Part shown: positions 1 through 64,000 of the stretch, one piece after another
Layout: the number at the start of each line of letters is the position of its first letter
How positions within the stretch are numbered: the stretch's first letter is position 1
IMG/VR virus record: IMGVR_UViG_3300037455_000100
Span: 1 to 64,000 of that record
Reading direction: 5' to 3' (one strand)
DNA: 64,000 nt
DNA from: a virus
Lineage: Duplodnaviria; Caudoviricetes
Position numbers and translations under genes: made by a program
Notes under the pieces: model-generated
What the model was told of the DNA's origin: nothing
The model's input: the letters and a program-made list of their open reading frames with translations, nothing else
The model's database searches: none

Positions 1-596
1 CCGCAATCATTTTTAAATGTTGTACCGTTATAAGTTAGATTAAAGAATTTATTCCAGTATAGATTAGCTAATGAAAAATTACCAGATTCTACAGCAAGTT
101 CAAGACCTTTAATCTGCACTATATAATTAGCATAATTAGATATATCTTCACAACTGTCAGTTTGTTTAATATAGTCAAATACATTGTTAAACAACATACA
201 TTTACTATACGTATAACCTTCAATGGTTATATCTACTCCACAGGGAATATTAGGCAAAATGCTGTTCGGTACATCAGTTGTTACCTTGACATAAACAAGA
301 GTTCTTTCAGCATTCTCTTTAATAGTTTGAATAGGGTCACTTGTCAAATCTACTTCAAATCTAACACGTCTAATATAAACATTACCTTGATATGTAACAG
401 TCTCAATAACTTCAGGACTACTACTAGTAATACCTTCCATTAAATCTATACAATCAGATATTACATTAGTACCAAAACCAACATAAACATGATTGATTGC
501 TATAATTTTATTAGGGTCTGATGTACTATCTAATACAGATACATCTACAATAAGATTATTTGCATCATCTATTCTTAACTCATTAAACGTTAACAT
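1..596 (-). CDS. Putative virion structural protein downstream of portal (3' end runs off window)
   Basis: Open frame from ATG at 596 (MLTFNELRIDDANNLIVDVSV...LANLYWNKFF...NDCG); starts 5 nt after portal stop; not in ORF track because no stop in window. Confidence 0.6.
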   Translation of the reverse strand, partial: MLTFNELRIDDANNLIVDVSVLDSTSDPNKIIAINHVYVGFGTNVISDCIDLMEGITSSSPEVIETVTYQGNVYIRRVRFEVDLTSDPIQTIKENAERTLVYVKVTTDVPNSILPNIPCGVDITIEGYTYSKCMLFNNVFDYIKQTDSCEDISNYANYIVQIKGLELAVESGNFSLANLYWNKFFNLTYNGTTFKNDC

Positions 597-601
597 AATT
601 A

Positions 602-3013
602 TTATTTTTTAGTAGTTGTTGTCTTAGGTTTCATTGAAGCTATTTTCAATTTCAAATCATTATCTTCTTTATGATGTCTATCGTCTTGTTGAAGCTTATC
701 TTTCTCCAATTTCATCTTTTCATTAAATTGTCTAATCTGCTCGTTAAGGTCTACTTGTTTATTATTAGCTTCATTAATATATCCATCTCCATCAGCATCT
801 CGTTTAGATTGAGCTTGGATAGTTGCAGTCAATATTCTAGTCTCATTATCACGTTGATTCATTTGGTCTTGTAATTGTAACTTAGCTTGTTCAAGTTGTA
901 ATTGAAGCTCAGATTGTTGCTGTTGAGACTGAAGTTGCTGTTGCTGTTGCTGCTGTTGAATTTGTCTCATTTCCTGCTCATTCTGCTCTAACATCTTAAT
1001 CTTTTCAGATAATGAACCACTTGATTTCATCTTGAGATAACTTGAAAAACTGATAGTGCCAGACTGCAATGCCATAGTAGCAGCTTGGTCAACTTCTTGT
1101 CTAAACTTTTCAATATCATAATCAGTGCTTATTACTAAACCATAATCAGCTTCAGCAAATTCATCACCGTCAATCTCTGATACTTTTTGAGCTAAGTCAG
1201 ATGTAATATATTGAAACTTTAGGTTCTTACCCTTAGCACCAAACTTAGCTGTATCAAGTACACATTCATATACTCTTTTTTTAAGATTATTATACTTCTC
1301 AAAGTACCATCTTGTTACATGAGAAGATTGTAAGGTAGAACGTTCCACACCACCAACAGTTTCTCTATTCTGTATAGAACCAAGTCTTTGAGGTGTGATA
1401 CCTAACATATTGCATAAAGTCTGCTCTATATATTGTAACATATTTACAGAATGTTGTAAACTGTTACCTAATTCAGCATCTATAACAGGAGGTACTTGAA
1501 ATGCACCAGCAAGTTTATTTTTAGCAGCACCTTTATTACCTTCCTTCATAGGATTAACTAGTACTATACCAGCAGTTTTAGCATAATACACCCAATCCTC
1601 AAAATGCCACTTATCTGGCATCATAGCTTCATTAAACTGTACAAGTTTACCAAGATTATTTTGTATAGTCTTAACAAACTTATCCATTATAGCATCATAA
1701 AGATATGCAAAAGGCTTAATCTTATCTACTATACTATAAGGTTTAGATTCATTAATATTAAATATCTGTCCTATAATACCGAAATGACATTTAGAAGGAT
1801 TATTTAATCTATTATATTGAATTTCACACGGTCCACAATCAACATATATAGCATCATCACCAGCACCAATCATAATACCATGCCAGGCTTCATTAATCCA
1901 CCTAATCTTAGATTCTTCACCTTTATCTTCATCTGGTATATAATCCTCAGTTTCAAATTTAATATCTTTTTTACCAGTTACTTCATCATAAAAAGTTATT
2001 TCTTGAATCTTTCTTAATGATTTCCAATATACTTGCAATACTCTAATATTACCCTCTAAATCATAAGGAAGTTGGTTAAATGTAATACCGTCATCAAAGC
2101 ATAAACTCCCATTATCTACAGCATTTATAGTTTCTTGATTACCATATAGAAAAGCAGCTACTCTATCTCCATAATCATTATACCTTCTCTCACCTTTATC
2201 ACCATGACCTTTTTTAAGAGTATCTTCAAGAAATCTAATATCTTTAGCAGTTAACTTATCATTATATACATCTATAATCCTACCTACTTGCCAGTAGTCT
2301 TCTACAACTACCATATCAGCATCTTCTACTCTATTAGAACTACCATTACAGTATACTCTAACTTTACAAGGATTTAATTTTCTAAGTACAGGATTACCCT
2401 GTTCAAGTGTTACTTGAAATATTGCTTCATTAACAGCCAAAGCATCTTGAAAACCATCTATAAACAAATCTTTATAATCTTGCTCTTTATCATAATGATT
2501 AAGCAATTCATTGGCACGTAACTCCCTTATATCTTGATACTCATAAGTATAGTACTTAGAAAGTTCCTGTAACTTTTGCTGATAATCCTCTTCTGATAAA
2601 CTCTCATCGGCAACTAATTGTTGCATACTCTGCAATATTTGTTGCTTTTTAATATTTTCTTTCTCAGAGATAGCTGTGGGATTAGTAATTATAGCTTTTA
2701 AATCTAATTGTGAAGCAGACTCTTCTCCTACTAATACATCTATACATCTATTAACAATAGGATAATGCGGTATAGGTTTGAACATATCTTCTCTTTCAAA
2801 CTTAAAACCACTAGGATTAAGTACTGCCATAAGGTCATTCATATCTAATTTACCATTAAGTAAATCGTAGTTCAATTTCTTATGTGCAATACTAGCTCTT
2901 ACTGTAGATGAACTAAATATAGCATTGGCATCTGCGTATTTTATACAGTCTTTACACCATTCAAGAGTCTTCTTTCTCCAAGAAATAGCTTGTCGTGGAA
3001 AGTTATATTTCAT
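602..3013 (-). CDS. Portal protein (crAss-like)
   Basis: 803 aa; directly downstream of TerL; HYPIVNRCIDVLVGEE and GITPQRLG...ETVGGVER motifs; Gln-rich coiled-coil C-terminus. Confidence 0.9.
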   Translation of the reverse strand: MKYNFPRQAISWRKKTLEWCKDCIKYADANAIFSSSTVRASIAHKKLNYDLLNGKLDMNDLMAVLNPSGFKFEREDMFKPIPHYPIVNRCIDVLVGEESASQLDLKAIITNPTAISEKENIKKQQILQSMQQLVADESLSEEDYQQKLQELSKYYTYEYQDIRELRANELLNHYDKEQDYKDLFIDGFQDALAVNEAIFQVTLEQGNPVLRKLNPCKVRVYCNGSSNRVEDADMVVVEDYWQVGRIIDVYNDKLTAKDIRFLEDTLKKGHGDKGERRYNDYGDRVAAFLYGNQETINAVDNGSLCFDDGITFNQLPYDLEGNIRVLQVYWKSLRKIQEITFYDEVTGKKDIKFETEDYIPDEDKGEESKIRWINEAWHGIMIGAGDDAIYVDCGPCEIQYNRLNNPSKCHFGIIGQIFNINESKPYSIVDKIKPFAYLYDAIMDKFVKTIQNNLGKLVQFNEAMMPDKWHFEDWVYYAKTAGIVLVNPMKEGNKGAAKNKLAGAFQVPPVIDAELGNSLQHSVNMLQYIEQTLCNMLGITPQRLGSIQNRETVGGVERSTLQSSHVTRWYFEKYNNLKKRVYECVLDTAKFGAKGKNLKFQYITSDLAQKVSEIDGDEFAEADYGLVISTDYDIEKFRQEVDQAATMALQSGTISFSSYLKMKSSGSLSEKIKMLEQNEQEMRQIQQQQQQQQLQSQQQQSELQLQLEQAKLQLQDQMNQRDNETRILTATIQAQSKRDADGDGYINEANNKQVDLNEQIRQFNEKMKLEKDKLQQDDRHHKEDNDLKLKIASMKPKTTTTKK

Positions 3014-3029
3014 ACTATCAAATTTTTTG

Positions 3030-3037
3030 CAAAATTA
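3030..3037 (-). promoter_or_regulatory. Bacteroidota sigma-A -7 element upstream of portal
   Basis: TAATTTTG on minus strand matches TAnnTTTG. Confidence 0.6.
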
Positions 3038-3073
3038 CACAAAATATTTTAGATGTAATCAAAATAATATTAA

Positions 3074-5329
3074 TTAGTGTATAAAACCATTTCTTTTAAA
3101 GAAATCGTCACTAGATGCAGTATATTCTTCTGTTGTTTGTTGTTCTTGAATATTTCCATTATATCTAATTTGAAATTCTTCTCTATATAACATAGCAAGT
3201 CCTAATGCTCTGATTCTATCACAGTTTATTTCAGGACTATACTGACTCAACTCTTGAAGAAGAGCAATATTTTTTATAGTACTAACATTAGGTACTGTTA
3301 TTTCCACTTCTTTACCTTCTTGATTTTTCTCGATTCTTGTCTTAGGTAATAATAACCAATTTCTAACTAAAGTATTAGCATAGTCATTAACTGGTTTTGT
3401 TGCAGTAACTCCCCTTGAAGTATTTCCATAACCTATCTTCTTAACAATATCTTTATCTTTCAGATATTCAGGAGTTTCTGCAAGAAGATATAAGCAATTC
3501 ATCTTACTAAAATAACTGTATGTACCTTTTAAATTCTGTTCATACAAACATTTACAGTTATAAAATAAACATAATTTTCTTAGTATTTCATAATTATTCT
3601 CAGCAAAATCTTGCCTGCCAGTGTACTCAGCAGCAATTTCATCTGTCCATAAATCAATAATAAATATTGATGCTAGTGAAACTGAATCTGCCGACTCAAA
3701 ATCTACAGGGTCAAATCCTGCACAATATCTATCTTCCACTACTCTACCTTGAGAATCTTTTTGAGGCATTGAATATATTTCTATCGCTCCATTATATTTA
3801 GAACCTTTTAAAGGATAACTTCTAATAGGTTTATCTTGAGTAGGTTCATATTTTATCTCTCCAGTGTTATCTTGTACAAGTTTTCCTACATAAACATCAT
3901 TTAATAAAGATTCTTTAGCCATTAATTCAGATAACCTTTCATTAATTTCAGTTGTAGGAAATATACTTCTTCTAACTCTCAATATTGCCTCTGACGGTGT
4001 AATAGGTTGCTCTGCTATAACTCTTATAATAGTATTTGGGTCTTTGGTATTATATTTAGTATGATGCCTGTATTGTAATATATTAATCAATGCACCTACG
4101 ACATCTGATATACCATCTTTATTATAAAAACCTTTTCTATTAATATAAGAAGGAAAGAAAAAGCTAAATTTAGAATTTCCATCACCTCTATCAAACACAT
4201 TAGGCAATCCATATATATTATAACCAGATGGACTATAAACTAATTCCTTAGCACCTTCAAAGTCAGACTTTTTATTGCCAGAAGTACCTACTAGATACAT
4301 CATAGCAAACGCTACTCCAGCTTCTTCAACAGAGTCTCTAACAGTATTATATATTTCAGTAAGGTTTTTAAAACTACCAAACTCTTCAAATAATATGTAA
4401 CCACGCTTACCACGCAATTTATCAGAATCATCTTTACAAGCGACTCCAGCAACTGAATTTCTTGAGCCTTTTATAGCATTAGTTTCACTATCTCTATAAC
4501 CCATTTGCCAAGCCATTTTATTAGGACTATCTATAATTTTACGTCTTGGAAATTGAGTATATGTAGCACAATGGTCTAATATAGGTAGAAATTTACTCAT
4601 AGTACCATCTTTTTCAGCTAAGTACTCTTTAAGATAAGCCGTTAATATAGTAACAAATCTTTTATGAGCCGTCATACTTTCTCCCATAACAAGATTATGT
4701 GACATCATACTAGCTAGAGTATATGATTTAGAACAACCTCTCCTAGATAATTCTGAGGCGTGTTGACCCCCTTTAAAATTGTTATAAATACCACCAAACC
4801 TTGCTTGATGTAAATAATGATACCTCCAAAAAATACCTTCCCAAACATCTGGAAATCCTTCAATACGATTAGCATAATTAGTACCTTCTACCCTCTCATT
4901 AATCATCATTGGCATATAATTTAAATACCAATACATTAATCCAGTAATCCATGCACCATCACTCTTTCTAACCATACCATTCCAGCATCTGTTTCGCTCT
5001 CTTCTTAACCATACACCATATTCACTATTAGGATTAGCATTAGGTCTTAAATGTGTATAACATCCTTCCTTTAAAAAGAAATCTCTAGTTTGTGTAAAAT
5101 AATCTACATTTGTAAGTATTGGAGGATTTGCCAAGTCTATAATAGCTCTACCATTCTCGTCTTTTGGACAATCTTTAATCAACTTCCTATCCGGACTTAT
5201 CAACCTTTTTATAAATAAAACATTAGTTACATAGTCCATAAACTGTTCTCTAACTTCTGTATTAAGAGAATCCAATAGTTCACTAGTAATAGGAGTTTGA
5301 TACTTGTTTGTTGGAATTATTATACTCAT
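3074..5329 (-). CDS. terL: Terminase large subunit
   Basis: Walker A-like SRRGCSKS, Walker B ILFEEFG, RNase H-like nuclease AGFDPVD...LYEQN...DRI. Confidence 0.92.
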   Translation of the reverse strand: MSIIIPTNKYQTPITSELLDSLNTEVREQFMDYVTNVLFIKRLISPDRKLIKDCPKDENGRAIIDLANPPILTNVDYFTQTRDFFLKEGCYTHLRPNANPNSEYGVWLRRERNRCWNGMVRKSDGAWITGLMYWYLNYMPMMINERVEGTNYANRIEGFPDVWEGIFWRYHYLHQARFGGIYNNFKGGQHASELSRRGCSKSYTLASMMSHNLVMGESMTAHKRFVTILTAYLKEYLAEKDGTMSKFLPILDHCATYTQFPRRKIIDSPNKMAWQMGYRDSETNAIKGSRNSVAGVACKDDSDKLRGKRGYILFEEFGSFKNLTEIYNTVRDSVEEAGVAFAMMYLVGTSGNKKSDFEGAKELVYSPSGYNIYGLPNVFDRGDGNSKFSFFFPSYINRKGFYNKDGISDVVGALINILQYRHHTKYNTKDPNTIIRVIAEQPITPSEAILRVRRSIFPTTEINERLSELMAKESLLNDVYVGKLVQDNTGEIKYEPTQDKPIRSYPLKGSKYNGAIEIYSMPQKDSQGRVVEDRYCAGFDPVDFESADSVSLASIFIIDLWTDEIAAEYTGRQDFAENNYEILRKLCLFYNCKCLYEQNLKGTYSYFSKMNCLYLLAETPEYLKDKDIVKKIGYGNTSRGVTATKPVNDYANTLVRNWLLLPKTRIEKNQEGKEVEITVPNVSTIKNIALLQELSQYSPEINCDRIRALGLAMLYREEFQIRYNGNIQEQQTTEEYTASSDDFFKRNGFIH

Positions 5330-5331
5330 GA

Positions 5332-5883
5332 TTAAATATCTAAATCGGCATCAAATATAGTTAATTCTACGCTTCCTCTAGCTTTAGCAGCTTCAAGCAT
5401 TTCTTGATTAACAAGTCTCTCAGCTTCATTCAAAGTTTTAGTAAGCTCTGGTATTTGTTTAATAGTACTTGTAATGGAACTCATTGTATATATAGGCTTA
5501 CCTTTATCATCTTTTTCATTAAAATCTATATCATTAATATAGTCCCTTAACTTGTTAATCATTTTCCTACTATCGTCTAATAGTAAAGCTGACATAGGTT
5601 TAAATGTTTCATAAAAATTAATAGCTGCCAATAAATCCTTATCGGGTTTCCAGTCAGATGGTAAACCTTCACCTTCCTTAATAGCTTCCATTCTACTTTC
5701 AGGAATAGTAATATATTGGTAATCAGAGCGAGGGTCTACATAAAAGTATATAAATGCTAATTCGTTTAAAGCGTCTCTTTTATCTTCGTGTTTATCTCTA
5801 TCCCAAATCTTTTTAAAAGGTTTAAGCATCAACGCTTCTTCGGAGATTACTACTCTATAACCTTCATATTTAAATAATTTCAT
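5332..5883 (-). CDS. Conserved crAss-like protein upstream of TerL (possible small terminase)
   Basis: 183 aa helical protein (ELAFIYFYVDPRSDY) coupled to terL; function inferred from position only. Confidence 0.5.
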   Translation of the reverse strand: MKLFKYEGYRVVISEEALMLKPFKKIWDRDKHEDKRDALNELAFIYFYVDPRSDYQYITIPESRMEAIKEGEGLPSDWKPDKDLLAAINFYETFKPMSALLLDDSRKMINKLRDYINDIDFNEKDDKGKPIYTMSSITSTIKQIPELTKTLNEAERLVNQEMLEAAKARGSVELTIFDADLDI

Positions 5884-5952
5884 ACTTCTATAATATTAAA
5901 AACCACCCACTCAAACTAATGAGTGAGTGGCTAACCAATAAAACACAAAATA

Positions 5953-6414
5953 TTACTTCAAATAATCTAAACCTTCTGCATCAATAACTACATAATCAAT
6001 ATCTCTGTCATAAAGTAGAATATGCTCTTCTCCATCAAGTTTTATAAAAGGAAACTTATAATCAAGTTCACTATAAGTTTCAATAACTCTAGTACCTGTC
6101 ATATCAAGCACATCCTTCTGTAAACTTTCTCTTTGAGCAACAAGTTTTCTATCAAGGTAGTATAAAGGATTAATCTTTACAATATCACCTACCTTAACAT
6201 CACGTACCACATTACCCACCGCAACAACTCTCTGATAAAGAAGAGGAAGATTCTTACTTTCAGCTGTTGTTATAATATGCTGATGGTCTGTTCTATCTTT
6301 AATATAAGCTTCTTTTGCTTTGCCGTTATTTTCATAATATCTATATGCAGTAGTAATTACTGTATTAGCTCTTGGTTGTACTTGTTTTAAATTTACTTCT
6401 TCCATTTTTAACAT
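5953..6414 (-). CDS. GroES-like co-chaperonin
   Basis: RVVAVGNVVRDVKVGDIV and GEEHILLYDRDI resemble Cpn10 motifs. Confidence 0.65.
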   Translation of the reverse strand: MLKMEEVNLKQVQPRANTVITTAYRYYENNGKAKEAYIKDRTDHQHIITTAESKNLPLLYQRVVAVGNVVRDVKVGDIVKINPLYYLDRKLVAQRESLQKDVLDMTGTRVIETYSELDYKFPFIKLDGEEHILLYDRDIDYVVIDAEGLDYLK

Positions 6415-6619
6415 TATTTATTGCGTTTAACTTACGTTCATTACATATTAATTTACCTACACGAGGTATTATAATAGATTGCTGATTATTATACGAAGAA
6501 TGGTCTGTACTCTCTATATGATTTATAATATACTTTATCCAATCTTTATATAATTCTTCAATTGTCTGTATCGGCAGGTTGAACTCCTTCGCTACTTGTC
6601 TTACTATGGTTTTTTCCAT
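6365..6619 (-). CDS. HU/IHF-like DNA-binding protein
   Basis: IVRQVAKEFNL...SIIIPRVGKL matches the HU/IHF fold pattern. Confidence 0.55.
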   Translation of the reverse strand: MEKTIVRQVAKEFNLPIQTIEELYKDWIKYIINHIESTDHSSYNNQQSIIIPRVGKLICNERKLNAINNVKNGRSKFKTSTTKS

Positions 6620-7022
6620 TAAAAGATAACACTAATATAAAGTCTTTATCCTCATTATAATTTGGGATTAATTTAGGTGCTATTTTATAGTATTGTACCT
6701 TATCTGTAAACGGATATTTTCTAGCTACAAGCATCTTTAGTTTCTTTAACTTACTAATAACATTTTGAGACTGTTGCGAACTAAATCCTATCTCCTCTCT
6801 AATCTTAGTTCTATACACATCGTTCATACAAGTCTCATCAAGTAAATTCTCATCAGTAATACCTTTACTTAACTTATATCTATTCCTTAAACAAGCAGCA
6901 AGATACTTCTGCTCTGATTTAGTAAGTTTGTGTGTAGGTTCTAACCATTCAATATAAGCATCAAAGAAGTCTTTTTCAGTACAATCTATATTTAATAATT
7001 TATGTACAGTACTATCAGACAT
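6558..7022 (-). CDS. Hypothetical protein, possible winged-helix DNA-binding protein
   Basis: 154 aa; KIREEIGFSSQQSQNVISKLKKLKML is HTH-like. Confidence 0.5.
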   Translation of the reverse strand: MSDSTVHKLLNIDCTEKDFFDAYIEWLEPTHKLTKSEQKYLAACLRNRYKLSKGITDENLLDETCMNDVYRTKIREEIGFSSQQSQNVISKLKKLKMLVARKYPFTDKVQYYKIAPKLIPNYNEDKDFILVLSFNGKNHSKTSSEGVQPADTDN

Positions 7023-7053
7023 ACTTTTAATTTTTTATTCTCCTTTTTCTCTT

Positions 7054-7329
7054 TTACTCTTCTTTATTTTCAAGCTGTTCAGTCTGCTCAGGTTGAGGAT
7101 ACATAAAGTTCTCAAATTCCTCAATAGCTTTTACTTTAAATTCTGCACTAAACTCTCTACATTCAATTACTCTAAGTAGATAATCTGCACGTTTAAGAGT
7201 TAAAGCATATTTAAGCTGTTGAATCTCCTGAGCAGCCTGACGCAACACTTGTTTTAATTGAGTATTTTCTTTTTGAAGTTCTTCCATAGTGGGATTCTCT
7301 TCTTCTATTCTTCCATTATTTCTTTCCAT
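7054..7329 (-). CDS. Hypothetical coiled-coil protein
   Basis: ORF overlaps neighbours within the operon. Confidence 0.6.
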   Translation of the reverse strand: MERNNGRIEEENPTMEELQKENTQLKQVLRQAAQEIQQLKYALTLKRADYLLRVIECREFSAEFKVKAIEEFENFMYPQPEQTEQLENKEE

Positions 7330-7541
7330 GATTTTTTTAATTTTAAAAATTTACCTTGTTTATATTTCTCCTCAAACAATTGCTCCCACTTTCCTATACT
7401 ACTCTTAACAAATTCCGTTCCATAACAGTGTGGACAGTACTCTACATACTTATTAAACAGAAATTTTGTCTTAGTATTACCTAGATATAGGCAGTGTTTA
7501 CAATAAATTACTGGCAATTTGTCATATTCATTACTTTCCAT
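7305..7541 (-). CDS. Zn-ribbon protein
   Basis: YCKHC...YCPHC pairs. Confidence 0.6.
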   Translation of the reverse strand: MESNEYDKLPVIYCKHCLYLGNTKTKFLFNKYVEYCPHCYGTEFVKSSIGKWEQLFEEKYKQGKFLKLKKSWKEIMEE

Positions 7542-7749
7542 TATCCTTCTTTACATAAAGACCACAGTAGCATTTATTATTTGCTAACCAATCATGACAA
7601 GGACAATAATCATGACCGTCCCTATCTTGTACTACTGTAGGGCAATGACCATGATTTCTTTCTAGTTGTCTAAATATATCATTGACAACAGTATCATTTG
7701 GATTTAATTCATATCCAGACTTCCTTACAACCTTAATTTCAACAGACAT
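7531..7749 (-). CDS. Ferredoxin-thioredoxin reductase catalytic-subunit-like protein
   Basis: GYELNPND...GHCPT...CPC...CYCGLY follows the CPC/CPC/CHC pattern of FTR beta. Confidence 0.7.
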   Translation of the reverse strand: MSVEIKVVRKSGYELNPNDTVVNDIFRQLERNHGHCPTVVQDRDGHDYCPCHDWLANNKCYCGLYVKKDNGK

Positions 7750-7754
7750 AAACT

Positions 7755-7961
7755 TTATTTTTTAGTAGTTTTAGAGCCAGCTACTTTATTCATTGCATTA
7801 GCTCTTTTATTTAATTCAGCTGCTTGCTTTTTAGCCTCACTAATAGCAGCTTTACGTCTAGCTGAGTCTTGCATAATCTCCTCATATTGAGCCATTGTTC
7901 TAGCATCAGATTCAGCTTGCCAACGTTTTTCATCAACAGACATCTGGGTTCTCTTAGCCAT
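7755..7961 (-). CDS. Small basic hypothetical protein
   Basis: 68 aa ORF with A-rich leader. Confidence 0.6.
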   Translation of the reverse strand: MAKRTQMSVDEKRWQAESDARTMAQYEEIMQDSARRKAAISEAKKQAAELNKRANAMNKVAGSKTTKK

Positions 7962-7992
7962 TTGATTTATTTTTTAGTTTAACAAATCTTTG

Positions 7993-8081
7993 CGGCAAGG
8001 GTAGGATTCTAACCTACATTCCTATCTTTACTACTCTCTAGAACTTCATAAAGATTCGTGACTTATTTAGTCTACCATGCC
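7993..8081 (-). pseudogene. Degenerate tRNA-like element
   Basis: Acceptor GGCATGG/CCTTGCC, D stem GACT/AGTC, T arm GTAGG-TTAGAAT-CCTAC; anticodon arm expanded. Confidence 0.5.
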
Positions 8082-8085
8082 TTTG

Positions 8086-8159
8086 CTCTTCGGCTAGGAC
8101 TTGAACCTAGGATTTTCTGATTAACAGTCAGACGTTCTAACCAACTGAACTACCGAAGA
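8086..8159 (-). tRNA. tRNA-Asn (GTT)
   Basis: TCTTCGG/CCGAAGA acceptor, TCTGA-CTGTTAA-TCAGA anticodon arm, CTAGG-TTCAAGT-CCTAG T arm. Confidence 0.92.
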
Positions 8160-8202
8160 TTACCAACAATTAATTAATAATATATTACGAACAAACACAT
8201 TG

Positions 8203-8210
8203 CAAAAATA
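8203..8210 (-). promoter_or_regulatory. Bacteroidota -7 promoter upstream of tRNA-Asn
   Basis: TATTTTTG with TTTG about 18 nt upstream. Confidence 0.6.
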
Positions 8211-8475
8211 CTAAAATAATTTAAAATACAAACTTTTTTAGTTATTATTTTATTAAATATTTTCTAATCTGTTGAGTGTTATACAATTGAACGAAGAAGA
8301 GATAAAGATAAATATAATAATACTATACTCTAACTACACCATACTCATATAGCACTTTAAATTATAAATTATACATAGATGTCCAGTTTGTATAAAAATT
8401 TATAGGGTGTGTTGGTTCAAGTGTAAGTGTTGAATTTTGTAAAAAATCTTCTATAAATATATATTTATCCATAGC

Positions 8476-8643
8476 TTAATCTTTATATATATTATGTGGT
8501 ATTATATTATCTTTATTAGATTCTTTTATAGAATAATTCCTAAAAGGACAGTTATCATCACAGTGTAGCATATCATGATTTTCTTTACACCAATACTGTC
8601 CTACACTACCTTTCCTTATATTAATACAATTAACTTTATCCAT
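8476..8643 (-). CDS. Small Cys-containing hypothetical protein (55 aa)
   Basis: MDKVNCINIRK...WCKENHDMLHCDDNCPF; starts 1 nt after peptidase stop. Confidence 0.45.
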   Translation of the reverse strand: MDKVNCINIRKGSVGQYWCKENHDMLHCDDNCPFRNYSIKESNKDNIIPHNIYKD

Positions 8644-8644
8644 G

Positions 8645-9049
8645 CTACTTTATTATTGATAACTTTAACTTTCTGTTTGGTCTAACGTATGAATAATGAA
8701 TCCATACAGAACTACCAGATTTCTCCCATATACATTGGTCATAGTCAAAGTTTTGTACTATCATATCGTATAACTGTTTATCTAAAGTAGCATTCTTTGT
8801 AGTAATATCAGCTGCTACTCCTAACTGGTGTTGTGAAGTCTTTACACCCCCTACAGCCTTATTTAGTTCAGGACATCTATAACCACTATTAACATATATA
8901 GGTCTACCCCACTTAGCACGTATTTTATCAAGTTGTTCCATAAGTATTTCAAGATTAACTTTTACTGCTTCATTAGGAGTATTATTAATCTTCTTTAACA
9001 ATGCTGTACCAGAGTATGTAAGTTCTTTTAATGTAAAAAATTGACTCAT
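8645..9049 (-). CDS. Peptidase M15 family (putative endolysin)
   Basis: NSGYRCPELNKAVGG..SQH..G.AADI and WIHYS motifs. Confidence 0.88.
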   Translation of the reverse strand: MSQFFTLKELTYSGTALLKKINNTPNEAVKVNLEILMEQLDKIRAKWGRPIYVNSGYRCPELNKAVGGVKTSQHQLGVAADITTKNATLDKQLYDMIVQNFDYDQCIWEKSGSSVWIHYSYVRPNRKLKLSIIK

Positions 9050-9426
9050 AATACTATTAAAGATAAAAGTTTATAAATTATAGGCATATACCATTTCTGA
9101 GGATAGTCAATATCCACTGATACTGTATGTGATTTAAATAATCCTAACTTATAAAGATTATTATGTGCAATCCATTCGTTAATACAACTAGACTTAGTTC
9201 TATTCTGTATTACTTTATTATCATAATTATCATATATCCAATCCATAATATCTATAATATCTTTACGTTTTGATATTTTATATGAATCTTCTATATGAAT
9301 ATTATAGTCAGTTACAATTATAGTACAACCGTCCTTTTGTAGTATATAAGATACACATCTTATACCACCTCTATTTACCTTTTTTACAATAATTTTATCA
9401 AATTCCATAATATAAATTTTTTGCAA
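9046..9426 (-). CDS. Hypothetical protein
   Basis: ORF overlapping peptidase start; EWIAHN motif; true start probably the MEFDK Met. Confidence 0.6.
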   Translation of the reverse strand: MQKIYIMEFDKIIVKKVNRGGIRCVSYILQKDGCTIIVTDYNIHIEDSYKISKRKDIIDIMDWIYDNYDNKVIQNRTKSSCINEWIAHNNLYKLGLFKSHTVSVDIDYPQKWYMPIIYKLLSLIVL

Positions 9427-9439
9427 AGATACTAAATAA

Positions 9440-9754
9440 TTAATTGTCGGTGGTATAATTTTCTAATTGTTTTTTATAGTCCTCTACTTGTAGATTATTA
9501 TAATACTCTGTAGCTTCTGACAAAGTTTCAAACTTTTTAAGCAAATGTACCCTTTTAATTTCTGTAAATTCGTGTGGTCCATATTTAAGACATTTAGTAT
9601 AAATTTCTACTGAAATGTAACTATAAGGTTTGTCATCTTTAATTACTGTATTCAAGCATAACTGTATAGTATCATGAGTAATACCATGCTCATCTACTAT
9701 TTCAGTTTCAGGAAATCTTTCATCTAAAGTTATTTTCCAATTTCTATTATCCAT
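9440..9754 (-). CDS. Hypothetical protein
   Basis: 104 aa ORF with A-rich leader. Confidence 0.6.
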   Translation of the reverse strand: MDNRNWKITLDERFPETEIVDEHGITHDTIQLCLNTVIKDDKPYSYISVEIYTKCLKYGPHEFTEIKRVHLLKKFETLSEATEYYNNLQVEDYKKQLENYTTDN

Positions 9755-9785
9755 AATATTTAAATTTTAATGATTTACATAAAAT

Positions 9786-10105
9786 AAGAACACTCCTTCG
9801 GACCTCTTGAAGGAGTGTGAACTTATGTCTATTGAAAAAACGTACATAGTTATAGCCCTAATATTTTCTCTTCACTGATTTCTTCAAAGCTTTCGATACT
9901 GGCGTCTTATACATTTCTGTTTTACCCTAGAACACTTTTCCCTCAACCTATTATTTCAAACGTTAGGTGTGTTACAGCACTTATTACTTTGAAGTTTTTT
10001 GTTCTTATCGGGGACAACCTCAGATTTATTTAATCTTACTAACCCGACTTCTGACCCTTAAATATTAATTTTCAGGGTGATATTGATTACGCTTTGTCAA
10101 TAGAA
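9786..10105 (-). ncRNA. Candidate structured ncRNA (~320 nt)
   Basis: ORF-free; TATCTTTG promoter at 10118-10111; TCGGG/CCCGA stem; ends in CACTCCTTC/GAAGGAGTG hairpin followed by U-rich tail. Confidence 0.45.
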
Positions 10106-10389
10106 CATTGCAAAGATACATATTATTTTTAATATGTAAGCGATTTCCCAAAAAAAAATTATTTTTTTTTATTTATAAGAGTTGAAGTAAAAATTTTTAA
10201 TTTTTTTTATTATTTGTAAGAATGGAGGGTGATTTTTTATCTGTAGAAACAAGTAATTTTAAAATTTTAATTTTTTTTATTTGTAAAAATGAAGGACACT
10301 CTCGCCCACACCCCCACCCCAAACTCAGATTGGGATGATACCCCCAAGTGTAAATCAATTTAAGCTTTAGAACTTTAAAACCCAATGTC

Positions 10390-10584
10390 ATGACAACTTT
10401 TCAAAACTTCCTCAATCAAATTACTAGCATCCGTTTCGATGCTAGTATTATTGTCATCTGTGATAAAAAGGGAAATTATCATAGATATTCCCCAGACAAG
10501 TTCTGGGGTGAAATTTACCCAAGATGTGTCAGCAAGCTTCAGCAAGCACAGGAGGCTGAAGCTGGAACATTGGAGCAGGCTTAG
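10390..10584 (+). CDS. Early hypothetical protein
   Basis: 64 aa; follows motif copy 1; hairpin TGGAGCAGG/CCTGCTCCA at its end. Confidence 0.5.
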   Translation: MTTFQNFLNQITSIRFDASIIVICDKKGNYHRYSPDKFWGEIYPRCVSKLQQAQEAEAGTLEQA

Positions 10585-10659
10585 TCCTGCTCCATTTAAC
10601 TCTCACCTCCAAACAAGTATAATTCAATTTAATCTTTAGAACATTAAAACTTCAAAACA

Positions 10660-10947
10660 ATGAAACACATAGTATTACTAATAGCATTGCTATTGGGTTT
10701 GGGTACAATAAGTGCCCAAACTCAAACGAAGAAGGTAGATAATAAGACTTATCAGGCTGTCAAAGCTTCAAAGGCAACATCTTATGTTGCTACAGATATG
10801 AAGTACATCGAAACTGACGGTCAAACTTATACAATTTACGAGCATACTTTCACAAAAGGTGCTCGTAAAGGTCAAGTGGGTTATTTCATTAAAAAGACAT
10901 CTAAGAAATCAGGTAAGTCATATTGGAAAGAGGTCAAACTAAACTGA
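10660..10947 (+). CDS. Secreted/periplasmic early protein
   Basis: Signal peptide MKHIVLLIALLLGLGTISA-Q. Confidence 0.7.
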   Translation: MKHIVLLIALLLGLGTISAQTQTKKVDNKTYQAVKASKATSYVATDMKYIETDGQTYTIYEHTFTKGARKGQVGYFIKKTSKKSGKSYWKEVKLN

Positions 10948-11169
10948 CCTCTTTTCAATTTTGCAATAATATATATAATGTATACATTATTATATATAAT
11001 ACCAAACAAGTTTAAATCAATTTAATTTATAGAACCGATACTTGACCCTGAAAATGAGGGATTGACTACTAGGAAAAAGACTAGCTAATTTTATTTCTTA
11101 TTTACCAAACAAGTATAAATCAATTTAATATTTAAACAATAATTTATTAACTAAAAAATCAATTAAAAA

Positions 11170-11565
11170 ATGGACATTTCAATCCTAGAAAAACTATTCT
11201 CAAACATCAATGAGGGTAGCAAATCGATTGCGTTCATCACGTTTGCCAAACAACGCAATCTAAACGGTAACTGGGCAGGTCTCAAGGACGCCCTGTATAC
11301 CAAGAATCATCAGCAAGGTGAACTTGCTGGTCAAACCGAAGCTGTCGAGGGTGTAAGGTTTGAGACTGAAGTGAACGGTCAGAAAGGATTCGTCCTAATG
11401 GCTCTGTCAAGAAATGCAACTAATGCAGGTCTTCAAAACATCATGAAAGACCCGAGCAAACTACAAGTAAGAGTCGAGCAATACAATGGTTATGAGAACT
11501 TTACGCTTTGTACAGGCCAGAGCGACCGAGAAGTGTCAGAAGTCTCTGGCTCATTCACTATTTAA
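11170..11565 (+). CDS. Early hypothetical protein
   Basis: 131 aa; follows motif copy 4. Confidence 0.7.
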   Translation: MDISILEKLFSNINEGSKSIAFITFAKQRNLNGNWAGLKDALYTKNHQQGELAGQTEAVEGVRFETEVNGQKGFVLMALSRNATNAGLQNIMKDPSKLQVRVEQYNGYENFTLCTGQSDREVSEVSGSFTI

Positions 11566-11577
11566 TTCTAGCAAAAT

Positions 11578-11612
11578 TTCCACACTCTCTCAACAATGGG
11601 AGGGTGTGGAAT
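11578..11612 (+). terminator. Hairpin after early gene
   Basis: TTCCACACTCTC/GGGAGGGTGTGGAA inverted repeat. Confidence 0.45.
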
Positions 11613-12963
11613 TACTCTAAAAAGTCCGAAGGATAAAGACTTAAAAGATAAATCCAATTCTTGGTATTCTGTGAATCAGAAGAGAAACGGGATAAGACAG
11701 TTCATTAATTGAACTTTATGGTGAAAGTTCCCAATGTTGAAGAGTAAGTAGCCTTTCTTCAACACTAATTATCCTTGCTTTTTTATTGGTATGTTTTGCA
11801 AGCATAGAAAATGTACCATGACGGACGCCGATTCTATCATAACAACTTTGTCGATTACGAAGGATAGAACTTTACAAGCGTGAAATCGACTAACCTATTG
11901 ATAATAGGGGAGATTCAAAGTCTTTGTGTGTTAAGACTAAATTATGCTCTTGAGGATAATGTTTGTAAGATGGGAGACTGTCTTACAAGCACCAGATGTT
12001 GATAAAGTAATTGTGGAACAGTGGTAATGCTAGTTCGAATCTAGTATTGGTACGTCAAGCCAATTCAATTGCTGAGTATTCAACAGGCAGTCTAAAAGTA
12101 CTGGATAGATACGACTAATCCTCTATCAAAACTTTACTCTTGAGCCTATCTAGAGAGTATAAATAACTATTGACGGTAGGTCATCCTAGATACTTGACAG
12201 CAGGGTAGTAGAATTATATTCTACAGTTTTCTAGGTGACACTAAATTGGAGAGTATAAGTGTCATAATTGCCCACTCTCCTTTACCTCTAATGAGATTCA
12301 ATCAGAAGAATAGGACATAAGGTGGTAAATCCAAGAGATACATCCACGTCTGATTGAATACATTTAAAAAACTCAATATAAAATATCCTTTCAATAGGAT
12401 TTCCAAGATGTTGAGGACGCCAGTTTCTTATTAATGATACGTGATATAGCAAATGTTGCATCGCATAAAGATTAATTTTATCTTAGTCTATATTAGTATA
12501 ATAACACTTAGAGTTTAATTAACATTGCGCCAATAATAATATATTGGACACCTAATTAAATGCTCAAAAATTGCCCGATATCATACTCGTGGTAGATGTG
12601 AAATATTAATAAGTTTTAGGCGTAAAACACAATTAAAAGTGTGATGATATTCTAGTTATTCATCAACACTATGTTTAATCCTAATAACTTGTTAGGTAAT
12701 AGGTGGATTACAATTATTAAGTATAAAAAATTAATAATTGTAATTACAGACGTAATTGCTGCAACATTAGGTTTGTAACATCTATTAGTATTAGTAATTT
12801 GCAGATTATTAATACGAAGAAAATCCATAATTATTAACATGTAGATTGTTTGATTAATAATTATGGTCACTATTAGGTGAATAGAAGTATTTGCATCATG
12901 ACTAATAGTGGAATAAGAGAAGTAGTACTTGATAAACATCGTGCTACTTCTCTTATTTTAATA

Positions 12964-13025
12964 AAACCTCTGATGAGTCTTTGAAAATTAAGACGAAACC
13001 TAGTTTTATTACGATGGTCAGGTTT
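12964..13025 (+). ncRNA. Type I hammerhead ribozyme
   Basis: Stem I AAACCT/AGGTTT, core CTGATGA, stem II GTCTT/AAGAC, GAAA, short stem III, GTC cleavage triplet at 13017-13019. Confidence 0.85.
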
Positions 13026-13101
13026 AACTTAACTCTTAATCCGAAGAGTTGCACTAATATAGTGTTTAATAGTCGTTGTGGAGGCGGCAAGGATATAAAT
13101 A

Positions 13102-13401
13102 ATGAAAAATAAATTTTTATTTACATTCGTAGATAATAATTGCAAATCAGCAAGTTCTGTAGTGTTTGATGATTTTGAAACAGCTTTATCTTATATGGAT
13201 AAAGAATGTTCAAAACTATCAATATACCCAGGAACAGAGACTAGAAGAAAAGTTGGTGTAAATATGTTAAGAGCTGTATGTAAAATACAATCAAAATATG
13301 TTGATATAACGTTACAAATAGCACAATTAACACCTGATGAAAATAATCAACTATCAACTTGTGGTTGGGATTATGATTTAAATAATATTGCACTACCGTA
13401 A
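13102..13401 (+). CDS. Hypothetical protein
   Basis: 99 aa ORF downstream of the hammerhead. Confidence 0.6.
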   Translation: MKNKFLFTFVDNNCKSASSVVFDDFETALSYMDKECSKLSIYPGTETRRKVGVNMLRAVCKIQSKYVDITLQIAQLTPDENNQLSTCGWDYDLNNIALP

Positions 13402-13496
13402 TTCAACTCCACTGCCGAAACTATTATTAGGAGTAGGCAGTGGTTTAACATTAATAATATACATTCCTTTAATTAACACATAAAACACACAAAACA

Positions 13497-13640
13497 ATGC
13501 ATTCAGACTTTATAGAATTAATATCTATGACTGACGATGAATATTCTAAATATCTTGATTGTGTACTTAAAGATTTAGGTCTTACAATTAAAGAGTTTAG
13601 AGATATATCTTCAGAGGTTATAGAAGAATTACCCTTTTAA
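13497..13640 (+). CDS. Small acidic protein (47 aa) ending EELPF
   Basis: A/C-rich leader ACACACAAAACA-ATG; MHSDFIELISMTDDEY...IEELPF. Confidence 0.55.
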   Translation: MHSDFIELISMTDDEYSKYLDCVLKDLGLTIKEFRDISSEVIEELPF

Positions 13641-13805
13641 AATAAATACAAATGAATATTGTAACTAAATATAATAAAAGAATAGGTTCTCAATTATCCT
13701 GTTAAAATTGGTTTTAGAGCGAGGGTAGATTAAATGTGAGCAATATCAATAAGTCTCACACTATCCTTGCTTATTTTATAAAACAATAATTAAATACGAC
13801 ACATA

Positions 13806-14270
13806 ATGAAAGACAAACAAAAATTAAAAGATTTAATTTATATACTTCTATTAATAGGAGTATTATTTATCTGCGTTAAAATGGTACTGCTTCATAAATC
13901 ATGCAGTGCTAACAATATACAAGACACTATAAGTCCATATCCATACGAATGGGATTTGTATGAAGATGGATGCATAGCATTAAACTTCAATTCAATCTAT
14001 TACATCGACACTACAAATATGGCTATATATTATGACGATTATGACCAGTTTGATATGTATCATGAATATGAGATTAATCCTAACAATATCAACAATGATG
14101 GTAATCTTTTAGTACATATATCAAAAGATAATCTAGTTGAACTGATGAATAGAATACTACAGTATATGTCTTTCAATAATGACTATGATACCTCACACAA
14201 AATAGAGTCTATGTTTGGTATTAAAGAGATTAATAACTCATATCATGTGGTATATCTAGGCAAACTATAA
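13806..14270 (+). CDS. Membrane-anchored hypothetical protein
   Basis: N-terminal hydrophobic helix followed by an acidic domain. Confidence 0.6.
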   Translation: MKDKQKLKDLIYILLLIGVLFICVKMVLLHKSCSANNIQDTISPYPYEWDLYEDGCIALNFNSIYYIDTTNMAIYYDDYDQFDMYHEYEINPNNINNDGNLLVHISKDNLVELMNRILQYMSFNNDYDTSHKIESMFGIKEINNSYHVVYLGKL

Positions 14271-14363
14271 CAATATAGAATCTATATAGAGAGGTCTTTA
14301 TTTAACTTTTTTGCGGATACTAAAGTTATACTATATAAATTCTATTATATCTAATATAATAAA

Positions 14364-14838
14364 ATTATGAGTGCGTAGACGAGAAATCTCTATGTAGAAG
14401 CACCCTAATTCGGTGAACATCCTTAATGTTGAAATTTGTGATACTAATGGTCTAAAATTGCTTGAAATAAAGCAGCCAAAACAAACAAATGACACAAAAC
14501 AACACTAAATAATAATGTGTAAGAACGATGCCGAGCTAAATTGAGAATCATTCACAGTAGGGCAACCGCTTGAGACGGGATTGTTGCAAACGTCTTAATG
14601 ATTTTCATAAATGCGTATAGACTAATAGGTGCAGCCTAAGTTGAAATTAGTAGATTATCCTAGTAATTTTGTATCGTAAAAAGTAGTATAACGTACATTA
14701 TACATGATACATAACCTCTAGATTAGATATATAGCATGGTAGTGTGCAGTCCCCATGTAATGATAATCACTTACTTGCAAGAATTTCAATATGGTTAAAT
14801 AGTCTAAAAGTCCTACATACTCATAATGTAGGCAATAT
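14364..14838 (+). ncRNA. Free-standing group I intron-like ribozyme
   Basis: P2 with GAAA loop, P3 GCACC/GGTGC, AATTCGGTGAA and GCCGAGC (P4/P6), P7 TAGACTA/TAGTCTA, long P8, P9 CCTACAT/ATGTAGG. Confidence 0.7.
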
Positions 14839-14922
14839 GCTCCCGTGACGTAATAGGCAGCCGTGTCAGACTTAAAATCTGATGTCCAAAAGGACGTATG
14901 GGTTCAAATCCCATCGGGAGTA
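14839..14922 (+). tRNA. tRNA-Leu (TAA)
   Basis: GCTCCCG/CGGGAGT acceptor, TCAGA-CTTAAAA-TCTGA anticodon arm, long variable arm, ATGGG-TTCAAAT-CCCAT T arm. Confidence 0.92.
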
Positions 14923-15229
14923 CTAACTGTAAATAGCAAAATCTGAGATTAGACTAAGATTGGCAGTCCGACTAATAGTGTTAAATATCCCCTGATGCAC
15001 GGGGTAGGTAAGCCACTATTTACAGTTTAATTTAAGACTGAAGCCGATACCGGGATATATAATAGTAAGAGGTAATATCAGTAAGAGAGACTCCACCTCT
15101 GAACTTATATATAAAGTAAGGATAAAACCGCCTGAAGCCAGTCTTATACTATAAGAAGTGAGTACCCTTTATTTTCATGGATAATTAATTGATTAGGTTT
15201 GTCATAATATTATTTACTCACTTCTTTAT

Positions 15230-15312
15230 GGGGGTATAGCACGTAATGGAAGCGTATCAGTCTTCTAAACTGATGTCGTAAGACCTTGTGGGTTCGAGTC
15301 CCACTACCCTCT
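15230..15312 (+). tRNA. tRNA with TCT anticodon (Arg) and atypical long variable arm
   Basis: GGGGGTA/TACCCTC acceptor, TCAGT-CTTCTAA-ACTGA anticodon arm, GTC-GTAA-GAC extra arm, GTGGG-TTCGAGT-CCCAC T arm. Confidence 0.8.
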
Positions 15313-15358
15313 CAAATTATCTAAGGTTTAATTTAATGTTTCTTTTAATTTCCATATC

Positions 15359-15390
15359 TCACTATCGTTGTGAAACGGTAGTGATTTTTT
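15359..15390 (+). terminator. Intrinsic terminator
   Basis: TCACTATCG-TTGTGAAA-CGGTAGTGA then TTTTTT. Confidence 0.7.
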
Positions 15391-15424
15391 ATTTAAACTA
15401 ATAATAAATTAACACACAAATATT

Positions 15425-15667
15425 ATGTATACACATCAAACACTAAAACAATGTGGACAGAATACTTATAATAGTATAAACTGTACAAACAAAATTCGTA
15501 AAGTCTCACAAAATAAATTTGAGAATGTTACGTTAGTAGGCAAACATGCTTTTAATTATACAGTACTCATACAAAATAAGAGTACTAAAACATTGAAAGC
15601 TGTATCATTCCCTACAAGAAAAGAAGCAATTACTTTCTTTTTACTAACTATTAAGAAATACAACTAA
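15425..15667 (+). CDS. Hypothetical protein
   Basis: 80 aa with ACACACAAA leader. Confidence 0.55.
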   Translation: MYTHQTLKQCGQNTYNSINCTNKIRKVSQNKFENVTLVGKHAFNYTVLIQNKSTKTLKAVSFPTRKEAITFFLLTIKKYN

Positions 15668-15891
15668 TAAGATAATTATGGAAAATATTAAATCCAGCGC
15701 TGAACTAATGGATGAAATATCATTCATCAGTACAAAAGAATACTTGTAGAGAGAGGTCTTTGTTATTTTGTACAAAAAAAAATAATACTCTACAAGTAAT
15801 TATAAGGCTTCTTTTAAAAACTATAGGTTTCATGGTAGTTAGTTATATGTTTTCTGTTTGTGGGTAATAGTACCTTAAAGAAGCCTTAAAT

Positions 15892-15963
15892 TGTCCTATA
15901 GTATAATGGTTATTACATCAGATTTTGGTTCTGAGAATCTAGGTTCGATTCCTAGTAGGACAA
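15892..15963 (+). tRNA. tRNA-Gln (TTG)
   Basis: TGTCCTA/TAGGACA acceptor, TCAGA-TTTTGGT-TCTGA anticodon arm, CTAGG-TTCGATT-CCTAG T arm. Confidence 0.92.
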
Positions 15964-15979
15964 CTAAATATATAATATT

Positions 15980-16186
15980 ATGAATAAAGAAGAGATAATA
16001 GTAAATCCATCAGAAGTAATCACGCTTATAGATGGTACAAGAACTAAAAGTGTTATGCCAGAGTATAATGATGAAATGGTATTTGAGTCAGTATATTCTG
16101 TAGAAAGTATAATAATTAGAGCTAAAAATAGAAATGAAGCTATAGAAAAATATAAAGAAATAAGAAGTAATTTATTAATAGACTAA
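15980..16186 (+). CDS. Hypothetical protein
   Basis: 68 aa ORF. Confidence 0.55.
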   Translation: MNKEEIIVNPSEVITLIDGTRTKSVMPEYNDEMVFESVYSVESIIIRAKNRNEAIEKYKEIRSNLLID

Positions 16187-16491
16187 GAAGTAAGATTCCT
16201 ATGGTCTACAGCCGATAAGTGTAGGTGTATCCTTTTGTTATCTGTTATACTATTTCGTTATTATTAATCTTACTTCTTTATAATATAGGTGGTAGAGTTG
16301 TTTTTGTTAGTCTAATGGTGTTGTTTTTCTCCTCTACCACCTTCTTTATTGATAATCATAGTTTTTGTGTTATAGATGTGTGTAAAGAAACTTTTCAGCT
16401 ATTAAGTACTATTTAATAACTGACTAACGGCTAAGTTTCAGTAATTGGTTATAGTCCGTTTTACATTTGAAACACTTTAAAATTAAATATT

Positions 16492-16884
16492 ATGTCAAAT
16501 CATCCATTAGGCGTAGCATTAATTAAATACGCCTGTCCTATATGTGGACAAATCAATGAAGATGCTTCAGAAATAGCTTTAGGTTCTTTACCAAATGATG
16601 AAGAAAATATAAAGAATGTTGAAGCAATGAATAATCAAATAGTAGGATTCTCAGAGAAACCTTGTAAAAAATGCCAGTCTTATATAGACCAAGGAGCATT
16701 TATGATTATAGGTGTAGATTCTGACAAGACAGATGATGAGAGAAATCCGTACAGGACTGGTCATATTGTAGGTATAAAGAAAACATCTGAATTTTATAAA
16801 CATCTTCTTGATGAATATAAAGTAAAGGATGCTATCTTTATGGATTATAGAGATATGAAAAAGTTTGGATTAATTAATGATTAA
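16492..16884 (+). CDS. Zn-binding hypothetical protein
   Basis: CPIC...CKKC. Confidence 0.65.
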   Translation: MSNHPLGVALIKYACPICGQINEDASEIALGSLPNDEENIKNVEAMNNQIVGFSEKPCKKCQSYIDQGAFMIIGVDSDKTDDERNPYRTGHIVGIKKTSEFYKHLLDEYKVKDAIFMDYRDMKKFGLIND

Positions 16885-17077
16885 TATGATTACAACGTTT
16901 ATAGATGAAGGTGTAAAACATACAGCTGTTACACAACAATATCAAGTTGGTACATATTGTATCATAGACAGTAATCCTAGTATGCAATATTCTCTTAACT
17001 GTACTGAGAAAGAATATCATAAATATCTAAGGAAGAGTTATGAATGTATTGTAGAGGAATCGTCTAAACTAGATTAA
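16877..17077 (+). CDS. Hypothetical protein
   Basis: Overlaps upstream stop. Confidence 0.5.
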   Translation: MINMITTFIDEGVKHTAVTQQYQVGTYCIIDSNPSMQYSLNCTEKEYHKYLRKSYECIVEESSKLD

Positions 17078-17163
17078 AATGTATCCATATAACACAATAG
17101 ATGATATACCAGATTATATCTGGGATTACGTAGAATCTTTTAAATAATATAACACAACACACA

Positions 17164-17469
17164 GTGAAAACACAATTAGAGTTAAAACTAAACAAATTAC
17201 CTGAAACTGTACAAGTGAACAGTGAATGGTATGACTTACACATGACAAGATTCACAAGCGGTGATGAACTTGTATGGTGTATAGAGTATCAAGATGAAGT
17301 AGGTAATTCAATATTCTCGGTACAACATAAATCTATACAAGCTTGTGTAGATAGTGCACTTGGAGAGATAAACAAAATCAACTATTTAAGTTCTCCAGAA
17401 GGACAATTTATGTCAATGGTATATAACGCACATCCAAATAAATTTGATATAAATTCATTATACACATAA
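17164..17469 (+). CDS. Hypothetical protein
   Basis: GTG start after ACACAACACACA leader. Confidence 0.55.
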   Translation: MKTQLELKLNKLPETVQVNSEWYDLHMTRFTSGDELVWCIEYQDEVGNSIFSVQHKSIQACVDSALGEINKINYLSSPEGQFMSMVYNAHPNKFDINSLYT

Positions 17470-17646
17470 AACACAAAACTATGGAAGAATTTGATTTTGA
17501 TACTGCATTTGCTGCAATTGATGAAAACCTTGAATTGGTAGGAATTAATCTATCATTAGCAAAGGATGCATTAGGGTATTAGTTAATAGGTCTGCTTCAG
17601 AATTATCTGGGGTAGACCTTATTTTTTAATATTAATAATTAATAGT

Positions 17647-18399
17647 ATGGACTACAAAGAAGAATATAATAAAGCTCTTGAAGTAGCTAAAAAGTACCAA
17701 GGTAAACATATAATACTTACCGAGGGTGTGATAGAAGAAATGTTTCCTAAACTTAAAGAAGCTGATGACGATGTAACAAGAAGAGAGATTATAGGATTTA
17801 TTAGAACTCATCGCACTCGTATATTAGAATCAATGTTTAAAAAATGGATTACTTGGCTTGAAAATCAAAGCCATAAATGTCCTACTGAGTGGTCAGAAAA
17901 AGATAAAACAATGTTAGATAATATAATCAATATAATTGATAGTAAATATTATTTAATATCTGGCTATAAAGAAATGATTTATTGGCTTAAATCCATTAAG
18001 CCGCAATCTAAACAAGAACCTACTCCTATTGTAAGTATTGCTGAAATGAATGGTGAGAAAGGTATAAGATTGTGTGTAGGTGATATTGACTTATTTATTG
18101 AAGCTCACGACCTAGACGAAGACGGCAAGGAGTTCAAATGGGATGCCGCAATGACACGTCTCAAGAAGTTGGGCAAGCGCACTTTCGACAAACACGAAAT
18201 GCACCTCATCGTCGCCTACAAAGACCAAATCAATGCCGCTCTCCGCGAGATTGGCGGTAGAGAACTTGATTATTTCTGTTGGAGTTCCACCGAGTACAGT
18301 TCCATCATCGCTTGGTTCGTGAACTTCAATAGTGGCATCATCTACAACACCTACAAGTATTACACTTACGTTGTCAGGCCGTGTGCCGCGTTTATTTAA
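17647..18399 (+). CDS. Mosaic protein with C-terminal C-type lectin (DUF1566/Lcl-C-like) domain; DGR-target-like
   Basis: C-terminus WSSTEYS...AWFVNFNSG...Y.VRPCAAF. Confidence 0.75.
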   Translation: MDYKEEYNKALEVAKKYQGKHIILTEGVIEEMFPKLKEADDDVTRREIIGFIRTHRTRILESMFKKWITWLENQSHKCPTEWSEKDKTMLDNIINIIDSKYYLISGYKEMIYWLKSIKPQSKQEPTPIVSIAEMNGEKGIRLCVGDIDLFIEAHDLDEDGKEFKWDAAMTRLKKLGKRTFDKHEMHLIVAYKDQINAALREIGGRELDYFCWSSTEYSSIIAWFVNFNSGIIYNTYKYYTYVVRPCAAFI

Positions 18400-18425
18400 C
18401 TTTAGACTTTTTTCTCATAAATTGA

Positions 18426-18710
18426 ATGGATATGAAACTAATAGACAAATCCGCTTTAGTGGCAGAGATAGAGAAACTTGTAGATAAATGTGAGTATCAC
18501 GAAAAATCTGATTGTGATTTTCAGGAGGGAATAAACTACGCACTTGATGAACTTAAAGGAAAAATCGACACCCTAGAAGTGAAAGAGGTGGATTTGGATA
18601 AAGAGTACAAAGAACTTCTTAAGGAAGACCCCTTTTACAACAAGTTAGTAAACGATATTGTCGGTAAGGCCATTGCCCGACATTTCTTTGAACTTGGTTT
18701 AAAATTATAG
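18426..18710 (+). CDS. Hypothetical protein (paralog of C-terminal half of 21058-21687)
   Basis: Shared IDTLEVKEVDL...IAxHFFELG. Confidence 0.65.
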   Translation: MDMKLIDKSALVAEIEKLVDKCEYHEKSDCDFQEGINYALDELKGKIDTLEVKEVDLDKEYKELLKEDPFYNKLVNDIVGKAIARHFFELGLKL

Positions 18711-18835
18711 AAAGTTAAAAGTTAGGACTTATGAATACAATCGGAATTATCCTTTTAGTCCATTTCGGAATTGGATTTATTTTAGGGCTTGTTACTTGCC
18801 ATGTTGTGACAAATGTATAAATAAAAAAAATAGTT

Positions 18836-19261
18836 ATGATTGCAGAAGATTACGTTTCATACGAGACTGCACGGCTTTTGGAAAACAAGGGGTTTGATGA
18901 ATATTGCAACCATGTCTATGGAGTAATATGTGGTAATATAATATTATATCCTGGAGAAGAGTTGTATACAGATTATGTTTCAGTGTTATGGAATAATGCA
19001 AGTATTAAAAAGCATGTTAAAAACAGTGATAAAGTAGAATACTTTCTTACTCCAACTCTTCAAATGGCGATGAAGTGGTTAAGAGAAGTGCATAATTTGC
19101 ATATAAATGTATTTGTAACTTGGAGGAATAAAATTCCTCATTATAATTGGAGTATAGATAATCTAATAACACAAGACACCATATACGATACTCCTTGCTC
19201 AGAAAAATATGAAGAAGCTTGTGAAGCAGCGATAAAGTACTGCCTTGAAAACTTTGTGTAA
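18836..19261 (+). CDS. Hypothetical protein (paralog family A)
   Basis: EDYVS.ETA.LL..KGF...TLQMAMKWLRE...EAAIKYCLEN. Confidence 0.7.
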   Translation: MIAEDYVSYETARLLENKGFDEYCNHVYGVICGNIILYPGEELYTDYVSVLWNNASIKKHVKNSDKVEYFLTPTLQMAMKWLREVHNLHINVFVTWRNKIPHYNWSIDNLITQDTIYDTPCSEKYEEACEAAIKYCLENFV

Positions 19262-19278
19262 AATTGAACTTATAAAAG

Positions 19279-19617
19279 ATGAATAGAATACTTAATTTAG
19301 GAAAGGTGAAACTTGTTATGTATGATAACGGTTTCCCAAAAGGATTTATCCTCAAACGTCGTGCAACATTGAGAGAATGCCGTTACATTATGTATGAACT
19401 TCTTGGTATTGTTATTTGCAATCGTAATGATTTTGAATACCAAGAGGACTATAAAGATTACAACAAAAAACTCTGTGATGATGTCGATGATTGGTTGGAA
19501 GGAAATCTCGATGAGGATGGAATTGCACAATACGCTTATGACTGTGCAGATGAGCAACTCGGTATGCATAATATGCTAATCATCACATCTTATCTTCAGA
19601 AGAAAGGAATTATATAA
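19279..19617 (+). CDS. Hypothetical protein
   Basis: 112 aa ORF in operon. Confidence 0.6.
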   Translation: MNRILNLGKVKLVMYDNGFPKGFILKRRATLRECRYIMYELLGIVICNRNDFEYQEDYKDYNKKLCDDVDDWLEGNLDEDGIAQYAYDCADEQLGMHNMLIITSYLQKKGII

Positions 19618-19625
19618 GGTATCGT

Positions 19626-20033
19626 ATGATTACAGAAGATTATGTTTCGTTTGAAACAGCCAAATTACTAAAAGAGAAAGGTTTTACAAGTGTTTGGTGT
19701 ACCAAATACTATGAAATTCCTTCAAGTCCTAACAATAAATTTCATCCATTAAGAAATAGTGCTTTACCAAAGGATTATAATTTTGGTGATTTATATTGCT
19801 CTGCTACAACACTCCAAATGGCTATGAAATGGTTGAGGGAAAACTATAGTATCCATATTATGGTAAACTGTATTGGTTCGGAACGCTATGAGCCAACAAT
19901 ACAGACATTCAGCGGCAAGGATTATGAAATCGAGGGTGAGGTTGTGTGGGTGGATGGCATAAAACGTGGTTTCAAAACCTGTGAACAAGCTATTGAAGCA
20001 GCAATTAAATATTGTCTAGAAAATTTAATCTAA
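19626..20033 (+). CDS. Hypothetical protein (paralog family A)
   Basis: Same motifs as 18836-19261. Confidence 0.7.
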   Translation: MITEDYVSFETAKLLKEKGFTSVWCTKYYEIPSSPNNKFHPLRNSALPKDYNFGDLYCSATTLQMAMKWLRENYSIHIMVNCIGSERYEPTIQTFSGKDYEIEGEVVWVDGIKRGFKTCEQAIEAAIKYCLENLI

Positions 20034-20097
20034 ACTTATAATTCAATTTGAATTAATTAATTAAATCGTAATATTGAATCAATTAAATAATAAAATT

Positions 20098-21045
20098 ATG
20101 GATTATCAAGAAAAATTAAGATTAGCAAAGGAAGCATTAGACTCTGGTTCTTATGATAAGGAGACTATTGAATATATTTTCCCTGAACTCAAAGATGAGA
20201 GGATAAGGAAGGAAATTCTTCAACTCGTAAGCATTTCTGGCAATGGGAATCAATTTGAAAAAATTAAAGATTGGCTAGAAAAGCAAGGTGGGAATAATAA
20301 GTGTTCACAAGTTTTCACTTTTGATGATGTGCTAGCTTTGCAATGTGCAATGGCTAACGCAGAAGATTCCGATGAGAAATTATATCATGCACTTCAAAGC
20401 TTGCACGACAGGATACATGATGCTTATCATAATGAAAAGCAAGGTGAACAGAAGCCTATTGATAATGTTGAACCAAAGTTCAAAGTTGGAGATTGGATTA
20501 CTAATGGCGCTTGCATAATTCAAATTACTTCAATAGATAATAAATATTATTGGCATGATGGTGATTGTGTTGGAGGTGATATTGAATCTATAGATAAAGA
20601 TTATCATCTTTGGACTATCCAAGATGCAAAGGATGGTGATGTGCTTTTTACATCTTCTACGGCAAGTTTTGACACTTTTGTATTCAAAAACATAGATGAA
20701 AATAACAATGTAAAATGCTATTTTGCTTATGATTCTGAAGACGGATTTAGAGAAGGAGAATATCATTTTATTGGTAGGGCGGGTTGTAAACCAGCAACTA
20801 AAGAACGGCGCAACCTCTTATTCAAAAAGATGAAAGAAGCAGGCTACGAATGGGATAGTGAAAAGAAAGAATTGAAGAAGATTGTGGAGAACTCTGATTG
20901 GAATAAAGAAGATAATGAACAATTAGTTAAAATAGTAGAATGTCTTAATAATTACGGAAATATTCTGCCTGATATAGAAGCATATAAAGTATTCAGATTA
21001 GCTGATTGGCTTAAATCTATTAAAGAAACAATAAAAGAAGAATAA
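20098..21045 (+). CDS. Modular hypothetical protein
   Basis: Likely start MDYQEK; EPKFKVGDWI and HLWTIQDAKDGDVL modules; N-terminus resembles that of 17647. Confidence 0.7.
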   Translation: MDYQEKLRLAKEALDSGSYDKETIEYIFPELKDERIRKEILQLVSISGNGNQFEKIKDWLEKQGGNNKCSQVFTFDDVLALQCAMANAEDSDEKLYHALQSLHDRIHDAYHNEKQGEQKPIDNVEPKFKVGDWITNGACIIQITSIDNKYYWHDGDCVGGDIESIDKDYHLWTIQDAKDGDVLFTSSTASFDTFVFKNIDENNNVKCYFAYDSEDGFREGEYHFIGRAGCKPATKERRNLLFKKMKEAGYEWDSEKKELKKIVENSDWNKEDNEQLVKIVECLNNYGNILPDIEAYKVFRLADWLKSIKETIKEE

Positions 21046-21057
21046 ACAGATAATAAT

Positions 21058-21687
21058 ATGAGAAAACCAAAAGTAAATTGGAATAGTAAAGATGTTTTAG
21101 AAATAATAAAAGACCGTTCTCTTACTATTCAACAAATGGCTGATAAACTTGGTATATCTTATTCTAGTGTAGCACATAAAAGAGCAGAACTTGGACTAGA
21201 AAGGATATGTCCAGTCGGATTGGACCACGCATTAACCAACAAAGAAACAAAAGCAAGATATAATGCTAAAATTAAACTTATAGGATATAAACCATTATAC
21301 ACTACAAAAGAATGGTACATCAAAAGAAAAATGGAATGCAACAGAAAGGAGAATGATATGAAATACATTAACGCAGAAAAACTGAAAGTCGAGATAGAAA
21401 GGAGAATTGCTGCATACCAAAAGAATTTTGACAAGGCTGACAATAAGATTGCAAGATTATCTATCGATGGACGCACGGCAGGTCTAAAAAGTTTACTTGA
21501 TTTTATCAACACACTTGAAGTGAAAGAGGTCGACCTGAAAAAGGAAATAGACAATATTTGGAATCCTCGTTTTAATCTTGGATGGGATGAAAAATCCTTG
21601 TTATCAATAAATCACGAAGGATTTACAACCATTGCCGAACATTTCTTTGAACTTGGCATAAAGCACAGAAAGGATGATTGTTTATAA
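21058..21687 (+). CDS. HTH-containing protein fused to a paralog of 18426
   Basis: LTIQQMADKLGISYSSV HTH; internal Met MKYINAEKL begins the paralogous half. Confidence 0.6.
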   Translation: MRKPKVNWNSKDVLEIIKDRSLTIQQMADKLGISYSSVAHKRAELGLERICPVGLDHALTNKETKARYNAKIKLIGYKPLYTTKEWYIKRKMECNRKENDMKYINAEKLKVEIERRIAAYQKNFDKADNKIARLSIDGRTAGLKSLLDFINTLEVKEVDLKKEIDNIWNPRFNLGWDEKSLLSINHEGFTTIAEHFFELGIKHRKDDCL

Positions 21688-22090
21688 TGATTATTATGAT
21701 GCAATCGTTTTTGTAGATAAGGAACTCCCATTTACATCTGTCGGTAGTTTCCAAACCTACGAAAAGGCTTGTGAAAAAAAGTGTAGAATTTTGTTTAACA
21801 AATTTAATAAAGCAAATATGAAATCGGAATATAATTGTGGTGACATCTTGTTTAACGAGTCAAACAACAAACCGTTTATCCACGACGGAGAAATAACCGG
21901 TGATGGTCTTGGTGTTGTGATTGGTTTTGCACACCACAGAGACGAACTCGTTTTGTATAGAACGAGTGGAAAAGGTAACTATCAAGTCAATCCATCTGTT
22001 GTCCATAGAAAGACAACAGAAGCAGAAAAACAGTGGTTGATAAACCAGATTGCCATTGCAAAGAATATTCCTTTTTATAGTTGTATATGA
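21674..22090 (+). CDS. Hypothetical protein
   Basis: 138 aa ORF, possibly mosaic. Confidence 0.5.
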   Translation: MIVYNDYYDAIVFVDKELPFTSVGSFQTYEKACEKKCRILFNKFNKANMKSEYNCGDILFNESNNKPFIHDGEITGDGLGVVIGFAHHRDELVLYRTSGKGNYQVNPSVVHRKTTEAEKQWLINQIAIAKNIPFYSCI

Positions 22091-22161
22091 TTGAAGAAGA
22101 TTACATCGGTTTTGATTTTTAAACCCAGCGACAAGGTGAAACTCATAATTGCAAAGGAGGA

Positions 22162-22602
22162 ATGGTTATGAAAACACAAGAATTAATGATTGGTGATTGG
22201 GTGTTATGGAACACCCACCCAATGAAAGTAATGATGATTGGCAGCAGAATGGTGAAGTTGTACAATGAGGACAACTCCATCGAGGATGACGAAATCAATC
22301 CAATACCGCTGACTGCGGAGATATTGGAGAAGAACGGCTTCCAGAGATGCGAAAATGAGTGGTATTACTTTAAGTATGATGAAAATGGAAAAGTATCACT
22401 CTACCAAGGGTGTTACTCTAAGTATAATAAAAATGGAAAAATACTACTCTACCAAGTATCGTGGGATGTTGACGACTTGTATTTGGAAATAGCCTCTTAT
22501 ACCTCACTCACTGGAGAGTTCAATCGTATGGGTGTCAGGTTCGTTCACGAACTCCAGCACGCTTTACGGCTGTGTGGCATTGAAAAAGAAATTGAACTTT
22601 AA
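22162..22602 (+). CDS. Hypothetical phage protein
   Basis: ELMIGDWV...PIPLTAEILEKNGF...VHELQHALRLCGI. Confidence 0.7.
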   Translation: MVMKTQELMIGDWVLWNTHPMKVMMIGSRMVKLYNEDNSIEDDEINPIPLTAEILEKNGFQRCENEWYYFKYDENGKVSLYQGCYSKYNKNGKILLYQVSWDVDDLYLEIASYTSLTGEFNRMGVRFVHELQHALRLCGIEKEIEL

Positions 22603-22615
22603 GGAGGACTGACCT

Positions 22616-22825
22616 ATGAGACAGATGATGTGCAAGTCGGCTTATGAGAAGCTTGTGAGAGAAGACATAGCGTGGCTTGACAAGACGATGGCAGAAACAA
22701 ATCCTCACTCTTTGGAGGGAAAACACTTACGAGACATAGCAATATGTTCTGTGTGTCTTTTATATGGAGAAAAGATGGAGGATTTGTGCCCAAATCCGCT
22801 GTGCAAACACTACAAGGAGGACTGA
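22616..22825 (+). CDS. Hypothetical protein
   Basis: 69 aa ORF in operon. Confidence 0.55.
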   Translation: MRQMMCKSAYEKLVREDIAWLDKTMAETNPHSLEGKHLRDIAICSVCLLYGEKMEDLCPNPLCKHYKED

Positions 22826-23062
22826 ATGATGAAAACAAAAATTAAGATTGTACGAAGAGAGTTTTTTCACGATGGTTGTTACTACGAAGTCTATGACACA
22901 TATCATGGCTTCACGGGTATGCCGTCAACATGGCCATTTTTAACGAAATGGGTACGCGACAAGGTTGGTATGACCGCAAATGAAATGCTGAACTATATGA
23001 GGTCATATTTAACCACTGTTGGCAAAGTTAAGGTAATCGTTAAATACGTAAGGCAATGGTAA
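22826..23062 (+). CDS. Hypothetical protein
   Basis: Abuts upstream stop. Confidence 0.55.
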   Translation: MMKTKIKIVRREFFHDGCYYEVYDTYHGFTGMPSTWPFLTKWVRDKVGMTANEMLNYMRSYLTTVGKVKVIVKYVRQW

Positions 23063-23253
23063 ATAAGGCAACAAACAAAAATCTCTGCTCCCGTTGCGGA
23101 GCGGAAATCGAAGAAGGTTATGAGTATGGTAAGGACGAAGAGCCACTGTGCGACGAGTGCTACTTTGATAACACTGAAATCTGCCCTGTGTGCGAAGGGC
23201 ATTTTGAGTTGGACAATGAAGAAGAATATTTCTTTATTACAAAAGAATCCTAA
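23056..23253 (+). CDS. Zn-finger protein (possibly truncated)
   Basis: CSRC, CDEC, CPVC. Confidence 0.55.
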   Translation: MVNKATNKNLCSRCGAEIEEGYEYGKDEEPLCDECYFDNTEICPVCEGHFELDNEEEYFFITKES

Positions 23254-23254
23254 G

Positions 23255-23419
23255 ATGAGACATTATTGTACACATTGTGATTTAGTGTGGCAAGGCAAAT
23301 TAGACGTAGAAGATAAAACAGTTATAATAAGTCCTCGTACAGATATAAAACAGAGTGATTGTGGTACTACTTTACCAAGTGTAAGAAGCATGGTAGTTAA
23401 TATAAACATAGAAGCATAA
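23255..23419 (+). CDS. Small hypothetical protein
   Basis: MRHYCTHC... starts 1 nt after previous stop. Confidence 0.45.
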   Translation: MRHYCTHCDLVWQGKLDVEDKTVIISPRTDIKQSDCGTTLPSVRSMVVNINIEA

Positions 23420-23425
23420 TTTAAT

Positions 23426-23463
23426 AAAAAAAGGAGAGATTAAATAGTCTCTCCTTTCCTTTT
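23426..23463. terminator. Bidirectional terminator between convergent units
   Basis: A-tract, AAAGGAGAGAT/GTCTCTCCTTT stem, T-tract. Confidence 0.7.
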
Positions 23464-23494
23464 AATAGTTATACAATTTGTTTCTTTCCCGCCC

Positions 23495-23662
23495 TTACAC
23501 GGCCACGGCGCGCCACTGCGAGAGCTCGCGCTGCGTGTTCTTTACGCCGTCGGCCTCGCTGTAGAGGTTGGGGCAGACCCCGCGCTGGAGCATAAAACCA
23601 AGCTCTGGTTTCAAATGACATTTCTTTCCATCCGAGGAAACAGTGATAACAATATATTCCAT
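23495..23662 (-). CDS. Small hypothetical protein (55 aa), possible fibre accessory
   Basis: MEYIVITVSSDGKKCHLKPELGFML...WRAVAV; GC-rich 3' half; not in ORF track. Confidence 0.5.
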   Translation of the reverse strand: MEYIVITVSSDGKKCHLKPELGFMLQRGVCPNLYSEADGVKNTQRELSQWRAVAV

Positions 23663-23676
23663 AATGCTGTGAAATT

Positions 23677-24660
23677 TTAATTTGTTATATGTTGTTTGTT
23701 CTTTGGTCTTGGGGTTACCTTAAACTCTACTCCCTTCTTTAGCTTATACTGCTCTGGATTATATATCAAGTAGTAGCCGTCCTTGAAAATGTGGCGATGG
23801 ATTCTTAATGATAAGGCTTTCTTGTTAAGGTTGAGAGCTTCCGATGCTTCTGAGGTATTGCTGAATGACCTGAGGATATTGCTATCCTGGTCAACCATAT
23901 CTATCTCAATCTGCATCAGTTTCTTTCTGTCTATACCAGCAAGGCTAAGATAGTTACAGATAGTAGAAGGGTGCATTTCTACAACCTTTGCTATTTCTGT
24001 AACAGGTAATCCTTGTTTGGCAAGACTGATGACCTTATCCATATCCTTATTAAGACTCCTGCTACCCGTACCTCCAGCTTTGGCTTTATTGAGAATAGTC
24101 CAGCCTTGGGATTTGTAGAGTTCTATATAGTAAGCTTCAAGTTCTTTGGCTTCTTTGACAGGAATGTAATCTGTCAGCTTCTTATGTATCGGTGTAAGAC
24201 CAGTAGTAGCCATGTACTTATAGACTGTTGAACGTCTTGAAGTTATATGGCAATTATGCCTTAACCGATAGTTGTAGGTTAATCCTATATAAGCACTGTG
24301 GTCTGGGAATTCATAGACATATATCATTCTATGTTTTCTATTGCCTAAAGGTTCCATATGAGCATAAGCCTCTTTTTGTATTCCCCTTCTTCTGATGCGG
24401 CTATACAAGACAGAGTTCTTTTCACTTAGTTCCTTTATAGTCTTATACTGTTTAACCTGTTCAAGAAGCTCAGCATTACTGACATTACAACCAGCATATC
24501 TGCTTGGATAGAGTTCATCAAGACAACCCATATTCCTCATTGCTCTATAATAAGAAGAGTGATAATCTGCTACATCATTCCGTAGCATATCAGTGTGTTG
24601 CTTTTTGAACTCTAAGCAGTCCTCATAAGTTATGTCTTTCCATGTCTTCATAAGCTTCAA
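23677..24660 (-). CDS. GIY-YIG family homing-endonuclease-like protein with C-terminal HTH/NUMOD modules
   Basis: MIYVYEF...AYIGLT...R...E...LN motif order; HTH VTEIAKVVEMHPSTI. Confidence 0.75.
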   Translation of the reverse strand: MKLMKTWKDITYEDCLEFKKQHTDMLRNDVADYHSSYYRAMRNMGCLDELYPSRYAGCNVSNAELLEQVKQYKTIKELSEKNSVLYSRIRRRGIQKEAYAHMEPLGNRKHRMIYVYEFPDHSAYIGLTYNYRLRHNCHITSRRSTVYKYMATTGLTPIHKKLTDYIPVKEAKELEAYYIELYKSQGWTILNKAKAGGTGSRSLNKDMDKVISLAKQGLPVTEIAKVVEMHPSTICNYLSLAGIDRKKLMQIEIDMVDQDSNILRSFSNTSEASEALNLNKKALSLRIHRHIFKDGYYLIYNPEQYKLKKGVEFKVTPRPKNKQHITN

Positions 24661-24703
24661 GATAAAGAGGATGTGCCTTTATAGACACACCCTCATTGAT
24701 TAT

Positions 24704-27088
24704 TTACTCAGCTTTGGTAATACTGAAACTGTAGGAATTATCTGAGCCAGACTTAGTAGCCGTAGCTGCTGATGCAATACCACTACTTACCAATGCAGTG
24801 CAAAGGTTGTTCACGGTAGTTCCCATTTCATCAGGACTTACCCAACCTTCAAGAATATTCATCTGAGTAAGACTTCTGAGAAGCTCTGTTGCATTACCCG
24901 GCATTACTGCACTAGTAGTAGCTGCGCAGCTTACAGGACTACTTGCAAATTTCTTCGTCTGGTCGTCCCAGTTCTGCGCCTGCATCGTGACGCCGGTGTT
25001 GCCGACCTGGTAGGTGGGGTTGAAGGCGGTGGAGAGGGGGACGAGGACGGGCTCGCCGACGGTGAGGTCGGGGCGGGTGTCGTACATTAAGTCGGAATAA
25101 GATTTCTTGAGTGCCGTTTCGGTCTCACACCAAAGATAGACGTTCTCCAAAAATGCTGCATGACCGTTATTCAGGTCAGAACCTGACTTGCTTCTGTCTC
25201 TGAATCGCAAAGCCTCGCCATTTGAGGCTGCGACGATTGCGCCAGTGTAGATTAAATGCACGTAGTCATACGGAGCCTTTGCATACTTGGCACATCCAAT
25301 GTTGGAGGTTTTCTTTGTATTGCCATTCGGCATGACGTGAGGATTGCTTCCTGCCGTAGTAATGAACAATCCAGCGACAGAGCTATGCACGTACCAACTG
25401 AGGTCGCCAAGATTTACCTTGCCACAAATAACATTTGCTGCGTCATTAGCAACATATATCACGTCGTGAGCTGTTCCTGCGCCCTTCATTTCTCCATCAC
25501 TCCAAACCTTCACATACTCCCCTTCCCCGTTCAGCTTACCATACACCCTGCCGACCTCCAGGCTCAGCAAACTCCTTGAGTACCCGCCAACCTCGTCGCT
25601 CGGCGTGCTGTCGTCCCACACCTGCCAGCAGGCGCAGTCCGCCAGGCTACCGCTCGACAGCGTGACTTGCATCACCACCGCATCGCCTTCGGGCACGCTC
25701 ACCTCGTAAACGCTTCCAGCCGTCACTTCGACCACCGCCACGGGCTGACCGCCCAGAGCCGTAGCCGCCACGCCGCTGATCGCCGCACCGTTCCGTGCCA
25801 CCACGCGATACAGGCCGTCGGCATTCTCCCATTCGTAGTACGGGCAAAGGGCCACGCCAGAGGTCGGGTCGAGCAAGTTCACGCCCGGCATCGAGCGCAG
25901 CTGCAGCACCCGCACACCGATAAGCTCACCGCCATTGTAGTCGTAGTCGTCGCTCAGACCCACCTTGCTGCCCAGCCAGCCGTACATTGCCGCCAGCGTC
26001 GAAGGTGCCGAGGTGGGGAGGGAGAAAACGAACGGGTTGCTCGATGTGCCTGCCCCGCTGCTATCAATCCCGAACGCCAGCGCCATATCAATCACGTTTC
26101 TCTTGGCCGACGCGCTGAAGTTCGCCCCGCCCACGAAGAACGCCGACGAGTACGAGTAGCTACCCTCCTCGCCGCTGCGCTGTACCGCCTCGGCATGCGT
26201 CGCCCTCACCTTATAATGAAGACCCGTATAGTTGCTCTGGTTCTCCTCCGTCACCGCAGGCACGAATCCCTCGCCCGTCACGGCCACCCTGCCCGTCAGG
26301 TCCGCCCCCGTCAGGAACTCCCTCAGGAACAGGCTCGGCATCGGCGTAGTACCAGCCGCGTTGGAGAATCTCTCCACCACCTTGCCGAAGAGGAACTCCA
26401 GCTGCGCCGCCTCCGTCGCCACGCTCGCGCCCCCCGCCATCTTGTCGTACAACTGGCTCCACGCCACGCCATCACCCTCGATGGTCTGCATCCGTGCCGT
26501 GCCGTTGCCAATCTCATTATTTGGAGCGGTAATGTCAAGGGTGGTCTGTTCAGTAACCACGTCTTCGGAGAGGATATTGACAGCATTTCCAGCCGTTAAA
26601 TCCTCATAGAAGCCGTTCTTCATAGCGAAATTGTTGTCAACATACCCTTTGATAACCTTGTTCTGTACAGCATTAGTAGAACTATCAGACATAGCTGTAT
26701 CAGCAGTACCAGTAGCTGTAACAGTAGTCCATACAGTTTCACCCTGTTCATTTAAAGACAATACCTGACCATTAGTACCAGATATAGTAGGATTGGTAAC
26801 TAAGTTACTTAACTTCTTACCAGAAACTATTGCTTGACCATTACTTCCTTTTGTAAGAATTTCACCTTCTGTTAAAGGATGTTCAGTATCTACCAAGTTC
26901 ATTTTACTATCAAGACTATTATCAATTTCAGTCTTGGTATAATAGTTACTCATATCAGCACCAGATTTAACCCACTTACCTTTAATATATACTTTAAGTG
27001 TAGGTGGATTGGTACTAGTGTCCATCCAATTTACATTTACATTAGGAGGAGCTACCTCACTAAATACTGTTTTATCAGTAATTTTCAT
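24704..27088 (-). CDS. Tail fibre / receptor-binding-like protein
   Basis: YYTKTEID and DTAMSDSSTNAVQNKVIK fibre-type segments; Gly/Ala/Ser/Thr-rich; start chosen at MKITDK, below a TATTTTTG promoter (27133-27126). Confidence 0.65.
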   Translation of the reverse strand: MKITDKTVFSEVAPPNVNVNWMDTSTNPPTLKVYIKGKWVKSGADMSNYYTKTEIDNSLDSKMNLVDTEHPLTEGEILTKGSNGQAIVSGKKLSNLVTNPTISGTNGQVLSLNEQGETVWTTVTATGTADTAMSDSSTNAVQNKVIKGYVDNNFAMKNGFYEDLTAGNAVNILSEDVVTEQTTLDITAPNNEIGNGTARMQTIEGDGVAWSQLYDKMAGGASVATEAAQLEFLFGKVVERFSNAAGTTPMPSLFLREFLTGADLTGRVAVTGEGFVPAVTEENQSNYTGLHYKVRATHAEAVQRSGEEGSYSYSSAFFVGGANFSASAKRNVIDMALAFGIDSSGAGTSSNPFVFSLPTSAPSTLAAMYGWLGSKVGLSDDYDYNGGELIGVRVLQLRSMPGVNLLDPTSGVALCPYYEWENADGLYRVVARNGAAISGVAATALGGQPVAVVEVTAGSVYEVSVPEGDAVVMQVTLSSGSLADCACWQVWDDSTPSDEVGGYSRSLLSLEVGRVYGKLNGEGEYVKVWSDGEMKGAGTAHDVIYVANDAANVICGKVNLGDLSWYVHSSVAGLFITTAGSNPHVMPNGNTKKTSNIGCAKYAKAPYDYVHLIYTGAIVAASNGEALRFRDRSKSGSDLNNGHAAFLENVYLWCETETALKKSYSDLMYDTRPDLTVGEPVLVPLSTAFNPTYQVGNTGVTMQAQNWDDQTKKFASSPVSCAATTSAVMPGNATELLRSLTQMNILEGWVSPDEMGTTVNNLCTALVSSGIASAATATKSGSDNSYSFSITKAE

Positions 27089-27230
27089 AACAAAATATTG
27101 TTTATATAGGTTAATAAAATTGGTGCAAAAATACACATTTTTATTCAATTAGCTCCTACTTTATAACATTAATTGTTTAACTCATACATAAATAACACAG
27201 TATTAAATTTATACAAAAACTAAAAATTAA

Positions 27231-27608
27231 ATGATATTTTATAGTATTAAACAAAAACTGCCTAGACCTAATTCTAAAGTATATTTAAAAATAGAAAATA
27301 TACATACCTATGAAGCAGGATATATATACGATGGTACTAATTTTAGACGATGTGTATTTGAAATAGGTGAAATAGTGCCTACGGATAAAATACTATATTG
27401 GGCTTATGATGTTAGTAATATTTGGCATAATAGTAGTGAAGAACAACCTGACGGTAAACATGTAGTTGTAGCTTATAATACTGAGTGTAATACTGGTATG
27501 GTTGCTCACTTTATAAGCATTAAACCTAATTATCGTTGGGCATATCTTGAAGATTTAGACTATGAATTTAAAGAAGATAAGTTAACAAGTGATAGTAATG
27601 AATTATAG
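27231..27608 (+). CDS. Hypothetical protein (DUF551-like WAY motifs)
   Basis: YWAY and RWAYLEDL. Confidence 0.55.
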   Translation: MIFYSIKQKLPRPNSKVYLKIENIHTYEAGYIYDGTNFRRCVFEIGEIVPTDKILYWAYDVSNIWHNSSEEQPDGKHVVVAYNTECNTGMVAHFISIKPNYRWAYLEDLDYEFKEDKLTSDSNEL

Positions 27609-27724
27609 ATTTTACAATTTTATTGAAAAACCAATGATTGCAACTGCTGCAATAGCAATTATATGTTTATTAACCTTAATAGTAGCAGGGATAGTACACT
27701 GTTTATTATATTAAAACAAACATT

Positions 27725-27970
27725 ATGATAGTTAAAGAATACTTCTATAACATTGAATGTGATTGTTGTAAAGAATTAGTTTCAGAAGACTGGTGGTCTG
27801 ATAAACAATCTATAAGAGAAGCTGCATTTGAAGCTGACTTTATGAAAATGGCTAACAATAAAATGTATTGTCCTACATGTAGAAGTATCAATAGCGATGG
27901 TAATATTGCAACTAAGGATGGTTGTATATACGATGGTGATACACACGAATTATTATCAAAAAATAAGTAA
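27725..27970 (+). CDS. Zn-binding hypothetical protein
   Basis: CDCC...YCPTC. Confidence 0.6.
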   Translation: MIVKEYFYNIECDCCKELVSEDWWSDKQSIREAAFEADFMKMANNKMYCPTCRSINSDGNIATKDGCIYDGDTHELLSKNK

Positions 27971-27972
27971 TT

Positions 27973-28170
27973 ATGAAAGTATGGATTGCAACAGATTGGA
28001 ATGGTACTAAAATATATCTCAATAAACCTCATTATGGAGAATGGGGTAATGGTGTTAAAGAATGGTCTGGAGTAACATTAACAGAATATTCCTACAGACT
28101 GTTGCCAAAAGGATTTGTACAAAAAGAAGGTGAATGTAAAGAAGCAGATATTGAATTAATCTTAAAATAA
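27973..28170 (+). CDS. Hypothetical protein
   Basis: Coupled ORF in operon. Confidence 0.55.
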   Translation: MKVWIATDWNGTKIYLNKPHYGEWGNGVKEWSGVTLTEYSYRLLPKGFVQKEGECKEADIELILK

Positions 28171-28177
28171 AACTATT

Positions 28178-28465
28178 GTGAATACAGAGGAAATTAGTAA
28201 ATTTGTCGATGAAATAGTTGACCCAATTAGTGAAGATATGCAAAAGAAATATTCTCTTGGAGATATGGGTATAGCTGCAATAGATGTAGCTAAATGCTTC
28301 AGTTGTATCGTTATTGAAGAACTCCAAAAGGTACTACTTAATAATATTAAAGAACTCAGTGACAAAACAGACAATATTAATCAAGATAATCTTGATGGTT
28401 GTGGTAAAGATACACTATTGGGACGTTTACAAGCTTTTGATATGGTTAAAGATATTTTAAAATAA
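28178..28465 (+). CDS. Hypothetical protein
   Basis: Coupled ORF in operon. Confidence 0.55.
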   Translation: MNTEEISKFVDEIVDPISEDMQKKYSLGDMGIAAIDVAKCFSCIVIEELQKVLLNNIKELSDKTDNINQDNLDGCGKDTLLGRLQAFDMVKDILK

Positions 28466-28475
28466 CTAGATTATA

Positions 28476-28733
28476 ATGACAGTAAGAGAAAAAGCAGAAG
28501 AATTAGCATTAACGCTTCTAGGTGAAGACCAAAATCCTGAACCTGTTATAAAAATACTTATAGAAATGGCTGAGTGGCAGAGAGAGCAGGTTGTTGATGG
28601 TAATATGCTACTTCCTTTTAGAGAATATGATAACCTAATGGATTCTATTAATAGGCAGAAGAAAGCAGGTTATGAAGCAGGTTATAAAGCAGGTTTAGAA
28701 GATGGAAAGGAGAAACAACATGATAAAGCATAA
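28476..28733 (+). CDS. Hypothetical protein
   Basis: GYEAGYKAG repeat. Confidence 0.55.
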   Translation: MTVREKAEELALTLLGEDQNPEPVIKILIEMAEWQREQVVDGNMLLPFREYDNLMDSINRQKKAGYEAGYKAGLEDGKEKQHDKA

Positions 28734-28931
28734 ATGGTTAATCTCTACAAGAAATAAAATATCAAGTCTATGGGGAGAAATGGATTCTTGTGCAGCTATA
28801 GAAGGTGCTAAGATGACTGAACATGAAAGAGATTACATTAAAACCAGACTTAAAGATGTAGTTAATTATATTGATGACAAAATCTTTAAAAGATAGATAA
28901 ATGTTGAAGTTTTATTAGTAACATAGTAAAG

Positions 28932-29240
28932 ATGAAGCTTAAAAGATTTGAACTTGAAGCTTTTGACAAAATGCTTGTAGATAAATATAATAAACTTGAT
29001 ATTGATTACAGAGAATTATTAGGTAAATATAAAACTCTACAAACCAATTATGAAGTCAAGAGTAAACAGATTGCAGAACTTAAACAGCAGATAGAAATGC
29101 TAAAGCAAGATATTAGACAGTCTGGTGTATATAAACAGATGAAATCTAATAATAAAGCTTTAAGAAATAGAGTAAATGCTTTACAGAAAGATATCGGTAT
29201 CCTAGTTTATAAACTAAATATTAAAAACAATGAAAGTTAA
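28932..29240 (+). CDS. Coiled-coil hypothetical protein
   Basis: Heptad pattern. Confidence 0.55.
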   Translation: MKLKRFELEAFDKMLVDKYNKLDIDYRELLGKYKTLQTNYEVKSKQIAELKQQIEMLKQDIRQSGVYKQMKSNNKALRNRVNALQKDIGILVYKLNIKNNES

Positions 29241-29982
29241 CACAATTACAAGTAGGGATGAAGTATATAATGCACCTACCATTCCTTGGAACAGTGATAC
29301 TTATACTCCAGTATCAAATAAGATGATTATGGATTTAATTGAGGATAGATTAAAACAGAATCATCTTATCATAAAGAAAGAACATTATCGTACTGCCAGA
29401 ACTGATAAAGGTCTTATTAAAGGTGTTATAGGTGGTTATGATATTGTAGCAGATGATGCTAGTTTCGGTCAAAGAGTTATGTTTAGAAACTCTTACGATA
29501 AATCGATGAGTTTTGCACTAGTTTGTGGAGTCGTAGTGTTTATATGTGAGAATGGGTGCGTAAGTGGTGATTATCAATATAGAAGAATTCATAGAGGCGC
29601 TCTTCTTGAGACTGGACTATCAACTACTATTGAAGATATTATAGAAAATATTGATGGTGGTATGAAGCAACTTAATATTGCATTTGAACATAATGTAGCA
29701 CAGCTTAACAATATGAAAGATATTGATGTAAGTCCTAAAGATGCTTATCAAGTATTAGGTGAACTGTTCTTCAATCAAGAAGTTGTAAGTATTAACCAAA
29801 TGTCTATAATTAAGAAAGAACTACAGTTCAGTCAGAACTTCAAGCATATCGGTGATAAAGACTTTACCACATACGACCTCTACAACCATATAACTGAAAG
29901 TCTAAAGAAGTCGCATCCAATAACTTACATCAACGACCATATCAAAACCCATAAATTATTTGAACAAACATTTAATATTTAA
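29230..29982 (+). CDS. DUF932/DUF945-like protein
   Basis: RNSYDKS...VFICENG...YDLYNHITE motifs. Confidence 0.7.
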   Translation: MKVNTITSRDEVYNAPTIPWNSDTYTPVSNKMIMDLIEDRLKQNHLIIKKEHYRTARTDKGLIKGVIGGYDIVADDASFGQRVMFRNSYDKSMSFALVCGVVVFICENGCVSGDYQYRRIHRGALLETGLSTTIEDIIENIDGGMKQLNIAFEHNVAQLNNMKDIDVSPKDAYQVLGELFFNQEVVSINQMSIIKKELQFSQNFKHIGDKDFTTYDLYNHITESLKKSHPITYINDHIKTHKLFEQTFNI

Positions 29983-29985
29983 GCT

Positions 29986-30420
29986 ATGTTGAAGCATCGT
30001 ATTATATTCTCAAAACCTATTTATAAATCTGATTCAAGCTGTACATTTAAGCTTGTAGCATCTGTAAAGATAGATGATTATAATGTTATGGGTGTTGTAA
30101 AGGATTTTATAAAGACGTATCAAAATGCAGTAAGGTGTAATATTGCAAATAATACGCTGTATATACATATTACAACAAACTCAAGGTGTAGTAGTTACGA
30201 TAAACCAGATGAGATTAAAGGTGTAAGAATTGCTGAAAGTAAAGCAAAGTCTAACCTTTATAAAGCATTATATCGTCTTGCACTGAAACTGTGTGTATAT
30301 TATTCATGTATAGGAGAATCATACAAGAAGAGTATGAGTGTATATTATAACATAAACGAGAAAGAATGTCTGCATATTATTAAAATTGATAAGGGTGATG
30401 GGTACACAGAACAATCTTGA
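29986..30420 (+). CDS. Hypothetical protein
   Basis: 144 aa; RCSSYDKPDEIKGVRIAESKAK. Confidence 0.6.
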   Translation: MLKHRIIFSKPIYKSDSSCTFKLVASVKIDDYNVMGVVKDFIKTYQNAVRCNIANNTLYIHITTNSRCSSYDKPDEIKGVRIAESKAKSNLYKALYRLALKLCVYYSCIGESYKKSMSVYYNINEKECLHIIKIDKGDGYTEQS

Positions 30421-30800
30421 TGATGTAGAAAAGAAAGTTAAGTTACTTTCATACTATTTCTATATATTACTCGTAATTACTGTTATACTGCTTTTATGTA
30501 TATTAAAAAGTGAATCTGTAAATCATTCACTTGTAAAACAGAATATTATATTAAAAGAAAAACTTGATTCATGTAGTACATCGAGAACTGATACAATTAA
30601 TTATTAAATGAACTAAACTATGAAGATTCAAAGAAAAGTATTAATCGAGTGTAATGAGGTTAAAAGATTATTCTCCTCCACATTCCTTGAAGTTTATGTA
30701 GATGATAACAACAACTATTATTTTGTCAGTTATGATGAAGTTATCGCAATCGTTAAGAATGTGACAGAAGAACAGATAGAGTTTATTAAAAACAATAAAA

Positions 30801-32036
30801 ATGAACAATCGTGATGAGATATTACAAGAAGTACTTGAAATACAGAATAGTAATATCTTACTTGAACTAGGAACAGGGGTTGGTAAATCTCGCTGTGCCA
30901 TAGAAAAGATAAAACAACTTGACTGTAAAAAGATACTTCTTGTAATACCACGTCTAGTTTTAATCAATAATTGGAAAGAGGAATTTAAAAAATGGCAAGC
31001 AGAGCATCTTTTGACACAAGTTAAATTTGTAACGTATGTATCTCTACCTAAAATAGCTAATAATCAAGCATTATATGACGCTATAATATTTGATGAAGCG
31101 CATCATATATCTGAAAGATGTAGATTAGCTATACCCTATATCAAGTCAAAATATAACATTCTACTTTCAGCAACTATTAAGAGAACTTTAAAACCAGAAC
31201 TGAGGAGATTATTCTCGAACTTATATGAATATAAGGTTTCTTTAAAAGAAGCCGTTGAAAATGATATTTTACCTGAACCTAGAATTATTTTGATACCATT
31301 AAATCTTGAGACTATTCTACCAAATGAAATTTATGAAGTAAACAAGAAAAAGTCTAAACAACGTACTATAACATATAACCAATGGATAAAAGGTAAATGG
31401 GTTTATCTTAAAAATCAATCAAAAATAGACTATGGAGTAAAAGTTATGTGTACACAAAAGCAAAAGTATACAGAAATAACAAACTCTATAGATTATGACA
31501 CTAAGAGATTAAAAGGAAACTCAATACCCTTCAATCAAGTTCCATTTGTAGAACAAGCCCGTAAAAGAAAAGGTTTAGAAAGACTGCAATGGTTAGCTGA
31601 AATTAAGAGTGATTTTGTTAAACAATTGCTTAAACAATTGAAAGACTATCGTACTCTTACTTTCTGCTACAATATTAAACAAACTGAATATCTTGGTAAA
31701 TATTGTATTAATAGTAAAAATAAGAAATCTGCTGAGTATTTGAACCTATTTAATAATAAAAAGATTAAACATTTGACTGCTTGTATGAGTCTCAATGAAG
31801 GCATCAACTTAGCAGAATGCAAATGTGGAATCTTTGCTAATTATTATAAGTCGGAGGTTGTTACCATACAACGTGTAGGCAGGATTCTAAGGCATTTAAA
31901 ACCAGTAATTTATTTACCTTATTATACTAATACAGTAGAAGAAGATATTGTAAAAACTATGATTTCTGAGTATGATGGTTCATTGATTGTAAAAGCATCA
32001 AATCCTTTTAATTTCAATGAATATATCAATAGATGA
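30801..32036 (+). CDS. Superfamily 2 helicase
   Basis: GTGVGKS, DEAH, SAT, QRVGRILR. Confidence 0.9.
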   Translation: MNNRDEILQEVLEIQNSNILLELGTGVGKSRCAIEKIKQLDCKKILLVIPRLVLINNWKEEFKKWQAEHLLTQVKFVTYVSLPKIANNQALYDAIIFDEAHHISERCRLAIPYIKSKYNILLSATIKRTLKPELRRLFSNLYEYKVSLKEAVENDILPEPRIILIPLNLETILPNEIYEVNKKKSKQRTITYNQWIKGKWVYLKNQSKIDYGVKVMCTQKQKYTEITNSIDYDTKRLKGNSIPFNQVPFVEQARKRKGLERLQWLAEIKSDFVKQLLKQLKDYRTLTFCYNIKQTEYLGKYCINSKNKKSAEYLNLFNNKKIKHLTACMSLNEGINLAECKCGIFANYYKSEVVTIQRVGRILRHLKPVIYLPYYTNTVEEDIVKTMISEYDGSLIVKASNPFNFNEYINR

Positions 32037-32619
32037 AAATGTATTAGAAAACACTAAATTTCTTGGTCATACTCTTACTGTAGGTGAATTTCTATTATGT
32101 ATGATGATAAAACTTGGTGATAATCCAAACAAGTTGATACCTTCACTGATAGACAGAAGAATATTAGTACAGGATATGTTTGATAATACCAAGCTTTATT
32201 TAAGAAGTGAATGCTCTACAGAGTTACAACGTGTACTACTTGAATCAGAGAAAAATGTACCAAGAATTAGTGATATAGAAGAATTAACTATTAAATTACA
32301 AGAGCTATTCCCTAAAGAGAGGAAGCCTCCTATGAACGGTAGTGGTGCTGGATATTCATATCGTGGAAATAAACGTGATGTTACTGTAAGGTTACAGAAG
32401 TTTATGAAGCTTTATGGTTATACTTCAGAACACTATGACTTAATATATAAATGTACAAAGAGATATGTTGAAAGCTTCAAATATGATAAGACATACATGA
32501 AGATTCTACCTTATTTTATTATGAAGGACAGTGAATCTACATTGGCTACGGAGCTTGAGAATATGGATGATACAATAGATAGTAATAATGATTTAGGAGT
32601 AGGAGACGAGTTGCTATGA
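32017..32619 (+). CDS. Hypothetical replication-region protein
   Basis: Lies between helicase genes and overlaps both. Confidence 0.6.
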   Translation: MNISIDENVLENTKFLGHTLTVGEFLLCMMIKLGDNPNKLIPSLIDRRILVQDMFDNTKLYLRSECSTELQRVLLESEKNVPRISDIEELTIKLQELFPKERKPPMNGSGAGYSYRGNKRDVTVRLQKFMKLYGYTSEHYDLIYKCTKRYVESFKYDKTYMKILPYFIMKDSESTLATELENMDDTIDSNNDLGVGDELL

Positions 32620-33722
32620 GTGTATTAGAAAAAATATATAAAGAATTAAGAGAGAATAAAAAGAATATTGAGAATGGTAACATTAACGGCATTCCTTTCC
32701 CTCTTGAACAGTTTAGGGATTGTATTCCTATTATACAAAAGAAACAGTATCATCTTATTACAGCAAAACAGAAGAATGGTAAATCACAGATAGCTAATTA
32801 TATATTTGTATTTCAAGTATTATTATATGCTTATAATAACCCAGACCTCATAACACCAAAGATATTATACTTCAACTGGGAAGAAGGCGAAGAAGAGATT
32901 ATGGAAAGATTTATGTCTTACTATCTTTATGTAAAAACTAAAAAAAGATATAGTCCAGTAGAGTTAAATTCTCCAGATAAGGAAAGATTATTAGATGATG
33001 AGACATTAAATATACTTGAGAGTGAAGAGTATAAGAAGATATTTGAATTTTTTGACGAACACGTAGAATTTTGTGGTGATTGTAAAACCACTGTAGCTGT
33101 AGATGTCAAGTTAAAATCATATTTTAGAAGTCATGGTGACTGTATATATAAGGAAGCATTCTATAAAGATGACGAAGGTATAACACAAAAGACTAGAAGT
33201 GTATCAGAGTATAAGCAACACAATGAAAATGAGTTTGTGTTTGCTATATTTGACCATGCTAGTTTGATACAACCAATCAGAGGTGAAACATTATTCACTG
33301 CTATAGGTACACTGTCTAAAAACTGTGTTGTATATAAAAACATTTATAAAGCTGTTATAATATTGATTCAACAGCAATCAAAAGAATTAGGTAGTTTAGA
33401 GGCATCAAAACAAAACAGGGTTAGACCTGATGATACTTTCCTGTCAGATAATAAATCTACCGTAAACGATTGTACACACTTTTGGGGTATATGTGACCCA
33501 GTAACAGCAAATATAAATGATTATCTTGGATATGATTTAAGGAAGTTAGGTCATAATATTAGAGTGTTTGAGCTTATATATAACAGAAAAGGTATGGGTA
33601 ATAAAATATCTGCATTATTCTTTGATGGTGCAGTAAATTATTTTTATCCACTACCAAGACCTGATAACCAACAAGCTCTTGAACCATTTTATAAACAAAT
33701 AGATAAAATTAATAAAAAGTAA
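32616..33722 (+). CDS. DnaB-like replicative helicase
   Basis: AKQKNGKS Walker A, IFDH, IQQQ, NRKG motifs. Confidence 0.75.
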   Translation: MSVLEKIYKELRENKKNIENGNINGIPFPLEQFRDCIPIIQKKQYHLITAKQKNGKSQIANYIFVFQVLLYAYNNPDLITPKILYFNWEEGEEEIMERFMSYYLYVKTKKRYSPVELNSPDKERLLDDETLNILESEEYKKIFEFFDEHVEFCGDCKTTVAVDVKLKSYFRSHGDCIYKEAFYKDDEGITQKTRSVSEYKQHNENEFVFAIFDHASLIQPIRGETLFTAIGTLSKNCVVYKNIYKAVIILIQQQSKELGSLEASKQNRVRPDDTFLSDNKSTVNDCTHFWGICDPVTANINDYLGYDLRKLGHNIRVFELIYNRKGMGNKISALFFDGAVNYFYPLPRPDNQQALEPFYKQIDKINKK

Positions 33723-34402
33723 TGGCTAATTGTGTAATTATATTAGGTAAAAGTGGTACTGGAAAATCCACTTCTATACAAAATTTAGACCCAAAAGAAA
33801 CAGTTGTCTTTAATGTTTTAAAGAAGAAACTTCCATTTAAGGGAAGCAGTTCCCTTTATAATCTTGATAATAAAAATATGTTTGTATTAGACGAGTATAC
33901 TCAACTAATACAATATCTTGAAGCTATAGACAAGAAAGCTACACACGTAAAAAATATAATCATTGATGATTGTATTTATGTGATGAGGAAGGAATATTTC
34001 CGTAGAGCTAAAGAGGCTGGATATACAAAATATACAGAACTTGCCCAACACTTTCAGCAGATTATATCTACGTGTGAAAATCTTAGAGAAGATATTAATG
34101 TATTCTTTATTTTACATAGTGAAGATGTAGTATCTGATAATAGTATTACTGGATATAAAGTATCTACTATTGGTAAACTGTTGGATAGCCAGTATAATCC
34201 AGTAGAAGTAGTTCCAATGGTACTTTATAGTGATATTAAATATGACGATAAAGGTAATGCTACATACGGATTCTATACTCATAGAACTATGAACGGAACT
34301 GTTGAAATTCCAGCCAAAAGTCCTGCTGGATTATTTGAAGAGGACTTTATACCAAATGATTTAGCTTTAGTTGTTAAAGCTATGAACGAATATTATAATT
34401 AA
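33722..34402 (+). CDS. AAA ATPase, Sak4-like recombination protein
   Basis: GKSGTGKST, IIIDD, AKSP. Confidence 0.8.
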   Translation: MANCVIILGKSGTGKSTSIQNLDPKETVVFNVLKKKLPFKGSSSLYNLDNKNMFVLDEYTQLIQYLEAIDKKATHVKNIIIDDCIYVMRKEYFRRAKEAGYTKYTELAQHFQQIISTCENLREDINVFFILHSEDVVSDNSITGYKVSTIGKLLDSQYNPVEVVPMVLYSDIKYDDKGNATYGFYTHRTMNGTVEIPAKSPAGLFEEDFIPNDLALVVKAMNEYYN

Positions 34403-34433
34403 TTAAATATTAACCAACAATAATTAATAAAAC

Positions 34434-34838
34434 ATGGAAAAAATTAAATTTACTGAAAGGCAGATTGCCGCTTGGAGAAGAATTGCAATGAATGTTAATT
34501 CTGATGTTACAAAGCGTAACAAACTTGTTGAAAAGCGTAATGAATTACAAGAAGAGATTAGTAAGCTTAATAGAATTATTGAGCTTAATGAACTTCCTGT
34601 GAAAGAGGCTACTGGTGGTTATACTACTAGTGAAATCTTTGTTAAAACAGTTACTACAACTGACAAGGTGGATAAAGATGGTCGTGCTGTTAAGACCACA
34701 TCATATCAGCTTCGTTATCCTGACACTATTGTTCCAGTAGTTGAAACTCCTAATGAAGAAATATCTGGGGAACACCCCTCTGAAGTAGAAGATGTTGAGT
34801 TTCCAGAAGAAGATTCTGAAGAAAGTTCTGTAAATTAA
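34434..34838 (+). CDS. Hypothetical protein with acidic tail
   Basis: Coiled-coil followed by acidic C-terminus. Confidence 0.65.
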   Translation: MEKIKFTERQIAAWRRIAMNVNSDVTKRNKLVEKRNELQEEISKLNRIIELNELPVKEATGGYTTSEIFVKTVTTTDKVDKDGRAVKTTSYQLRYPDTIVPVVETPNEEISGEHPSEVEDVEFPEEDSEESSVN

Positions 34839-34922
34839 ATTTAATTTAGTATATTTGCAAGACGTTTGACATGATGACAGTGCTACTAAACTACTTAGTA
34901 GCACTCTTTTAAACTCTTTTAT

Positions 34923-36014
34923 ATGAAAATTAAAGAAGCAATTCAGCAAAATCAAAAATTGTACGGTATTCAGAATATCTCTGTAAAATTAAATTCACAA
35001 TACGTACAACAACCTGATAATAAAAATAATAATAAAATTAATAAAAATAATAAGATGAGTAATAAGAAATCTACTGCTTTTATGGCTTTCGGTAAAGGTA
35101 CTGAAACTAAAGAACCTGTTGACATTAAACGTTACATTGGATTTGGTGTGTGCAGTATTGTTGCTATCAATCCTAACAAGGAACAGCTTGAAAAGATTTA
35201 TGGCAGACCAATCGATAAAGAGCCAGTCTATGTTGGTGAACAGGAAATTGATGAAGTAAAGTATAAGCAGGCACGTGTGGATATTCTGTTGAAGCTTGAC
35301 GAGAAATATCGTGATAATGAGGGTAAGCCTATTGACACAATTTTCCGTAAGAGTATATTTATTGTAAACAAATATCAGTCCAATCGTGACAATACCAAGT
35401 TTCACGTAACTGATGAATATGGTAATACTGCATGGGTTACTGGGGATGAGTTGAAAGAACATAAAGTTCCTATGTATAGCAATGGTCCTGCTAGTATTAT
35501 GAAGAATTATAAACAACTCTATCGTGGAGAAGAGGTTCTTATGAACTTTTTCAAGACTTTCCTCGGTGTAAGTACTATCAGAGTAAGTGCTGACCAGCAG
35601 CCTATGAGTTATAACAACGCTTCAAAACAGTGGGAAGTCTGTGATGCTGCTACAGCCTCTAGTGGTCTGTGTGCTTTTGATAAGATTGAAGATTATTTTA
35701 AGGGAGATTTTAGAGAGCTTAACGAACTTCTTTCTTATCAGCCTAACAACAAAGTCAAGGTATTGTTTGGCGTGAAGACTGTTGATGGTAAGCAATATCA
35801 AGACATTTATGATGTAGTACTTTATGCAAATCAGAATAGGATTGACAAGTTTGAGAAGGACTTTGAAGCATCTAAATCTGCTGGTGCTTATCCCCATACT
35901 GAGTTTAAAATGTGTGAACTCCGTGAATATACTGTAGAATCTACAAACTTCAATACTCCAGCACCTGCAACGAATCCTTTTGACAACGCTGATAATGAAG
36001 ACATCTTTGCATAA
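34923..36014 (+). CDS. Putative single-stranded DNA-binding protein
   Basis: Between ATPase and primase; acidic-aromatic tail DNADNEDIFA; start may be downstream (MSNKK). Confidence 0.5.
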   Translation: MKIKEAIQQNQKLYGIQNISVKLNSQYVQQPDNKNNNKINKNNKMSNKKSTAFMAFGKGTETKEPVDIKRYIGFGVCSIVAINPNKEQLEKIYGRPIDKEPVYVGEQEIDEVKYKQARVDILLKLDEKYRDNEGKPIDTIFRKSIFIVNKYQSNRDNTKFHVTDEYGNTAWVTGDELKEHKVPMYSNGPASIMKNYKQLYRGEEVLMNFFKTFLGVSTIRVSADQQPMSYNNASKQWEVCDAATASSGLCAFDKIEDYFKGDFRELNELLSYQPNNKVKVLFGVKTVDGKQYQDIYDVVLYANQNRIDKFEKDFEASKSAGAYPHTEFKMCELREYTVESTNFNTPAPATNPFDNADNEDIFA

Positions 36015-36019
36015 TAACA

Positions 36020-37009
36020 ATGTTTTCTCACGGTAAAAATACAGATGTAAATTTAAGTGAGATTAAAGTCTCTGAAGGTGACTTGTTACACTATTATATA
36101 GGTATTAATAAAATACCTTGTGTAATAAAGTCACCTTTAAGGACTGATAATAGACCATCATTTGGACTTTATAGTTTGGATGGAGTAAGAGTATTTTATA
36201 AAGACCTGTCAACACAAGAAACTGGAAGTACATTTACACTACTCAGTAAGCTGTTCGGATTATCATTCCATGACACACTAAAAAAGATTAAAAAAGATAT
36301 AGATAATAAATCATTTACTATTATTAATACCACTTCCTTATCACATCGTATAACACAGGTAAGCGAAACAGACACTAAATTAGAGGTAAAGATAAGAGAA
36401 TGGAGAGATTATGATATAGAATACTGGGAGTCATACGGTGTAACATTGACATGGTTAAAATGGGCTGAAATATATCCCATATCTCATAAGATAGTAATAA
36501 AGGATAATCATAGATATGTGTTTTCAGCTGATAAGTATGCATATGCTTTTATTGAGCGTAAAGAAGGAAATATTACTTTAAAAATATATCAACCGTTTAA
36601 TACAAGTGGTTATAAATGGTCTAATAAGCATGACAGGTCTGTAATAAGTTTATGGACTAAAGTTCCAGAGTATGGTAAAAGAATTGTTATATGTAGTAGT
36701 ATGAAAGATGCTCTTTGTTTATCGTGTAATACAAATATACCTGCATTAGCTATACAGGGAGAAGGATATATGATAAGTAATACCGCTATAAATGAATTAA
36801 AAAGAAGGTTTGAAAAGCAGTATATATTACTTGATAATGATGAAGCTGGAATAAAAGATGCAGAGAAACTATCAATAATTACAGGTTTTAAAAATATTGT
36901 ATTACCACAATTTAAAAAAGGTAAAGATTTATCTGATTACTACAAAATATTTGGTAAAGAAAAATTTAAACAATTAATCAAACAATTATTTAAAGATGGA
37001 CAGAACTGA
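36020..37009 (+). CDS. DNA primase (DnaG/Toprim type)
   Basis: SPLRTDNRPSF N-terminus; LLDNDEAG and KDLSD Toprim motifs. Confidence 0.85.
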   Translation: MFSHGKNTDVNLSEIKVSEGDLLHYYIGINKIPCVIKSPLRTDNRPSFGLYSLDGVRVFYKDLSTQETGSTFTLLSKLFGLSFHDTLKKIKKDIDNKSFTIINTTSLSHRITQVSETDTKLEVKIREWRDYDIEYWESYGVTLTWLKWAEIYPISHKIVIKDNHRYVFSADKYAYAFIERKEGNITLKIYQPFNTSGYKWSNKHDRSVISLWTKVPEYGKRIVICSSMKDALCLSCNTNIPALAIQGEGYMISNTAINELKRRFEKQYILLDNDEAGIKDAEKLSIITGFKNIVLPQFKKGKDLSDYYKIFGKEKFKQLIKQLFKDGQN

Positions 37010-37478
37010 AATATTTGATTATATAAAGAAGAATAATCTTCAAGCAGAGATTAAAGAGACGTTTGGTAGACCATATAATAGTGTACCAACAAATCTTCTT
37101 GAAAAATTTGTAACTGTAGATGATATTAGTAAAGATGTTGCGTGTGACAATAGTGCTAAGATTCCCAATAATAGGAATGAATTATATAAATATATAAAGG
37201 ATAATAATATACAAGACTTCATAAAAGAAAGAACTGGAAAGAATTATACAAACTTATCAACTGAGACATTATATGAACTATGTGTAAGAAGAAAAGTGGC
37301 AAAAGTTCCAGACAATGAAGTTAGTGCTAAAGATAGTTGTGAATCGTCTGAAAAGAGTAAACAAAATGAACAGAATATCACTACTAACAACAATGAAGTG
37401 ATTGATAAGATAATCAAGACTATTACAGCAATGGCTGAAATACTGAATCTTAAAACTGTTCTAAAGAACCTTGAATAG
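36996..37478 (+). CDS. Hypothetical protein with an internal duplicated domain
   Basis: RTEIFDYIKKNNLQ..IKE..G..Y repeated as RNELYKYIKDNNIQ..IKE..G..Y. Confidence 0.65.
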   Translation: MDRTEIFDYIKKNNLQAEIKETFGRPYNSVPTNLLEKFVTVDDISKDVACDNSAKIPNNRNELYKYIKDNNIQDFIKERTGKNYTNLSTETLYELCVRRKVAKVPDNEVSAKDSCESSEKSKQNEQNITTNNNEVIDKIIKTITAMAEILNLKTVLKNLE

Positions 37479-37503
37479 CTGTTTTTCATTTTATGTTTTA
37501 TTG

Positions 37504-37536
37504 TGGGGTGAGCAGTGATGCTTGCCCCATTTTTTA
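37504..37536 (+). terminator. Intrinsic terminator
   Basis: TGGGGTGAGCA-GTGA-TGCTTGCCCCA then TTTTTT. Confidence 0.7.
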
Positions 37537-37548
37537 ATATTTATAGAA

Positions 37549-39762
37549 ATGATACTTAATCAAGATGAGAGTAAAGTTAATATAGTTGGTGAAGTACAGT
37601 CAAACAAAGTAGGTATAGATACAAATAATATAAATTTCATTACTAATCTTTTAACAAGTAAATTATATTCAAAACCAATCCAATCTTTTTTAAGGGAAAC
37701 AGTATCAAATGCTTGGGATAGTCAGGTTGAAGCAGGTAATACAAATACACCCATCTTGATTAAGATTGATAAAGTTGAAAATAATGATGATGATGTAGAA
37801 ATATCTGTACGTGACTACGGAACTGGTATAAGTCCAGAAAGATTTGATAGTATATATAGGAATATAGGTTCTAGTACAAAAAGAACCAGTAATGACTATA
37901 TAGGAATGATGGGAATTGGTAGATTTGCTGCTCTTGCGGTGAATGATACTGTAGGTATTAAAAGTTATTATAATGGTAAATTATATAACTATTTAATGTA
38001 TAAAGATGGTGAAGAACTTAATATCGACCTGTTAAATGTATCAGACACAGAATATGAAAATGGTGTAGAAGTTAAGACCTATATAAATGATGCGTTTTCT
38101 AATTATGGGAATATAGTTGAAGGATTGTCATCACTTGCTTATTTTGAACAAATATATATAAGCAATACATACTATCCTTTAAAAAGCTTTGTTAACAAAT
38201 TCAATGAGAGAAAAATTCATGAATTTGATACTTTTAAAGTATGTTCATTAATGGAAGTTGATGGACTTAAATTTTTAATGGGAAATGTTTTATATGACTA
38301 TAATAACACTAATGATGTTTTAAGTTTTAGAAATTGTCCAAATATAGCAATAAAATGCAATATAGGTGAAATTGACATAACTCCAAACAGAGAGAATATA
38401 AGATTTAGTGATAAAACTAAAGGTGTTGTTAAAGATAAACTGGAAAAAGTTAAAAAGGAAATATTTGAAATCATAAAATACAACACAAATAGGAATTTCG
38501 ACACAATAGAGGACTGGTATAAAATTGTAGCTAACCGTTACTTGACTATAGAATTGTGGAAATTTTCACAAGACAATACGATAAATGTAGAAGTGTATAA
38601 TGATGTACTGATAAATAATAATGTGACGAAAAATTGGAAGATAAGAGGTATAGTTATACCAGACGGATTTAAATATCATTATTATTTCATAAGAAACCTT
38701 ACTATACGAGGTATCTATATAACATATAATTATTTTAATGAACGTTTTTGTAAAGGCAGTGACATTGCATTGCAGACTCTTGTAGATATTGCTAAAAAAG
38801 GCGATTTATACAAGATAAAAAATATATTTAATAAAACTACAAAAAGTTATATAAGAGAAACTAGAGATATAGATAATCTTTTATTTATAAAAGAAGAATC
38901 TTTTAGTAAGATAGCTAAAGATATATTCAATAATTATATAAAATGGATAAAATGTGAAAGTGGAAGATTATCTAGAAATGCTTATACTATAATAAAAGAG
39001 GATTTACTTAGTATATTCAAAGATATAAAATCATTCAACAATTCAGATGTTCCAAAAGAATGGCTTGATGCAAATAAGATTACTGTATGTAACAGTAGAA
39101 GAAGCTTTGTAATACATAAAATATATCTTGGAAGCAGAGGAGTAACATCAACTCCAGATTTATCACTCAATGATATACTATCAGAGAAACGAACAATTAT
39201 ATATGATACACTAAAGTCTGAATATTTGAGATTGGTTTTTAGACTTATAAATTCGTCTATATACAGTAACAAATATATGTTTGTAGAAGTTGCAAAGAAT
39301 GGTATAGATAATTTAAAGCGATATAAACAGTGTATAAGTATTTATGACTTTACAACAAAATATCAAAGGTCATTGTCAAATATATTTACTGGAAAGTATA
39401 TACACAGTGAAATTGATGAATGTGTATATCGCTATTGCACGGATGATTCGTATAGTAACATTGTTTCATTGTATAATAAATATGTAAGAGCTGATTCTAC
39501 AATATTGATAAATGACAAAAAAGATTTAAAAGAGTTGTATGAATATTACATAAGTAAGAATTGGCTTAATGTGAGTATGATTGAGTCAATGATGAATGAT
39601 GATTTTATAAAATACGGTAAATTCTTGCATAGAATTGGTCCAAACAGATATTTAAGGGGCATGTCTGAAATTATTGCTATAAATTATTTTGTATACAAAC
39701 ATAATATAAAAATAGGCAATATAAATAAGATAAATGCGTATAAAGTATTAAAACGTATATGA
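37549..39762 (+). CDS. rIIA-like protein (GHKL/HATPase N-terminus)
   Basis: LYSKP..SFLRETVSNAWD, VRDYGTG, IGMMGIG, TPNRE; paired with an rIIB-like gene. Confidence 0.82.
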   Translation: MILNQDESKVNIVGEVQSNKVGIDTNNINFITNLLTSKLYSKPIQSFLRETVSNAWDSQVEAGNTNTPILIKIDKVENNDDDVEISVRDYGTGISPERFDSIYRNIGSSTKRTSNDYIGMMGIGRFAALAVNDTVGIKSYYNGKLYNYLMYKDGEELNIDLLNVSDTEYENGVEVKTYINDAFSNYGNIVEGLSSLAYFEQIYISNTYYPLKSFVNKFNERKIHEFDTFKVCSLMEVDGLKFLMGNVLYDYNNTNDVLSFRNCPNIAIKCNIGEIDITPNRENIRFSDKTKGVVKDKLEKVKKEIFEIIKYNTNRNFDTIEDWYKIVANRYLTIELWKFSQDNTINVEVYNDVLINNNVTKNWKIRGIVIPDGFKYHYYFIRNLTIRGIYITYNYFNERFCKGSDIALQTLVDIAKKGDLYKIKNIFNKTTKSYIRETRDIDNLLFIKEESFSKIAKDIFNNYIKWIKCESGRLSRNAYTIIKEDLLSIFKDIKSFNNSDVPKEWLDANKITVCNSRRSFVIHKIYLGSRGVTSTPDLSLNDILSEKRTIIYDTLKSEYLRLVFRLINSSIYSNKYMFVEVAKNGIDNLKRYKQCISIYDFTTKYQRSLSNIFTGKYIHSEIDECVYRYCTDDSYSNIVSLYNKYVRADSTILINDKKDLKELYEYYISKNWLNVSMIESMMNDDFIKYGKFLHRIGPNRYLRGMSEIIAINYFVYKHNIKIGNINKINAYKVLKRI

Positions 39763-39763
39763 T

Positions 39764-40912
39764 ATGGTTAAAAATGTTTTTAGACTTGGTAACAGTTTAG
39801 TTGTTACTATGGACAACGGAAAAGAATATAGGACAAATAGCTGTAATGATGAATTTTATGAAAAAGTCACGAAAGCAATTAAAAATGGTTGTAATCTTGA
39901 CGATATATTCTTTCCAAGTAATAAAGAAAAACTACAACTAAAAGAGAAAATTGAAAACTCAAGCATAATCACTGTTGAAGGAAATTCTGCATATATACCA
40001 TCAATATCAAAATTATCATTACCAAAGATACTAGTTGATAAAATATTAGAAGCAGAAGGTAATAATAAGATAGATGCAGTTACTGCATATAAGAATTTCT
40101 GGACATTGTTAAGCTTAAATCCAAACTCTAGAGTAAGGGATAATCTGTTTTGGTTTTTGGATAAATGGGGTATGTCTATATGTAAGTCTGGATTATTCGT
40201 AGCATATAGGAATGTGGAGTTAAAAACCGAAGGTCTTGAATATAATAAGGAGTTAACCAGCTATGTAAGTGAAAAATATTACTATGTAAAGAATAACATA
40301 AACAAGAATCCTAGTAATTATTATGTTATAATTGTACCTGATAAAGGATATGATATAACTGATAAAGAAGGTGATAATGATGTTATATATATAGGTAATC
40401 TTGAGGAGCTGTATAAAAATATTGTATATTGTAGTAATGAAGCTGGTACTGTATATACTGACAATTATACTAAAAAGATGATTATTAGACTTGGTCATAT
40501 TGTGAATATTCCAAGAAGTAAATGTGATGAGAATGTAGAAACAACGTGTAGTTCTGGATTACATGTTGGTGGTAAAGGATGGTTAAAACATAACTATTGT
40601 GGAAATATTGGATTAAAAGTTCTTGTAAATCCAGCTGATGTGTGTAGTTGTCCAAAAATGGATAATTATGGTAAGTTGAGAACTTGTGCATATTATCCTA
40701 TACAGGTTATAGGATTTGATGATAATGATAACGTAATTGATGATACTATACAAGACGGATTTGAAGTCGATTTTATTAATAAGATACGTTATAAGGGAAC
40801 TATAAATAATGAAGATATAGATAATTATGAGTTGAATTTACCAAAAGATGACTCTGAAAACATCTATAAAAATTTAAAAAATATAGCATTATCTATAAAC
40901 AGAAGAGTTTAA
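39764..40912 (+). CDS. rIIB-like protein
   Basis: NFW..L..NP, FVAYR, CSSGLH, VNPADV, GKLRTC. Confidence 0.82.
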   Translation: MVKNVFRLGNSLVVTMDNGKEYRTNSCNDEFYEKVTKAIKNGCNLDDIFFPSNKEKLQLKEKIENSSIITVEGNSAYIPSISKLSLPKILVDKILEAEGNNKIDAVTAYKNFWTLLSLNPNSRVRDNLFWFLDKWGMSICKSGLFVAYRNVELKTEGLEYNKELTSYVSEKYYYVKNNINKNPSNYYVIIVPDKGYDITDKEGDNDVIYIGNLEELYKNIVYCSNEAGTVYTDNYTKKMIIRLGHIVNIPRSKCDENVETTCSSGLHVGGKGWLKHNYCGNIGLKVLVNPADVCSCPKMDNYGKLRTCAYYPIQVIGFDDNDNVIDDTIQDGFEVDFINKIRYKGTINNEDIDNYELNLPKDDSENIYKNLKNIALSINRRV

Positions 40913-41562
40913 TGGCTAGTTTGATTGAGAAGTTAGGAAAATGGTATGATTTTTTTGATAAAGAAGATTTTAACTATTTGCTTGACAGGTTAAGAATGGA
41001 ATATAAAGGTTATGTAAATATATTACCAGATTCACACGTTATATTTAAAGCATTTGAACTGTGTAATCCAGATGAATGTGATGTGGTTATGCTTGGACAA
41101 GACCCATATTTCCAAAAAGGAGTTTCCACTGGTATAGCATTTGGCAATAAGGCTGGAACTTTAAAAGCTAATTATTCACCTTCTTTATCAAAATTACTCG
41201 AACCTTACGAAATTGACGATTCATTTGACTGCACTCTTGAAAGTTGGTGTAAACAAGGAGTACTCATGCTTAATAGTTCATTGACTGTAATGGAGAACAG
41301 TCCTAACTCACACAGTTTTATATGGAGATATTTTATGACAAGATTTTTAATAGAATATTCAACATATAAAAAGGATATTATATATGTACTGTTTGGCACT
41401 AAAGCACAAAACTTTAAGTGGTATATAAAGAATAGTGCAAATATAATAGAATGTAATCATCCATCTTATATGTCAAGAAGTAACATACCAATGCCTAATA
41501 TATACAAAGAAATTAATATCAATTTATTAAATCAAGGTAAAAACATAATTAGATGGGTATAA
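40912..41562 (+). CDS. ung: Uracil-DNA glycosylase (family 1)
   Basis: LGQDPY, QGVLMLNSSLTV, HPS. Confidence 0.92.
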   Translation: MASLIEKLGKWYDFFDKEDFNYLLDRLRMEYKGYVNILPDSHVIFKAFELCNPDECDVVMLGQDPYFQKGVSTGIAFGNKAGTLKANYSPSLSKLLEPYEIDDSFDCTLESWCKQGVLMLNSSLTVMENSPNSHSFIWRYFMTRFLIEYSTYKKDIIYVLFGTKAQNFKWYIKNSANIIECNHPSYMSRSNIPMPNIYKEININLLNQGKNIIRWV

Positions 41563-41563
41563 T

Positions 41564-42022
41564 ATGCCAGAGATAAAAAATGCTACACCAACTTGGTATA
41601 ATGGAGTTAAGTATCGTAGCAAACTAGAGGCTAACTGTGCAGAGATTCTTGATAAAGCTGGTATAGAGTTTAAATACGAATCATTAAAGTTTGAACTCTT
41701 ACCAGCTTTTGTTTATATGGGTAAGAAATATCAACCTTGGACTTATAAGACAGACTTTATAATATTTAATAATATTATACTAGAAGTCAAAGGTTTTAAA
41801 AAGGCTGATAATTATACTAATAAACGTAAAATGATTATGAAGCATATATTAGATAATCATCTACCGTATGCTTTTTATGAAATATATTCAGAATCTCATC
41901 TTAAAAACATACTTAACAAATATGCTAAATTAAATTCATTTCATGATGCTTATATTGAATGTGACAATGAATTAAAAGCTAAAAAGAAAGCTAGAAAAAA
42001 TAAAAAGAAATTAAAGAAATGA
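41564..42022 (+). CDS. PD-(D/E)XK endonuclease (T7 endonuclease I/DUF1064-like)
   Basis: YRSKLE...YKTDF...LEVKG. Confidence 0.75.
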   Translation: MPEIKNATPTWYNGVKYRSKLEANCAEILDKAGIEFKYESLKFELLPAFVYMGKKYQPWTYKTDFIIFNNIILEVKGFKKADNYTNKRKMIMKHILDNHLPYAFYEIYSESHLKNILNKYAKLNSFHDAYIECDNELKAKKKARKNKKKLKK

Positions 42023-42191
42023 GTAAAAAGGATAATCTAATAGCGTTTAAAAATGACTTGCTGTCACGTAGATGTGAAGAAGTGCATTTAATATGGAGTA
42101 ATGGACAGAAAGCTGGTATAGGTAATCCTAAAGCAATAGACATTATTATTAAAGCATTACTTGAAGAAATTGATAAACAAATAAATGAGTT

Positions 42192-43238
42192 ATGAAATCT
42201 TTATATGATATTTCATGGAAAATCTCAGAAAAAGAGTATCGTGAAGATAAGGCTTTATCACAATCTACTTTAGGTAGGTTTGACAGAGAAGGGTTTTCCA
42301 AACTTGCTAATATACACGATACGATAGAATCCCCTAGTCTTACTTTTGGGAAGATTGTAGATACTCTTATAACTGGTTCGCAAGAAGAGTTTGAGAATAC
42401 ATTTGTAGTATCCAACAAAATACTTGACGAAGAGACTGCTGATATAGTTAAAACTATATATGATAATTATAAGGATATGTATAAAAACTTTATACAGATT
42501 CCTATAACACAAGTATCACAGACAGCTAAACAATGTGGATTCTGGCCAGCAGATAAATGGTCTGATAACGCTAGATATAATGGTCTGTTAAAGAAAGGTG
42601 ATATTGAAAGATATTATCAACTTCTCAGACAGAGTGAAGATAAAATTGTAATAGATAACGAGACTCTTACTGACGCTTTAAAGTGTGTATCCATTCTTAG
42701 GATATCGGAAGCTACTAGATTCTATTTTGCTGAAGATACTGAGAGTGTAAAAAGATTTTATCAACTTAAATTTAAAGCAGTACTTAAAGGTATAGAGTAT
42801 AAAGGTATGCTAGACAATTGTTTAGTAGATTATACAAATAAGAAGATTTATCCTATAGACCTCAAAACATCAAGTACTCCAGAGTATGAGTTTTATAAAT
42901 CATTCGTTAAATATGGTTATTCTCACCAAGCAAGATTGTATTATAGACTACTTGGGAATGCCATAAAAGATGATGAATATTTTAAAGATTTTGAGATAGA
43001 AGATTTTACATTTGTAGTTGTTAATAGATATACTCTTACACCTCTTACATGGAGATTCAGTGATACTAAAACTCTTGGTACTTTAGAGTATGGTACTACT
43101 AAACAAATTGTATTTAAAGACCCATACGAACTAGGTAGTGAGTTGAGTTATTATCTTACACATGAAGAGTGCAAAGTTCCAATTGGTATAAATTACAATA
43201 AAACAAACTCTTTGGTAGAATATTTAAATAAAATGTAA
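42192..43238 (+). CDS. PD-(D/E)XK exonuclease (RecE/exonuclease VIII-like)
   Basis: KGMLD...IDLKT...Y..QARLY. Confidence 0.75.
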   Translation: MKSLYDISWKISEKEYREDKALSQSTLGRFDREGFSKLANIHDTIESPSLTFGKIVDTLITGSQEEFENTFVVSNKILDEETADIVKTIYDNYKDMYKNFIQIPITQVSQTAKQCGFWPADKWSDNARYNGLLKKGDIERYYQLLRQSEDKIVIDNETLTDALKCVSILRISEATRFYFAEDTESVKRFYQLKFKAVLKGIEYKGMLDNCLVDYTNKKIYPIDLKTSSTPEYEFYKSFVKYGYSHQARLYYRLLGNAIKDDEYFKDFEIEDFTFVVVNRYTLTPLTWRFSDTKTLGTLEYGTTKQIVFKDPYELGSELSYYLTHEECKVPIGINYNKTNSLVEYLNKM

Positions 43239-43303
43239 AATTTAACTTTTCTAAATAAACTATTAATTGTAACTTTGCATCCTTAACTAAAATCTTAAAA
43301 TAT

Positions 43304-45502
43304 ATGCAAGTTATTAAACGTGACGGTACTACTGTGCCTTATGATAGTAACAAAATTACTAAGGCTATAAAATCTGCATTTAAAGTTACTAATGAGGAAT
43401 ATAATTCTAAAGATTTAGAATTATTTGTTGACACTATTCCAGCATCTGTTCAGATTGCTAATGATGGAGAGATTAATGTCGAAACTATACAAAATATGGT
43501 TGAGAACTGGCTTATGATGAATAGATATTATAAGACAGCTAAAGCTTATATTTTGTATCGTGATGAACATAAGAACATTAGGTTTATTAAAGAACGTATT
43601 GATTATATTCAAAGTTATGTAAGTAGTAATGCTAATGCAGCAAGCTCTTCTGAAACAGATGATAATGCTAATGTACTACTGAAGAATGTAGCTAATCTTA
43701 ATGGTGAAGTTTATAAGAGTATTAACAGGCAAATTCAACGTCGTAGAATGAAACAGAAGCTTGCTGAAATGTATAGTAATAAGCTTAGCAATCAGTATCT
43801 ACATGACCTTGAGAGTCATATAATTTATGCTCATGATGAAAGTTCGTTTCCTGTTGTAATGCCTTATTGTAGTGCTTATAGTTTATATCCTTTGCTTATT
43901 GAGGGTGTTGGTAATATTGATGGAGTAACTCCTAACGCTCCTAAAAAGCTTGATAGTTTTTGTGGTCAGTTTGTAAATCTTGTATTTTTGTTAGCTTCAC
44001 AAGTTAAAGGTGCTGTTGCTTTTGGAGGACTATTTGTTGCTTTTAATTATTACTGTGTTAAAGAATGGGGCAATGATTATTATAAGAAACATAACTACAA
44101 TGTGTTCACTTCTATCAATAAAACTCAAAGAACTGTAGAGAATCAAATAGTACAATATTTTCAACAAATTATTTGGGGAATTAACCAACCTGCTGGCAAC
44201 CGTAGCAGTCAAAGTCCTTTCACTAACGTAAGTTATTATGATAAGAATTATTATACTGCTGTGTTTGAAGATTTTGCTTATCCAGATACTACTAAACCTA
44301 CTTGGGAACAAATAGATTATCTTCAAAGATTGTTTATGAGAACTCTTAACAAAGAAAGACTTACTTCAGTAATAGCATTCCCTGTTGAAACAATGTGTTT
44401 ATTATCAGATGGTAAAGAAGATATTCTTGACAAGGATTATAAAGAATTTACTGCACAGATGTATGCAGAGGGTCATAGCTTCTTTACTTATATTAGTGAT
44501 AGTCCTTCTTCGTTAAGTAGTTGTTGTAGGTTGAAATCTGAAATTACTGAAAATATATTCAGCTTTACTAACGGTTTAAGTGGTCTCAAGACTGGTAGTT
44601 GTAATGTAATTACTCTTAATTTAAATAGAATTATCCAAAACTATTTTAGAAAAAATATGTCTAATATCGAAGATATACAAGAACTTTGGAATAATTCTCC
44701 AGATGAATACAAACATAAGATGAGAGAAGGTCTTCAAGAGTATCTTATTGAAATTCTAAAACGAATCTATAAATATCATACAGCATATAAAACAATGCTT
44801 TATGAACTTGAGGAGAAAGGTATGCTTAACGCTAGTAATGCTGGTTATATTAGAATTAAAGATTTATATTCTACTATAGGTCTAAATGGTATCAATGAAG
44901 CAGCAATATTCTTAGGTCTTGAAGTGTCTTATAACAAAGAGTATATTGAGTTTTGTAAGTTAATTACTTCTACAATTAAAAAACAGAATAAACTCCACAC
45001 TACTACAAAATTTAAGTTCAATCAAGAATTTGTACCAGCAGAATCATTAGGTATCAAGAATTTTAATTGGGATAAAGAAGATGGTTATATAGTTCCTGAT
45101 GATGGTAGAGTTCTTTATAACAGTTACTTCTATGATGCTCACGATGACACTAGCATATTCGATAAGATAAAACTTCACGGTAAAGAAATGACCGAAACAC
45201 TTGATGGCGGTGTAGGTTGTCATCTAAATCTTGATGAACATCTTAGTAAAGAGCAATACTTGAAAATTATTGATTATGTTGTTAAAGTAGGGTGTACATA
45301 TTTTACATTTAACATTCCTAATACAAAATGTGATGATTGTGGTTTTATTACAAAACATAATATAGACAAGTGTCCTAAATGTAGTAGTGAAAACCTTACT
45401 AAATACACACGTATTATTGGCTATCTCAGACCTACTAAAGCCTTTAGTAAAGGTAGACAAATTGAAGAGAAACAAAGAACTTATAGTAATGAAATTATTT
45501 AG
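43304..45502 (+). CDS. nrdD: Anaerobic (class III) ribonucleotide reductase with ATP cone
   Basis: VIKRDG ATP cone, SSCCRL, PAES, CxxC...CxxC, TRIIGYL glycyl-radical motif; TAACTTTG promoter at 43270. Confidence 0.95.
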   Translation: MQVIKRDGTTVPYDSNKITKAIKSAFKVTNEEYNSKDLELFVDTIPASVQIANDGEINVETIQNMVENWLMMNRYYKTAKAYILYRDEHKNIRFIKERIDYIQSYVSSNANAASSSETDDNANVLLKNVANLNGEVYKSINRQIQRRRMKQKLAEMYSNKLSNQYLHDLESHIIYAHDESSFPVVMPYCSAYSLYPLLIEGVGNIDGVTPNAPKKLDSFCGQFVNLVFLLASQVKGAVAFGGLFVAFNYYCVKEWGNDYYKKHNYNVFTSINKTQRTVENQIVQYFQQIIWGINQPAGNRSSQSPFTNVSYYDKNYYTAVFEDFAYPDTTKPTWEQIDYLQRLFMRTLNKERLTSVIAFPVETMCLLSDGKEDILDKDYKEFTAQMYAEGHSFFTYISDSPSSLSSCCRLKSEITENIFSFTNGLSGLKTGSCNVITLNLNRIIQNYFRKNMSNIEDIQELWNNSPDEYKHKMREGLQEYLIEILKRIYKYHTAYKTMLYELEEKGMLNASNAGYIRIKDLYSTIGLNGINEAAIFLGLEVSYNKEYIEFCKLITSTIKKQNKLHTTTKFKFNQEFVPAESLGIKNFNWDKEDGYIVPDDGRVLYNSYFYDAHDDTSIFDKIKLHGKEMTETLDGGVGCHLNLDEHLSKEQYLKIIDYVVKVGCTYFTFNIPNTKCDDCGFITKHNIDKCPKCSSENLTKYTRIIGYLRPTKAFSKGRQIEEKQRTYSNEII

Positions 45503-45932
45503 CAATCAAATAACATTTAGTGAAGTGCCTGGATTAGTTTCCAGATGCTTTGCTATATCTAATTGCGGAGGAAATTGCCCATCTTGTCACAGTCCTGAAT
45601 TAAGAGAAAATATTGGTGAAGAATTTACTGATGAAATGCTTTATAACTTTATAGCGCATGATTATGATAATATAGATTGTTATGTATTTCTTGGTGATGG
45701 GCAAGACCCTAAAAGAATGATTGAACTTCTTAAAATATGTAAGCAACGTAAATTCAAAACGTGTCTTTATGTAGGTAAAGATGCAACAAACTGGGAATAT
45801 TTACGTTATCTAGATTATCTAAAACTTGGTAGTTATATTAATGCTTTAGGTGGTTTAGACAGTAAAATGACCAATCAAAGAATGTATAAAATAGAAAATA
45901 TTACAAATCAATTTCAAAATAAAAATATATGA
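45489..45932 (+). CDS. nrdG: NrdD activating enzyme (radical SAM)
   Basis: CGGNCPSCHS (CxxxCxxC), GGL...TNQR; ATG at 45489 overlaps nrdD stop. Confidence 0.9.
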   Translation: MKLFSNQITFSEVPGLVSRCFAISNCGGNCPSCHSPELRENIGEEFTDEMLYNFIAHDYDNIDCYVFLGDGQDPKRMIELLKICKQRKFKTCLYVGKDATNWEYLRYLDYLKLGSYINALGGLDSKMTNQRMYKIENITNQFQNKNI

Positions 45933-46318
45933 AAATTAAAATTAATGGTAAAGAAGTAGAAGCATCTGAGATTACTTTACAAGATGCAATTGAAAGTGTT
46001 TTTGGTAAACAGTTTGAAGATATTCCTGATATTCATGACAGTCCGTTTGAATATCTTGCATTAAAAGGTTTAAACCTTACTATTACAAAATGTGATACAA
46101 AAGAGAAAGTCAATGATTTGTCAAAGAAGCTTAAAGAAAGACTTGTGTGGATTAATAAGCATAAGACTGGATATAAGTATAATGAGGTAGTAGATTTCTT
46201 AAAAGGTAACGCTGAAGAAATCACTAATGGTATTGAAGCTTTAAGCAATGCAGTTGATGCTTATAAGCTTGTATTGGGATATATTAATAGTGTAATTGAG
46301 ACAACGAAGAAGAAATGA
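45929..46318 (+). CDS. Hypothetical protein
   Basis: Coupled ORF. Confidence 0.6.
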   Translation: MKIKINGKEVEASEITLQDAIESVFGKQFEDIPDIHDSPFEYLALKGLNLTITKCDTKEKVNDLSKKLKERLVWINKHKTGYKYNEVVDFLKGNAEEITNGIEALSNAVDAYKLVLGYINSVIETTKKK

Positions 46319-46830
46319 AAATAAAGATTAAGCTTTTTGATGGTCAGGTAATGCCTGAAATTAATAAAAATGGTGATTGGATTGACTTGATGGCAAATAA
46401 AGATATTAAACTAAAATCACCATTTGCCAATACTTTAAATGGTAAGAGAGACAGAAGAAATGTTGAGTTCGATAACGAACTGATTCCACTTGGAATAGCT
46501 ATGGAACTCCCGAAAGGATTTGAAGCAATCGTACTGCCTAGAAGTAGTACTTATAACAAGGTTTCAGTCTGCTTAGCCAACTCCCAAGGAATTATAGATA
46601 ATAAATTTAGGGGAGATAATGACCAATGGTTCTTCAACGCTATAGCATTTAAAGATACTACCATCTACAAAGGTAATAGAATTTGCCAGTTTAGAATACA
46701 ACTAAGTCAGTTTGCAACAGTTTGGCAAAAGATTAAATGGTTGTTTTGGAACGGTAAGATTAAATTTGTAAAAGTAGATTCATTAAGTAATCCTGACAGA
46801 GGTGGACATGGAAGTACTGGATTAAATTGA
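46315..46830 (+). CDS. dut: Trimeric dUTPase
   Basis: GDWIDL, PRSS, GIID..FRG, RICQ, RGGHGSTG. Confidence 0.92.
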   Translation: MKIKIKLFDGQVMPEINKNGDWIDLMANKDIKLKSPFANTLNGKRDRRNVEFDNELIPLGIAMELPKGFEAIVLPRSSTYNKVSVCLANSQGIIDNKFRGDNDQWFFNAIAFKDTTIYKGNRICQFRIQLSQFATVWQKIKWLFWNGKIKFVKVDSLSNPDRGGHGSTGLN

Positions 46831-46861
46831 TTTGTGTTTCATATTGTACTTTATTTTACTA

Positions 46862-46893
46862 GGGACATTGTTGTGAAACGGTGTCCCATTTTT
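46862..46893 (+). terminator. Intrinsic terminator
   Basis: GGGACATTG-TTGTGAAA-CGGTGTCCC then ATTTTT. Confidence 0.7.
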
Positions 46894-46918
46894 AACTAAC
46901 ATTGCTAATTTAAACTAT

Positions 46919-47365
46919 ATGGAGAAAGTAATTACTGAATTAAAACGAACCGCTGCCAATATACCTTATATAACAGTAAAACATAATAATGTTGAATTTA
47001 ACTTTATTGTAGATAGTGGATGTACTATATCATGTATTGATGAAAATGTGTTAGATTTATTAGTACATACAGATACAGGAGAATTATCTGATGGAGTATT
47101 ATTTGCTAACGGTGAAGGTACTAAAACTAATAAAATAATAAAATTATCTTTTAAATTAAACGATAAAGAATTTACTGAGACATTTAATGCATTAGATTTT
47201 TATAGTATGACCAAACAAGTTAAAGATAATTTTGGTATTACTGTTAGAGGATTACTTGGTAGTGAATTTTTATATAAAAATAAACTTATATTAGATTTTG
47301 ATGAATCTATTATCAAATATAGAGACAATAACCAATTAGAGTTGAATTTAAATGAACAGTCATGA
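46919..47365 (+). CDS. Retropepsin-like aspartic protease
   Basis: FIVDSG catalytic motif and GLLG.EFL. Confidence 0.8.
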   Translation: MEKVITELKRTAANIPYITVKHNNVEFNFIVDSGCTISCIDENVLDLLVHTDTGELSDGVLFANGEGTKTNKIIKLSFKLNDKEFTETFNALDFYSMTKQVKDNFGITVRGLLGSEFLYKNKLILDFDESIIKYRDNNQLELNLNEQS

Positions 47366-48567
47366 TTTACTTGGTATCATTACAACAAAGAATACATTCA
47401 GATGAGATAACTTTAATATCTGTAGAAGAATCTTTAAAACTTTTAAGTTCTTTAACCGTAGTAGGATTAGATACTGAAACTAGAGGAATGGACCCTTATA
47501 CTAAAGAGTTATTATCTGTGCAACTTGGCTGTAATGATTTCCAAGTAGTCATAGATTGTTCTTCAATAGATATAAAATTTTATAAAGAATATTTAGAATC
47601 CGATAGACTTTTTATAGGGTGGAATTTAAAATTTGACTTAAAGTTTTTATTTCATAAAAACATTTATCCCAAGAAAGTATATGATGGGTATCTAGCTGAG
47701 AAACTAATGTGGTTAGGCTATCCAGCTGGTATGCACAGTATGTCTTTGAAATCTGCTGGTGTACAATATTTAGACATTGAATTAGATAAATCTGTACGCG
47801 GTAAAATACAGTGGGCAGGATTAACAGATGATGTTATTATATATGCAGCATACGATGTAAAATATTTGGATGATATACGTCTTAAACAATTAGACTTACT
47901 TAAAGAGAAGGATTTATTAAGAGCAATAGACTGTGAGAATCAGTTTATACTTCCTTTATCTTATTGTGAATATTGTGGTGTTAGATTGGATGTAGACAAA
48001 TGGAAAGTTAAAATGCATAAAGATGAAGAAAGAGTTAGTAAAGCCTTAGTTAAGCTTAATGAATGGTTTCTTAAAAATGAGCCAAACTCTTCTTATATAG
48101 TAGTAGACAGACAAGGTGATTTATTCAGTGGGTTTGATTTAACACCTAAAGTAACTATAAATTGGAACAGTGCTAAACAACTTATACCTATTTTTAAAAA
48201 GTATGGGATAGATGTTACTGTAGAAGATAGAGATAAAGGAGGAACTAAAGACAGTATTGATGCTAAACAATTAGGACCACAAAAAGATAAGTGTGACTTG
48301 ATACCTATATATTTAGACTATAAAGAAGCTGTTAAAGTTACCTCAACTTATGGTAAAAACTTTCTAGACCAAATTAATGTTGACGGTAGAATCCATACAA
48401 ACTATAATCAATTAGGAGCTGATACTACAAGAATAACTTCTGGAGGTAAAGATAAAAGCAATAATATTGATTATGTAAATCTTTTGAATTTACCAGCAGA
48501 TGCCGAGACTAGAGCCTGTTTTGTAGCCGAAGAAGGTAATAAATGGATAAGTATTGATTATTCGGGT
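47362..48567 (+). CDS. polA: DNA polymerase family A, exon 1 (3'-5' exonuclease through motif A)
   Basis: GLDTET, WNLKFD, YAAYD, TTRITS; ends ISIDYSG. Confidence 0.9.
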
Positions 48568-49589
48568 TAGCAAATAAATCGCTTATAAATTTGTGTATAT
48601 GGATTATTTTTCTTATATTTGCACATTATTTAATAATGTGAATATATGAAAAAATTTAGCAAAGAAACTGAATTAGAAATAGTTAGCCTTTATAATAGAG
48701 GCTATACTCAAAAGGAAATTGCAGATAAATTGGGAACATTTAATACTTCTATTAGAAGAGTTTTATTACGTTATAATGTATTTTTAAAGGGCAATGACAA
48801 ACAGCAGAGATTGTGTAAGCATAATCCTTTTAAAAATAATGATGAATATTCTGAATACTATTTAGGATTACTCTTGACTGATGGCAATATAGACTATAAG
48901 AGTAAAAGAAATAGAATCAGATTATCACTTAACGAAATAGACGGTTATTTAGTAGAAGAGTTTTTAAATTGGTCTGCTCCTGAAGCAAAAGTTACTAAGA
49001 CTTTACAAAAGATAAACAATTCTTATATGTGGAGTGCTGCTATAACTAATAGAGAAGCTTTAGAATGGCTTGAAAGAAAAGCAAGTTTTCATAATAAAAG
49101 CTTCGATGCTAAATTATATACTCCTATAACATACAACATATTAAGAGGAATAATAGATGGTGATGGGGGATTCTACCCTCAAAACAAAAATGCTATTAAA
49201 ATCTCTATTTGCGGTAAGTCCTTAGTATTTCTAAAACAAATTCAATTCTTTTTAAACAAAGAAGGCTATCACTCCAGTTTATTTGAGCATAATAATTTAT
49301 ATTATATTCAAATAATGAGGGTGGAAGATGTTTTAAAATTAGGCACAAATTTATATGAAAATGCCCATATTTTCTGTAAAAGAAAGTATGAAAAATGGCT
49401 CGCCTTCTATGAAAGTAGAAGGGCAAACACCTTAAATTCAGGGAAAAAGATGGCAATTCAACCCTGAGCGAAACCTACTCACCTTATGGTAATAATTAAA
49501 GAAGTAGGGACGTGCAGAGACTATAATAGGTGCACCTAAACATATTTATTATGCATGGTGAAGGGATAGTCCAACCTACGATTTGGTTG
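48568..49589 (+). mobile_element. Group I intron 1 in polA
   Basis: Exon ends in U, intron ends in G; splicing gives DYSG|QE; core AAATTCAGGGAA, CCCTGAGC, GCAGAGACTA, ATAGTCC. Confidence 0.88.
48646..49467 (+). CDS. Intron-encoded double-motif LAGLIDADG homing endonuclease
   Basis: YLGLLLTDG and LRGIIDGDG; N-terminal HTH; own TTTG-N20-TATATTTG promoter (48590-48621). Confidence 0.88.
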   Translation: MKKFSKETELEIVSLYNRGYTQKEIADKLGTFNTSIRRVLLRYNVFLKGNDKQQRLCKHNPFKNNDEYSEYYLGLLLTDGNIDYKSKRNRIRLSLNEIDGYLVEEFLNWSAPEAKVTKTLQKINNSYMWSAAITNREALEWLERKASFHNKSFDAKLYTPITYNILRGIIDGDGGFYPQNKNAIKISICGKSLVFLKQIQFFLNKEGYHSSLFEHNNLYYIQIMRVEDVLKLGTNLYENAHIFCKRKYEKWLAFYESRRANTLNSGKKMAIQP

Positions 49590-49776
49590 CAGGAAACGTA
49601 CCTTATGGCTTCTATAGCTAATGACGAGGCTATTATAGATGAGTTAACAAATGGTAGTGGGGATATTCACAGTCTTACTGCATATATGTCTTATAAAGAA
49701 ATTCCTAGGAATACTCCTATTAAGGAGATTAAGAAGAAGTTTCATAATCTTAGACAAGAGGCTAAAGGTATAGAGT
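49590..49776 (+). CDS. polA: DNA polymerase family A, exon 2
   Basis: QETYLMA...GDIHSLTA...RQEAKGIE. Confidence 0.88.
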
Positions 49777-50883
49777 AAACATAAATAGTAAGTTTTGATT
49801 ATTATTATATTTAACTATTTGTCTATTTTAAAAATTAATTGTATATTTGCAAAATAAAATTTACAAGCTATGATTATTAAAGTAGATGATTTAGAGTTAC
49901 TTAAGAAGAAAGGTATATATAGTATTACTAACATATTAAATAATAAAAAATATATTGGAAGTACTGCTAAATCCTTTCAATCAAGACTTACTCAGCATTT
50001 AAGTAAACTAAGATTACAAAAGCATCATTGTGTACATTTACAATATGCTTGGACTAAATACGGTGAAGATAATTTTATATTCACTATTGAAGAGGTTTTA
50101 GATAATGTAGATAATTTATTAGATAAGGAAGCTGAATATATAGCTAAGTATGATAGTTATCATTCTGGCTATAATGCTAATCCAAACCCTAATACATCCC
50201 CTATGTTTAATGTAAATTCTAAAGAGAAAAGTTCTTTAACTCATAAACAACAATGGGAAAATCTACGAAATTCTATGACCGAAGAAGAATATCAGTCTTT
50301 TGTTAAAGATAGGTATGCTTTTCGATATGGAATTTCTCCGGCAAATAAGGGTAAAAAGGCTTCAGAAGAAATTAAAGTTAAAATGAGAAAGCCTAAGGTA
50401 AACGGAGTCACATCAGCCATGAAAGCTGTACATATTAAAAATGCAGAACTTATCAAAGATAAATCTGATTATATTTTAGTTTACGATATAAATAAAAATT
50501 GGATTAATACTTTTAGGTGTAATTCGGACTTAGTATGGTATAGTAAATCGGAGTTTAATGACCTACCAATGATTCTTAAAAAGAATAGTAGTAGGTTCTT
50601 AGACCCCTCCAAAATTGCTAACCATATTAAAGACGGAAGACCCTATAAAGGATTATATTTCGTGCGAGCTCCCAAGAGTAGGAAACTCTCTTGTGCAAAT
50701 GGGATGAATTCATGGAAAGCTGAAAAGCCAATCATGAGCCAAGCAGGAAGTACACTTTCTGAAGGTGCAGAGACTACTGGAGAGGTTTAGCCCTCTTAAT
50801 AACCAGCTAGAGCGTCCCACACCTAAACATATTTATTATGCATGGTGATGATATAGTCCAACGGGTGAATGCTGCACCCTATG
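49777..50883 (+). mobile_element. Group I intron 2 in polA
   Basis: T|TC junction restores Phe in AKGIEFAINYG (motif B); core GAATTCATGGAA, CATGAGCC, GCAGAGACTA, ATATAGTCC; terminal G. Confidence 0.88.
49870..50790 (+). CDS. Intron-encoded GIY-YIG homing endonuclease
   Basis: GIYSITN...KYIGS...R...GYN; own TTTG-N20-TATATTTG promoter (49818-49849). Confidence 0.88.
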   Translation: MIIKVDDLELLKKKGIYSITNILNNKKYIGSTAKSFQSRLTQHLSKLRLQKHHCVHLQYAWTKYGEDNFIFTIEEVLDNVDNLLDKEAEYIAKYDSYHSGYNANPNPNTSPMFNVNSKEKSSLTHKQQWENLRNSMTEEEYQSFVKDRYAFRYGISPANKGKKASEEIKVKMRKPKVNGVTSAMKAVHIKNAELIKDKSDYILVYDINKNWINTFRCNSDLVWYSKSEFNDLPMILKKNSSRFLDPSKIANHIKDGRPYKGLYFVRAPKSRKLSCANGMNSWKAEKPIMSQAGSTLSEGAETTGEV

Positions 50884-51521
50884 TCGCTATTAATTATGGA
50901 GGAGATGCTAATACTATCTCTAAAAACAAGGGTATTCCTATAGAAGAGGCTAATACTATCTATAATAGTTATATGGAAGGCTTTAAAGGTCTTAAGAGAT
51001 ATCAAGACTTTAGAAGAAAAGATTGGTTTGATAAAGGATATATTCTATTAAGTCCTATTACTGGGCACAAAGCTTATATATATGACTGGAAAAAACTTAA
51101 AGAGGATAGAGCCAAAATGTCTGAGGAAGGATTTTGGGATGGATATAAAGATTTAAAAATGTTCTATCCAGAGCATTATAAAGTGCAAATGGTAAGAAAT
51201 TTCTTTAAAAGAAAATCTGCTTCAGAGAAACAGTCAATTAATTACCCGATACAAGCAGCTGGCTCATTTTGTTTAAGATTATCCCTTGTATACTTCTTTA
51301 ATTATATTAGACAAAATAATTTATTAGGAAAGGTAAAAATATGTGTAACTCCTTATGATGAAGTTAACTGTGAAGCTCCTGAGAGTATAGCTGATACAGT
51401 AGCAGATGTATTATATAAATGTATGGTAAAAGCAGGCTCTTTCTTTTGTGATAAATGTAAATTAGATGCTGATATAAGCAAGCTAGATGACGGAACGTTA
51501 CCAACATATTGGATTCATTAA
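50884..51521 (+). CDS. polA: DNA polymerase family A, exon 3
   Basis: AINYGG, NYPIQ, PYDE motif C; spliced CDS is 2031 nt = 676 aa. Confidence 0.88.
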
Positions 51522-51533
51522 AAACATATTAAC

Positions 51534-51761
51534 ATGGAAAACAAATTATTTGACAATATAAATAATCCTTCGCATTATTGTGAAGGCAGGCAATATGAGC
51601 CTATAGCCGTAATTAAAGATTGGAATTTAGATTTCAATCTTGGTAACGTAGTTAAGTATATCTCTAGAGCAGGTAGGAAAAATGATGCTCTAGAAGACCT
51701 CAAAAAAGCTAAATTTTATCTTGATTGGGAGATAGAATACTTAGAAAGTATAACTAAATAG
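51534..51761 (+). CDS. DUF3310 family protein
   Basis: NNPSHY...GNVVKYISRAGRK...EDLKKA.FY. Confidence 0.85.
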   Translation: MENKLFDNINNPSHYCEGRQYEPIAVIKDWNLDFNLGNVVKYISRAGRKNDALEDLKKAKFYLDWEIEYLESITK

Positions 51762-51844
51762 AAATTTTTTATTATTGATTTGTAACAAGTTATAAGAAGA
51801 TTTAAAAATAAATTTTGGTAGTTTAAAAATATGTCATATCTTTG

Positions 51845-52356
51845 CAAACGTAATCAAGACGAAGCTGGTTACAGATAATAAAAATTGAACCCTTATTTAC
51901 CTGATAAGCCTAATGGCATAAAAAACCCCTGTAATCCAGCTTCGTAATATGATTGCAGGGGAATTTTATTTCCATTAGGCTTTTTATTAAGCCAAAGACA
52001 TATTAAAATGCTGATTCTTTAACTAGAAATCATGTGGTAAGAGCTGACGTTATAGAGAAGATAAGCCATCAACGCTGAGGTTATCGGTGAATCGAACGTT
52101 TACTCAGTAGGATGTAAAGAACCTCTGAAAGGAAAAGGGATGTACGCACGAACAGAGGCAGCAGGTCAATAAGGGTGCTGGTGCATGAGTGGATTTCATA
52201 ATGCCTGAAAGTTGAATAGTGAACCACCATTTTATTCAACGCATGACACACTGAATTATACTGTGTAACAGTTGTCATAGATACCATCCTATGCTCTAAG
52301 CTGCTTTTCTTACAGTTAAAGAAAAGAAGTAGCTGGAGTTTAGGGGATGGTATGCA
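51845..52356 (+). ncRNA. Candidate structured leader/ncRNA
   Basis: TTTG-N19-TATCTTTG promoter (51814-51844); ORF-free; alternative stems; terminal ATACCATCCT/GGGGATGGTAT hairpin. Confidence 0.45.
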
Positions 52357-52417
52357 ATCACCTGAATTACCTGTGTAACAATTTAAGAGTTAAACAATTA
52401 ATATAGAATAATATAAC

Positions 52418-52654
52418 ATGATTATAGACACAGATAAGTTTAAATACAAACCGCAAGATGAATTTTGGCTTATGGCTGACAATGAGCCTGCATGTATAAA
52501 AATACACTCTATAAGCATTCAATATATAAATTGGATAATTGAAAGTGTTGAGGTTTTTTATAGGTGTACTAACTCTAGAACATATACAGAACAATATTTA
52601 GATTCGTTATGTCGTACTAAAGAAGAATTATGTAAGAGAGTTTTTAATGTATAA
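52418..52654 (+). CDS. Hypothetical protein
   Basis: 78 aa ORF. Confidence 0.55.
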   Translation: MIIDTDKFKYKPQDEFWLMADNEPACIKIHSISIQYINWIIESVEVFYRCTNSRTYTEQYLDSLCRTKEELCKRVFNV

Positions 52655-52791
52655 TTGATTTATGGATAAAGAAGAATTTATTAAAAACGCTACTCAGATA
52701 TTACAAGACTGTGGTTTAACAGAATCTCAATCTGAAGCACTGGCAAATCTTACTATAACATCTGAAAAGAATAAGATTAAGCAATTGATAG

Positions 52792-53220
52792 ATGATACCG
52801 TATAATAATATAACAAAGCATGATTTTGTACCTGTAGATGTATGTAAAACTATGCAAGAAGCTGGTGTTCCTACAGATGATGCATATTACTTTATTACTA
52901 AGTACAGATTCTATAATCATTATGAAATCCATACTAAAGAAGAAGTGTCTAAATTAGTACTACAACCAGATGAAATATACCCTACTTATACTCTATCACA
53001 GCTTTTATATAAATTAGATGAATGGCATCCAGATTATAAAGGACTTACGTTTTATAAAGATGCTCCGTTCTATTTCTTCTTATATGAAGACGCTAAAGAT
53101 GAATCTGAGTTTAGTTTAGTAGCTGATAGTCCTATTGTAGCTGCTGCCTATCTGCTTATAAACTGTGTTAAAGAAGGTTTTGGTTGTGTTAAAAATATAA
53201 ATAGTAAATATGAATCATGA
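52792..53220 (+). CDS. Hypothetical protein
   Basis: 142 aa ORF. Confidence 0.6.
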   Translation: MIPYNNITKHDFVPVDVCKTMQEAGVPTDDAYYFITKYRFYNHYEIHTKEEVSKLVLQPDEIYPTYTLSQLLYKLDEWHPDYKGLTFYKDAPFYFFLYEDAKDESEFSLVADSPIVAAAYLLINCVKEGFGCVKNINSKYES

Positions 53221-53366
53221 TATAGTACATTGTATTGGTACAGACTGCCCTAAAAAAGATAAATGTTATAGGTTTAGAGCTTTACAGGATATTAATAAAC
53301 CTATATACATAAATATTATGAACAGTGAATCTTGTATTAAAATTAATTATAAATTATTCTATAGTT

Positions 53367-53921
53367 ATGAAAATTAAAACGTTAGAGATAAGTGGGTTTC
53401 ATAGTGCTTTAGAAGCATTAAGATTACCATATAGTTTACCACCAAGAAGTATAGGTACTAATAGTATAGATTTGTCAGGTAGTGTAAATAATGAAATTGA
53501 TAATGTAATCACTAATATTAATGTTGTATCTGTAAATAAGAAAGACTTAAATTTACTGTCAACATTAGTTAAAAGAGGTCCAGAACACGCTAAAGTACTT
53601 AGAGGTATTGTAGTATATGCTAAAATTACAGCTCCTATCTATATATGGTGTGAAATTGAGACGTACACAGTAGGACATTATAGACTATCAAGTGAATCTA
53701 CTATGCACACTGATTGTAAAGGATTATCTGGAGAAGAACTTCAATTAGCTAAAGCTTCTATTCCTATGGGTAAAGAACTTACTAAAGTAGATATGTTCAA
53801 TTACCAATCCTTACGTAACATTTATTTTCAACGTAGAAATCACAGATTACCTGAATGGCATGAATTCTGTGATTATATTACTACACTTCCTTATGCAAAA
53901 GAACTAATAACTATAGAATAA
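53367..53921 (+). CDS. ThyX/Thy1-like protein
   Basis: HAKVLR...APIYIW.E..TY...SESTMH...NYQSLRNIYFQRRNHRLPEW. Confidence 0.6.
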   Translation: MKIKTLEISGFHSALEALRLPYSLPPRSIGTNSIDLSGSVNNEIDNVITNINVVSVNKKDLNLLSTLVKRGPEHAKVLRGIVVYAKITAPIYIWCEIETYTVGHYRLSSESTMHTDCKGLSGEELQLAKASIPMGKELTKVDMFNYQSLRNIYFQRRNHRLPEWHEFCDYITTLPYAKELITIE

Positions 53922-53922
53922 T

Positions 53923-54381
53923 ATGAGTTTAGATGTTTACGCTAAAATAGATGATAGGAAGATATTAGAAGGTAAACAGTATGGTACTTCGTATTATTAT
54001 TGGAGTAGAGACGAAAGAGAAACTATTCAATATTTAACAGATACTGTATTATGGATTAATATAACACATAATCTTGGTGATATGGCATCCCATGTACCAA
54101 TAGAGTTTTATGATGATTGTGGTAATTATTATAAAACTGATTTATATCATATAATGTGGAGACCAGAAGAAGTGTTTGTTAATAAAGAGAACATTAAACT
54201 AGCTGATGTTAGAGAGCCAATTGAAATAGGATTAAAATATGTACTATCAAACGAAGAAGAGTTAAGTAAATATAATCCTGAGAATGGTTGGGGTCATTAT
54301 GATAATTTCGTATATTGTTTGCCTGAGTATATCAGAGCTTGTTATAAATATCCTAACGCAACAATTACAATTAGCAGATAG
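53923..54381 (+). CDS. Hypothetical phage protein
   Basis: NITHNL...MWRPEE...NPENGWG.Y. Confidence 0.7.
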   Translation: MSLDVYAKIDDRKILEGKQYGTSYYYWSRDERETIQYLTDTVLWINITHNLGDMASHVPIEFYDDCGNYYKTDLYHIMWRPEEVFVNKENIKLADVREPIEIGLKYVLSNEEELSKYNPENGWGHYDNFVYCLPEYIRACYKYPNATITISR

Positions 54382-54452
54382 TTAAGTCTAATTTATGTGA
54401 AGGTTATACTCTATATGGGTATAACCTATTTTTTTTATTAATATTAAAAGTT

Positions 54453-54734
54453 ATGGAATACTTACAATTTCCTTTTGTAGAATTTAAATATAAGAATAGA
54501 AAATATGTATATCCTATAAATTATTCAGACCTTACATTCCAAGACGATAATGATGACTGGTGGGATATATGGCTTAAAGTTGGTAAGCGTGTGTATCAGA
54601 TATGTGGAAAATATGAAGATGGTATAAGGTATATTGATGATATTATAATGTATGTATATAATAGTGATGACGATTTGACTGATGAAAATAGAATAGATAC
54701 AATAACTGATTGTAGAATAATATATGATAAATAA
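54453..54734 (+). CDS. Acidic hypothetical protein
   Basis: 93 aa ORF. Confidence 0.55.
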   Translation: MEYLQFPFVEFKYKNRKYVYPINYSDLTFQDDNDDWWDIWLKVGKRVYQICGKYEDGIRYIDDIIMYVYNSDDDLTDENRIDTITDCRIIYDK

Positions 54735-54846
54735 TTATTAACACAGTAGTAAATAATATTAATTTACTTTATTTTTATATTATACATATCTATATCATAA
54801 AAAAATAGTAATTTTGCACACGATTTATAACATAAATTTATAAGAT

Positions 54847-57800
54847 ATGATACACTGTATAAGTAAGAATAGTATTTATAATTCTGAAGATTTAGAACAG
54901 TTTAATAAGATTCAAGAGTATTTTAATTGGTCTGATAGTGTTGCTGAAGCTAAAATAGGAACTTGGATGTCTATACACAATACTGCTGAATTTCCTACTA
55001 TAGACCAAATGAAATATTATATAGAAGATAGTGCTAGAAAACAATCTGAGAAGAATGGTTATACTACTGAAATGCAACAAATAAAAGACCAAGCCGTTAC
55101 TGATGGTACTTTTATGAAAGCGCCTAATGGCAAACCTACTAATCTTAATGAAAGACAATGGTTACAAGTTAGAACTAAAGCTTTTAAAGAATGGTTTGGT
55201 GATTGGGAAAGTTTAGCAGAAAGTCATTTAAATACTTTAGAAATACTCAATGAAGACGGTAGTATTAATTTTGATAAATTAGAAGAACTATCTGATGAAT
55301 ATTTCAAAAATGCTGATGAAAGTTTATTCAATAAAGGTCGTAAAACATTAAGAGAAAGACAAGAACATCACAAAGGAGAAAATAACACTTTAGAACATAT
55401 ACAAAATGTAGTAAAATCAGCACAACAATCTAATATTTCTGATAGTCTTAAACAGCATGTCGTTATAGCAGCTGCATTACATGATTTAGCAAAACCATTT
55501 CATGCTGGAAATAAACATGGTTTTCAAAGTGAAGGATTACTTAATAAGATATTTAAAGGTAAAGTAAGTGGTCTTGCTAGATTTGCTATAGCACATCACA
55601 TGATGACTATAGAAGAAGGACAAGAATTTACTAAAGAAGACGCTGAAAGAATTGTAAATGATGCTATAAATAGAAATTTAGATATTAATGAAGCAATAGA
55701 CGTATTAATAGCATTGCATATAGCTGATATTACAAGAGGAAGAAATCTTGAAGATATTGATGAGTATTCTAATAAATCTATACGTGAGTTTATTAATAAT
55801 GAAGTTGAAAATAAAAGACAATTACTTAAAGAAGCTGCAAATACTAAAGAAGTTAATAGCGTTTCTAAAGTAGTTGATAAAAATGGCGAGCCTTTGGTGG
55901 TTTATCATGGAAGTAATAAAAAGTTTTCTGAATTTGCAAAAGGAATTGCTATTTACACTACTAGCATAGAAATGGCAAATTCTTATTACTATAGTGAAAT
56001 AAACGCTGAAGAAGATTCTGAATTATTTTATTATAATGGTAAAGAAGAAGATTATGGTCTTGCTAGAGAAGGAGATTATGAACGTGCTTTGTTATTCTTA
56101 AATCAAGATAAAGAATTTCTACAACACTTATACTTTACAAATCCTAATGAAGTACCTAAAATACAAGATGACTTTGAAAATTTTATAGGACAAAACTATC
56201 CTGAATATGCTATTGTTGAAACAGAGGATAAAGAACATTTAGGAACTGTTTATGGTGTGCTTTATAACAAAATACCAAAAGATAGATACAAAGAAATAGC
56301 TAACGCTTTTGCTGAAAGTCAACATCCTTCTAATCCTGTTGATTATTATTATAATAAAATTACTGGAAAAAATTATGATTTATTTAATAATATAAAAAAC
56401 CCATTAATAGTTGATGCTGAAGATAAATGGTGGGATGAAATCTATTTTAACGGAGAACTACTACAGTCTACTAGAGATATAGAAGAGTATGCTAGAAAAC
56501 ATGGTTATGACGGCTTTATAGTATATAATGTAAAAGATTATGGTGGATATTCATTAGAAGAAAATTATGTTGGTTCTCAAAACATTTATGTTGCATTTAA
56601 TCCTAATCAAACCAAATCTGCTACTGATAATATAGGTACTTTTAGTAAAGAAGATGATAATATTTATAAAAGTGAAGATTTTTCTAAAAAATTAAAATCT
56701 TATACAGAGCGTTGGACGACTGAATTACAAGAATTAATTGATATAAATCCAGATAGAGCAAATGCTGTCGTAGCGGATTTTAATGAAAAACATTTTAATG
56801 TTAATTTTGGAGTATACAATGGTAAGGTAACTGATAAAAATTTAAAAATAGATAATATTTCTATTGATAATCCAGAAGCTATTTTACAACATTTTAAAAA
56901 TAAAGCCAAAAGTAAAGAGATTGAAAATATTATTTTTAATACTGTTTATGAAAGTCTTATAGGTGATACGATTAGTAAATCATCTAATGCTCATTTAAAA
57001 CATATATTTAATAGTATACGTAATAAGTTTGTTAAAAATGGTATAGAATTTTCCTTTGAATATAACACCTCTATAGAAAGTTCAATGGCTTTTCAGTGGA
57101 GAGAAGGTAAACCTGTAATATTTATAAATCCGAATAATTTAAGAGCAGAATTAACACTTTCCGATAATCCTTTAGAAAGATATACAGAACTTATAATTCA
57201 CGAATTAACTCACGGATTAATGTCTAGTTTGTTGGAAATTAACGAAGAAGATATAAAGAATTTATCACCTGAAGCACAAAAATGTTATAATGATATCTAC
57301 GATTTATATAACTCTATAAAAGATAAATTACCAGAGAGTTATGGAAAAACAACTATCCACGAATTTATATCTGAGGCTCTTTCTAATAAAGAGTTTCAAC
57401 TAGAATTAGCTAAAATTAAATATGATAATACTAAATCTTTATTAGATAGATTTATAGAAAAATTCGTTAAAATTGTTTCTGAGTATTTAGGTATTGATAT
57501 AAAAGATTCAGCATTAGAAAAAGTATTACAAATAACTTCTAATTTTACACATACTGAAGATAGTTTAGAATTAATCAATTTTTTATCTGATAACAACTCC
57601 ATTTATAATTCACAAACTATTATAAATCCTATATTTAAAGAAGAGTCTTCTAGTGGATATAGAGAGAGAACTATTAAAAATGCTAAAGCTGATGCTACAA
57701 TAGCTTTTGCTGTAGATTTTAACTCTGCTGGTGAAAGACTTACTAAAAAAAGTGTTTTACAACAAAATAAAAAATACATACCTATAGATACTAACAATCC

Positions 57801-60800
57801 TGAAATATCTGATGAATTAGTAGAATCTACTGTTAATCAATTAAATGCAGTAAACGCAAAATCTTTAAATATTGCTGGTAATGGTATTTATACTTTAAAA
57901 GGTAAATATACACAAGAACAAGTTGATGAGTACGTCTATAATCTATTAAATAGAGTAATAAATCATCCCAATCTTAAAACTAAAATTGAAACTATTAGAA
58001 GCGGTGGTCAAACTGGTTACGATGAAGCTGGTATTAAAGCCGCTATGAGATTAGGTATCACAAGTGGCATATTAGCTCCCAAAGGTTGGAAATTTAGAAA
58101 TGTTGAAGGAAAAGATATTTCTGATGAAAAAGCTTTTAAAGATAGATTTAATCTTACAACACAACAATCTTCTACTATAAAAACTACAGAACAACCTATT
58201 AATACCCATCAAGAATTTACTCCAGTCAACACTACTCTTGAACAACAAATGAAACAAGAGTGGACTCCTCAAATTGTACAATTTAGGACGTTACGTATTG
58301 TGTCAGAGTTTAAGAAATGTGTTAACAATCTTGAAAGAAAATTAGACGCTTCTGAACAATTAGCTACACAATCTGCTACGAGACAATATTTAATTACTAC
58401 TAAATACGGTACTAGTAAGATATTAGGTAAAGTTAAAGATAGTATTACTAAAACATACGCTAATTTAGACTGGGTTACTGATTTTGTGCATGATTTATAT
58501 GAAGAAGAGGATTGGAATACTAAAGAAGTGATAGATAAAATAAATCATATTTATGAACAAGGTCAATTAATGCTTAAATATTTTGAGCCTTTATGTTTTG
58601 AAGCTAGTATGTATATTAAAAACATGGAGGGTGTATCATTACTTACCAATGATGGAGAATTAGTTGAGATTGATGATGAAACTACTATTGATGAAGAAGA
58701 TTTCACTAAGCATGAAGAAGGCTGGTTTTACAATGCTCACGAACAATCTGTAGAAAGTCAGATTAGTGCTGAAACTAAAAGTGTACTTCAAAATCTTTAT
58801 GAAACAGATGAGTATGGAGAACCAGTACAATATGATGATTTAGAGCAGTCTCTTACACTGGATTATAGGATGGTGCTTGGTACTGTTCTACAACTTGTAG
58901 GTAAATGTACTTCTAATAGTCAAATGATTCCTACTATTAAGAATGAAGTTGCTAAACATGGCTGGATGCAACAGATTCTTGATATATTAATGGGTAAAGA
59001 CACTAATTTCTCACAGATTTACAAAGGACTGTCTAAAGAAGATATTGAGCTTAAAGCGTTTAATTTACGTGCATTATTCTGGAAGGATATGCATAAAATC
59101 TTTGTAAATATTGCACAGCAAACTATTACAGATAAAGGAGATATTGAAACAGATATAGTTAATCATAAAGAAGGTGCTGATGCTTTAATGGCACAATTTG
59201 AAGATGATTGTTATGATTGTAAACCTATATTTGATGAAAATCATAAACATTATAAGACTGTATATAAAGCGGATGGTTCTTTTGACCGTTCTATATACAA
59301 TTCTTTACATGAAGAGGTCAGTAAATCTAATCTTTATAAATCAATAATAGATGGTACTTGTACATCTGAAGAAATAGACTTGATAGACAAAGTATTAAAA
59401 TCTTTTGGTGTAAATATTACTAAAAATACTATTGAACAATTAATTAAAGGTGGTGAAGAAACTAAAAACTCTCGTGATAATTTAAAAAATGTAATATTCG
59501 GTTTTTATGCTAAAAATATAGACAACAATCAGCCTTTACAATCAGTAATTAAAGAGAATGTTAATATATTTGACGCTTTTAGAGATAATTATAAAAAGAT
59601 TGCCGAAATATTTGCTGATAATACTGATGGCTATGATGAATCTTCTGCTAGAGTTGAAGTGGACAATGAATCAAAATCTTTGTTTAGTAGAATATTTCCT
59701 AATCCTATACATACAATATTTAACAAACTTAAAAATAATGATAATTTAAACGAAGAAGAGTATCAGAAACGTATAGATGATGAATATGGTCATAACTGGT
59801 GGTTTGCTCCTATACGTAAAAATGATAGAGGAATCTTTGGTAAAGGATTATTAAATGATATACTTACTAATTTAGGTGTTAGGAATGGTTTAAGAATTAA
59901 AACTCTTAAAGCTTCACAAGGAATATCATACGGTCATGAGATTGATGCTCAAGCTGAAGAGACTAGACTTAATGAATTTGAAGCAAGTAATCGTAACGTG
60001 TTAGGAGTGGCTTTTAGAGATTTTTCAGTACCAACATTCTCAGATACTGGTGAAAGTTATTATATAAGTATGCCTTATTTTGATATTCATAATGATAATC
60101 AACGTAAGGAACTTATAGATAGACTTTGCGAAGTATTTAAACAAGAAATGCGTCGTATTAATGTAGTTGAGAAGAGGGCTAAAGCTGGTATTAAACCTAT
60201 TGCTAGTTTTGATATTGAATTTAAGTTTAATCCTAAAACTGGTAAAAACGAAAGAGTTGAAAGTACTACTGACGGTTCTAATTTCCACTTCTTTAAAAAT
60301 CTTAATAAAGATAAAAAGAATATTATTGAACAGTATAATAGTTTAAGTATAGATATTAACGCTCAGGATAAATATATAAGGGATTTAGTCAGACAGTCTT
60401 TAAATGAGGAATTTATTAAATACTTAAATCACTATAATAGTTGTCAAGTTAATCAATTACCTAAAGGTAAACACACTGAAAAAGATAGGAAGCAGTTAAT
60501 ATCTTTTATTAATAAAACTGTTGATAATAGAAAGAATATACCTCTGACCGATGACCAAAAGAGAGTTATTGATAATATCCTTCATATACTGCAAAACGAT
60601 ACTATTACAGAAGAAATCTTTAACGATTTAAAAGAAACTCTTAAAACTACTCTCACTGAAGGATTAGTTCAAAATGAATTTACTGCTAATATTATAAGAA
60701 CTATAGATTCGTTTGCTCTAAATACTGAAAACCTTGAAAAACTTAAAGATTATTTCTATAATAGTTTCTACGCTACTACACAAATTATAGAATTAACCAT

Positions 60801-63800
60801 GAGAGATCCAGCTTTCTTAGGCACTAATGATAAGTTTCAGAAGCGTTTTAAAATGTTCTATAGTCCTGTACAAACTTGTTATACTACAGAATACGATTTA
60901 CAACGTTATAATGAAACAGGCGAGATTGTTGAGTTAGATTCTAATAGAAAAAATGCTTTATCAAAAGATACTGAATACTCTTTAATATTAGTTGATGATG
61001 AGATTACTCAAGCAATGTCGTTTGATAATATTAAATCTGCTATTGAAAAAAGATTTCAAGACGGTTATCTTAACAGGACTCAAGCAGATGAGATATTAAA
61101 GAATATGAAAGATATTAATGTAGCTGATGCACAATGTTACAGAACCTTACCTTCATGGCAGAAATGTCTTAATATGATTGGTAAAGGTTATAACAAGAAG
61201 ATGCAACAGTCTATTAATAGATTAATGGATGGAACTTGGTCTTATGAAGATTATCATAATGTCTGGGAGATATTTAAACCTTTTGTAGCTTCCTATAGTA
61301 ATATTGAAAGCGGTATTACCGAGGAGCTGGGTGAGCAATATTCTAATATAGAAGTTCCTATAATGCACAAGAATGCTGAGTTCTTATTATTAGCTATGTA
61401 CACTCAATTAAGCGGTGTTATGAAAACTAATGAGAAGCTCAAAGCACTTAACGAGTTTATGGTTAAACATGGTATCGATAAGGTTCAGTTTGAATCTGCT
61501 GTAAAGGTAGGTAGTCAAGCACCTATTAATATTAATGTATGTAAGACTGCTGATGAAGTAACTTCTACACTTGAGATTGCTACAGGACTAAAAGATAATA
61601 TGCAAGCTAATGAAGGAGACCAACAAGTAGTACATTCTATACCATTCTCTGATTGGGGTATTTCTACCTCAATGCCTGAGCATTTACTTGACCACGAAGA
61701 ATCTTCTATGGGTACTCAGCTTATGAAGATTATTATGGAAGGTCTTTCGGAGAATCCTAATAAGAAAGTTAGAGTTGGTAATACTACTAAGACTTATAAA
61801 CAATGGTTAGAACTTTATCAAGCTATTCATGTACAGAATCTTAAAGATGCTTTTAAAGAAGTAGGTAAGATATTTAATTCTAATGAAGAACTTGCTGAAT
61901 ATCTTAAAAAGCAAATTCTCAAACAAAATAAATATAGCCATGATTTAATTAAACATCTTAAAGTTGTAAATGGTAATTTTGTATATCCCATTATCGACCC
62001 TCTGCTGAGAAGTCAATTTGATTCTTTATGCTCTTCTTTAGTTAGAAATACTGTAACTAAAAGAATGATGCGTATGGGAGCATTACCTCAAGTAGCTAGT
62101 TATGGATTTGAAGAAGAACTTCAACTTAGGTTTACTGATAGAAATGGTAAACTAATTCTCACTGAGAAAGAGTTTAATGAGGAAGGCTCTAATATAGAAG
62201 GTATTGAAACTTGGGAAGCTTATAAAGAGTACGCTAAGGATAACTGCACAAATCTTGCATATATGGAAGTATATTTACCTCCATTCGATACTACATTGAT
62301 GCGTAAGATTAATGATGCTTGTATATATAAAGAAGATGTATATGATAAGAACGGTAAACGTATTCATAGAAGTGGGGAATTTAATGATAAACTTTTCAAT
62401 AAAATCTTTGCTAAAGAGTTACTTGAAGGATTGGCAAACCGTGTACCTACTGAAACTAAACATAGTATAATTCCTATATATGTAAAAGGATTTTTACCAG
62501 CTCAAAATAGCTCGTGTGTTATTATACCAGCTGAATGGATTGCTATATCAGATTCTGATAATGATGGGGACAAGTTATATTGCTATTTCTATCATTCTAA
62601 AGCTGACTGGAATATTAACCAAATGAAGAGAGATTATGCAAGCCATTATGGTTGGAAATATCTAACAAAATCTCAAAGAGAGGAAAATATTAAAAATCTT
62701 TCAAACTTTAAAAATAAAAACTATAAAAAATCTGAAGAACTTGATATATTATGGAACAGTGTTCCAAGATTAGCTGACCCTAATGACCCTGTTTGGCAAT
62801 TAATAACAAAAGAAGTTATTGACGATGATGATGATGCTAATGTTATAGGAAGCTCTACACTAAATACAAAAGTTACTAAGTTTAAAATAGAGGATGATGA
62901 AGAGTTCAGAAGAGTTAAAGAGTTTTACAGACAAGCGTATTTAATGTATGAAAAGTATTGTAAAATTAAACCAGTAGAATTTAAAGAAGTTGGATTAGAG
63001 AGATTAGAAAATGAGTCTGATGAAGATTATCAACAAAGAATTGATTTAGCTAGTATAGAATCCAATAATCGTGAAGCTAGAAATAATAAGTTACTTGAAC
63101 TTATGATTTCTATATGTAGAACTGATGATAACACTGCTCAAATATTAATTCCTGGTGGTTTCCCAATTATAAAACAAGTAGCTAAAGATATGAAGGAATT
63201 ATCTGGTGTTACTGATGATGATATGAGTATTTGTAACCCTGCTGTAAGAACTATACAACAGATTAGAAATATGGCTGGTGCAAATCTTATTGGTATTTAT
63301 GCTAATCATAGAAGTTTTAGACCTCTTCTTGAGCAAGCTAAATGTACAGTATATCAAGAAAATAGACCTATTGTTAATGGTAATAAATCACTGCTTAAAG
63401 ATAAAGCTACTAAACAACCTACTTGGTCATTAAGCTCTGAGAAGAATGCTAGAGGTGAGTTTATATCTGATAATATAAGTAACTTCTCAGGTGCTTCAGT
63501 AGATAATGCTAAAGACCCGTTATTAAGCCATATAGGTCAAAATGAAGTAACTGCCCCTATAAGTATGTTCTTAATACATTGTGGATATACTATCAGAGAA
63601 GTTGCAGCATTTATGAGACAGCCAGCTATCGAGGATTGTGTAAGAGAATATTTATTGTCTGGCAGAAAAGGAACTCTGGATTCTATTATTAAAGCTAAAA
63701 TAGCATCATTACCGTCTTATGCTAATATATCTGAAGATATTACTAATCTTAGTCTAAATTTACTTGACAACCAAATTAGACGTAAAGCTAAAGGTATTTT

Positions 63801-64000
63801 ACAAACAAATGAAGATTTAGTTATTCAAAGAATAGTACTTGAGAACTTATTAAAGATACTACCAGCAAGCAGAGCTATTCAAAACTTAATTACCGTTACT
63901 AAAGCTGATACTCAAGTAGGTGCTTTAAAAGCTAGGAGTTCTGAAAATAAAACTAAGCTCCAACTATTTGAAAGAGTTGAAGATAAAGTACTTGATGATG
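54847..64000 (+). CDS. Giant virion RNA polymerase / polyvalent protein (more than 3050 aa; runs off window)
   Basis: Frame-1 ORF from ATG at 54847 after a TAATTTTG promoter; NRVPTE near 62440 and DSDNDGDKL at 62551-62577 (double-psi barrel catalytic DxDGD); N-terminal ART-like, HD, HExxH and SLOG domains. Confidence 0.88.
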   Translation, partial: MIHCISKNSIYNSEDLEQFNKIQEYFNWSDSVAEAKIGTWMSIHNTAEFPTIDQMKYYIEDSARKQSEKNGYTTEMQQIKDQAVTDGTFMKAPNGKPTNLNERQWLQVRTKAFKEWFGDWESLAESHLNTLEILNEDGSINFDKLEELSDEYFKNADESLFNKGRKTLRERQEHHKGENNTLEHIQNVVKSAQQSNISDSLKQHVVIAAALHDLAKPFHAGNKHGFQSEGLLNKIFKGKVSGLARFAIAHHMMTIEEGQEFTKEDAERIVNDAINRNLDINEAIDVLIALHIADITRGRNLEDIDEYSNKSIREFINNEVENKRQLLKEAANTKEVNSVSKVVDKNGEPLVVYHGSNKKFSEFAKGIAIYTTSIEMANSYYYSEINAEEDSELFYYNGKEEDYGLAREGDYERALLFLNQDKEFLQHLYFTNPNEVPKIQDDFENFIGQNYPEYAIVETEDKEHLGTVYGVLYNKIPKDRYKEIANAFAESQHPSNPVDYYYNKITGKNYDLFNNIKNPLIVDAEDKWWDEIYFNGELLQSTRDIEEYARKHGYDGFIVYNVKDYGGYSLEENYVGSQNIYVAFNPNQTKSATDNIGTFSKEDDNIYKSEDFSKKLKSYTERWTTELQELIDINPDRANAVVADFNEKHFNVNFGVYNGKVTDKNLKIDNISIDNPEAILQHFKNKAKSKEIENIIFNTVYESLIGDTISKSSNAHLKHIFNSIRNKFVKNGIEFSFEYNTSIESSMAFQWREGKPVIFINPNNLRAELTLSDNPLERYTELIIHELTHGLMSSLLEINEEDIKNLSPEAQKCYNDIYDLYNSIKDKLPESYGKTTIHEFISEALSNKEFQLELAKIKYDNTKSLLDRFIEKFVKIVSEYLGIDIKDSALEKVLQITSNFTHTEDSLELINFLSDNNSIYNSQTIINPIFKEESSSGYRERTIKNAKADATIAFAVDFNSAGERLTKKSVLQQNKKYIPIDTNNPEISDELVESTVNQLNAVNAKSLNIAGNGIYTLKGKYTQEQVDEYVYNLLNRVINHPNLKTKIETIRSGGQTGYDEAGIKAAMRLGITSGILAPKGWKFRNVEGKDISDEKAFKDRFNLTTQQSSTIKTTEQPINTHQEFTPVNTTLEQQMKQEWTPQIVQFRTLRIVSEFKKCVNNLERKLDASEQLATQSATRQYLITTKYGTSKILGKVKDSITKTYANLDWVTDFVHDLYEEEDWNTKEVIDKINHIYEQGQLMLKYFEPLCFEASMYIKNMEGVSLLTNDGELVEIDDETTIDEEDFTKHEEGWFYNAHEQSVESQISAETKSVLQNLYETDEYGEPVQYDDLEQSLTLDYRMVLGTVLQLVGKCTSNSQMIPTIKNEVAKHGWMQQILDILMGKDTNFSQIYKGLSKEDIELKAFNLRALFWKDMHKIFVNIAQQTITDKGDIETDIVNHKEGADALMAQFEDDCYDCKPIFDENHKHYKTVYKADGSFDRSIYNSLHEEVSKSNLYKSIIDGTCTSEEIDLIDKVLKSFGVNITKNTIEQLIKGGEETKNSRDNLKNVIFGFYAKNIDNNQPLQSVIKENVNIFDAFRDNYKKIAEIFADNTDGYDESSARVEVDNESKSLFSRIFPNPIHTIFNKLKNNDNLNEEEYQKRIDDEYGHNWWFAPIRKNDRGIFGKGLLNDILTNLGVRNGLRIKTLKASQGISYGHEIDAQAEETRLNEFEASNRNVLGVAFRDFSVPTFSDTGESYYISMPYFDIHNDNQRKELIDRLCEVFKQEMRRINVVEKRAKAGIKPIASFDIEFKFNPKTGKNERVESTTDGSNFHFFKNLNKDKKNIIEQYNSLSIDINAQDKYIRDLVRQSLNEEFIKYLNHYNSCQVNQLPKGKHTEKDRKQLISFINKTVDNRKNIPLTDDQKRVIDNILHILQNDTITEEIFNDLKETLKTTLTEGLVQNEFTANIIRTIDSFALNTENLEKLKDYFYNSFYATTQIIELTMRDPAFLGTNDKFQKRFKMFYSPVQTCYTTEYDLQRYNETGEIVELDSNRKNALSKDTEYSLILVDDEITQAMSFDNIKSAIEKRFQDGYLNRTQADEILKNMKDINVADAQCYRTLPSWQKCLNMIGKGYNKKMQQSINRLMDGTWSYEDYHNVWEIFKPFVASYSNIESGITEELGEQYSNIEVPIMHKNAEFLLLAMYTQLSGVMKTNEKLKALNEFMVKHGIDKVQFESAVKVGSQAPININVCKTADEVTSTLEIATGLKDNMQANEGDQQVVHSIPFSDWGISTSMPEHLLDHEESSMGTQLMKIIMEGLSENPNKKVRVGNTTKTYKQWLELYQAIHVQNLKDAFKEVGKIFNSNEELAEYLKKQILKQNKYSHDLIKHLKVVNGNFVYPIIDPLLRSQFDSLCSSLVRNTVTKRMMRMGALPQVASYGFEEELQLRFTDRNGKLILTEKEFNEEGSNIEGIETWEAYKEYAKDNCTNLAYMEVYLPPFDTTLMRKINDACIYKEDVYDKNGKRIHRSGEFNDKLFNKIFAKELLEGLANRVPTETKHSIIPIYVKGFLPAQNSSCVIIPAEWIAISDSDNDGDKLYCYFYHSKADWNINQMKRDYASHYGWKYLTKSQREENIKNLSNFKNKNYKKSEELDILWNSVPRLADPNDPVWQLITKEVIDDDDDANVIGSSTLNTKVTKFKIEDDEEFRRVKEFYRQAYLMYEKYCKIKPVEFKEVGLERLENESDEDYQQRIDLASIESNNREARNNKLLELMISICRTDDNTAQILIPGGFPIIKQVAKDMKELSGVTDDDMSICNPAVRTIQQIRNMAGANLIGIYANHRSFRPLLEQAKCTVYQENRPIVNGNKSLLKDKATKQPTWSLSSEKNARGEFISDNISNFSGASVDNAKDPLLSHIGQNEVTAPISMFLIHCGYTIREVAAFMRQPAIEDCVREYLLSGRKGTLDSIIKAKIASLPSYANISEDITNLSLNLLDNQIRRKAKGILQTNEDLVIQRIVLENLLKILPASRAIQNLITVTKADTQVGALKARSSENKTKLQLFERVEDKVLDD

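What the first reader, a model, noticed from the sequence alone, without database searches (positions are those of the whole stretch)
14364..14922. Exon-less group I-like ribozyme directly upstream of tRNA-Leu
Seen: a complete group I core lies in an intergenic region. Elements are P2 14372-14396, P3 GCACC/GGTGC, P4/P6 signature strands, P6 TGAGAATCATT/AATGATTTTCA, P7 14618-14624/14800-14806, a P8 extension of about 170 nt, and P9 14812-14832. It interrupts no recognisable ORF or tRNA and carries no endonuclease. It also departs from the canon: J8/7 is short, P7 pairs without the usual bulged A, and ATTATGAGT (14364-14372) is complementary to the P9 loop region ACTCATAAT, which could close the ends. 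The first G after the P9 linker is G1 of tRNA-Leu. Inference: a domesticated ribozyme that may cleave at the tRNA 5' end (3'-splice-site hydrolysis leaves a 5'-phosphate, as RNase P does), circularise, or act in trans.
Basis: partly seen in the sequence, partly recalled or inferred. Interest (0 to 1): 0.82.

Follow-up and report, generated by a model that had tools for sequence, protein, structure and literature searches.

The report
Stranded tRNA-Leu group I intron
A self-splicing-type (group I) RNA that normally sits inside the anticodon of phage leucine tRNA genes is here left outside the gene, just upstream of an intact tRNA-Leu; its fold is still conserved but its splice sites are gone, so it may be a rare ribozyme that lost splicing and was kept for something else.

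Summary

The proof is homology, not a database model. The same RNA family splits tRNA-Leu(UAA) and tRNA-Arg(UCU) in the anticodon loop after CUU, and probably a P-loop gene too, in other uncultured phages. It has the architecture and insertion site of the cyanobacterial trnL intron. Covariation is strong: 96% of cells pair, 18 pairs change on both sides, and 0 of 500 shuffles match this.

Rfam RF00028 misses the element. It also misses the family's bona fide split-tRNA members, so that negative says nothing.

The window form recurs in two related phage contigs, L002 and L003. L003 still carries a decayed tRNA-Leu 5' half upstream, so the arrangement most likely arose by partial duplication of an intron-bearing tRNA gene.

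Three things have changed:
- The guide sequence pairs with the P9 loop.
- The omega-G position is buried in a covarying stem.
- The P7 bulge is closed and J8/7 is shortened.

I read it as a non-splicing, still-selected, intron-derived leader RNA that RNase P cuts from the tRNA.

This scan has already noted canonical members of the family on other DNA.

The parts
14366..14372 (+). Internal guide sequence (UAUGAGU). It is homologous to the GAGU guide that pairs with ACUU of the tRNA anticodon loop in canonical members. Here it pairs with the P9 loop.
   Evidence: Alignments; pair table.
14374..14394 (+). P2 hairpin with a GAAA tetraloop (14383-14386).
   Evidence: Seven of 8 pairs show changes on both sides across 9 sequences.
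14400..14404 (+). P3 5' strand (GCACC). It pairs with 14628-14632.
   Evidence: 100% paired; L017 carries two compensatory pairs.
14410..14424 (+). P4 5' strand (14410-14415), J4/5 (14416-14419; AACA here, AAAA in all the others) and P5 5' strand (14420-14424).
14425..14520 (+). Variable P5 extension, ending in the conserved hairpin 14502-14520.
   Evidence: Length and sequence differ between members; the hairpin is conserved.
14521..14534 (+). P5 3' strand (one C-A mismatch in the window), J5/4 and P4 3' strand.
14542..14607 (+). P6 (14542-14552 with 14597-14607) and its variable extension.
   Evidence: Five of 7 pairs change on both sides.
14608..14632 (+). J6/7, P7 5' strand (14618-14624) and P3 3' strand (14628-14632).
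   Evidence: Near-invariant block in the family. It has the same architecture as the cyanobacterial trnL introns.
14635..14794 (+). P8: CC/GG closing pairs, CCUAAG...UAUGG (the 11-nt GAAA-receptor motif), an 8-bp stem (14641-14648 with 14782-14789), a ~130-nt variable extension, and the invariant palindrome CUUGCAAG (14774-14781).
   Evidence: The receptor assignment rests on established knowledge of the motif.
14795..14806 (+). J8/7 (UUAAA, shorter than the 7 nt of canonical members) and P7 3' strand. The 3' strand has an extra U opposite the normally bulged A.
   Evidence: compared by eye with L005, L007, L011, L014, L017 and L022.
14810..14833 (+). P9 hairpin. Its loop (14819-14825) pairs with the guide sequence. 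The stem includes the only candidate omega-G residues (G14831, G14832).
   Evidence: Four of 7 stem pairs change on both sides among window, L002 and L003, and none is broken.
14834..14838 (+). The tRNA's native 5' leader (AAUAU), with U at position -1.
   Evidence: A similar leader precedes the fossil exon in L003 and the real exon in L011.
14839..14923 (+). Intact tRNA-Leu(UAA).
   Evidence: ARAGORN and Rfam tRNA model, 54 bits. No split call in ARAGORN's intron mode.

Best explanation
This is a stranded derivative of a phage family of IC3-like group I introns. The family's normal home is the anticodon loop of tRNA-Leu(UAA), after CUU.

Origin (inferred): a partial duplication or aberrant recombination of an intron-bearing tRNA-Leu gene produced the order decayed 5' half, intron with shortened P9, native leader, complete tRNA-Leu. 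In the window the 5' half has decayed beyond recognition.

What the sequences show: the RNA keeps the group I scaffold. P2 with its GAAA loop faces the P8 receptor motif, and P3-P8 and P4-P6 are conserved. The reactive parts are rebuilt. The guide strand is locked to the P9 loop, the omega-G position lies inside a stem, the P7 bulge is closed and J8/7 is shortened.

How it works (inferred, not shown): it is transcribed as the 5' leader of pre-tRNA-Leu and folds into a closed, non-splicing group I-like structure. RNase P separates it from the tRNA at 14838/14839, and it then persists as a stable RNA. Locking the guide strand would also stop it pairing with its ancestral target, the ACUU of the tRNA's own anticodon loop.
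For: Family membership:
- Conserved blocks match introns that split tRNA-Leu(UAA) in L011 and L022, a Leu-like tRNA in L005 and L017 (ARAGORN's own splice choices name these Ser(UGA) and 'Stop'), and tRNA-Arg(UCU) in L014 (ARAGORN intron mode).
- In L007 the same intron sits between two open frames that read ...YYLFTS and TKGGKSQL..., a P-loop.
- Covariation supports the shared helices.
- The architecture and the CUU|AAAA site match the cyanobacterial trnL introns.

Origin:
- L003 has a significant decayed copy of the tRNA-Leu 5' half, including its leader, directly upstream of the ribozyme (z 8.7, 0 of 300 shuffles; alignment).

Selection on the fold in the window lineage:
- The neighbouring protein is only 60-69% identical between relatives, and the peripheral RNA domains cannot be aligned, yet the core blocks are near-invariant.
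- The lineage-specific P9 stem has 4 compensatory pairs and none broken. The guide-loop helix is kept, with G-C, G-U and A-U at one position.

Loss of splice-site features:
- No exon and no split tRNA.
- The inserted U in P7, the short J8/7 and the paired GG are shared by all three.

Processing:
- U at -1 in all three suits ordinary RNase P cleavage (established knowledge).

Weak hint only: contigs of one bovine-gut RNA library cover 14387-14804 at 100% identity. One contig bridges from the upstream ORF to 14795.
Against: - Only three window-type sequences exist, so covariation specific to this form rests on a few events.
- L003's P3-P5-P4' segment is 100% identical to the canonical intron of another phage over about 250 nt. 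Part of the core conservation may therefore come from recent gene conversion rather than selection in place.
- Window-type sequences carry slightly more changes at family-invariant positions than canonical ones: 5 each against 0-2. These include J4/5 A14418C and a P5 mismatch, which could mean early decay.
- Some genuine bacterial tRNA introns use C at -1 (10.1101/2020.01.27.920355). The C-G pair in the guide-loop helix therefore does not exclude cleavage there.
- No activity, RNA end or strand was measured. The RNA data are contigs from a single sample.
Confidence: 0.55

Rival explanations
1. Domesticated self-cleaving ribozyme. The remodelled core still does group I chemistry in cis. One route is guanosine attack or hydrolysis in the guide-loop helix after ACU(C/U) at 14822/14823. 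The other is hydrolysis next to G14832. Either would free the tRNA with a short leader, or make a defined stable RNA.
For: - The core, the GAAA loop and the receptor motif are conserved.
- The guide-loop helix mimics a P1+P10 ligated-exon duplex and is kept in three lineages. L002 has U-G at the cleavage position.
- C at -1 occurs in genuine tRNA introns (10.1101/2020.01.27.920355).
- GIR1 is a precedent for a group I-like ribozyme that lacks splice sites and has a rearranged core (PMC3679873).
Against: - The pair at the would-be cleavage site is C-G, U-G and U-A in the three sequences.
- The bulged A of the G-binding helix is paired, and J8/7 is shortened.
- The candidate omega-G residues lie in a covarying stem.
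- Cleavage at the tRNA 5' end itself is excluded, because -1 is U.
- RNase P makes such a ribozyme unnecessary.
Confidence: 0.2
2. Inert fossil. This is a dead intron left by a rearrangement. Its conservation reflects a recent shared origin and repeated gene conversion by active introns of co-infecting phages, not function.
For: - L003 is identical to L005 over about 250 nt.
- The neighbourhood is mosaic, with 98-100% identical patches next to swapped tRNA genes.
- There are extra deviations at invariant positions.
- The 5' exon is visibly decaying or already lost.
Against: - Lineage-specific features that canonical donors lack are shared by all three and change by compensation: P9 has 4 double changes and none broken, and the guide-loop helix is kept.
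- Spacers and the pseudo-exon have diverged beyond alignment over the same period.
Confidence: 0.2
3. Ordinary self-splicing intron in the pre-tRNA leader. The 5' splice site would lie in the decayed exon (about 14322) and the 3' splice site after G14832. Splicing would join a leader to AAUAU-tRNA, and RNase P would finish the job.
For: - The guide GAGU is retained, and an ACU lies upstream at 14320-14322.
- GG lies at the position roughly homologous to the canonical ...UAGG| 3' end.
Against: - P1 with the upstream ACU is only 3 bp and has no U-G, whereas the competing guide-loop helix is 7-9 bp.
- The GG is base-paired.
- The window has no significant exon remnant.
- No contig joined across the whole element. 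Contigs can miss such forms.
- Splicing would bring no benefit, so it would not explain the conservation.
Confidence: 0.07

Closest known systems
[quoted passage not shown]
   Same: Canonical relatives use the same insertion site (CUU|AAAA). The helix order P1-P9 is the same. The P4, J4/5, P4'/P6 and P7/P3' strings are shared (alignment A4).
   Different: The phage family has large insertions in P5, P6, P8 and P9, and RF00028 does not detect it. The window copy lies outside the tRNA, has no exons, and has an altered P7, J8/7 and P9.
Azoarcus pre-tRNA-Ile group I intron (IC3; PMC13168695)
   Same: It is a small tRNA anticodon-loop intron with P2-P9 and P9.0. By my recollection of that structure, it also uses L2 and L9 GNRA loops docking on P8 and P5.
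   Different: The window form has lost the distal P9 GNRA hairpin and uses a guide-to-L9 pseudoknot instead. I could not fetch the Azoarcus sequence, so no sequence comparison was run.
GIR1 lariat-capping ribozyme (PMC3679873)
   Same: It is derived from a group I intron, lacks 5' and 3' splice sites, has a rearranged catalytic core, and sits upstream of the RNA whose 5' end it shapes.
   Different: GIR1 lives inside eukaryotic twin-ribozyme rDNA introns upstream of an endonuclease mRNA. It has its own pseudoknot and branching chemistry. No Rfam GIR1 match was found here, and no branching site is evident.
Clostridioides difficile c-di-GMP-controlled group I ribozyme in a 5' UTR (reviewed in PMC3984707)
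   Same: It is a group I ribozyme located in a non-coding leader rather than inside a gene, and it is regarded as domesticated.
   Different: That ribozyme still splices and is coupled to an aptamer and a ribosome-binding site. Here there is no aptamer, the downstream gene is a tRNA, and the splice sites appear lost.

Membership tests
Group I intron (bacterial tRNA-intron, IC3-like family) | Core helices P3-P8 with the P3/P7 pseudoknot, supported by covariation | tested here: met
   Forty-five pairs are 96% paired, 18 change on both sides, and 0 of 500 shuffles match. P7 covaries between subfamilies: GACUAU/AUAGUC, GAACAU/AUGUUC and GCACAU/AUGUGC.
Group I intron (bacterial tRNA-intron, IC3-like family) | Sequence homology to members that demonstrably interrupt genes | tested here: met
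   BLAST blocks reach E 6e-16. Split tRNAs are called in L005, L011, L014, L017 and L022.
Group I intron (bacterial tRNA-intron, IC3-like family) | Score above threshold with the Rfam Intron_gpI model | tested here: not met
   No hit at E<=10. The model also fails on bona fide family members, and its seeds were non-bacterial (10.1101/2020.01.27.920355). The failure is therefore uninformative.
Group I intron (bacterial tRNA-intron, IC3-like family) | P1 helix with a 5' splice site (U-G wobble) next to a real 5' exon | tested here: not met
   The window has no significant exon remnant. The guide strand pairs with the P9 loop through C-G.
Group I intron (bacterial tRNA-intron, IC3-like family) | Free omega-G at a 3' splice site | tested here: inconclusive
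   The only candidates, G14831 and G14832, pair with C14813 and C14812. The stem continues with a covarying G-C/A-U pair. Nucleotide-level homology to the canonical ...UAGG| end is ambiguous.
Group I intron (bacterial tRNA-intron, IC3-like family) | G-binding G-C pair in P7 with an adjacent bulged A | tested here: inconclusive
   The G14620-C14804 pair is kept. The A is paired to an inserted U in all three window-type sequences, whereas it is bulged in all six canonical members.
Group I intron (bacterial tRNA-intron, IC3-like family) | Interrupts a gene whose exons are rejoined | tested here: not met
   tRNA-Leu is intact downstream, and ARAGORN's intron mode makes no split call. No ORF is interrupted.
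Group I intron (bacterial tRNA-intron, IC3-like family) | Self-splicing activity | not testable with these tools
   This needs in vitro transcription, or raw RNA reads.
GIR1 / lariat-capping ribozyme | Match to the Rfam GIR1 model, and a location inside a twin-ribozyme intron upstream of a homing-endonuclease gene | tested here: not met
   No Rfam match of any ribozyme family in 13800-16200 at E<=10. No endonuclease ORF is adjacent.

The most novel reading that the evidence does not exclude
This is a second natural case, after GIR1, of a group I intron turned into something other than an intron. It would be a phage RNA that has lost both splice sites, rebuilt its active site, tied its guide strand to its own P9 loop, and been kept by selection in a tRNA operon. 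It might act as a cis-cleaving leader ribozyme, or as a folded RNA with a role in tRNA expression or in phage-host conflict over tRNA-Leu.
Probability: 0.25. Interest if true: 0.85.

Novelty: new variant of a known kind. Interest (0 to 1): 0.6.

Why it matters
A 2014 review stated that every phage group I intron then known sat in a protein-coding gene, despite the many phage tRNA genes (PMC3984707). The family found here shows IC3-like introns in tRNA genes of uncultured phages from metagenome assemblies. The standard Rfam model does not see them.

The window copy goes further: the ribozyme is outside any gene and its fold is still conserved. If it is active or functional, it would show how a selfish self-splicing RNA is converted into a host (phage) RNA, of which GIR1 is so far called the unique example (PMC3679873). 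If it is a fossil, it is a dated snapshot of intron loss from a tRNA gene, and of recombination between introns of different phages.

Tried and rejected
- Rfam cmscan of the window and of the region, at gathering threshold and at E<=10: no group I hit.
- RF00028 run directly on the genome: it finds another intron at 50649-50874 but not this one. Neither search detects genuine family members, so I rejected both as evidence.
- Single-sequence folding: z -2.1 on the + strand and -1.5 on the - strand. Not decisive.
- Neighbour protein in viral contigs: nothing.
- GenBank phage records searched with the window region and with a canonical member: only short tRNA-like matches (6% and 4% of the query) for the window region and none for the canonical member.
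- A 19-nt P-element pattern in genome contigs: the hits in Richelia, two Chitinophagaceae genomes and Treponema are chance matches in what reads as ordinary, probably coding, sequence with no other intron block. BLAST of Richelia with a phage intron found nothing.
- Downstream 80-aa protein: it only recovered L038, which is identical to L002, and L039, which is too short.
- Sigma-70 promoter scan: fewer sites than in shuffles. No usable start site.
- A family covariance model could not be built, because any full-length alignment exceeds the 400-column limit.
- RNA contigs:
  - There is no cover over about 14807-14877, and in run X3 almost none over about 14293-14386. These are contig data from one sample, so they cannot define RNA ends.
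  - The depth contrast in X3 (contig 14387-14804 at 137, against 2.1 for the upstream ORF contig) is one figure per contig and cannot rank parts of a transcript.
  - No joint skips the whole element. The listed joints come from other family members in the sample.
  - Runs X4-X8 hold only small shares and say nothing about habitat.
- Rejected idea: tRNA G1 acting as omega-G. That would cut after G1, not before it.

Full report
**What is there.**
The window is the first 64 kb of a 103,304-bp virus record with direct terminal repeats. Its portal protein is about 47% identical to those of crAss-like phages. Between ORF 13806-14270 and tRNA-Leu(UAA) at 14839-14923 lies a 568-nt gap with no ORF above 54 aa.

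**Why database models are silent.**
Rfam cmscan gave no group I match at gathering threshold or at E<=10. RF00028 run directly on the genome finds a different intron at 50649-50874 (57.9 bits) but not this element. The same searches also miss relatives that unmistakably split tRNA genes. Williams notes that none of RF00028's 12 seeds was bacterial (10.1101/2020.01.27.920355).

**Relatives.**
The upstream protein has three relatives, 60-69% identical. Their contigs L002 and L003 carry the same arrangement. Near-invariant sequence islands are separated by unalignable stretches, and tRNA-Leu(UAA) follows 6-7 nt after the last hairpin.

Scans with the invariant blocks found the same RNA in other uncultured phages and metagenome-assembled genomes. 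There it is a real intron, as ARAGORN in intron mode shows:
- L011 and L022 are split tRNA-Leu(UAA) genes, with introns of 382 and 538 nt.
- L014 is a split tRNA-Arg(UCU), with a 628-nt intron.
- L005 and L017 are split Leu-like tRNAs.

In L007 the intron separates two open frames that read ...YYLFTS and TKGGKSQL..., a P-loop. Pfam found no family for these.

Insertion is always after CUU. The guide GAGU pairs with (A)CUU through a U-G wobble (sequence). Introns that RF00028 finds in cyanobacterial genomes sit between tRNA-Leu halves at CUU|AAAA. They show the same helix order and share the P4, J4/5, P4'/P6 and P7/P3' strings. The family is thus IC3-like, enlarged by insertions in P5, P6, P8 and P9.

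**Structure support.**
On the nine-sequence alignment A3, 45 pairs of P2, P3, P4, P5, P5b, P6 and P8 are 96% paired. With one strand slid, only 36-45% pair. Eighteen pairs change on both sides, and 0 of 500 shuffles reach the observed values. P7 covaries between subfamilies. L2 is GAAA, and P8 carries CCUAAG...UAUGG, the classical 11-nt GAAA-receptor motif (the motif identity is from established knowledge). Both are kept in the window.

**Origin.**
In L003, the sequence just upstream of the ribozyme is a decayed copy of the tRNA-Leu 5' half, including its leader. It scores z 8.7 against the L011 exon, and 0 of 300 shuffles reach that (alignment). The differences seen in the alignment are all transitions (G-to-A or C-to-T). 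The window and L002 keep no significant remnant.

The linker AAUAU before the intact tRNA resembles the leader before that fossil exon and before the L011 exon. The layout is therefore: fossil 5' half, intron, native leader, whole tRNA. That is what a partial tandem duplication or aberrant recombination of an intron-bearing tRNA-Leu gene would leave.

**What has changed in the window form.**
All four changes are shared by the window, L002 and L003.
1. The guide strand 14366-14372 pairs with the P9 loop 14819-14825 over 6-9 bp. One position reads G-C, G-U and A-U in the three sequences. The duplex looks like guide-bound ligated exons (ACU[C/U]|AUA).
2. The distal P9 hairpin with its GNRA loop is gone. 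The remaining P9 stem takes in the only candidate omega-G residues and continues, past a bulged U, with a G-C/A-U covarying pair. Four of 7 stem pairs change on both sides and none is broken.
3. The P7 3' strand has an extra U opposite the A that is bulged in all six canonical members.
4. J8/7 is UUAAA in the window (4-7 nt across the three window-type sequences, depending on where P7 is drawn) instead of 7 nt.

The window alone also has J4/5 AACA instead of AAAA and a C-A mismatch in P5.

**Selection or fossil?**
Evidence for selection:
- The core blocks are near-invariant, while flanking spacers, peripheral domains and the pseudo-exon have diverged beyond alignment.
- Features specific to this lineage evolve by compensation.

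Evidence against selection:
- L003 is 100% identical to the canonical L005 intron over about 250 nt, so introns of different phages recombine.
- The neighbourhood is mosaic.
- Window-type sequences show 5 unique deviations each at family-invariant columns, against 0-2 in canonical members.

**Mechanism.**
Hydrolysis cuts 3' of omega-G, so using tRNA G1 would remove it, and position -1 is U in all three sequences. A U at -1 suits ordinary RNase P processing.

I favour a folded, non-splicing leader RNA that RNase P releases (confidence 0.55). Its locked guide strand can no longer reach the ACUU of the adjacent anticodon loop. Self-cleavage in the guide-loop helix or beside G14832 stays open (0.2), because C at -1 occurs in real tRNA introns (10.1101/2020.01.27.920355). 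An inert fossil (0.2) and conventional leader splicing (0.07) are the other rivals.

**RNA data (weak).**
Contigs of one bovine-gut RNA library cover 14387-14804 at 100% identity. One contig bridges from the upstream ORF to 14795. Another covers 14924-15141, beginning next to the tRNA 3' end. Contigs cannot prove transcription, RNA ends or RNA levels.

**Novelty.**
No match was found in GenBank phage records. I found no paper on group I introns in phage tRNA genes. This scan has already noted canonical members on other genomes. The exon-less, remodelled form is a new variant of a known kind. GIR1 is the nearest precedent (PMC3679873).

Noticed in passing
window 14924-15229: The spacer between tRNA-Leu and tRNA-Arg is 98% identical to L002, although the flanking tRNA genes differ. 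It is predicted to form long-range stems, for example 14925-14936 with 15016-15027. A 100%-identical contig of the RNA library covers 14924-15141 and starts next to the tRNA 3' end. No Rfam family matches. It may be a second stable non-coding RNA of the tRNA operon.
   Followed up: partly
window 14839-14923 and 15230-15313, against L002: The window and L002 are 98-100% identical over 14920-15218 and 15369-15620, but only 32-72% identical across the two tRNA genes. The tRNA genes look like swapped cassettes in an otherwise shared block.
   Followed up: partly
L003:~4330-4560 against L005:~9160-9390: About 250 nt of the ribozyme (P3, the P5 extension and P4') are 100% identical between a window-type element and a canonical tRNA intron of a 171-kb phage. 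The rest is 44-74% identical. This points to recent recombination between introns of different phages.
   Followed up: partly
window 14774-14781: The 8-nt palindrome CUUGCAAG, at the 3' base of the P8 extension, is invariant in all nine family members and has no evident partner within the molecule. It could be a dimerisation site or a protein-binding site.
   Followed up: no
window 50649-50874, with ORF 49870-50790: RF00028 gives a 57.9-bit match here. It overlaps the 3' end of a GIY-YIG endonuclease ORF and lies downstream of a truncated family-A DNA polymerase ORF at 47362-48570. This is an ordinary mobile group I intron. The Rfam cmscan tool did not list it.
   Followed up: partly
window 14290-14299 and 15752-15761; also L003, upstream of its ribozyme: The exact motif AGAGGTCTTT, in the context GAGAGGTCTTT-(A/G)TTA, occurs twice, each time upstream of a tRNA unit. 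A copy is present in L003. It may be a promoter or terminator element of the tRNA region.
   Followed up: partly
G003:C1:69099-69259 (-): The 72-kb phage that carries the intron in its P-loop gene has a second, weaker copy of the same ribozyme family about 12 kb away.
   Followed up: no
L022:440-687 (-) and L005:1368-1439 (-): The 194-kb phage carries a permuted tmRNA (RF04321, 63 bits) beside its tRNA cluster. The 171-kb phage carries a tRNA with anticodon CUA, a possible TAG suppressor.
   Followed up: no

Follow-up and report, generated by a model that had tools for sequence, protein, structure and literature searches.

A crassvirus virion RNA polymerase with an inserted cassette of predicted polyvalent-protein modules

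Packaged polymerases and polyvalent proteins of tailed phages

It has been reported that gp66 of Cellulophaga phage phi14:2, an RNA polymerase (RNAP) of 2,180 aa, is packaged in the virion and transcribes the early genes (bioRxiv 10.1101/2020.03.07.982082), and its DxDxD motif is regarded as a signature of crAss RNAPs (PMC7886860; bioRxiv 10.1101/2020.03.07.982082). In Bacteroides phage crAss001, virion mass spectrometry has identified gp47, gp49 and gp50 as capsid cargo, the ejection of which was modelled via partial unfolding (PMC10172136). Ejection from N to C terminus has been proposed for gp45 of this phage only and not for its polymerase.

The theme of a polyvalent virion RNAP is already published for N4-like phages, in which a single polypeptide combines a packaged and ejected RNAP with a zincin-like MPTase and, in certain members, with ART and other effectors, the described fusions comprising MPTase, ART, lysozyme and PBECR domains (Iyer 2017, PMC5512222). 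N4 uses a single-subunit polymerase of the T7 type, which is unrelated to the two-barrel enzyme of crAss-like phages. In phages and conjugative elements, polyvalent proteins (PMC5512222) string together disparate enzyme modules behind an APNG...WFGDW motif; most of them carry no polymerase. Phage T4 Alt is a capsid-carried ART that is delivered with the DNA and modifies host proteins at the onset of infection (PMC5512222, PMC9503650); it belongs to another ART clade and is a small internal protein on its own, fused neither to a polymerase nor to other enzymes.

The protein described here resembles gp66 and the crAss001 polymerase gp50 (2,412 aa) in its polymerase body, its Cys-bearing N-terminal leader and its C-terminal Cys. 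Unlike these two proteins, both of which are without an enzymatic cassette, it has about 1,050 extra residues, headed by the polyvalent-protein motif.

The reading frame and its polymerase body

The window analysed is a stretch of 64,000 nucleotides from a genome of 103,304 bp (DTR, 30% G+C), in which the crassvirus muzzle, capsid, cargo 1 and cargo 2 Pfam families and a portal gene are encoded; these families support its assignment to the crassviruses (gut-type crAss-like phages). The polA gene of this genome shows an intron-like interruption, with a GIY-YIG ORF just upstream.

The giant ORF (Table 1) is a single plus-strand frame running uninterrupted from an ATG over 3,051 codons to the window end. 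The initial annotation had placed all of its motifs in one frame, and both the frame and the motifs were found as described: MKAPNGKP at aa 90 (nt 55114), SKVVDKNGEPLVVYHG at aa 339 (nt 55861), HELTH at aa 785 (nt 57199), HEFISEA at aa 840, SGGQTGYDEAG within the cpYpsA match and DNDGD at aa 2571 (nt 62557). The extent it gave was truncated by the window end, the real end lying at genome position 65319, which makes a product of 3,490 aa. A stop codon between the N-terminal domains and the polymerase was looked for in frame and none was found, and an open frame of 10.5 kb at 30% G+C is far beyond chance expectation.

Table 1. Features of the giant ORF, in window coordinates
Feature	Residues (aa)	Position (nt)	Strand	Basis
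Giant ORF		54847..64000 (window part; full locus L002:847-11319)	+	open-frame reading, whole genome
Conserved N-terminal leader, MIHC... to ...EFPTIDQMKYYIE	1-61	54847..55029	+	BLASTP, junction sequences
Module-head motif, APNGKPTNL...WLQVRTKAFKEWFGDW	74-126	55066..55224	+	phrog_30335, invariant columns
HD-superfamily phosphohydrolase domain	~130-335	55234..55851	+	fold comparison, conserved residues
ART-PolyVal ADP-ribosyltransferase domain	339-612	55861..56682	+	PF18760
Lineage-specific ART insert	~385-505	55999-56361	+	present in ~1/3 of homologues
ART-to-zincin interval, ~150 residues	620-769	56704..57153	+	comparison, model
Zincin-like module: HELTH (785-789), HEFISEALSNKEF (840-852)	~770-900	57154..57546	+	motif conservation
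cpYpsA, circularly permuted YpsA-like SLOG domain	924-1104	57616..58158	+	PF12694
T/Q-rich linker, right-hand junction of slot	1105-1132	58159..58242	+	relatives' junction sequences
crAss-type two-barrel virion RNAP body	~1133-3490	58243..64000, on to 65316 past window	+	profile, tblastn
Catalytic metal-binding motif DNDGD (D2571, D2573, D2575), then K2576		62557..62571	+	relatives' alignment

The claim of a crAss-like virion RNAP was borne out for the C-terminal two thirds of the product, which are of the phi14:2-gp66/crAss001-gp50 type. A profile built from 15 relatives matched 6VR4 chain A (gp66) in the PDB with an E-value of 8.5e-79 over chain residues 173-2192, that is, over essentially the whole chain, while tblastn against gp50, annotated as 'putative RNA polymerase', gave 28.7% identity (2e-80), and the D-x-D-x-D-K motif showed no variation across 27 aligned relatives. 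Gene order agrees with gp50/gp49/gp47 of crAss001, gp49-like and gp47-like giants being neighbours and cargo 1/2 and muzzle being present as in that phage. Judged by sequence, the gene product is an orthologue of crAss001 gp50 and phi14:2 gp66.

It could be argued that the fusion is an artefact of a chimeric contig, a missed intron or a frameshift, the polymerase and a polyvalent protein being separate products, since introns are numerous in crassvirus genomes, in which the RNAP gene is at times fragmented (PMC7886860), and polA has an intron-like interruption in this very genome. Against this, the frame runs for 10.5 kb without interruption, the cassette is flanked by a conserved leader upstream and a conserved junction downstream, and independent assemblies from other samples show this arrangement of leader, cassette and polymerase within a single ORF, namely P0007, P0008, P0009, P0012 and the IMG/VR loci L012, L021, L034, L036, L060, L063 and L081, all of which makes an artefact extremely improbable.

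Enzyme modules of the cassette

The cassette comprises, in order, the module-head motif, an HD domain, ART-PolyVal, the interval at aa 620-769, the zincin-like module and cpYpsA, with four or five enzyme modules in all. The ART and SLOG modules had been listed in the initial annotation, which overlooked the HD domain; profile searches returned matches for ART-PolyVal, cpYpsA and the RNAP and none above threshold for the zincin.

The module-head motif is a small helical unit (model pLDDT 84-91) found ahead of effector modules in polyvalent proteins, in others of which it occurs in up to five copies per protein. Between this WFGDW motif and the ART domain, the HD domain scored below threshold in Pfam (E 0.018), and it retains the invariant residues H184, H212-D213, H219, H224 and H251 in an H..HD..H pattern, so that its metal ligands are conserved. 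Its AF2 model (pLDDT 83.8) aligned with the HD domain of 3wfs_D in VIA-align (Z 11.7, rmsd 3.8, 167 residues aligned), and all 50 of the 50 rows listed were of the HD superfamily. The domain was not found at the corresponding place in P0008 and P0009.

The ART-like domain is confirmed by PF18760 (E 1.9e-16; 61.6 bits against a curated cut-off of 31.2), the match falling in two stretches, and it carries an unusual insert of 120 aa. The ART of N4-like RNAP polyvalent proteins (PMC5512222) is likewise a member of the Pfam family ART-PolyVal. The positions most conserved in the family are retained, including H354, D555-G556 and N587-Q588-x-K-S-A, while comparison with the family gave no certain placement of the catalytic Y and acidic residue. 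The interval that follows is helical with short strands, is poorly modelled and has a counterpart solely in P0009.

The YpsA-like SLOG claim likewise held, through PF12694 (E 5.2e-14; 52.6 bits against a curated cut-off of 26.2) and a fold match of the model (pLDDT >90) to 3imk (Foldseek prob 1.0; VIA Z 8.8, rmsd 2.6). The domain also matched phrog_10774 (1.7e-30), and R941, N945, D949, NxAGNG and GGQTGxDE are nearly invariant. For viral YpsA-like SLOG domains, a role in breaking down immune signals of the cADPR type has been proposed (PMC9503650).

For the predicted metallopeptidase, the HExxH and [HQ]EF[IVL]xE..SN..F motifs are kept in seven homologues (P0009, P0008, P0040, L088, L089, L090, L081), and the module matched phrog_37402 (3.9e-5), but Pfam returned nothing above threshold (M35 0.04, M78 0.048). 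Zincin identity thus holds at the motif level only, and a protease role is weak because, in addition to the missing profile match, the model is of moderate confidence (pLDDT 55-79). In N4, too, the vRNAP that contains the MPTase is packaged without processing (PMC5512222). A metal-dependent hydrolase, 3dl1_A, aligned with Z 5.0, and the top, though weak, fold match was 8vb2_A (Z 8.9), an internal ejectosome protein of PhiM1. That match could suggest that the modules act in particle assembly or envelope penetration rather than as cytoplasmic effectors, the zincin-like part helping in maturation or encapsidation and the remainder being ballast or ejectosome parts. N4 encapsidation does require the region with the MPTase (PMC5512222), and the zincin gp65 of phi14:2 has been suggested either to switch on the RNAP or to digest peptidoglycan (bioRxiv 10.1101/2020.03.07.982082). 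We consider such a role improbable, as Z 8.9 is within the tool's stated background range for helical domains, no plausible capsid or periplasmic role exists for ART, SLOG and HD, which use cytoplasmic NAD+ or nucleotide phosphates, and presence/absence polymorphism speaks against structural need.

The accessory slot and the possible role of its contents

Comparison of N-terminal architectures across crassvirus RNAPs refined the claim of an N-terminal fusion: the modules are fused in frame, but as an insertion between a leader of about 60 aa and the polymerase body. In BLASTP, the first ~58-63 aa of P0003, P0005, P0007, P0009-P0011 and P0015 are 40-60% identical to the leader, which is kept even in relatives with no cassette or with another one, and an M-x(1-7)-C start is nearly universal among crassvirus RNAPs. 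At the right-hand junction, P0012 and P0002 rejoin this protein at ...TTEQPI[ND]THQE..PVN.... Among relatives with bodies 53-57% identical, both leader (aa 1-~60) and body (aa ~1110 onwards) are conserved, and the stretch between them is of varied content and anything from ~60 to ~1,900 aa long.

This junction is a slot, the content of which differs between near-identical polymerases. Among crAss001-type RNAPs that are 98% identical, L060/L012 differ from L008 solely by a cpYpsA insert after the leader and L024 has a different insert at the same place; the difference between the 95% identical RNAPs of L021/L016 and L007 is likewise confined to the slot. A census of 38 crassvirus RNAPs with long N termini found RecD/PIF1-like helicase (6), Kinase-PolyVal (5), DUF7831, cpYpsA and ART-PolyVal (4 each) and NADAR (3). 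The N4 MPTase, by contrast, is nearly constant and C-terminal to its polymerase.

With 57-78% identity to modules of other large proteins, which number in the thousands (6,302 hits), the cassette modules resemble these more closely than the polymerase body resembles its nearest kin, evidence that points to modules mobile between proteins. Polyvalent-protein modules, including those of the giant crassvirus cargo-type proteins P0075 and P0171, are 40-78% identical to modules here; in these two the same head-HD-ART block lies near the C terminus of a different giant protein, the gene of which adjoins a crAss_CARGO2 gene.

The same comparisons bear on whether the cassette acts in cis, in the service of the polymerase or of phage nucleic acids, with no attack on the host, for example by auto-ADP-ribosylation that keeps the packaged RNAP inactive, by HD/ART chemistry on early-transcript ends or phage DNA, or by a SLOG domain that senses a nucleotide and switches the enzyme on after entry. 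The nearest structures to the HD domain are RNA-end-processing HD domains of CCA/A-adding enzymes, the ART superfamily has RNA- and DNA-modifying members (PMC9503650), and gp66 is packaged self-inhibited with its activation mechanism unexplained (bioRxiv 10.1101/2020.03.07.982082). However, polymerases 95-98% identical occur with, without or with unrelated modules, which indicates that the cassette is dispensable for core polymerase function, and thousands of polymerase-free proteins carry the same modules; a role in cis is rather unlikely, if somewhat less so than one in assembly.

The reading that we favour, and hold to be likely, is that an ejected crassvirus virion RNAP carries an inserted polyvalent-module cassette that enters the host alongside it. 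The case for delivery draws on the virion proteomics of crAss001 (PMC10172136) and the concept of polyvalent proteins (PMC5512222): because the polymerase is capsid cargo, presumably leaving the particle before the DNA or together with it, the cassette would ride into the cell and could act from the first moment on targets or immune signals of the host. With NAD+ as its substrate the ART would modify macromolecules of the host, SLOG and HD may bind or break down molecules derived from nucleotides, for example signals of the ADPr/cADPR type, and the zincin-like module may cleave modules free after entry. Relatives carry NADAR, kinase or helicase modules in place of these. Because the slot in close relatives holds other modules or none, the cassette is probably a kit for host takeover or anti-defence that changes fast and enters the cell with the polymerase.

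The polymerase and its gene neighbourhood

The source genome, of which the window represents the first 64 kb, is 103,304 bp long with direct terminal repeats, and it is that of a crassvirus, as indicated by Pfam matches to crAss_MUZ (E 9e-217), Crass_capsid (5e-103), crAss_CARG1, crAss_CARGO2 and a P22-like portal. The initial annotation had described a virion RNA polymerase (RNAP) fused in one frame to a series of effector domains. The motifs it quoted are all found where it had placed them (aa 90, 339, 785, 840 and 2571), and no stop separates the N-terminal domains from the polymerase: the frame is open from its ATG to the window end (3,051 codons) and, followed in the whole genome, continues uninterrupted to encode a protein of 3,490 aa.

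Searched against PDB sequences with hmmsearch, a profile of aa 1150-3490 made from 15 relatives retrieved 6VR4_A, the DNA-dependent RNA polymerase gp66 of phage phi14:2, at E 8.5e-79 and in two stretches (chain residues 173-1009 and 1109-2192 of 2,194) which include both barrel regions; phmmer of the whole single protein against PDB sequences gave no match, 6VR4 being found by the family profile only. It was also found by tblastn that aa 2001-3490 align with the 'putative RNA polymerase' gp50 of Bacteroides phage crAss001 (28.7% identity, 83% coverage, 2e-80). The DxDxD motif, a signature of crAss RNAPs (PMC7886860; bioRxiv 10.1101/2020.03.07.982082), is present as DNDGD, and D2571, D2573, D2575 and K2576 (D-x-D-x-D-K) are invariant in 27 relatives. 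In keeping with the initial annotation, homology, the DxDxD motif and gene location identify the body as a predicted crAss-type two-barrel virion RNAP of the phi14:2 gp66 family.

With regard to location, a 1,461-aa ORF next downstream of the giant ORF is a full-length orthologue of crAss001 gp49 (28% identity, E 1e-144), and a convergent 2,401-aa ORF shows weak similarity to crAss001 gp47, an arrangement that matches the 'transcription/cargo' block of crAss001. The genes for cargo 2, cargo 1 and muzzle adjoin these. It has been shown that crAss001 virions hold gp47, gp49 and gp50 as capsid cargo, for which a model of ejection through the tail by partial unfolding has been put forward (PMC10172136). 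In phi14:2, gp66 is a packaged enzyme that comes in with the DNA and is responsible for early-gene transcription (bioRxiv 10.1101/2020.03.07.982082). Pfam and PHROGs gave no match for the gp49-like, the gp47-like or a neighbouring 728-aa protein. HExxH is absent from the gp49-like protein of this genome, so the 'gp65-type zincin' proposed for phi14:2 is not evident here. The 728-aa protein, whose gene is flanked by those of cargo 1 and cargo 2, carries an HEFTH motif at aa 305 and may be regarded from this motif as another zincin-like candidate among the cargo genes. Two related proteins considered as gp47 orthologues were rejected: P0075 showed weak similarity to the gp47-like protein (E 3e-6, together with a common C-terminal tail) and P0171 showed none.

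Nearly every full-length crassvirus RNAP starts with M-x(1-7)-C and carries a cysteine among the last 1-10 residues, and this holds even where identity drops to 20-25%. This pattern includes crAss001 gp50 (MSKRC...ICGANTLYEL) and the protein described here, with Cys4 and Cys3487; crAss001 gp49 starts with MAKKC and gp47 ends in ...ALRCNS, and in this genome the gp49-like ORF starts with MSNSC and the gp47-like ORF ends in ...NVLNC. The terminal cysteines could act as a signal in packaging or ejection, or could hold the two ends together like a staple.

Elsewhere in the window, the 30% G+C background of the genome is broken by a patch of 49% G+C in which the GC skew is reversed. The ORFs called mechanically on its minus strand, one of 327 aa with weak GIY-YIG and HTH hits and one of 814 aa starting at TTG, have no Pfam or PHROG family above threshold, and no Rfam match falls in the patch, which may consist of foreign DNA or encode a large structured RNA. 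A GIY-YIG endonuclease ORF precedes a 227-aa fragment whose match to family-A DNA polymerase is confined to the C-terminal part of the latter, and it seems that an intron or a homing-endonuclease insertion interrupts polA. At gathering thresholds Rfam found five tRNA genes in the window and nothing else (Ile-TAT, Asn-GTT, Leu-TAA, Arg-TCT and Gln-TTG), all of which decode A/T-rich codons.

Positions of the giant ORF, of motifs within it and of other features (window numbering unless another reference is named)
Feature	Nucleotide position	Residues
Giant RNAP ORF	54847-65319 (genome)	1-3490
N-terminal cysteine	54856-54858	4
IY[NK]S, first copy	54874-54885	10
APNGx-(19)-WFGDW unit	55120-55209	
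IY[NK]S, second copy	56662-56673	606
HELTH		785-789
HEFISEA		840-846
Segment containing HEFISEA		840-852
IY[NK]S, third copy	57601-57612	919
IY[NK]S, fourth copy	59293-59304	1483
DNDGD		2571-2575
C-terminal cysteine	genome 65305-65307 (L002:11305-11307), beyond the window	3487
728-aa ORF	genome 78253-80436 (L003:4253-6436), minus strand, beyond the window	
tRNA genes	7992-8159 and 14839-15964	
49% G+C patch	23677-27148	
GIY-YIG endonuclease ORF	49870-50790	
227-aa polymerase fragment	50838-51521	
Apparent polA split	49870-51521	
Giants in crass-like contigs	L092:1001-9505; L093:1001-11245	

A variable segment between leader and polymerase body

When the protein was compared by BLASTP with 32 relatives, a conserved leader of about 60 residues (40-60% identical) was found to end in ...EFPTI[ED][EQ]M..YE, and the polymerase body to be conserved from about aa 1110, while the segment between them ranges from about 60 to about 1,900 residues and differs even among RNAPs that are 53-57% identical. 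For example, the related protein P0012 has aa 2-610 in common with this protein and then carries a NADAR domain, P0009 is without the HD domain, P0015 has the zincin-C/cpYpsA part only, the P0007 segment reaches about 1,900 residues, and those of P0003, P0005, P0006, P0010 and P0011 are unrelated in sequence to the one described here. The N-terminal extension was also estimated for 80 crassvirus RNAP loci of IMG/VR, and spans about 80 to about 2,000 residues. The clearest evidence for such a slot comes from the crAss001 lineage itself, where the RNAPs of loci L060 and L012 (2,608 aa) are 98% identical over 2,340 residues to that of the crAss001-type locus L008 (2,412 aa) and have the leader in common with it, a cpYpsA domain being inserted right after this leader; in locus L024 another insert occupies this position, and loci L021 and L016 differ from L007 in the slot according to the same pattern.

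These observations bear on three other explanations of the cassette. It could act in cis on the polymerase or its transcripts, or it could serve assembly or penetration, and the presence/absence polymorphism of the slot modules argues against both; that the long fusion is an artefact is countered by the same layout in independent assemblies. A cassette that enters the host with the polymerase is the reading that we consider likely.

A census with Pfam of the N-terminal parts of 38 crassvirus RNAPs with a long N-terminus yielded RecD/PIF1-like helicase (6), Kinase-PolyVal (5), DUF7831 (4), cpYpsA (4), ART-PolyVal (4), NADAR (3) and DUF1848 (1). The initial annotation had called for a comparison of N-terminal architectures across crassvirus RNAPs; in this comparison the modules prove to be inserted after the leader and do not form a plain N-terminal fusion. 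A HMMER scan with aa 1-1150 returned 6,302 hits, with module identities of 57-78%, which exceed the identity of the polymerase body to its nearest kin, and these modules are mobile in a wider pool. In this regard, the APNGx-(19)-WFGDW unit occurs once here and as 2-5 repeats in other polyvalent proteins, spaced 160-800 residues apart and each ahead of a new module, and behaves as a generic 'module head'. Two crass-like contigs (L092 and L093) encode giants of 2,834 and 3,414 aa which adjoin crAss_CARGO2 genes and carry the head-HD-ART block near their C-terminus, indicating that effector modules are joined to different cargo proteins in different crassviruses. With HD, ART, zincin-like, SLOG and RNAP parts joined in one 3,490-aa crassvirus ORF, the protein would qualify as a polyvalent protein in the sense of Iyer et al. 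2017, in which a single polypeptide of a phage or conjugative element joins at least two biochemically disparate domains and travels with the DNA into the recipient cell; the presence of the orthologue in crAss001 virions (PMC10172136) makes such delivery plausible here.

A short motif, IY[NK]S, is present four times in the protein, a number reached in none of 2,000 shuffles, and three of the copies lie at module borders, namely after the N-terminal cysteine, at the end of ART and before cpYpsA. P0009 has the equivalent two copies, and P0012 diverges right after ...DNIY at aa 607. The motif may serve as a linker or for processing, or be the trace of recombination.

Domains of the cassette

The ART-like and SLOG/YpsA-like domains that had been read from motifs are confirmed by Pfam profiles above their gathering scores. 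ART-PolyVal (PF18760; aa 339-612) scores 61.6 bits against a gathering score of 31.2, and 49.5 bits when the whole protein is searched; the most conserved positions of the family are kept, among them the invariant H354, D555-G556 and N587-Q588-K590-S591-A592. The domain is split by an insert of about 120 aa that is seen in about a third of homologues, and its catalytic Tyr and acidic residue are only ambiguously assignable, family membership being assigned by profile. The cpYpsA domain (PF12694; aa 924-1104) scores 52.6 bits against 26.2, and its glycine-rich motifs NIAGNG and SGGQTGYDEAG are intact, in columns at least 90% conserved in 33-39 homologues. In an AlphaFold2 model of aa 620-1110, the cpYpsA part has a pLDDT above 90 and resembles 3imk (Foldseek probability 1.0; VIA Z 8.8, rmsd 2.6, 110 aligned), deposited as a 'putative molybdenum carrier protein', which we take to be a member of PF12694, the family formerly named MoCo_carrier. 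Profile, nucleotide-binding motifs and modelled fold all point to a Rossmann-like SLOG domain of the cpYpsA family. The generic Rossmann/SRP-GTPase hits that Foldseek gave for the 491-residue model are put down to the joint folding of its two domains.

An HD domain that the initial annotation had missed (aa 130-335, approximately) separates the APNG...WFGDW motif from ART. Its metal-ligand pattern (H184, H212-D213, H219, H224 and H251) is invariant in 8 homologues, while the gathering score of Pfam HD (PF01966) is not reached (15.7 bits vs 22, E 0.018) and a profile of 6 homologues of the region, searched against PDB sequences, found no HD chain and only chance SPOP hits. The AF2 model (pLDDT 83.8) aligns with the HD domain of the CCA/A-adding enzyme 3wfs_D at a VIA-align Z of 11.7 (rmsd 3.8, 167 aligned), a value below the caution line of about 13 for helical folds, with weak Foldseek E-values (0.1-0.9); all 50 listed VIA-align matches are HD-superfamily proteins. 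From the ligand pattern and the all-helical modelled fold, and with a profile score below threshold, the domain is predicted to be an HD phosphohydrolase. It represents an insertion, because ART directly follows the WFGDW motif in P0008 and P0009, which are missing the HD domain.

The zincin-like module (about aa 770-900) is the weakest of the module calls. The initial annotation had recognized a zincin from HELTH and HEFISEA, the latter within HEFISEALSNKEF, and the motif itself stands, HExxH...[HQ]EF[IVL]xE..SN..F being kept in seven diverse homologues (P0009, P0008, P0040, L088, L089, L090 and L081), but no curated peptidase profile matches above its cut-off (Aspzincin_M35 E 0.04, Peptidase_M78 E 0.048) and no MPTase model matches. 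P0008 was missing from a phmmer search with aa 620-930, yet it was aligned by BLASTP and carries LHEVMH and AEFVAD motifs in a MAFFT alignment. The region, modelled jointly with another domain, has a pLDDT of 55-79, and its best fold match, 8vb2_A, an internal ejectosome protein of phage PhiM1, has a Z of 8.9 that lies inside the background range for helical domains; the match to 3dl1_A, a putative metal-dependent hydrolase, has a Z of 5.0. The PhiM1 ejectosome paper (PMC11440229) does not mention a peptidase-like domain, and the 8vb2_A match therefore provides no functional lead. Among shorter proteins, a homologue search with aa 620-930 gave a single match, P0185, and in the ESM Atlas aa 621-930 fall in unnamed viral clusters, one of which has LPD23 on 18% of its members, which is uninformative. 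With regard to the suggestion that the effectors might be released by the protein's own protease, it has been reported that the N4 virion RNAP bearing MPTase is packaged unprocessed (PMC5512222).

Possible function of the cassette and its implications

By analogy with the crAss001 virion cargo (PMC10172136), the cassette would be packaged and ejected along with the RNAP, and would then refold in the cytoplasm and act before any phage gene is expressed. Its content has an NAD+/nucleotide theme, comprising ART, a YpsA-like SLOG domain and an HD hydrolase, with NADAR in a close relative, and it has been proposed that viral YpsA-like SLOG domains degrade cADPR-type immune signals (PMC9503650). Such content would fit modification of host proteins or nucleic acids together with interference with nucleotide-based defence signalling. 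We put forward, tentatively and as a joint reading that falls somewhat short of being probable, that the leader/body junction of crassvirus RNAPs, in which the leader bears the conserved cysteine, is a dedicated 'payload slot' prone to recombination, with a counterpart in the exchangeable tips of polymorphic toxins, and that the most abundant phages of the gut use it to swap whole enzymes (ART, SLOG, HD, NADAR, kinase and helicase) over short evolutionary time; that these are threaded into the host ahead of polymerase and DNA, so that NAD+/ADPr-based and other defences are disarmed before expression of any phage gene; and that the cysteines conserved at the ends of the three giant cargo proteins are part of a packaging/ejection signal which any payload must respect.

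Polyvalent proteins, and virion RNAPs fused to MPTase, ART and other effectors, were described in 2017 for N4-like phages, although the N4-like polymerase is of the T7 type and unrelated to the two-barrel crAss polymerase (PMC5512222). In the literature searched, which takes in the main crass papers but neither Yutin et al. 2018 (Nat Microbiol) nor the final version of Drobysheva et al., neither ART-PolyVal, cpYpsA, HD, Kinase-PolyVal or NADAR on the two-barrel crAss RNAP nor a defined slot is described. What is new here is the leader/slot/body anatomy, the near-isogenic pairs set apart by their slot alone, the slot census, the HD domain and the conserved terminal cysteines.

Among the phages of the human gut crassviruses are dominant, and a slot of the ejected polymerase that is filled differently in otherwise near-identical phages gives a direct handle on the host defences they meet, specific ones being pointed to by the NAD+/ADP-ribose theme seen here and by the NADAR, kinase and helicase domains of relatives. 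ART-PolyVal, cpYpsA, the HD clade and the zincin-like clade are abundant yet uncharacterised enzyme families, and the slot represents a natural scaffold for the study of large folded enzymes co-ejected through a podovirus-like tail. The slot may also help to explain the positive selection on crAssphage RNAP genes reported in a mother-child cohort study, as cited in a review (PMC10136315).
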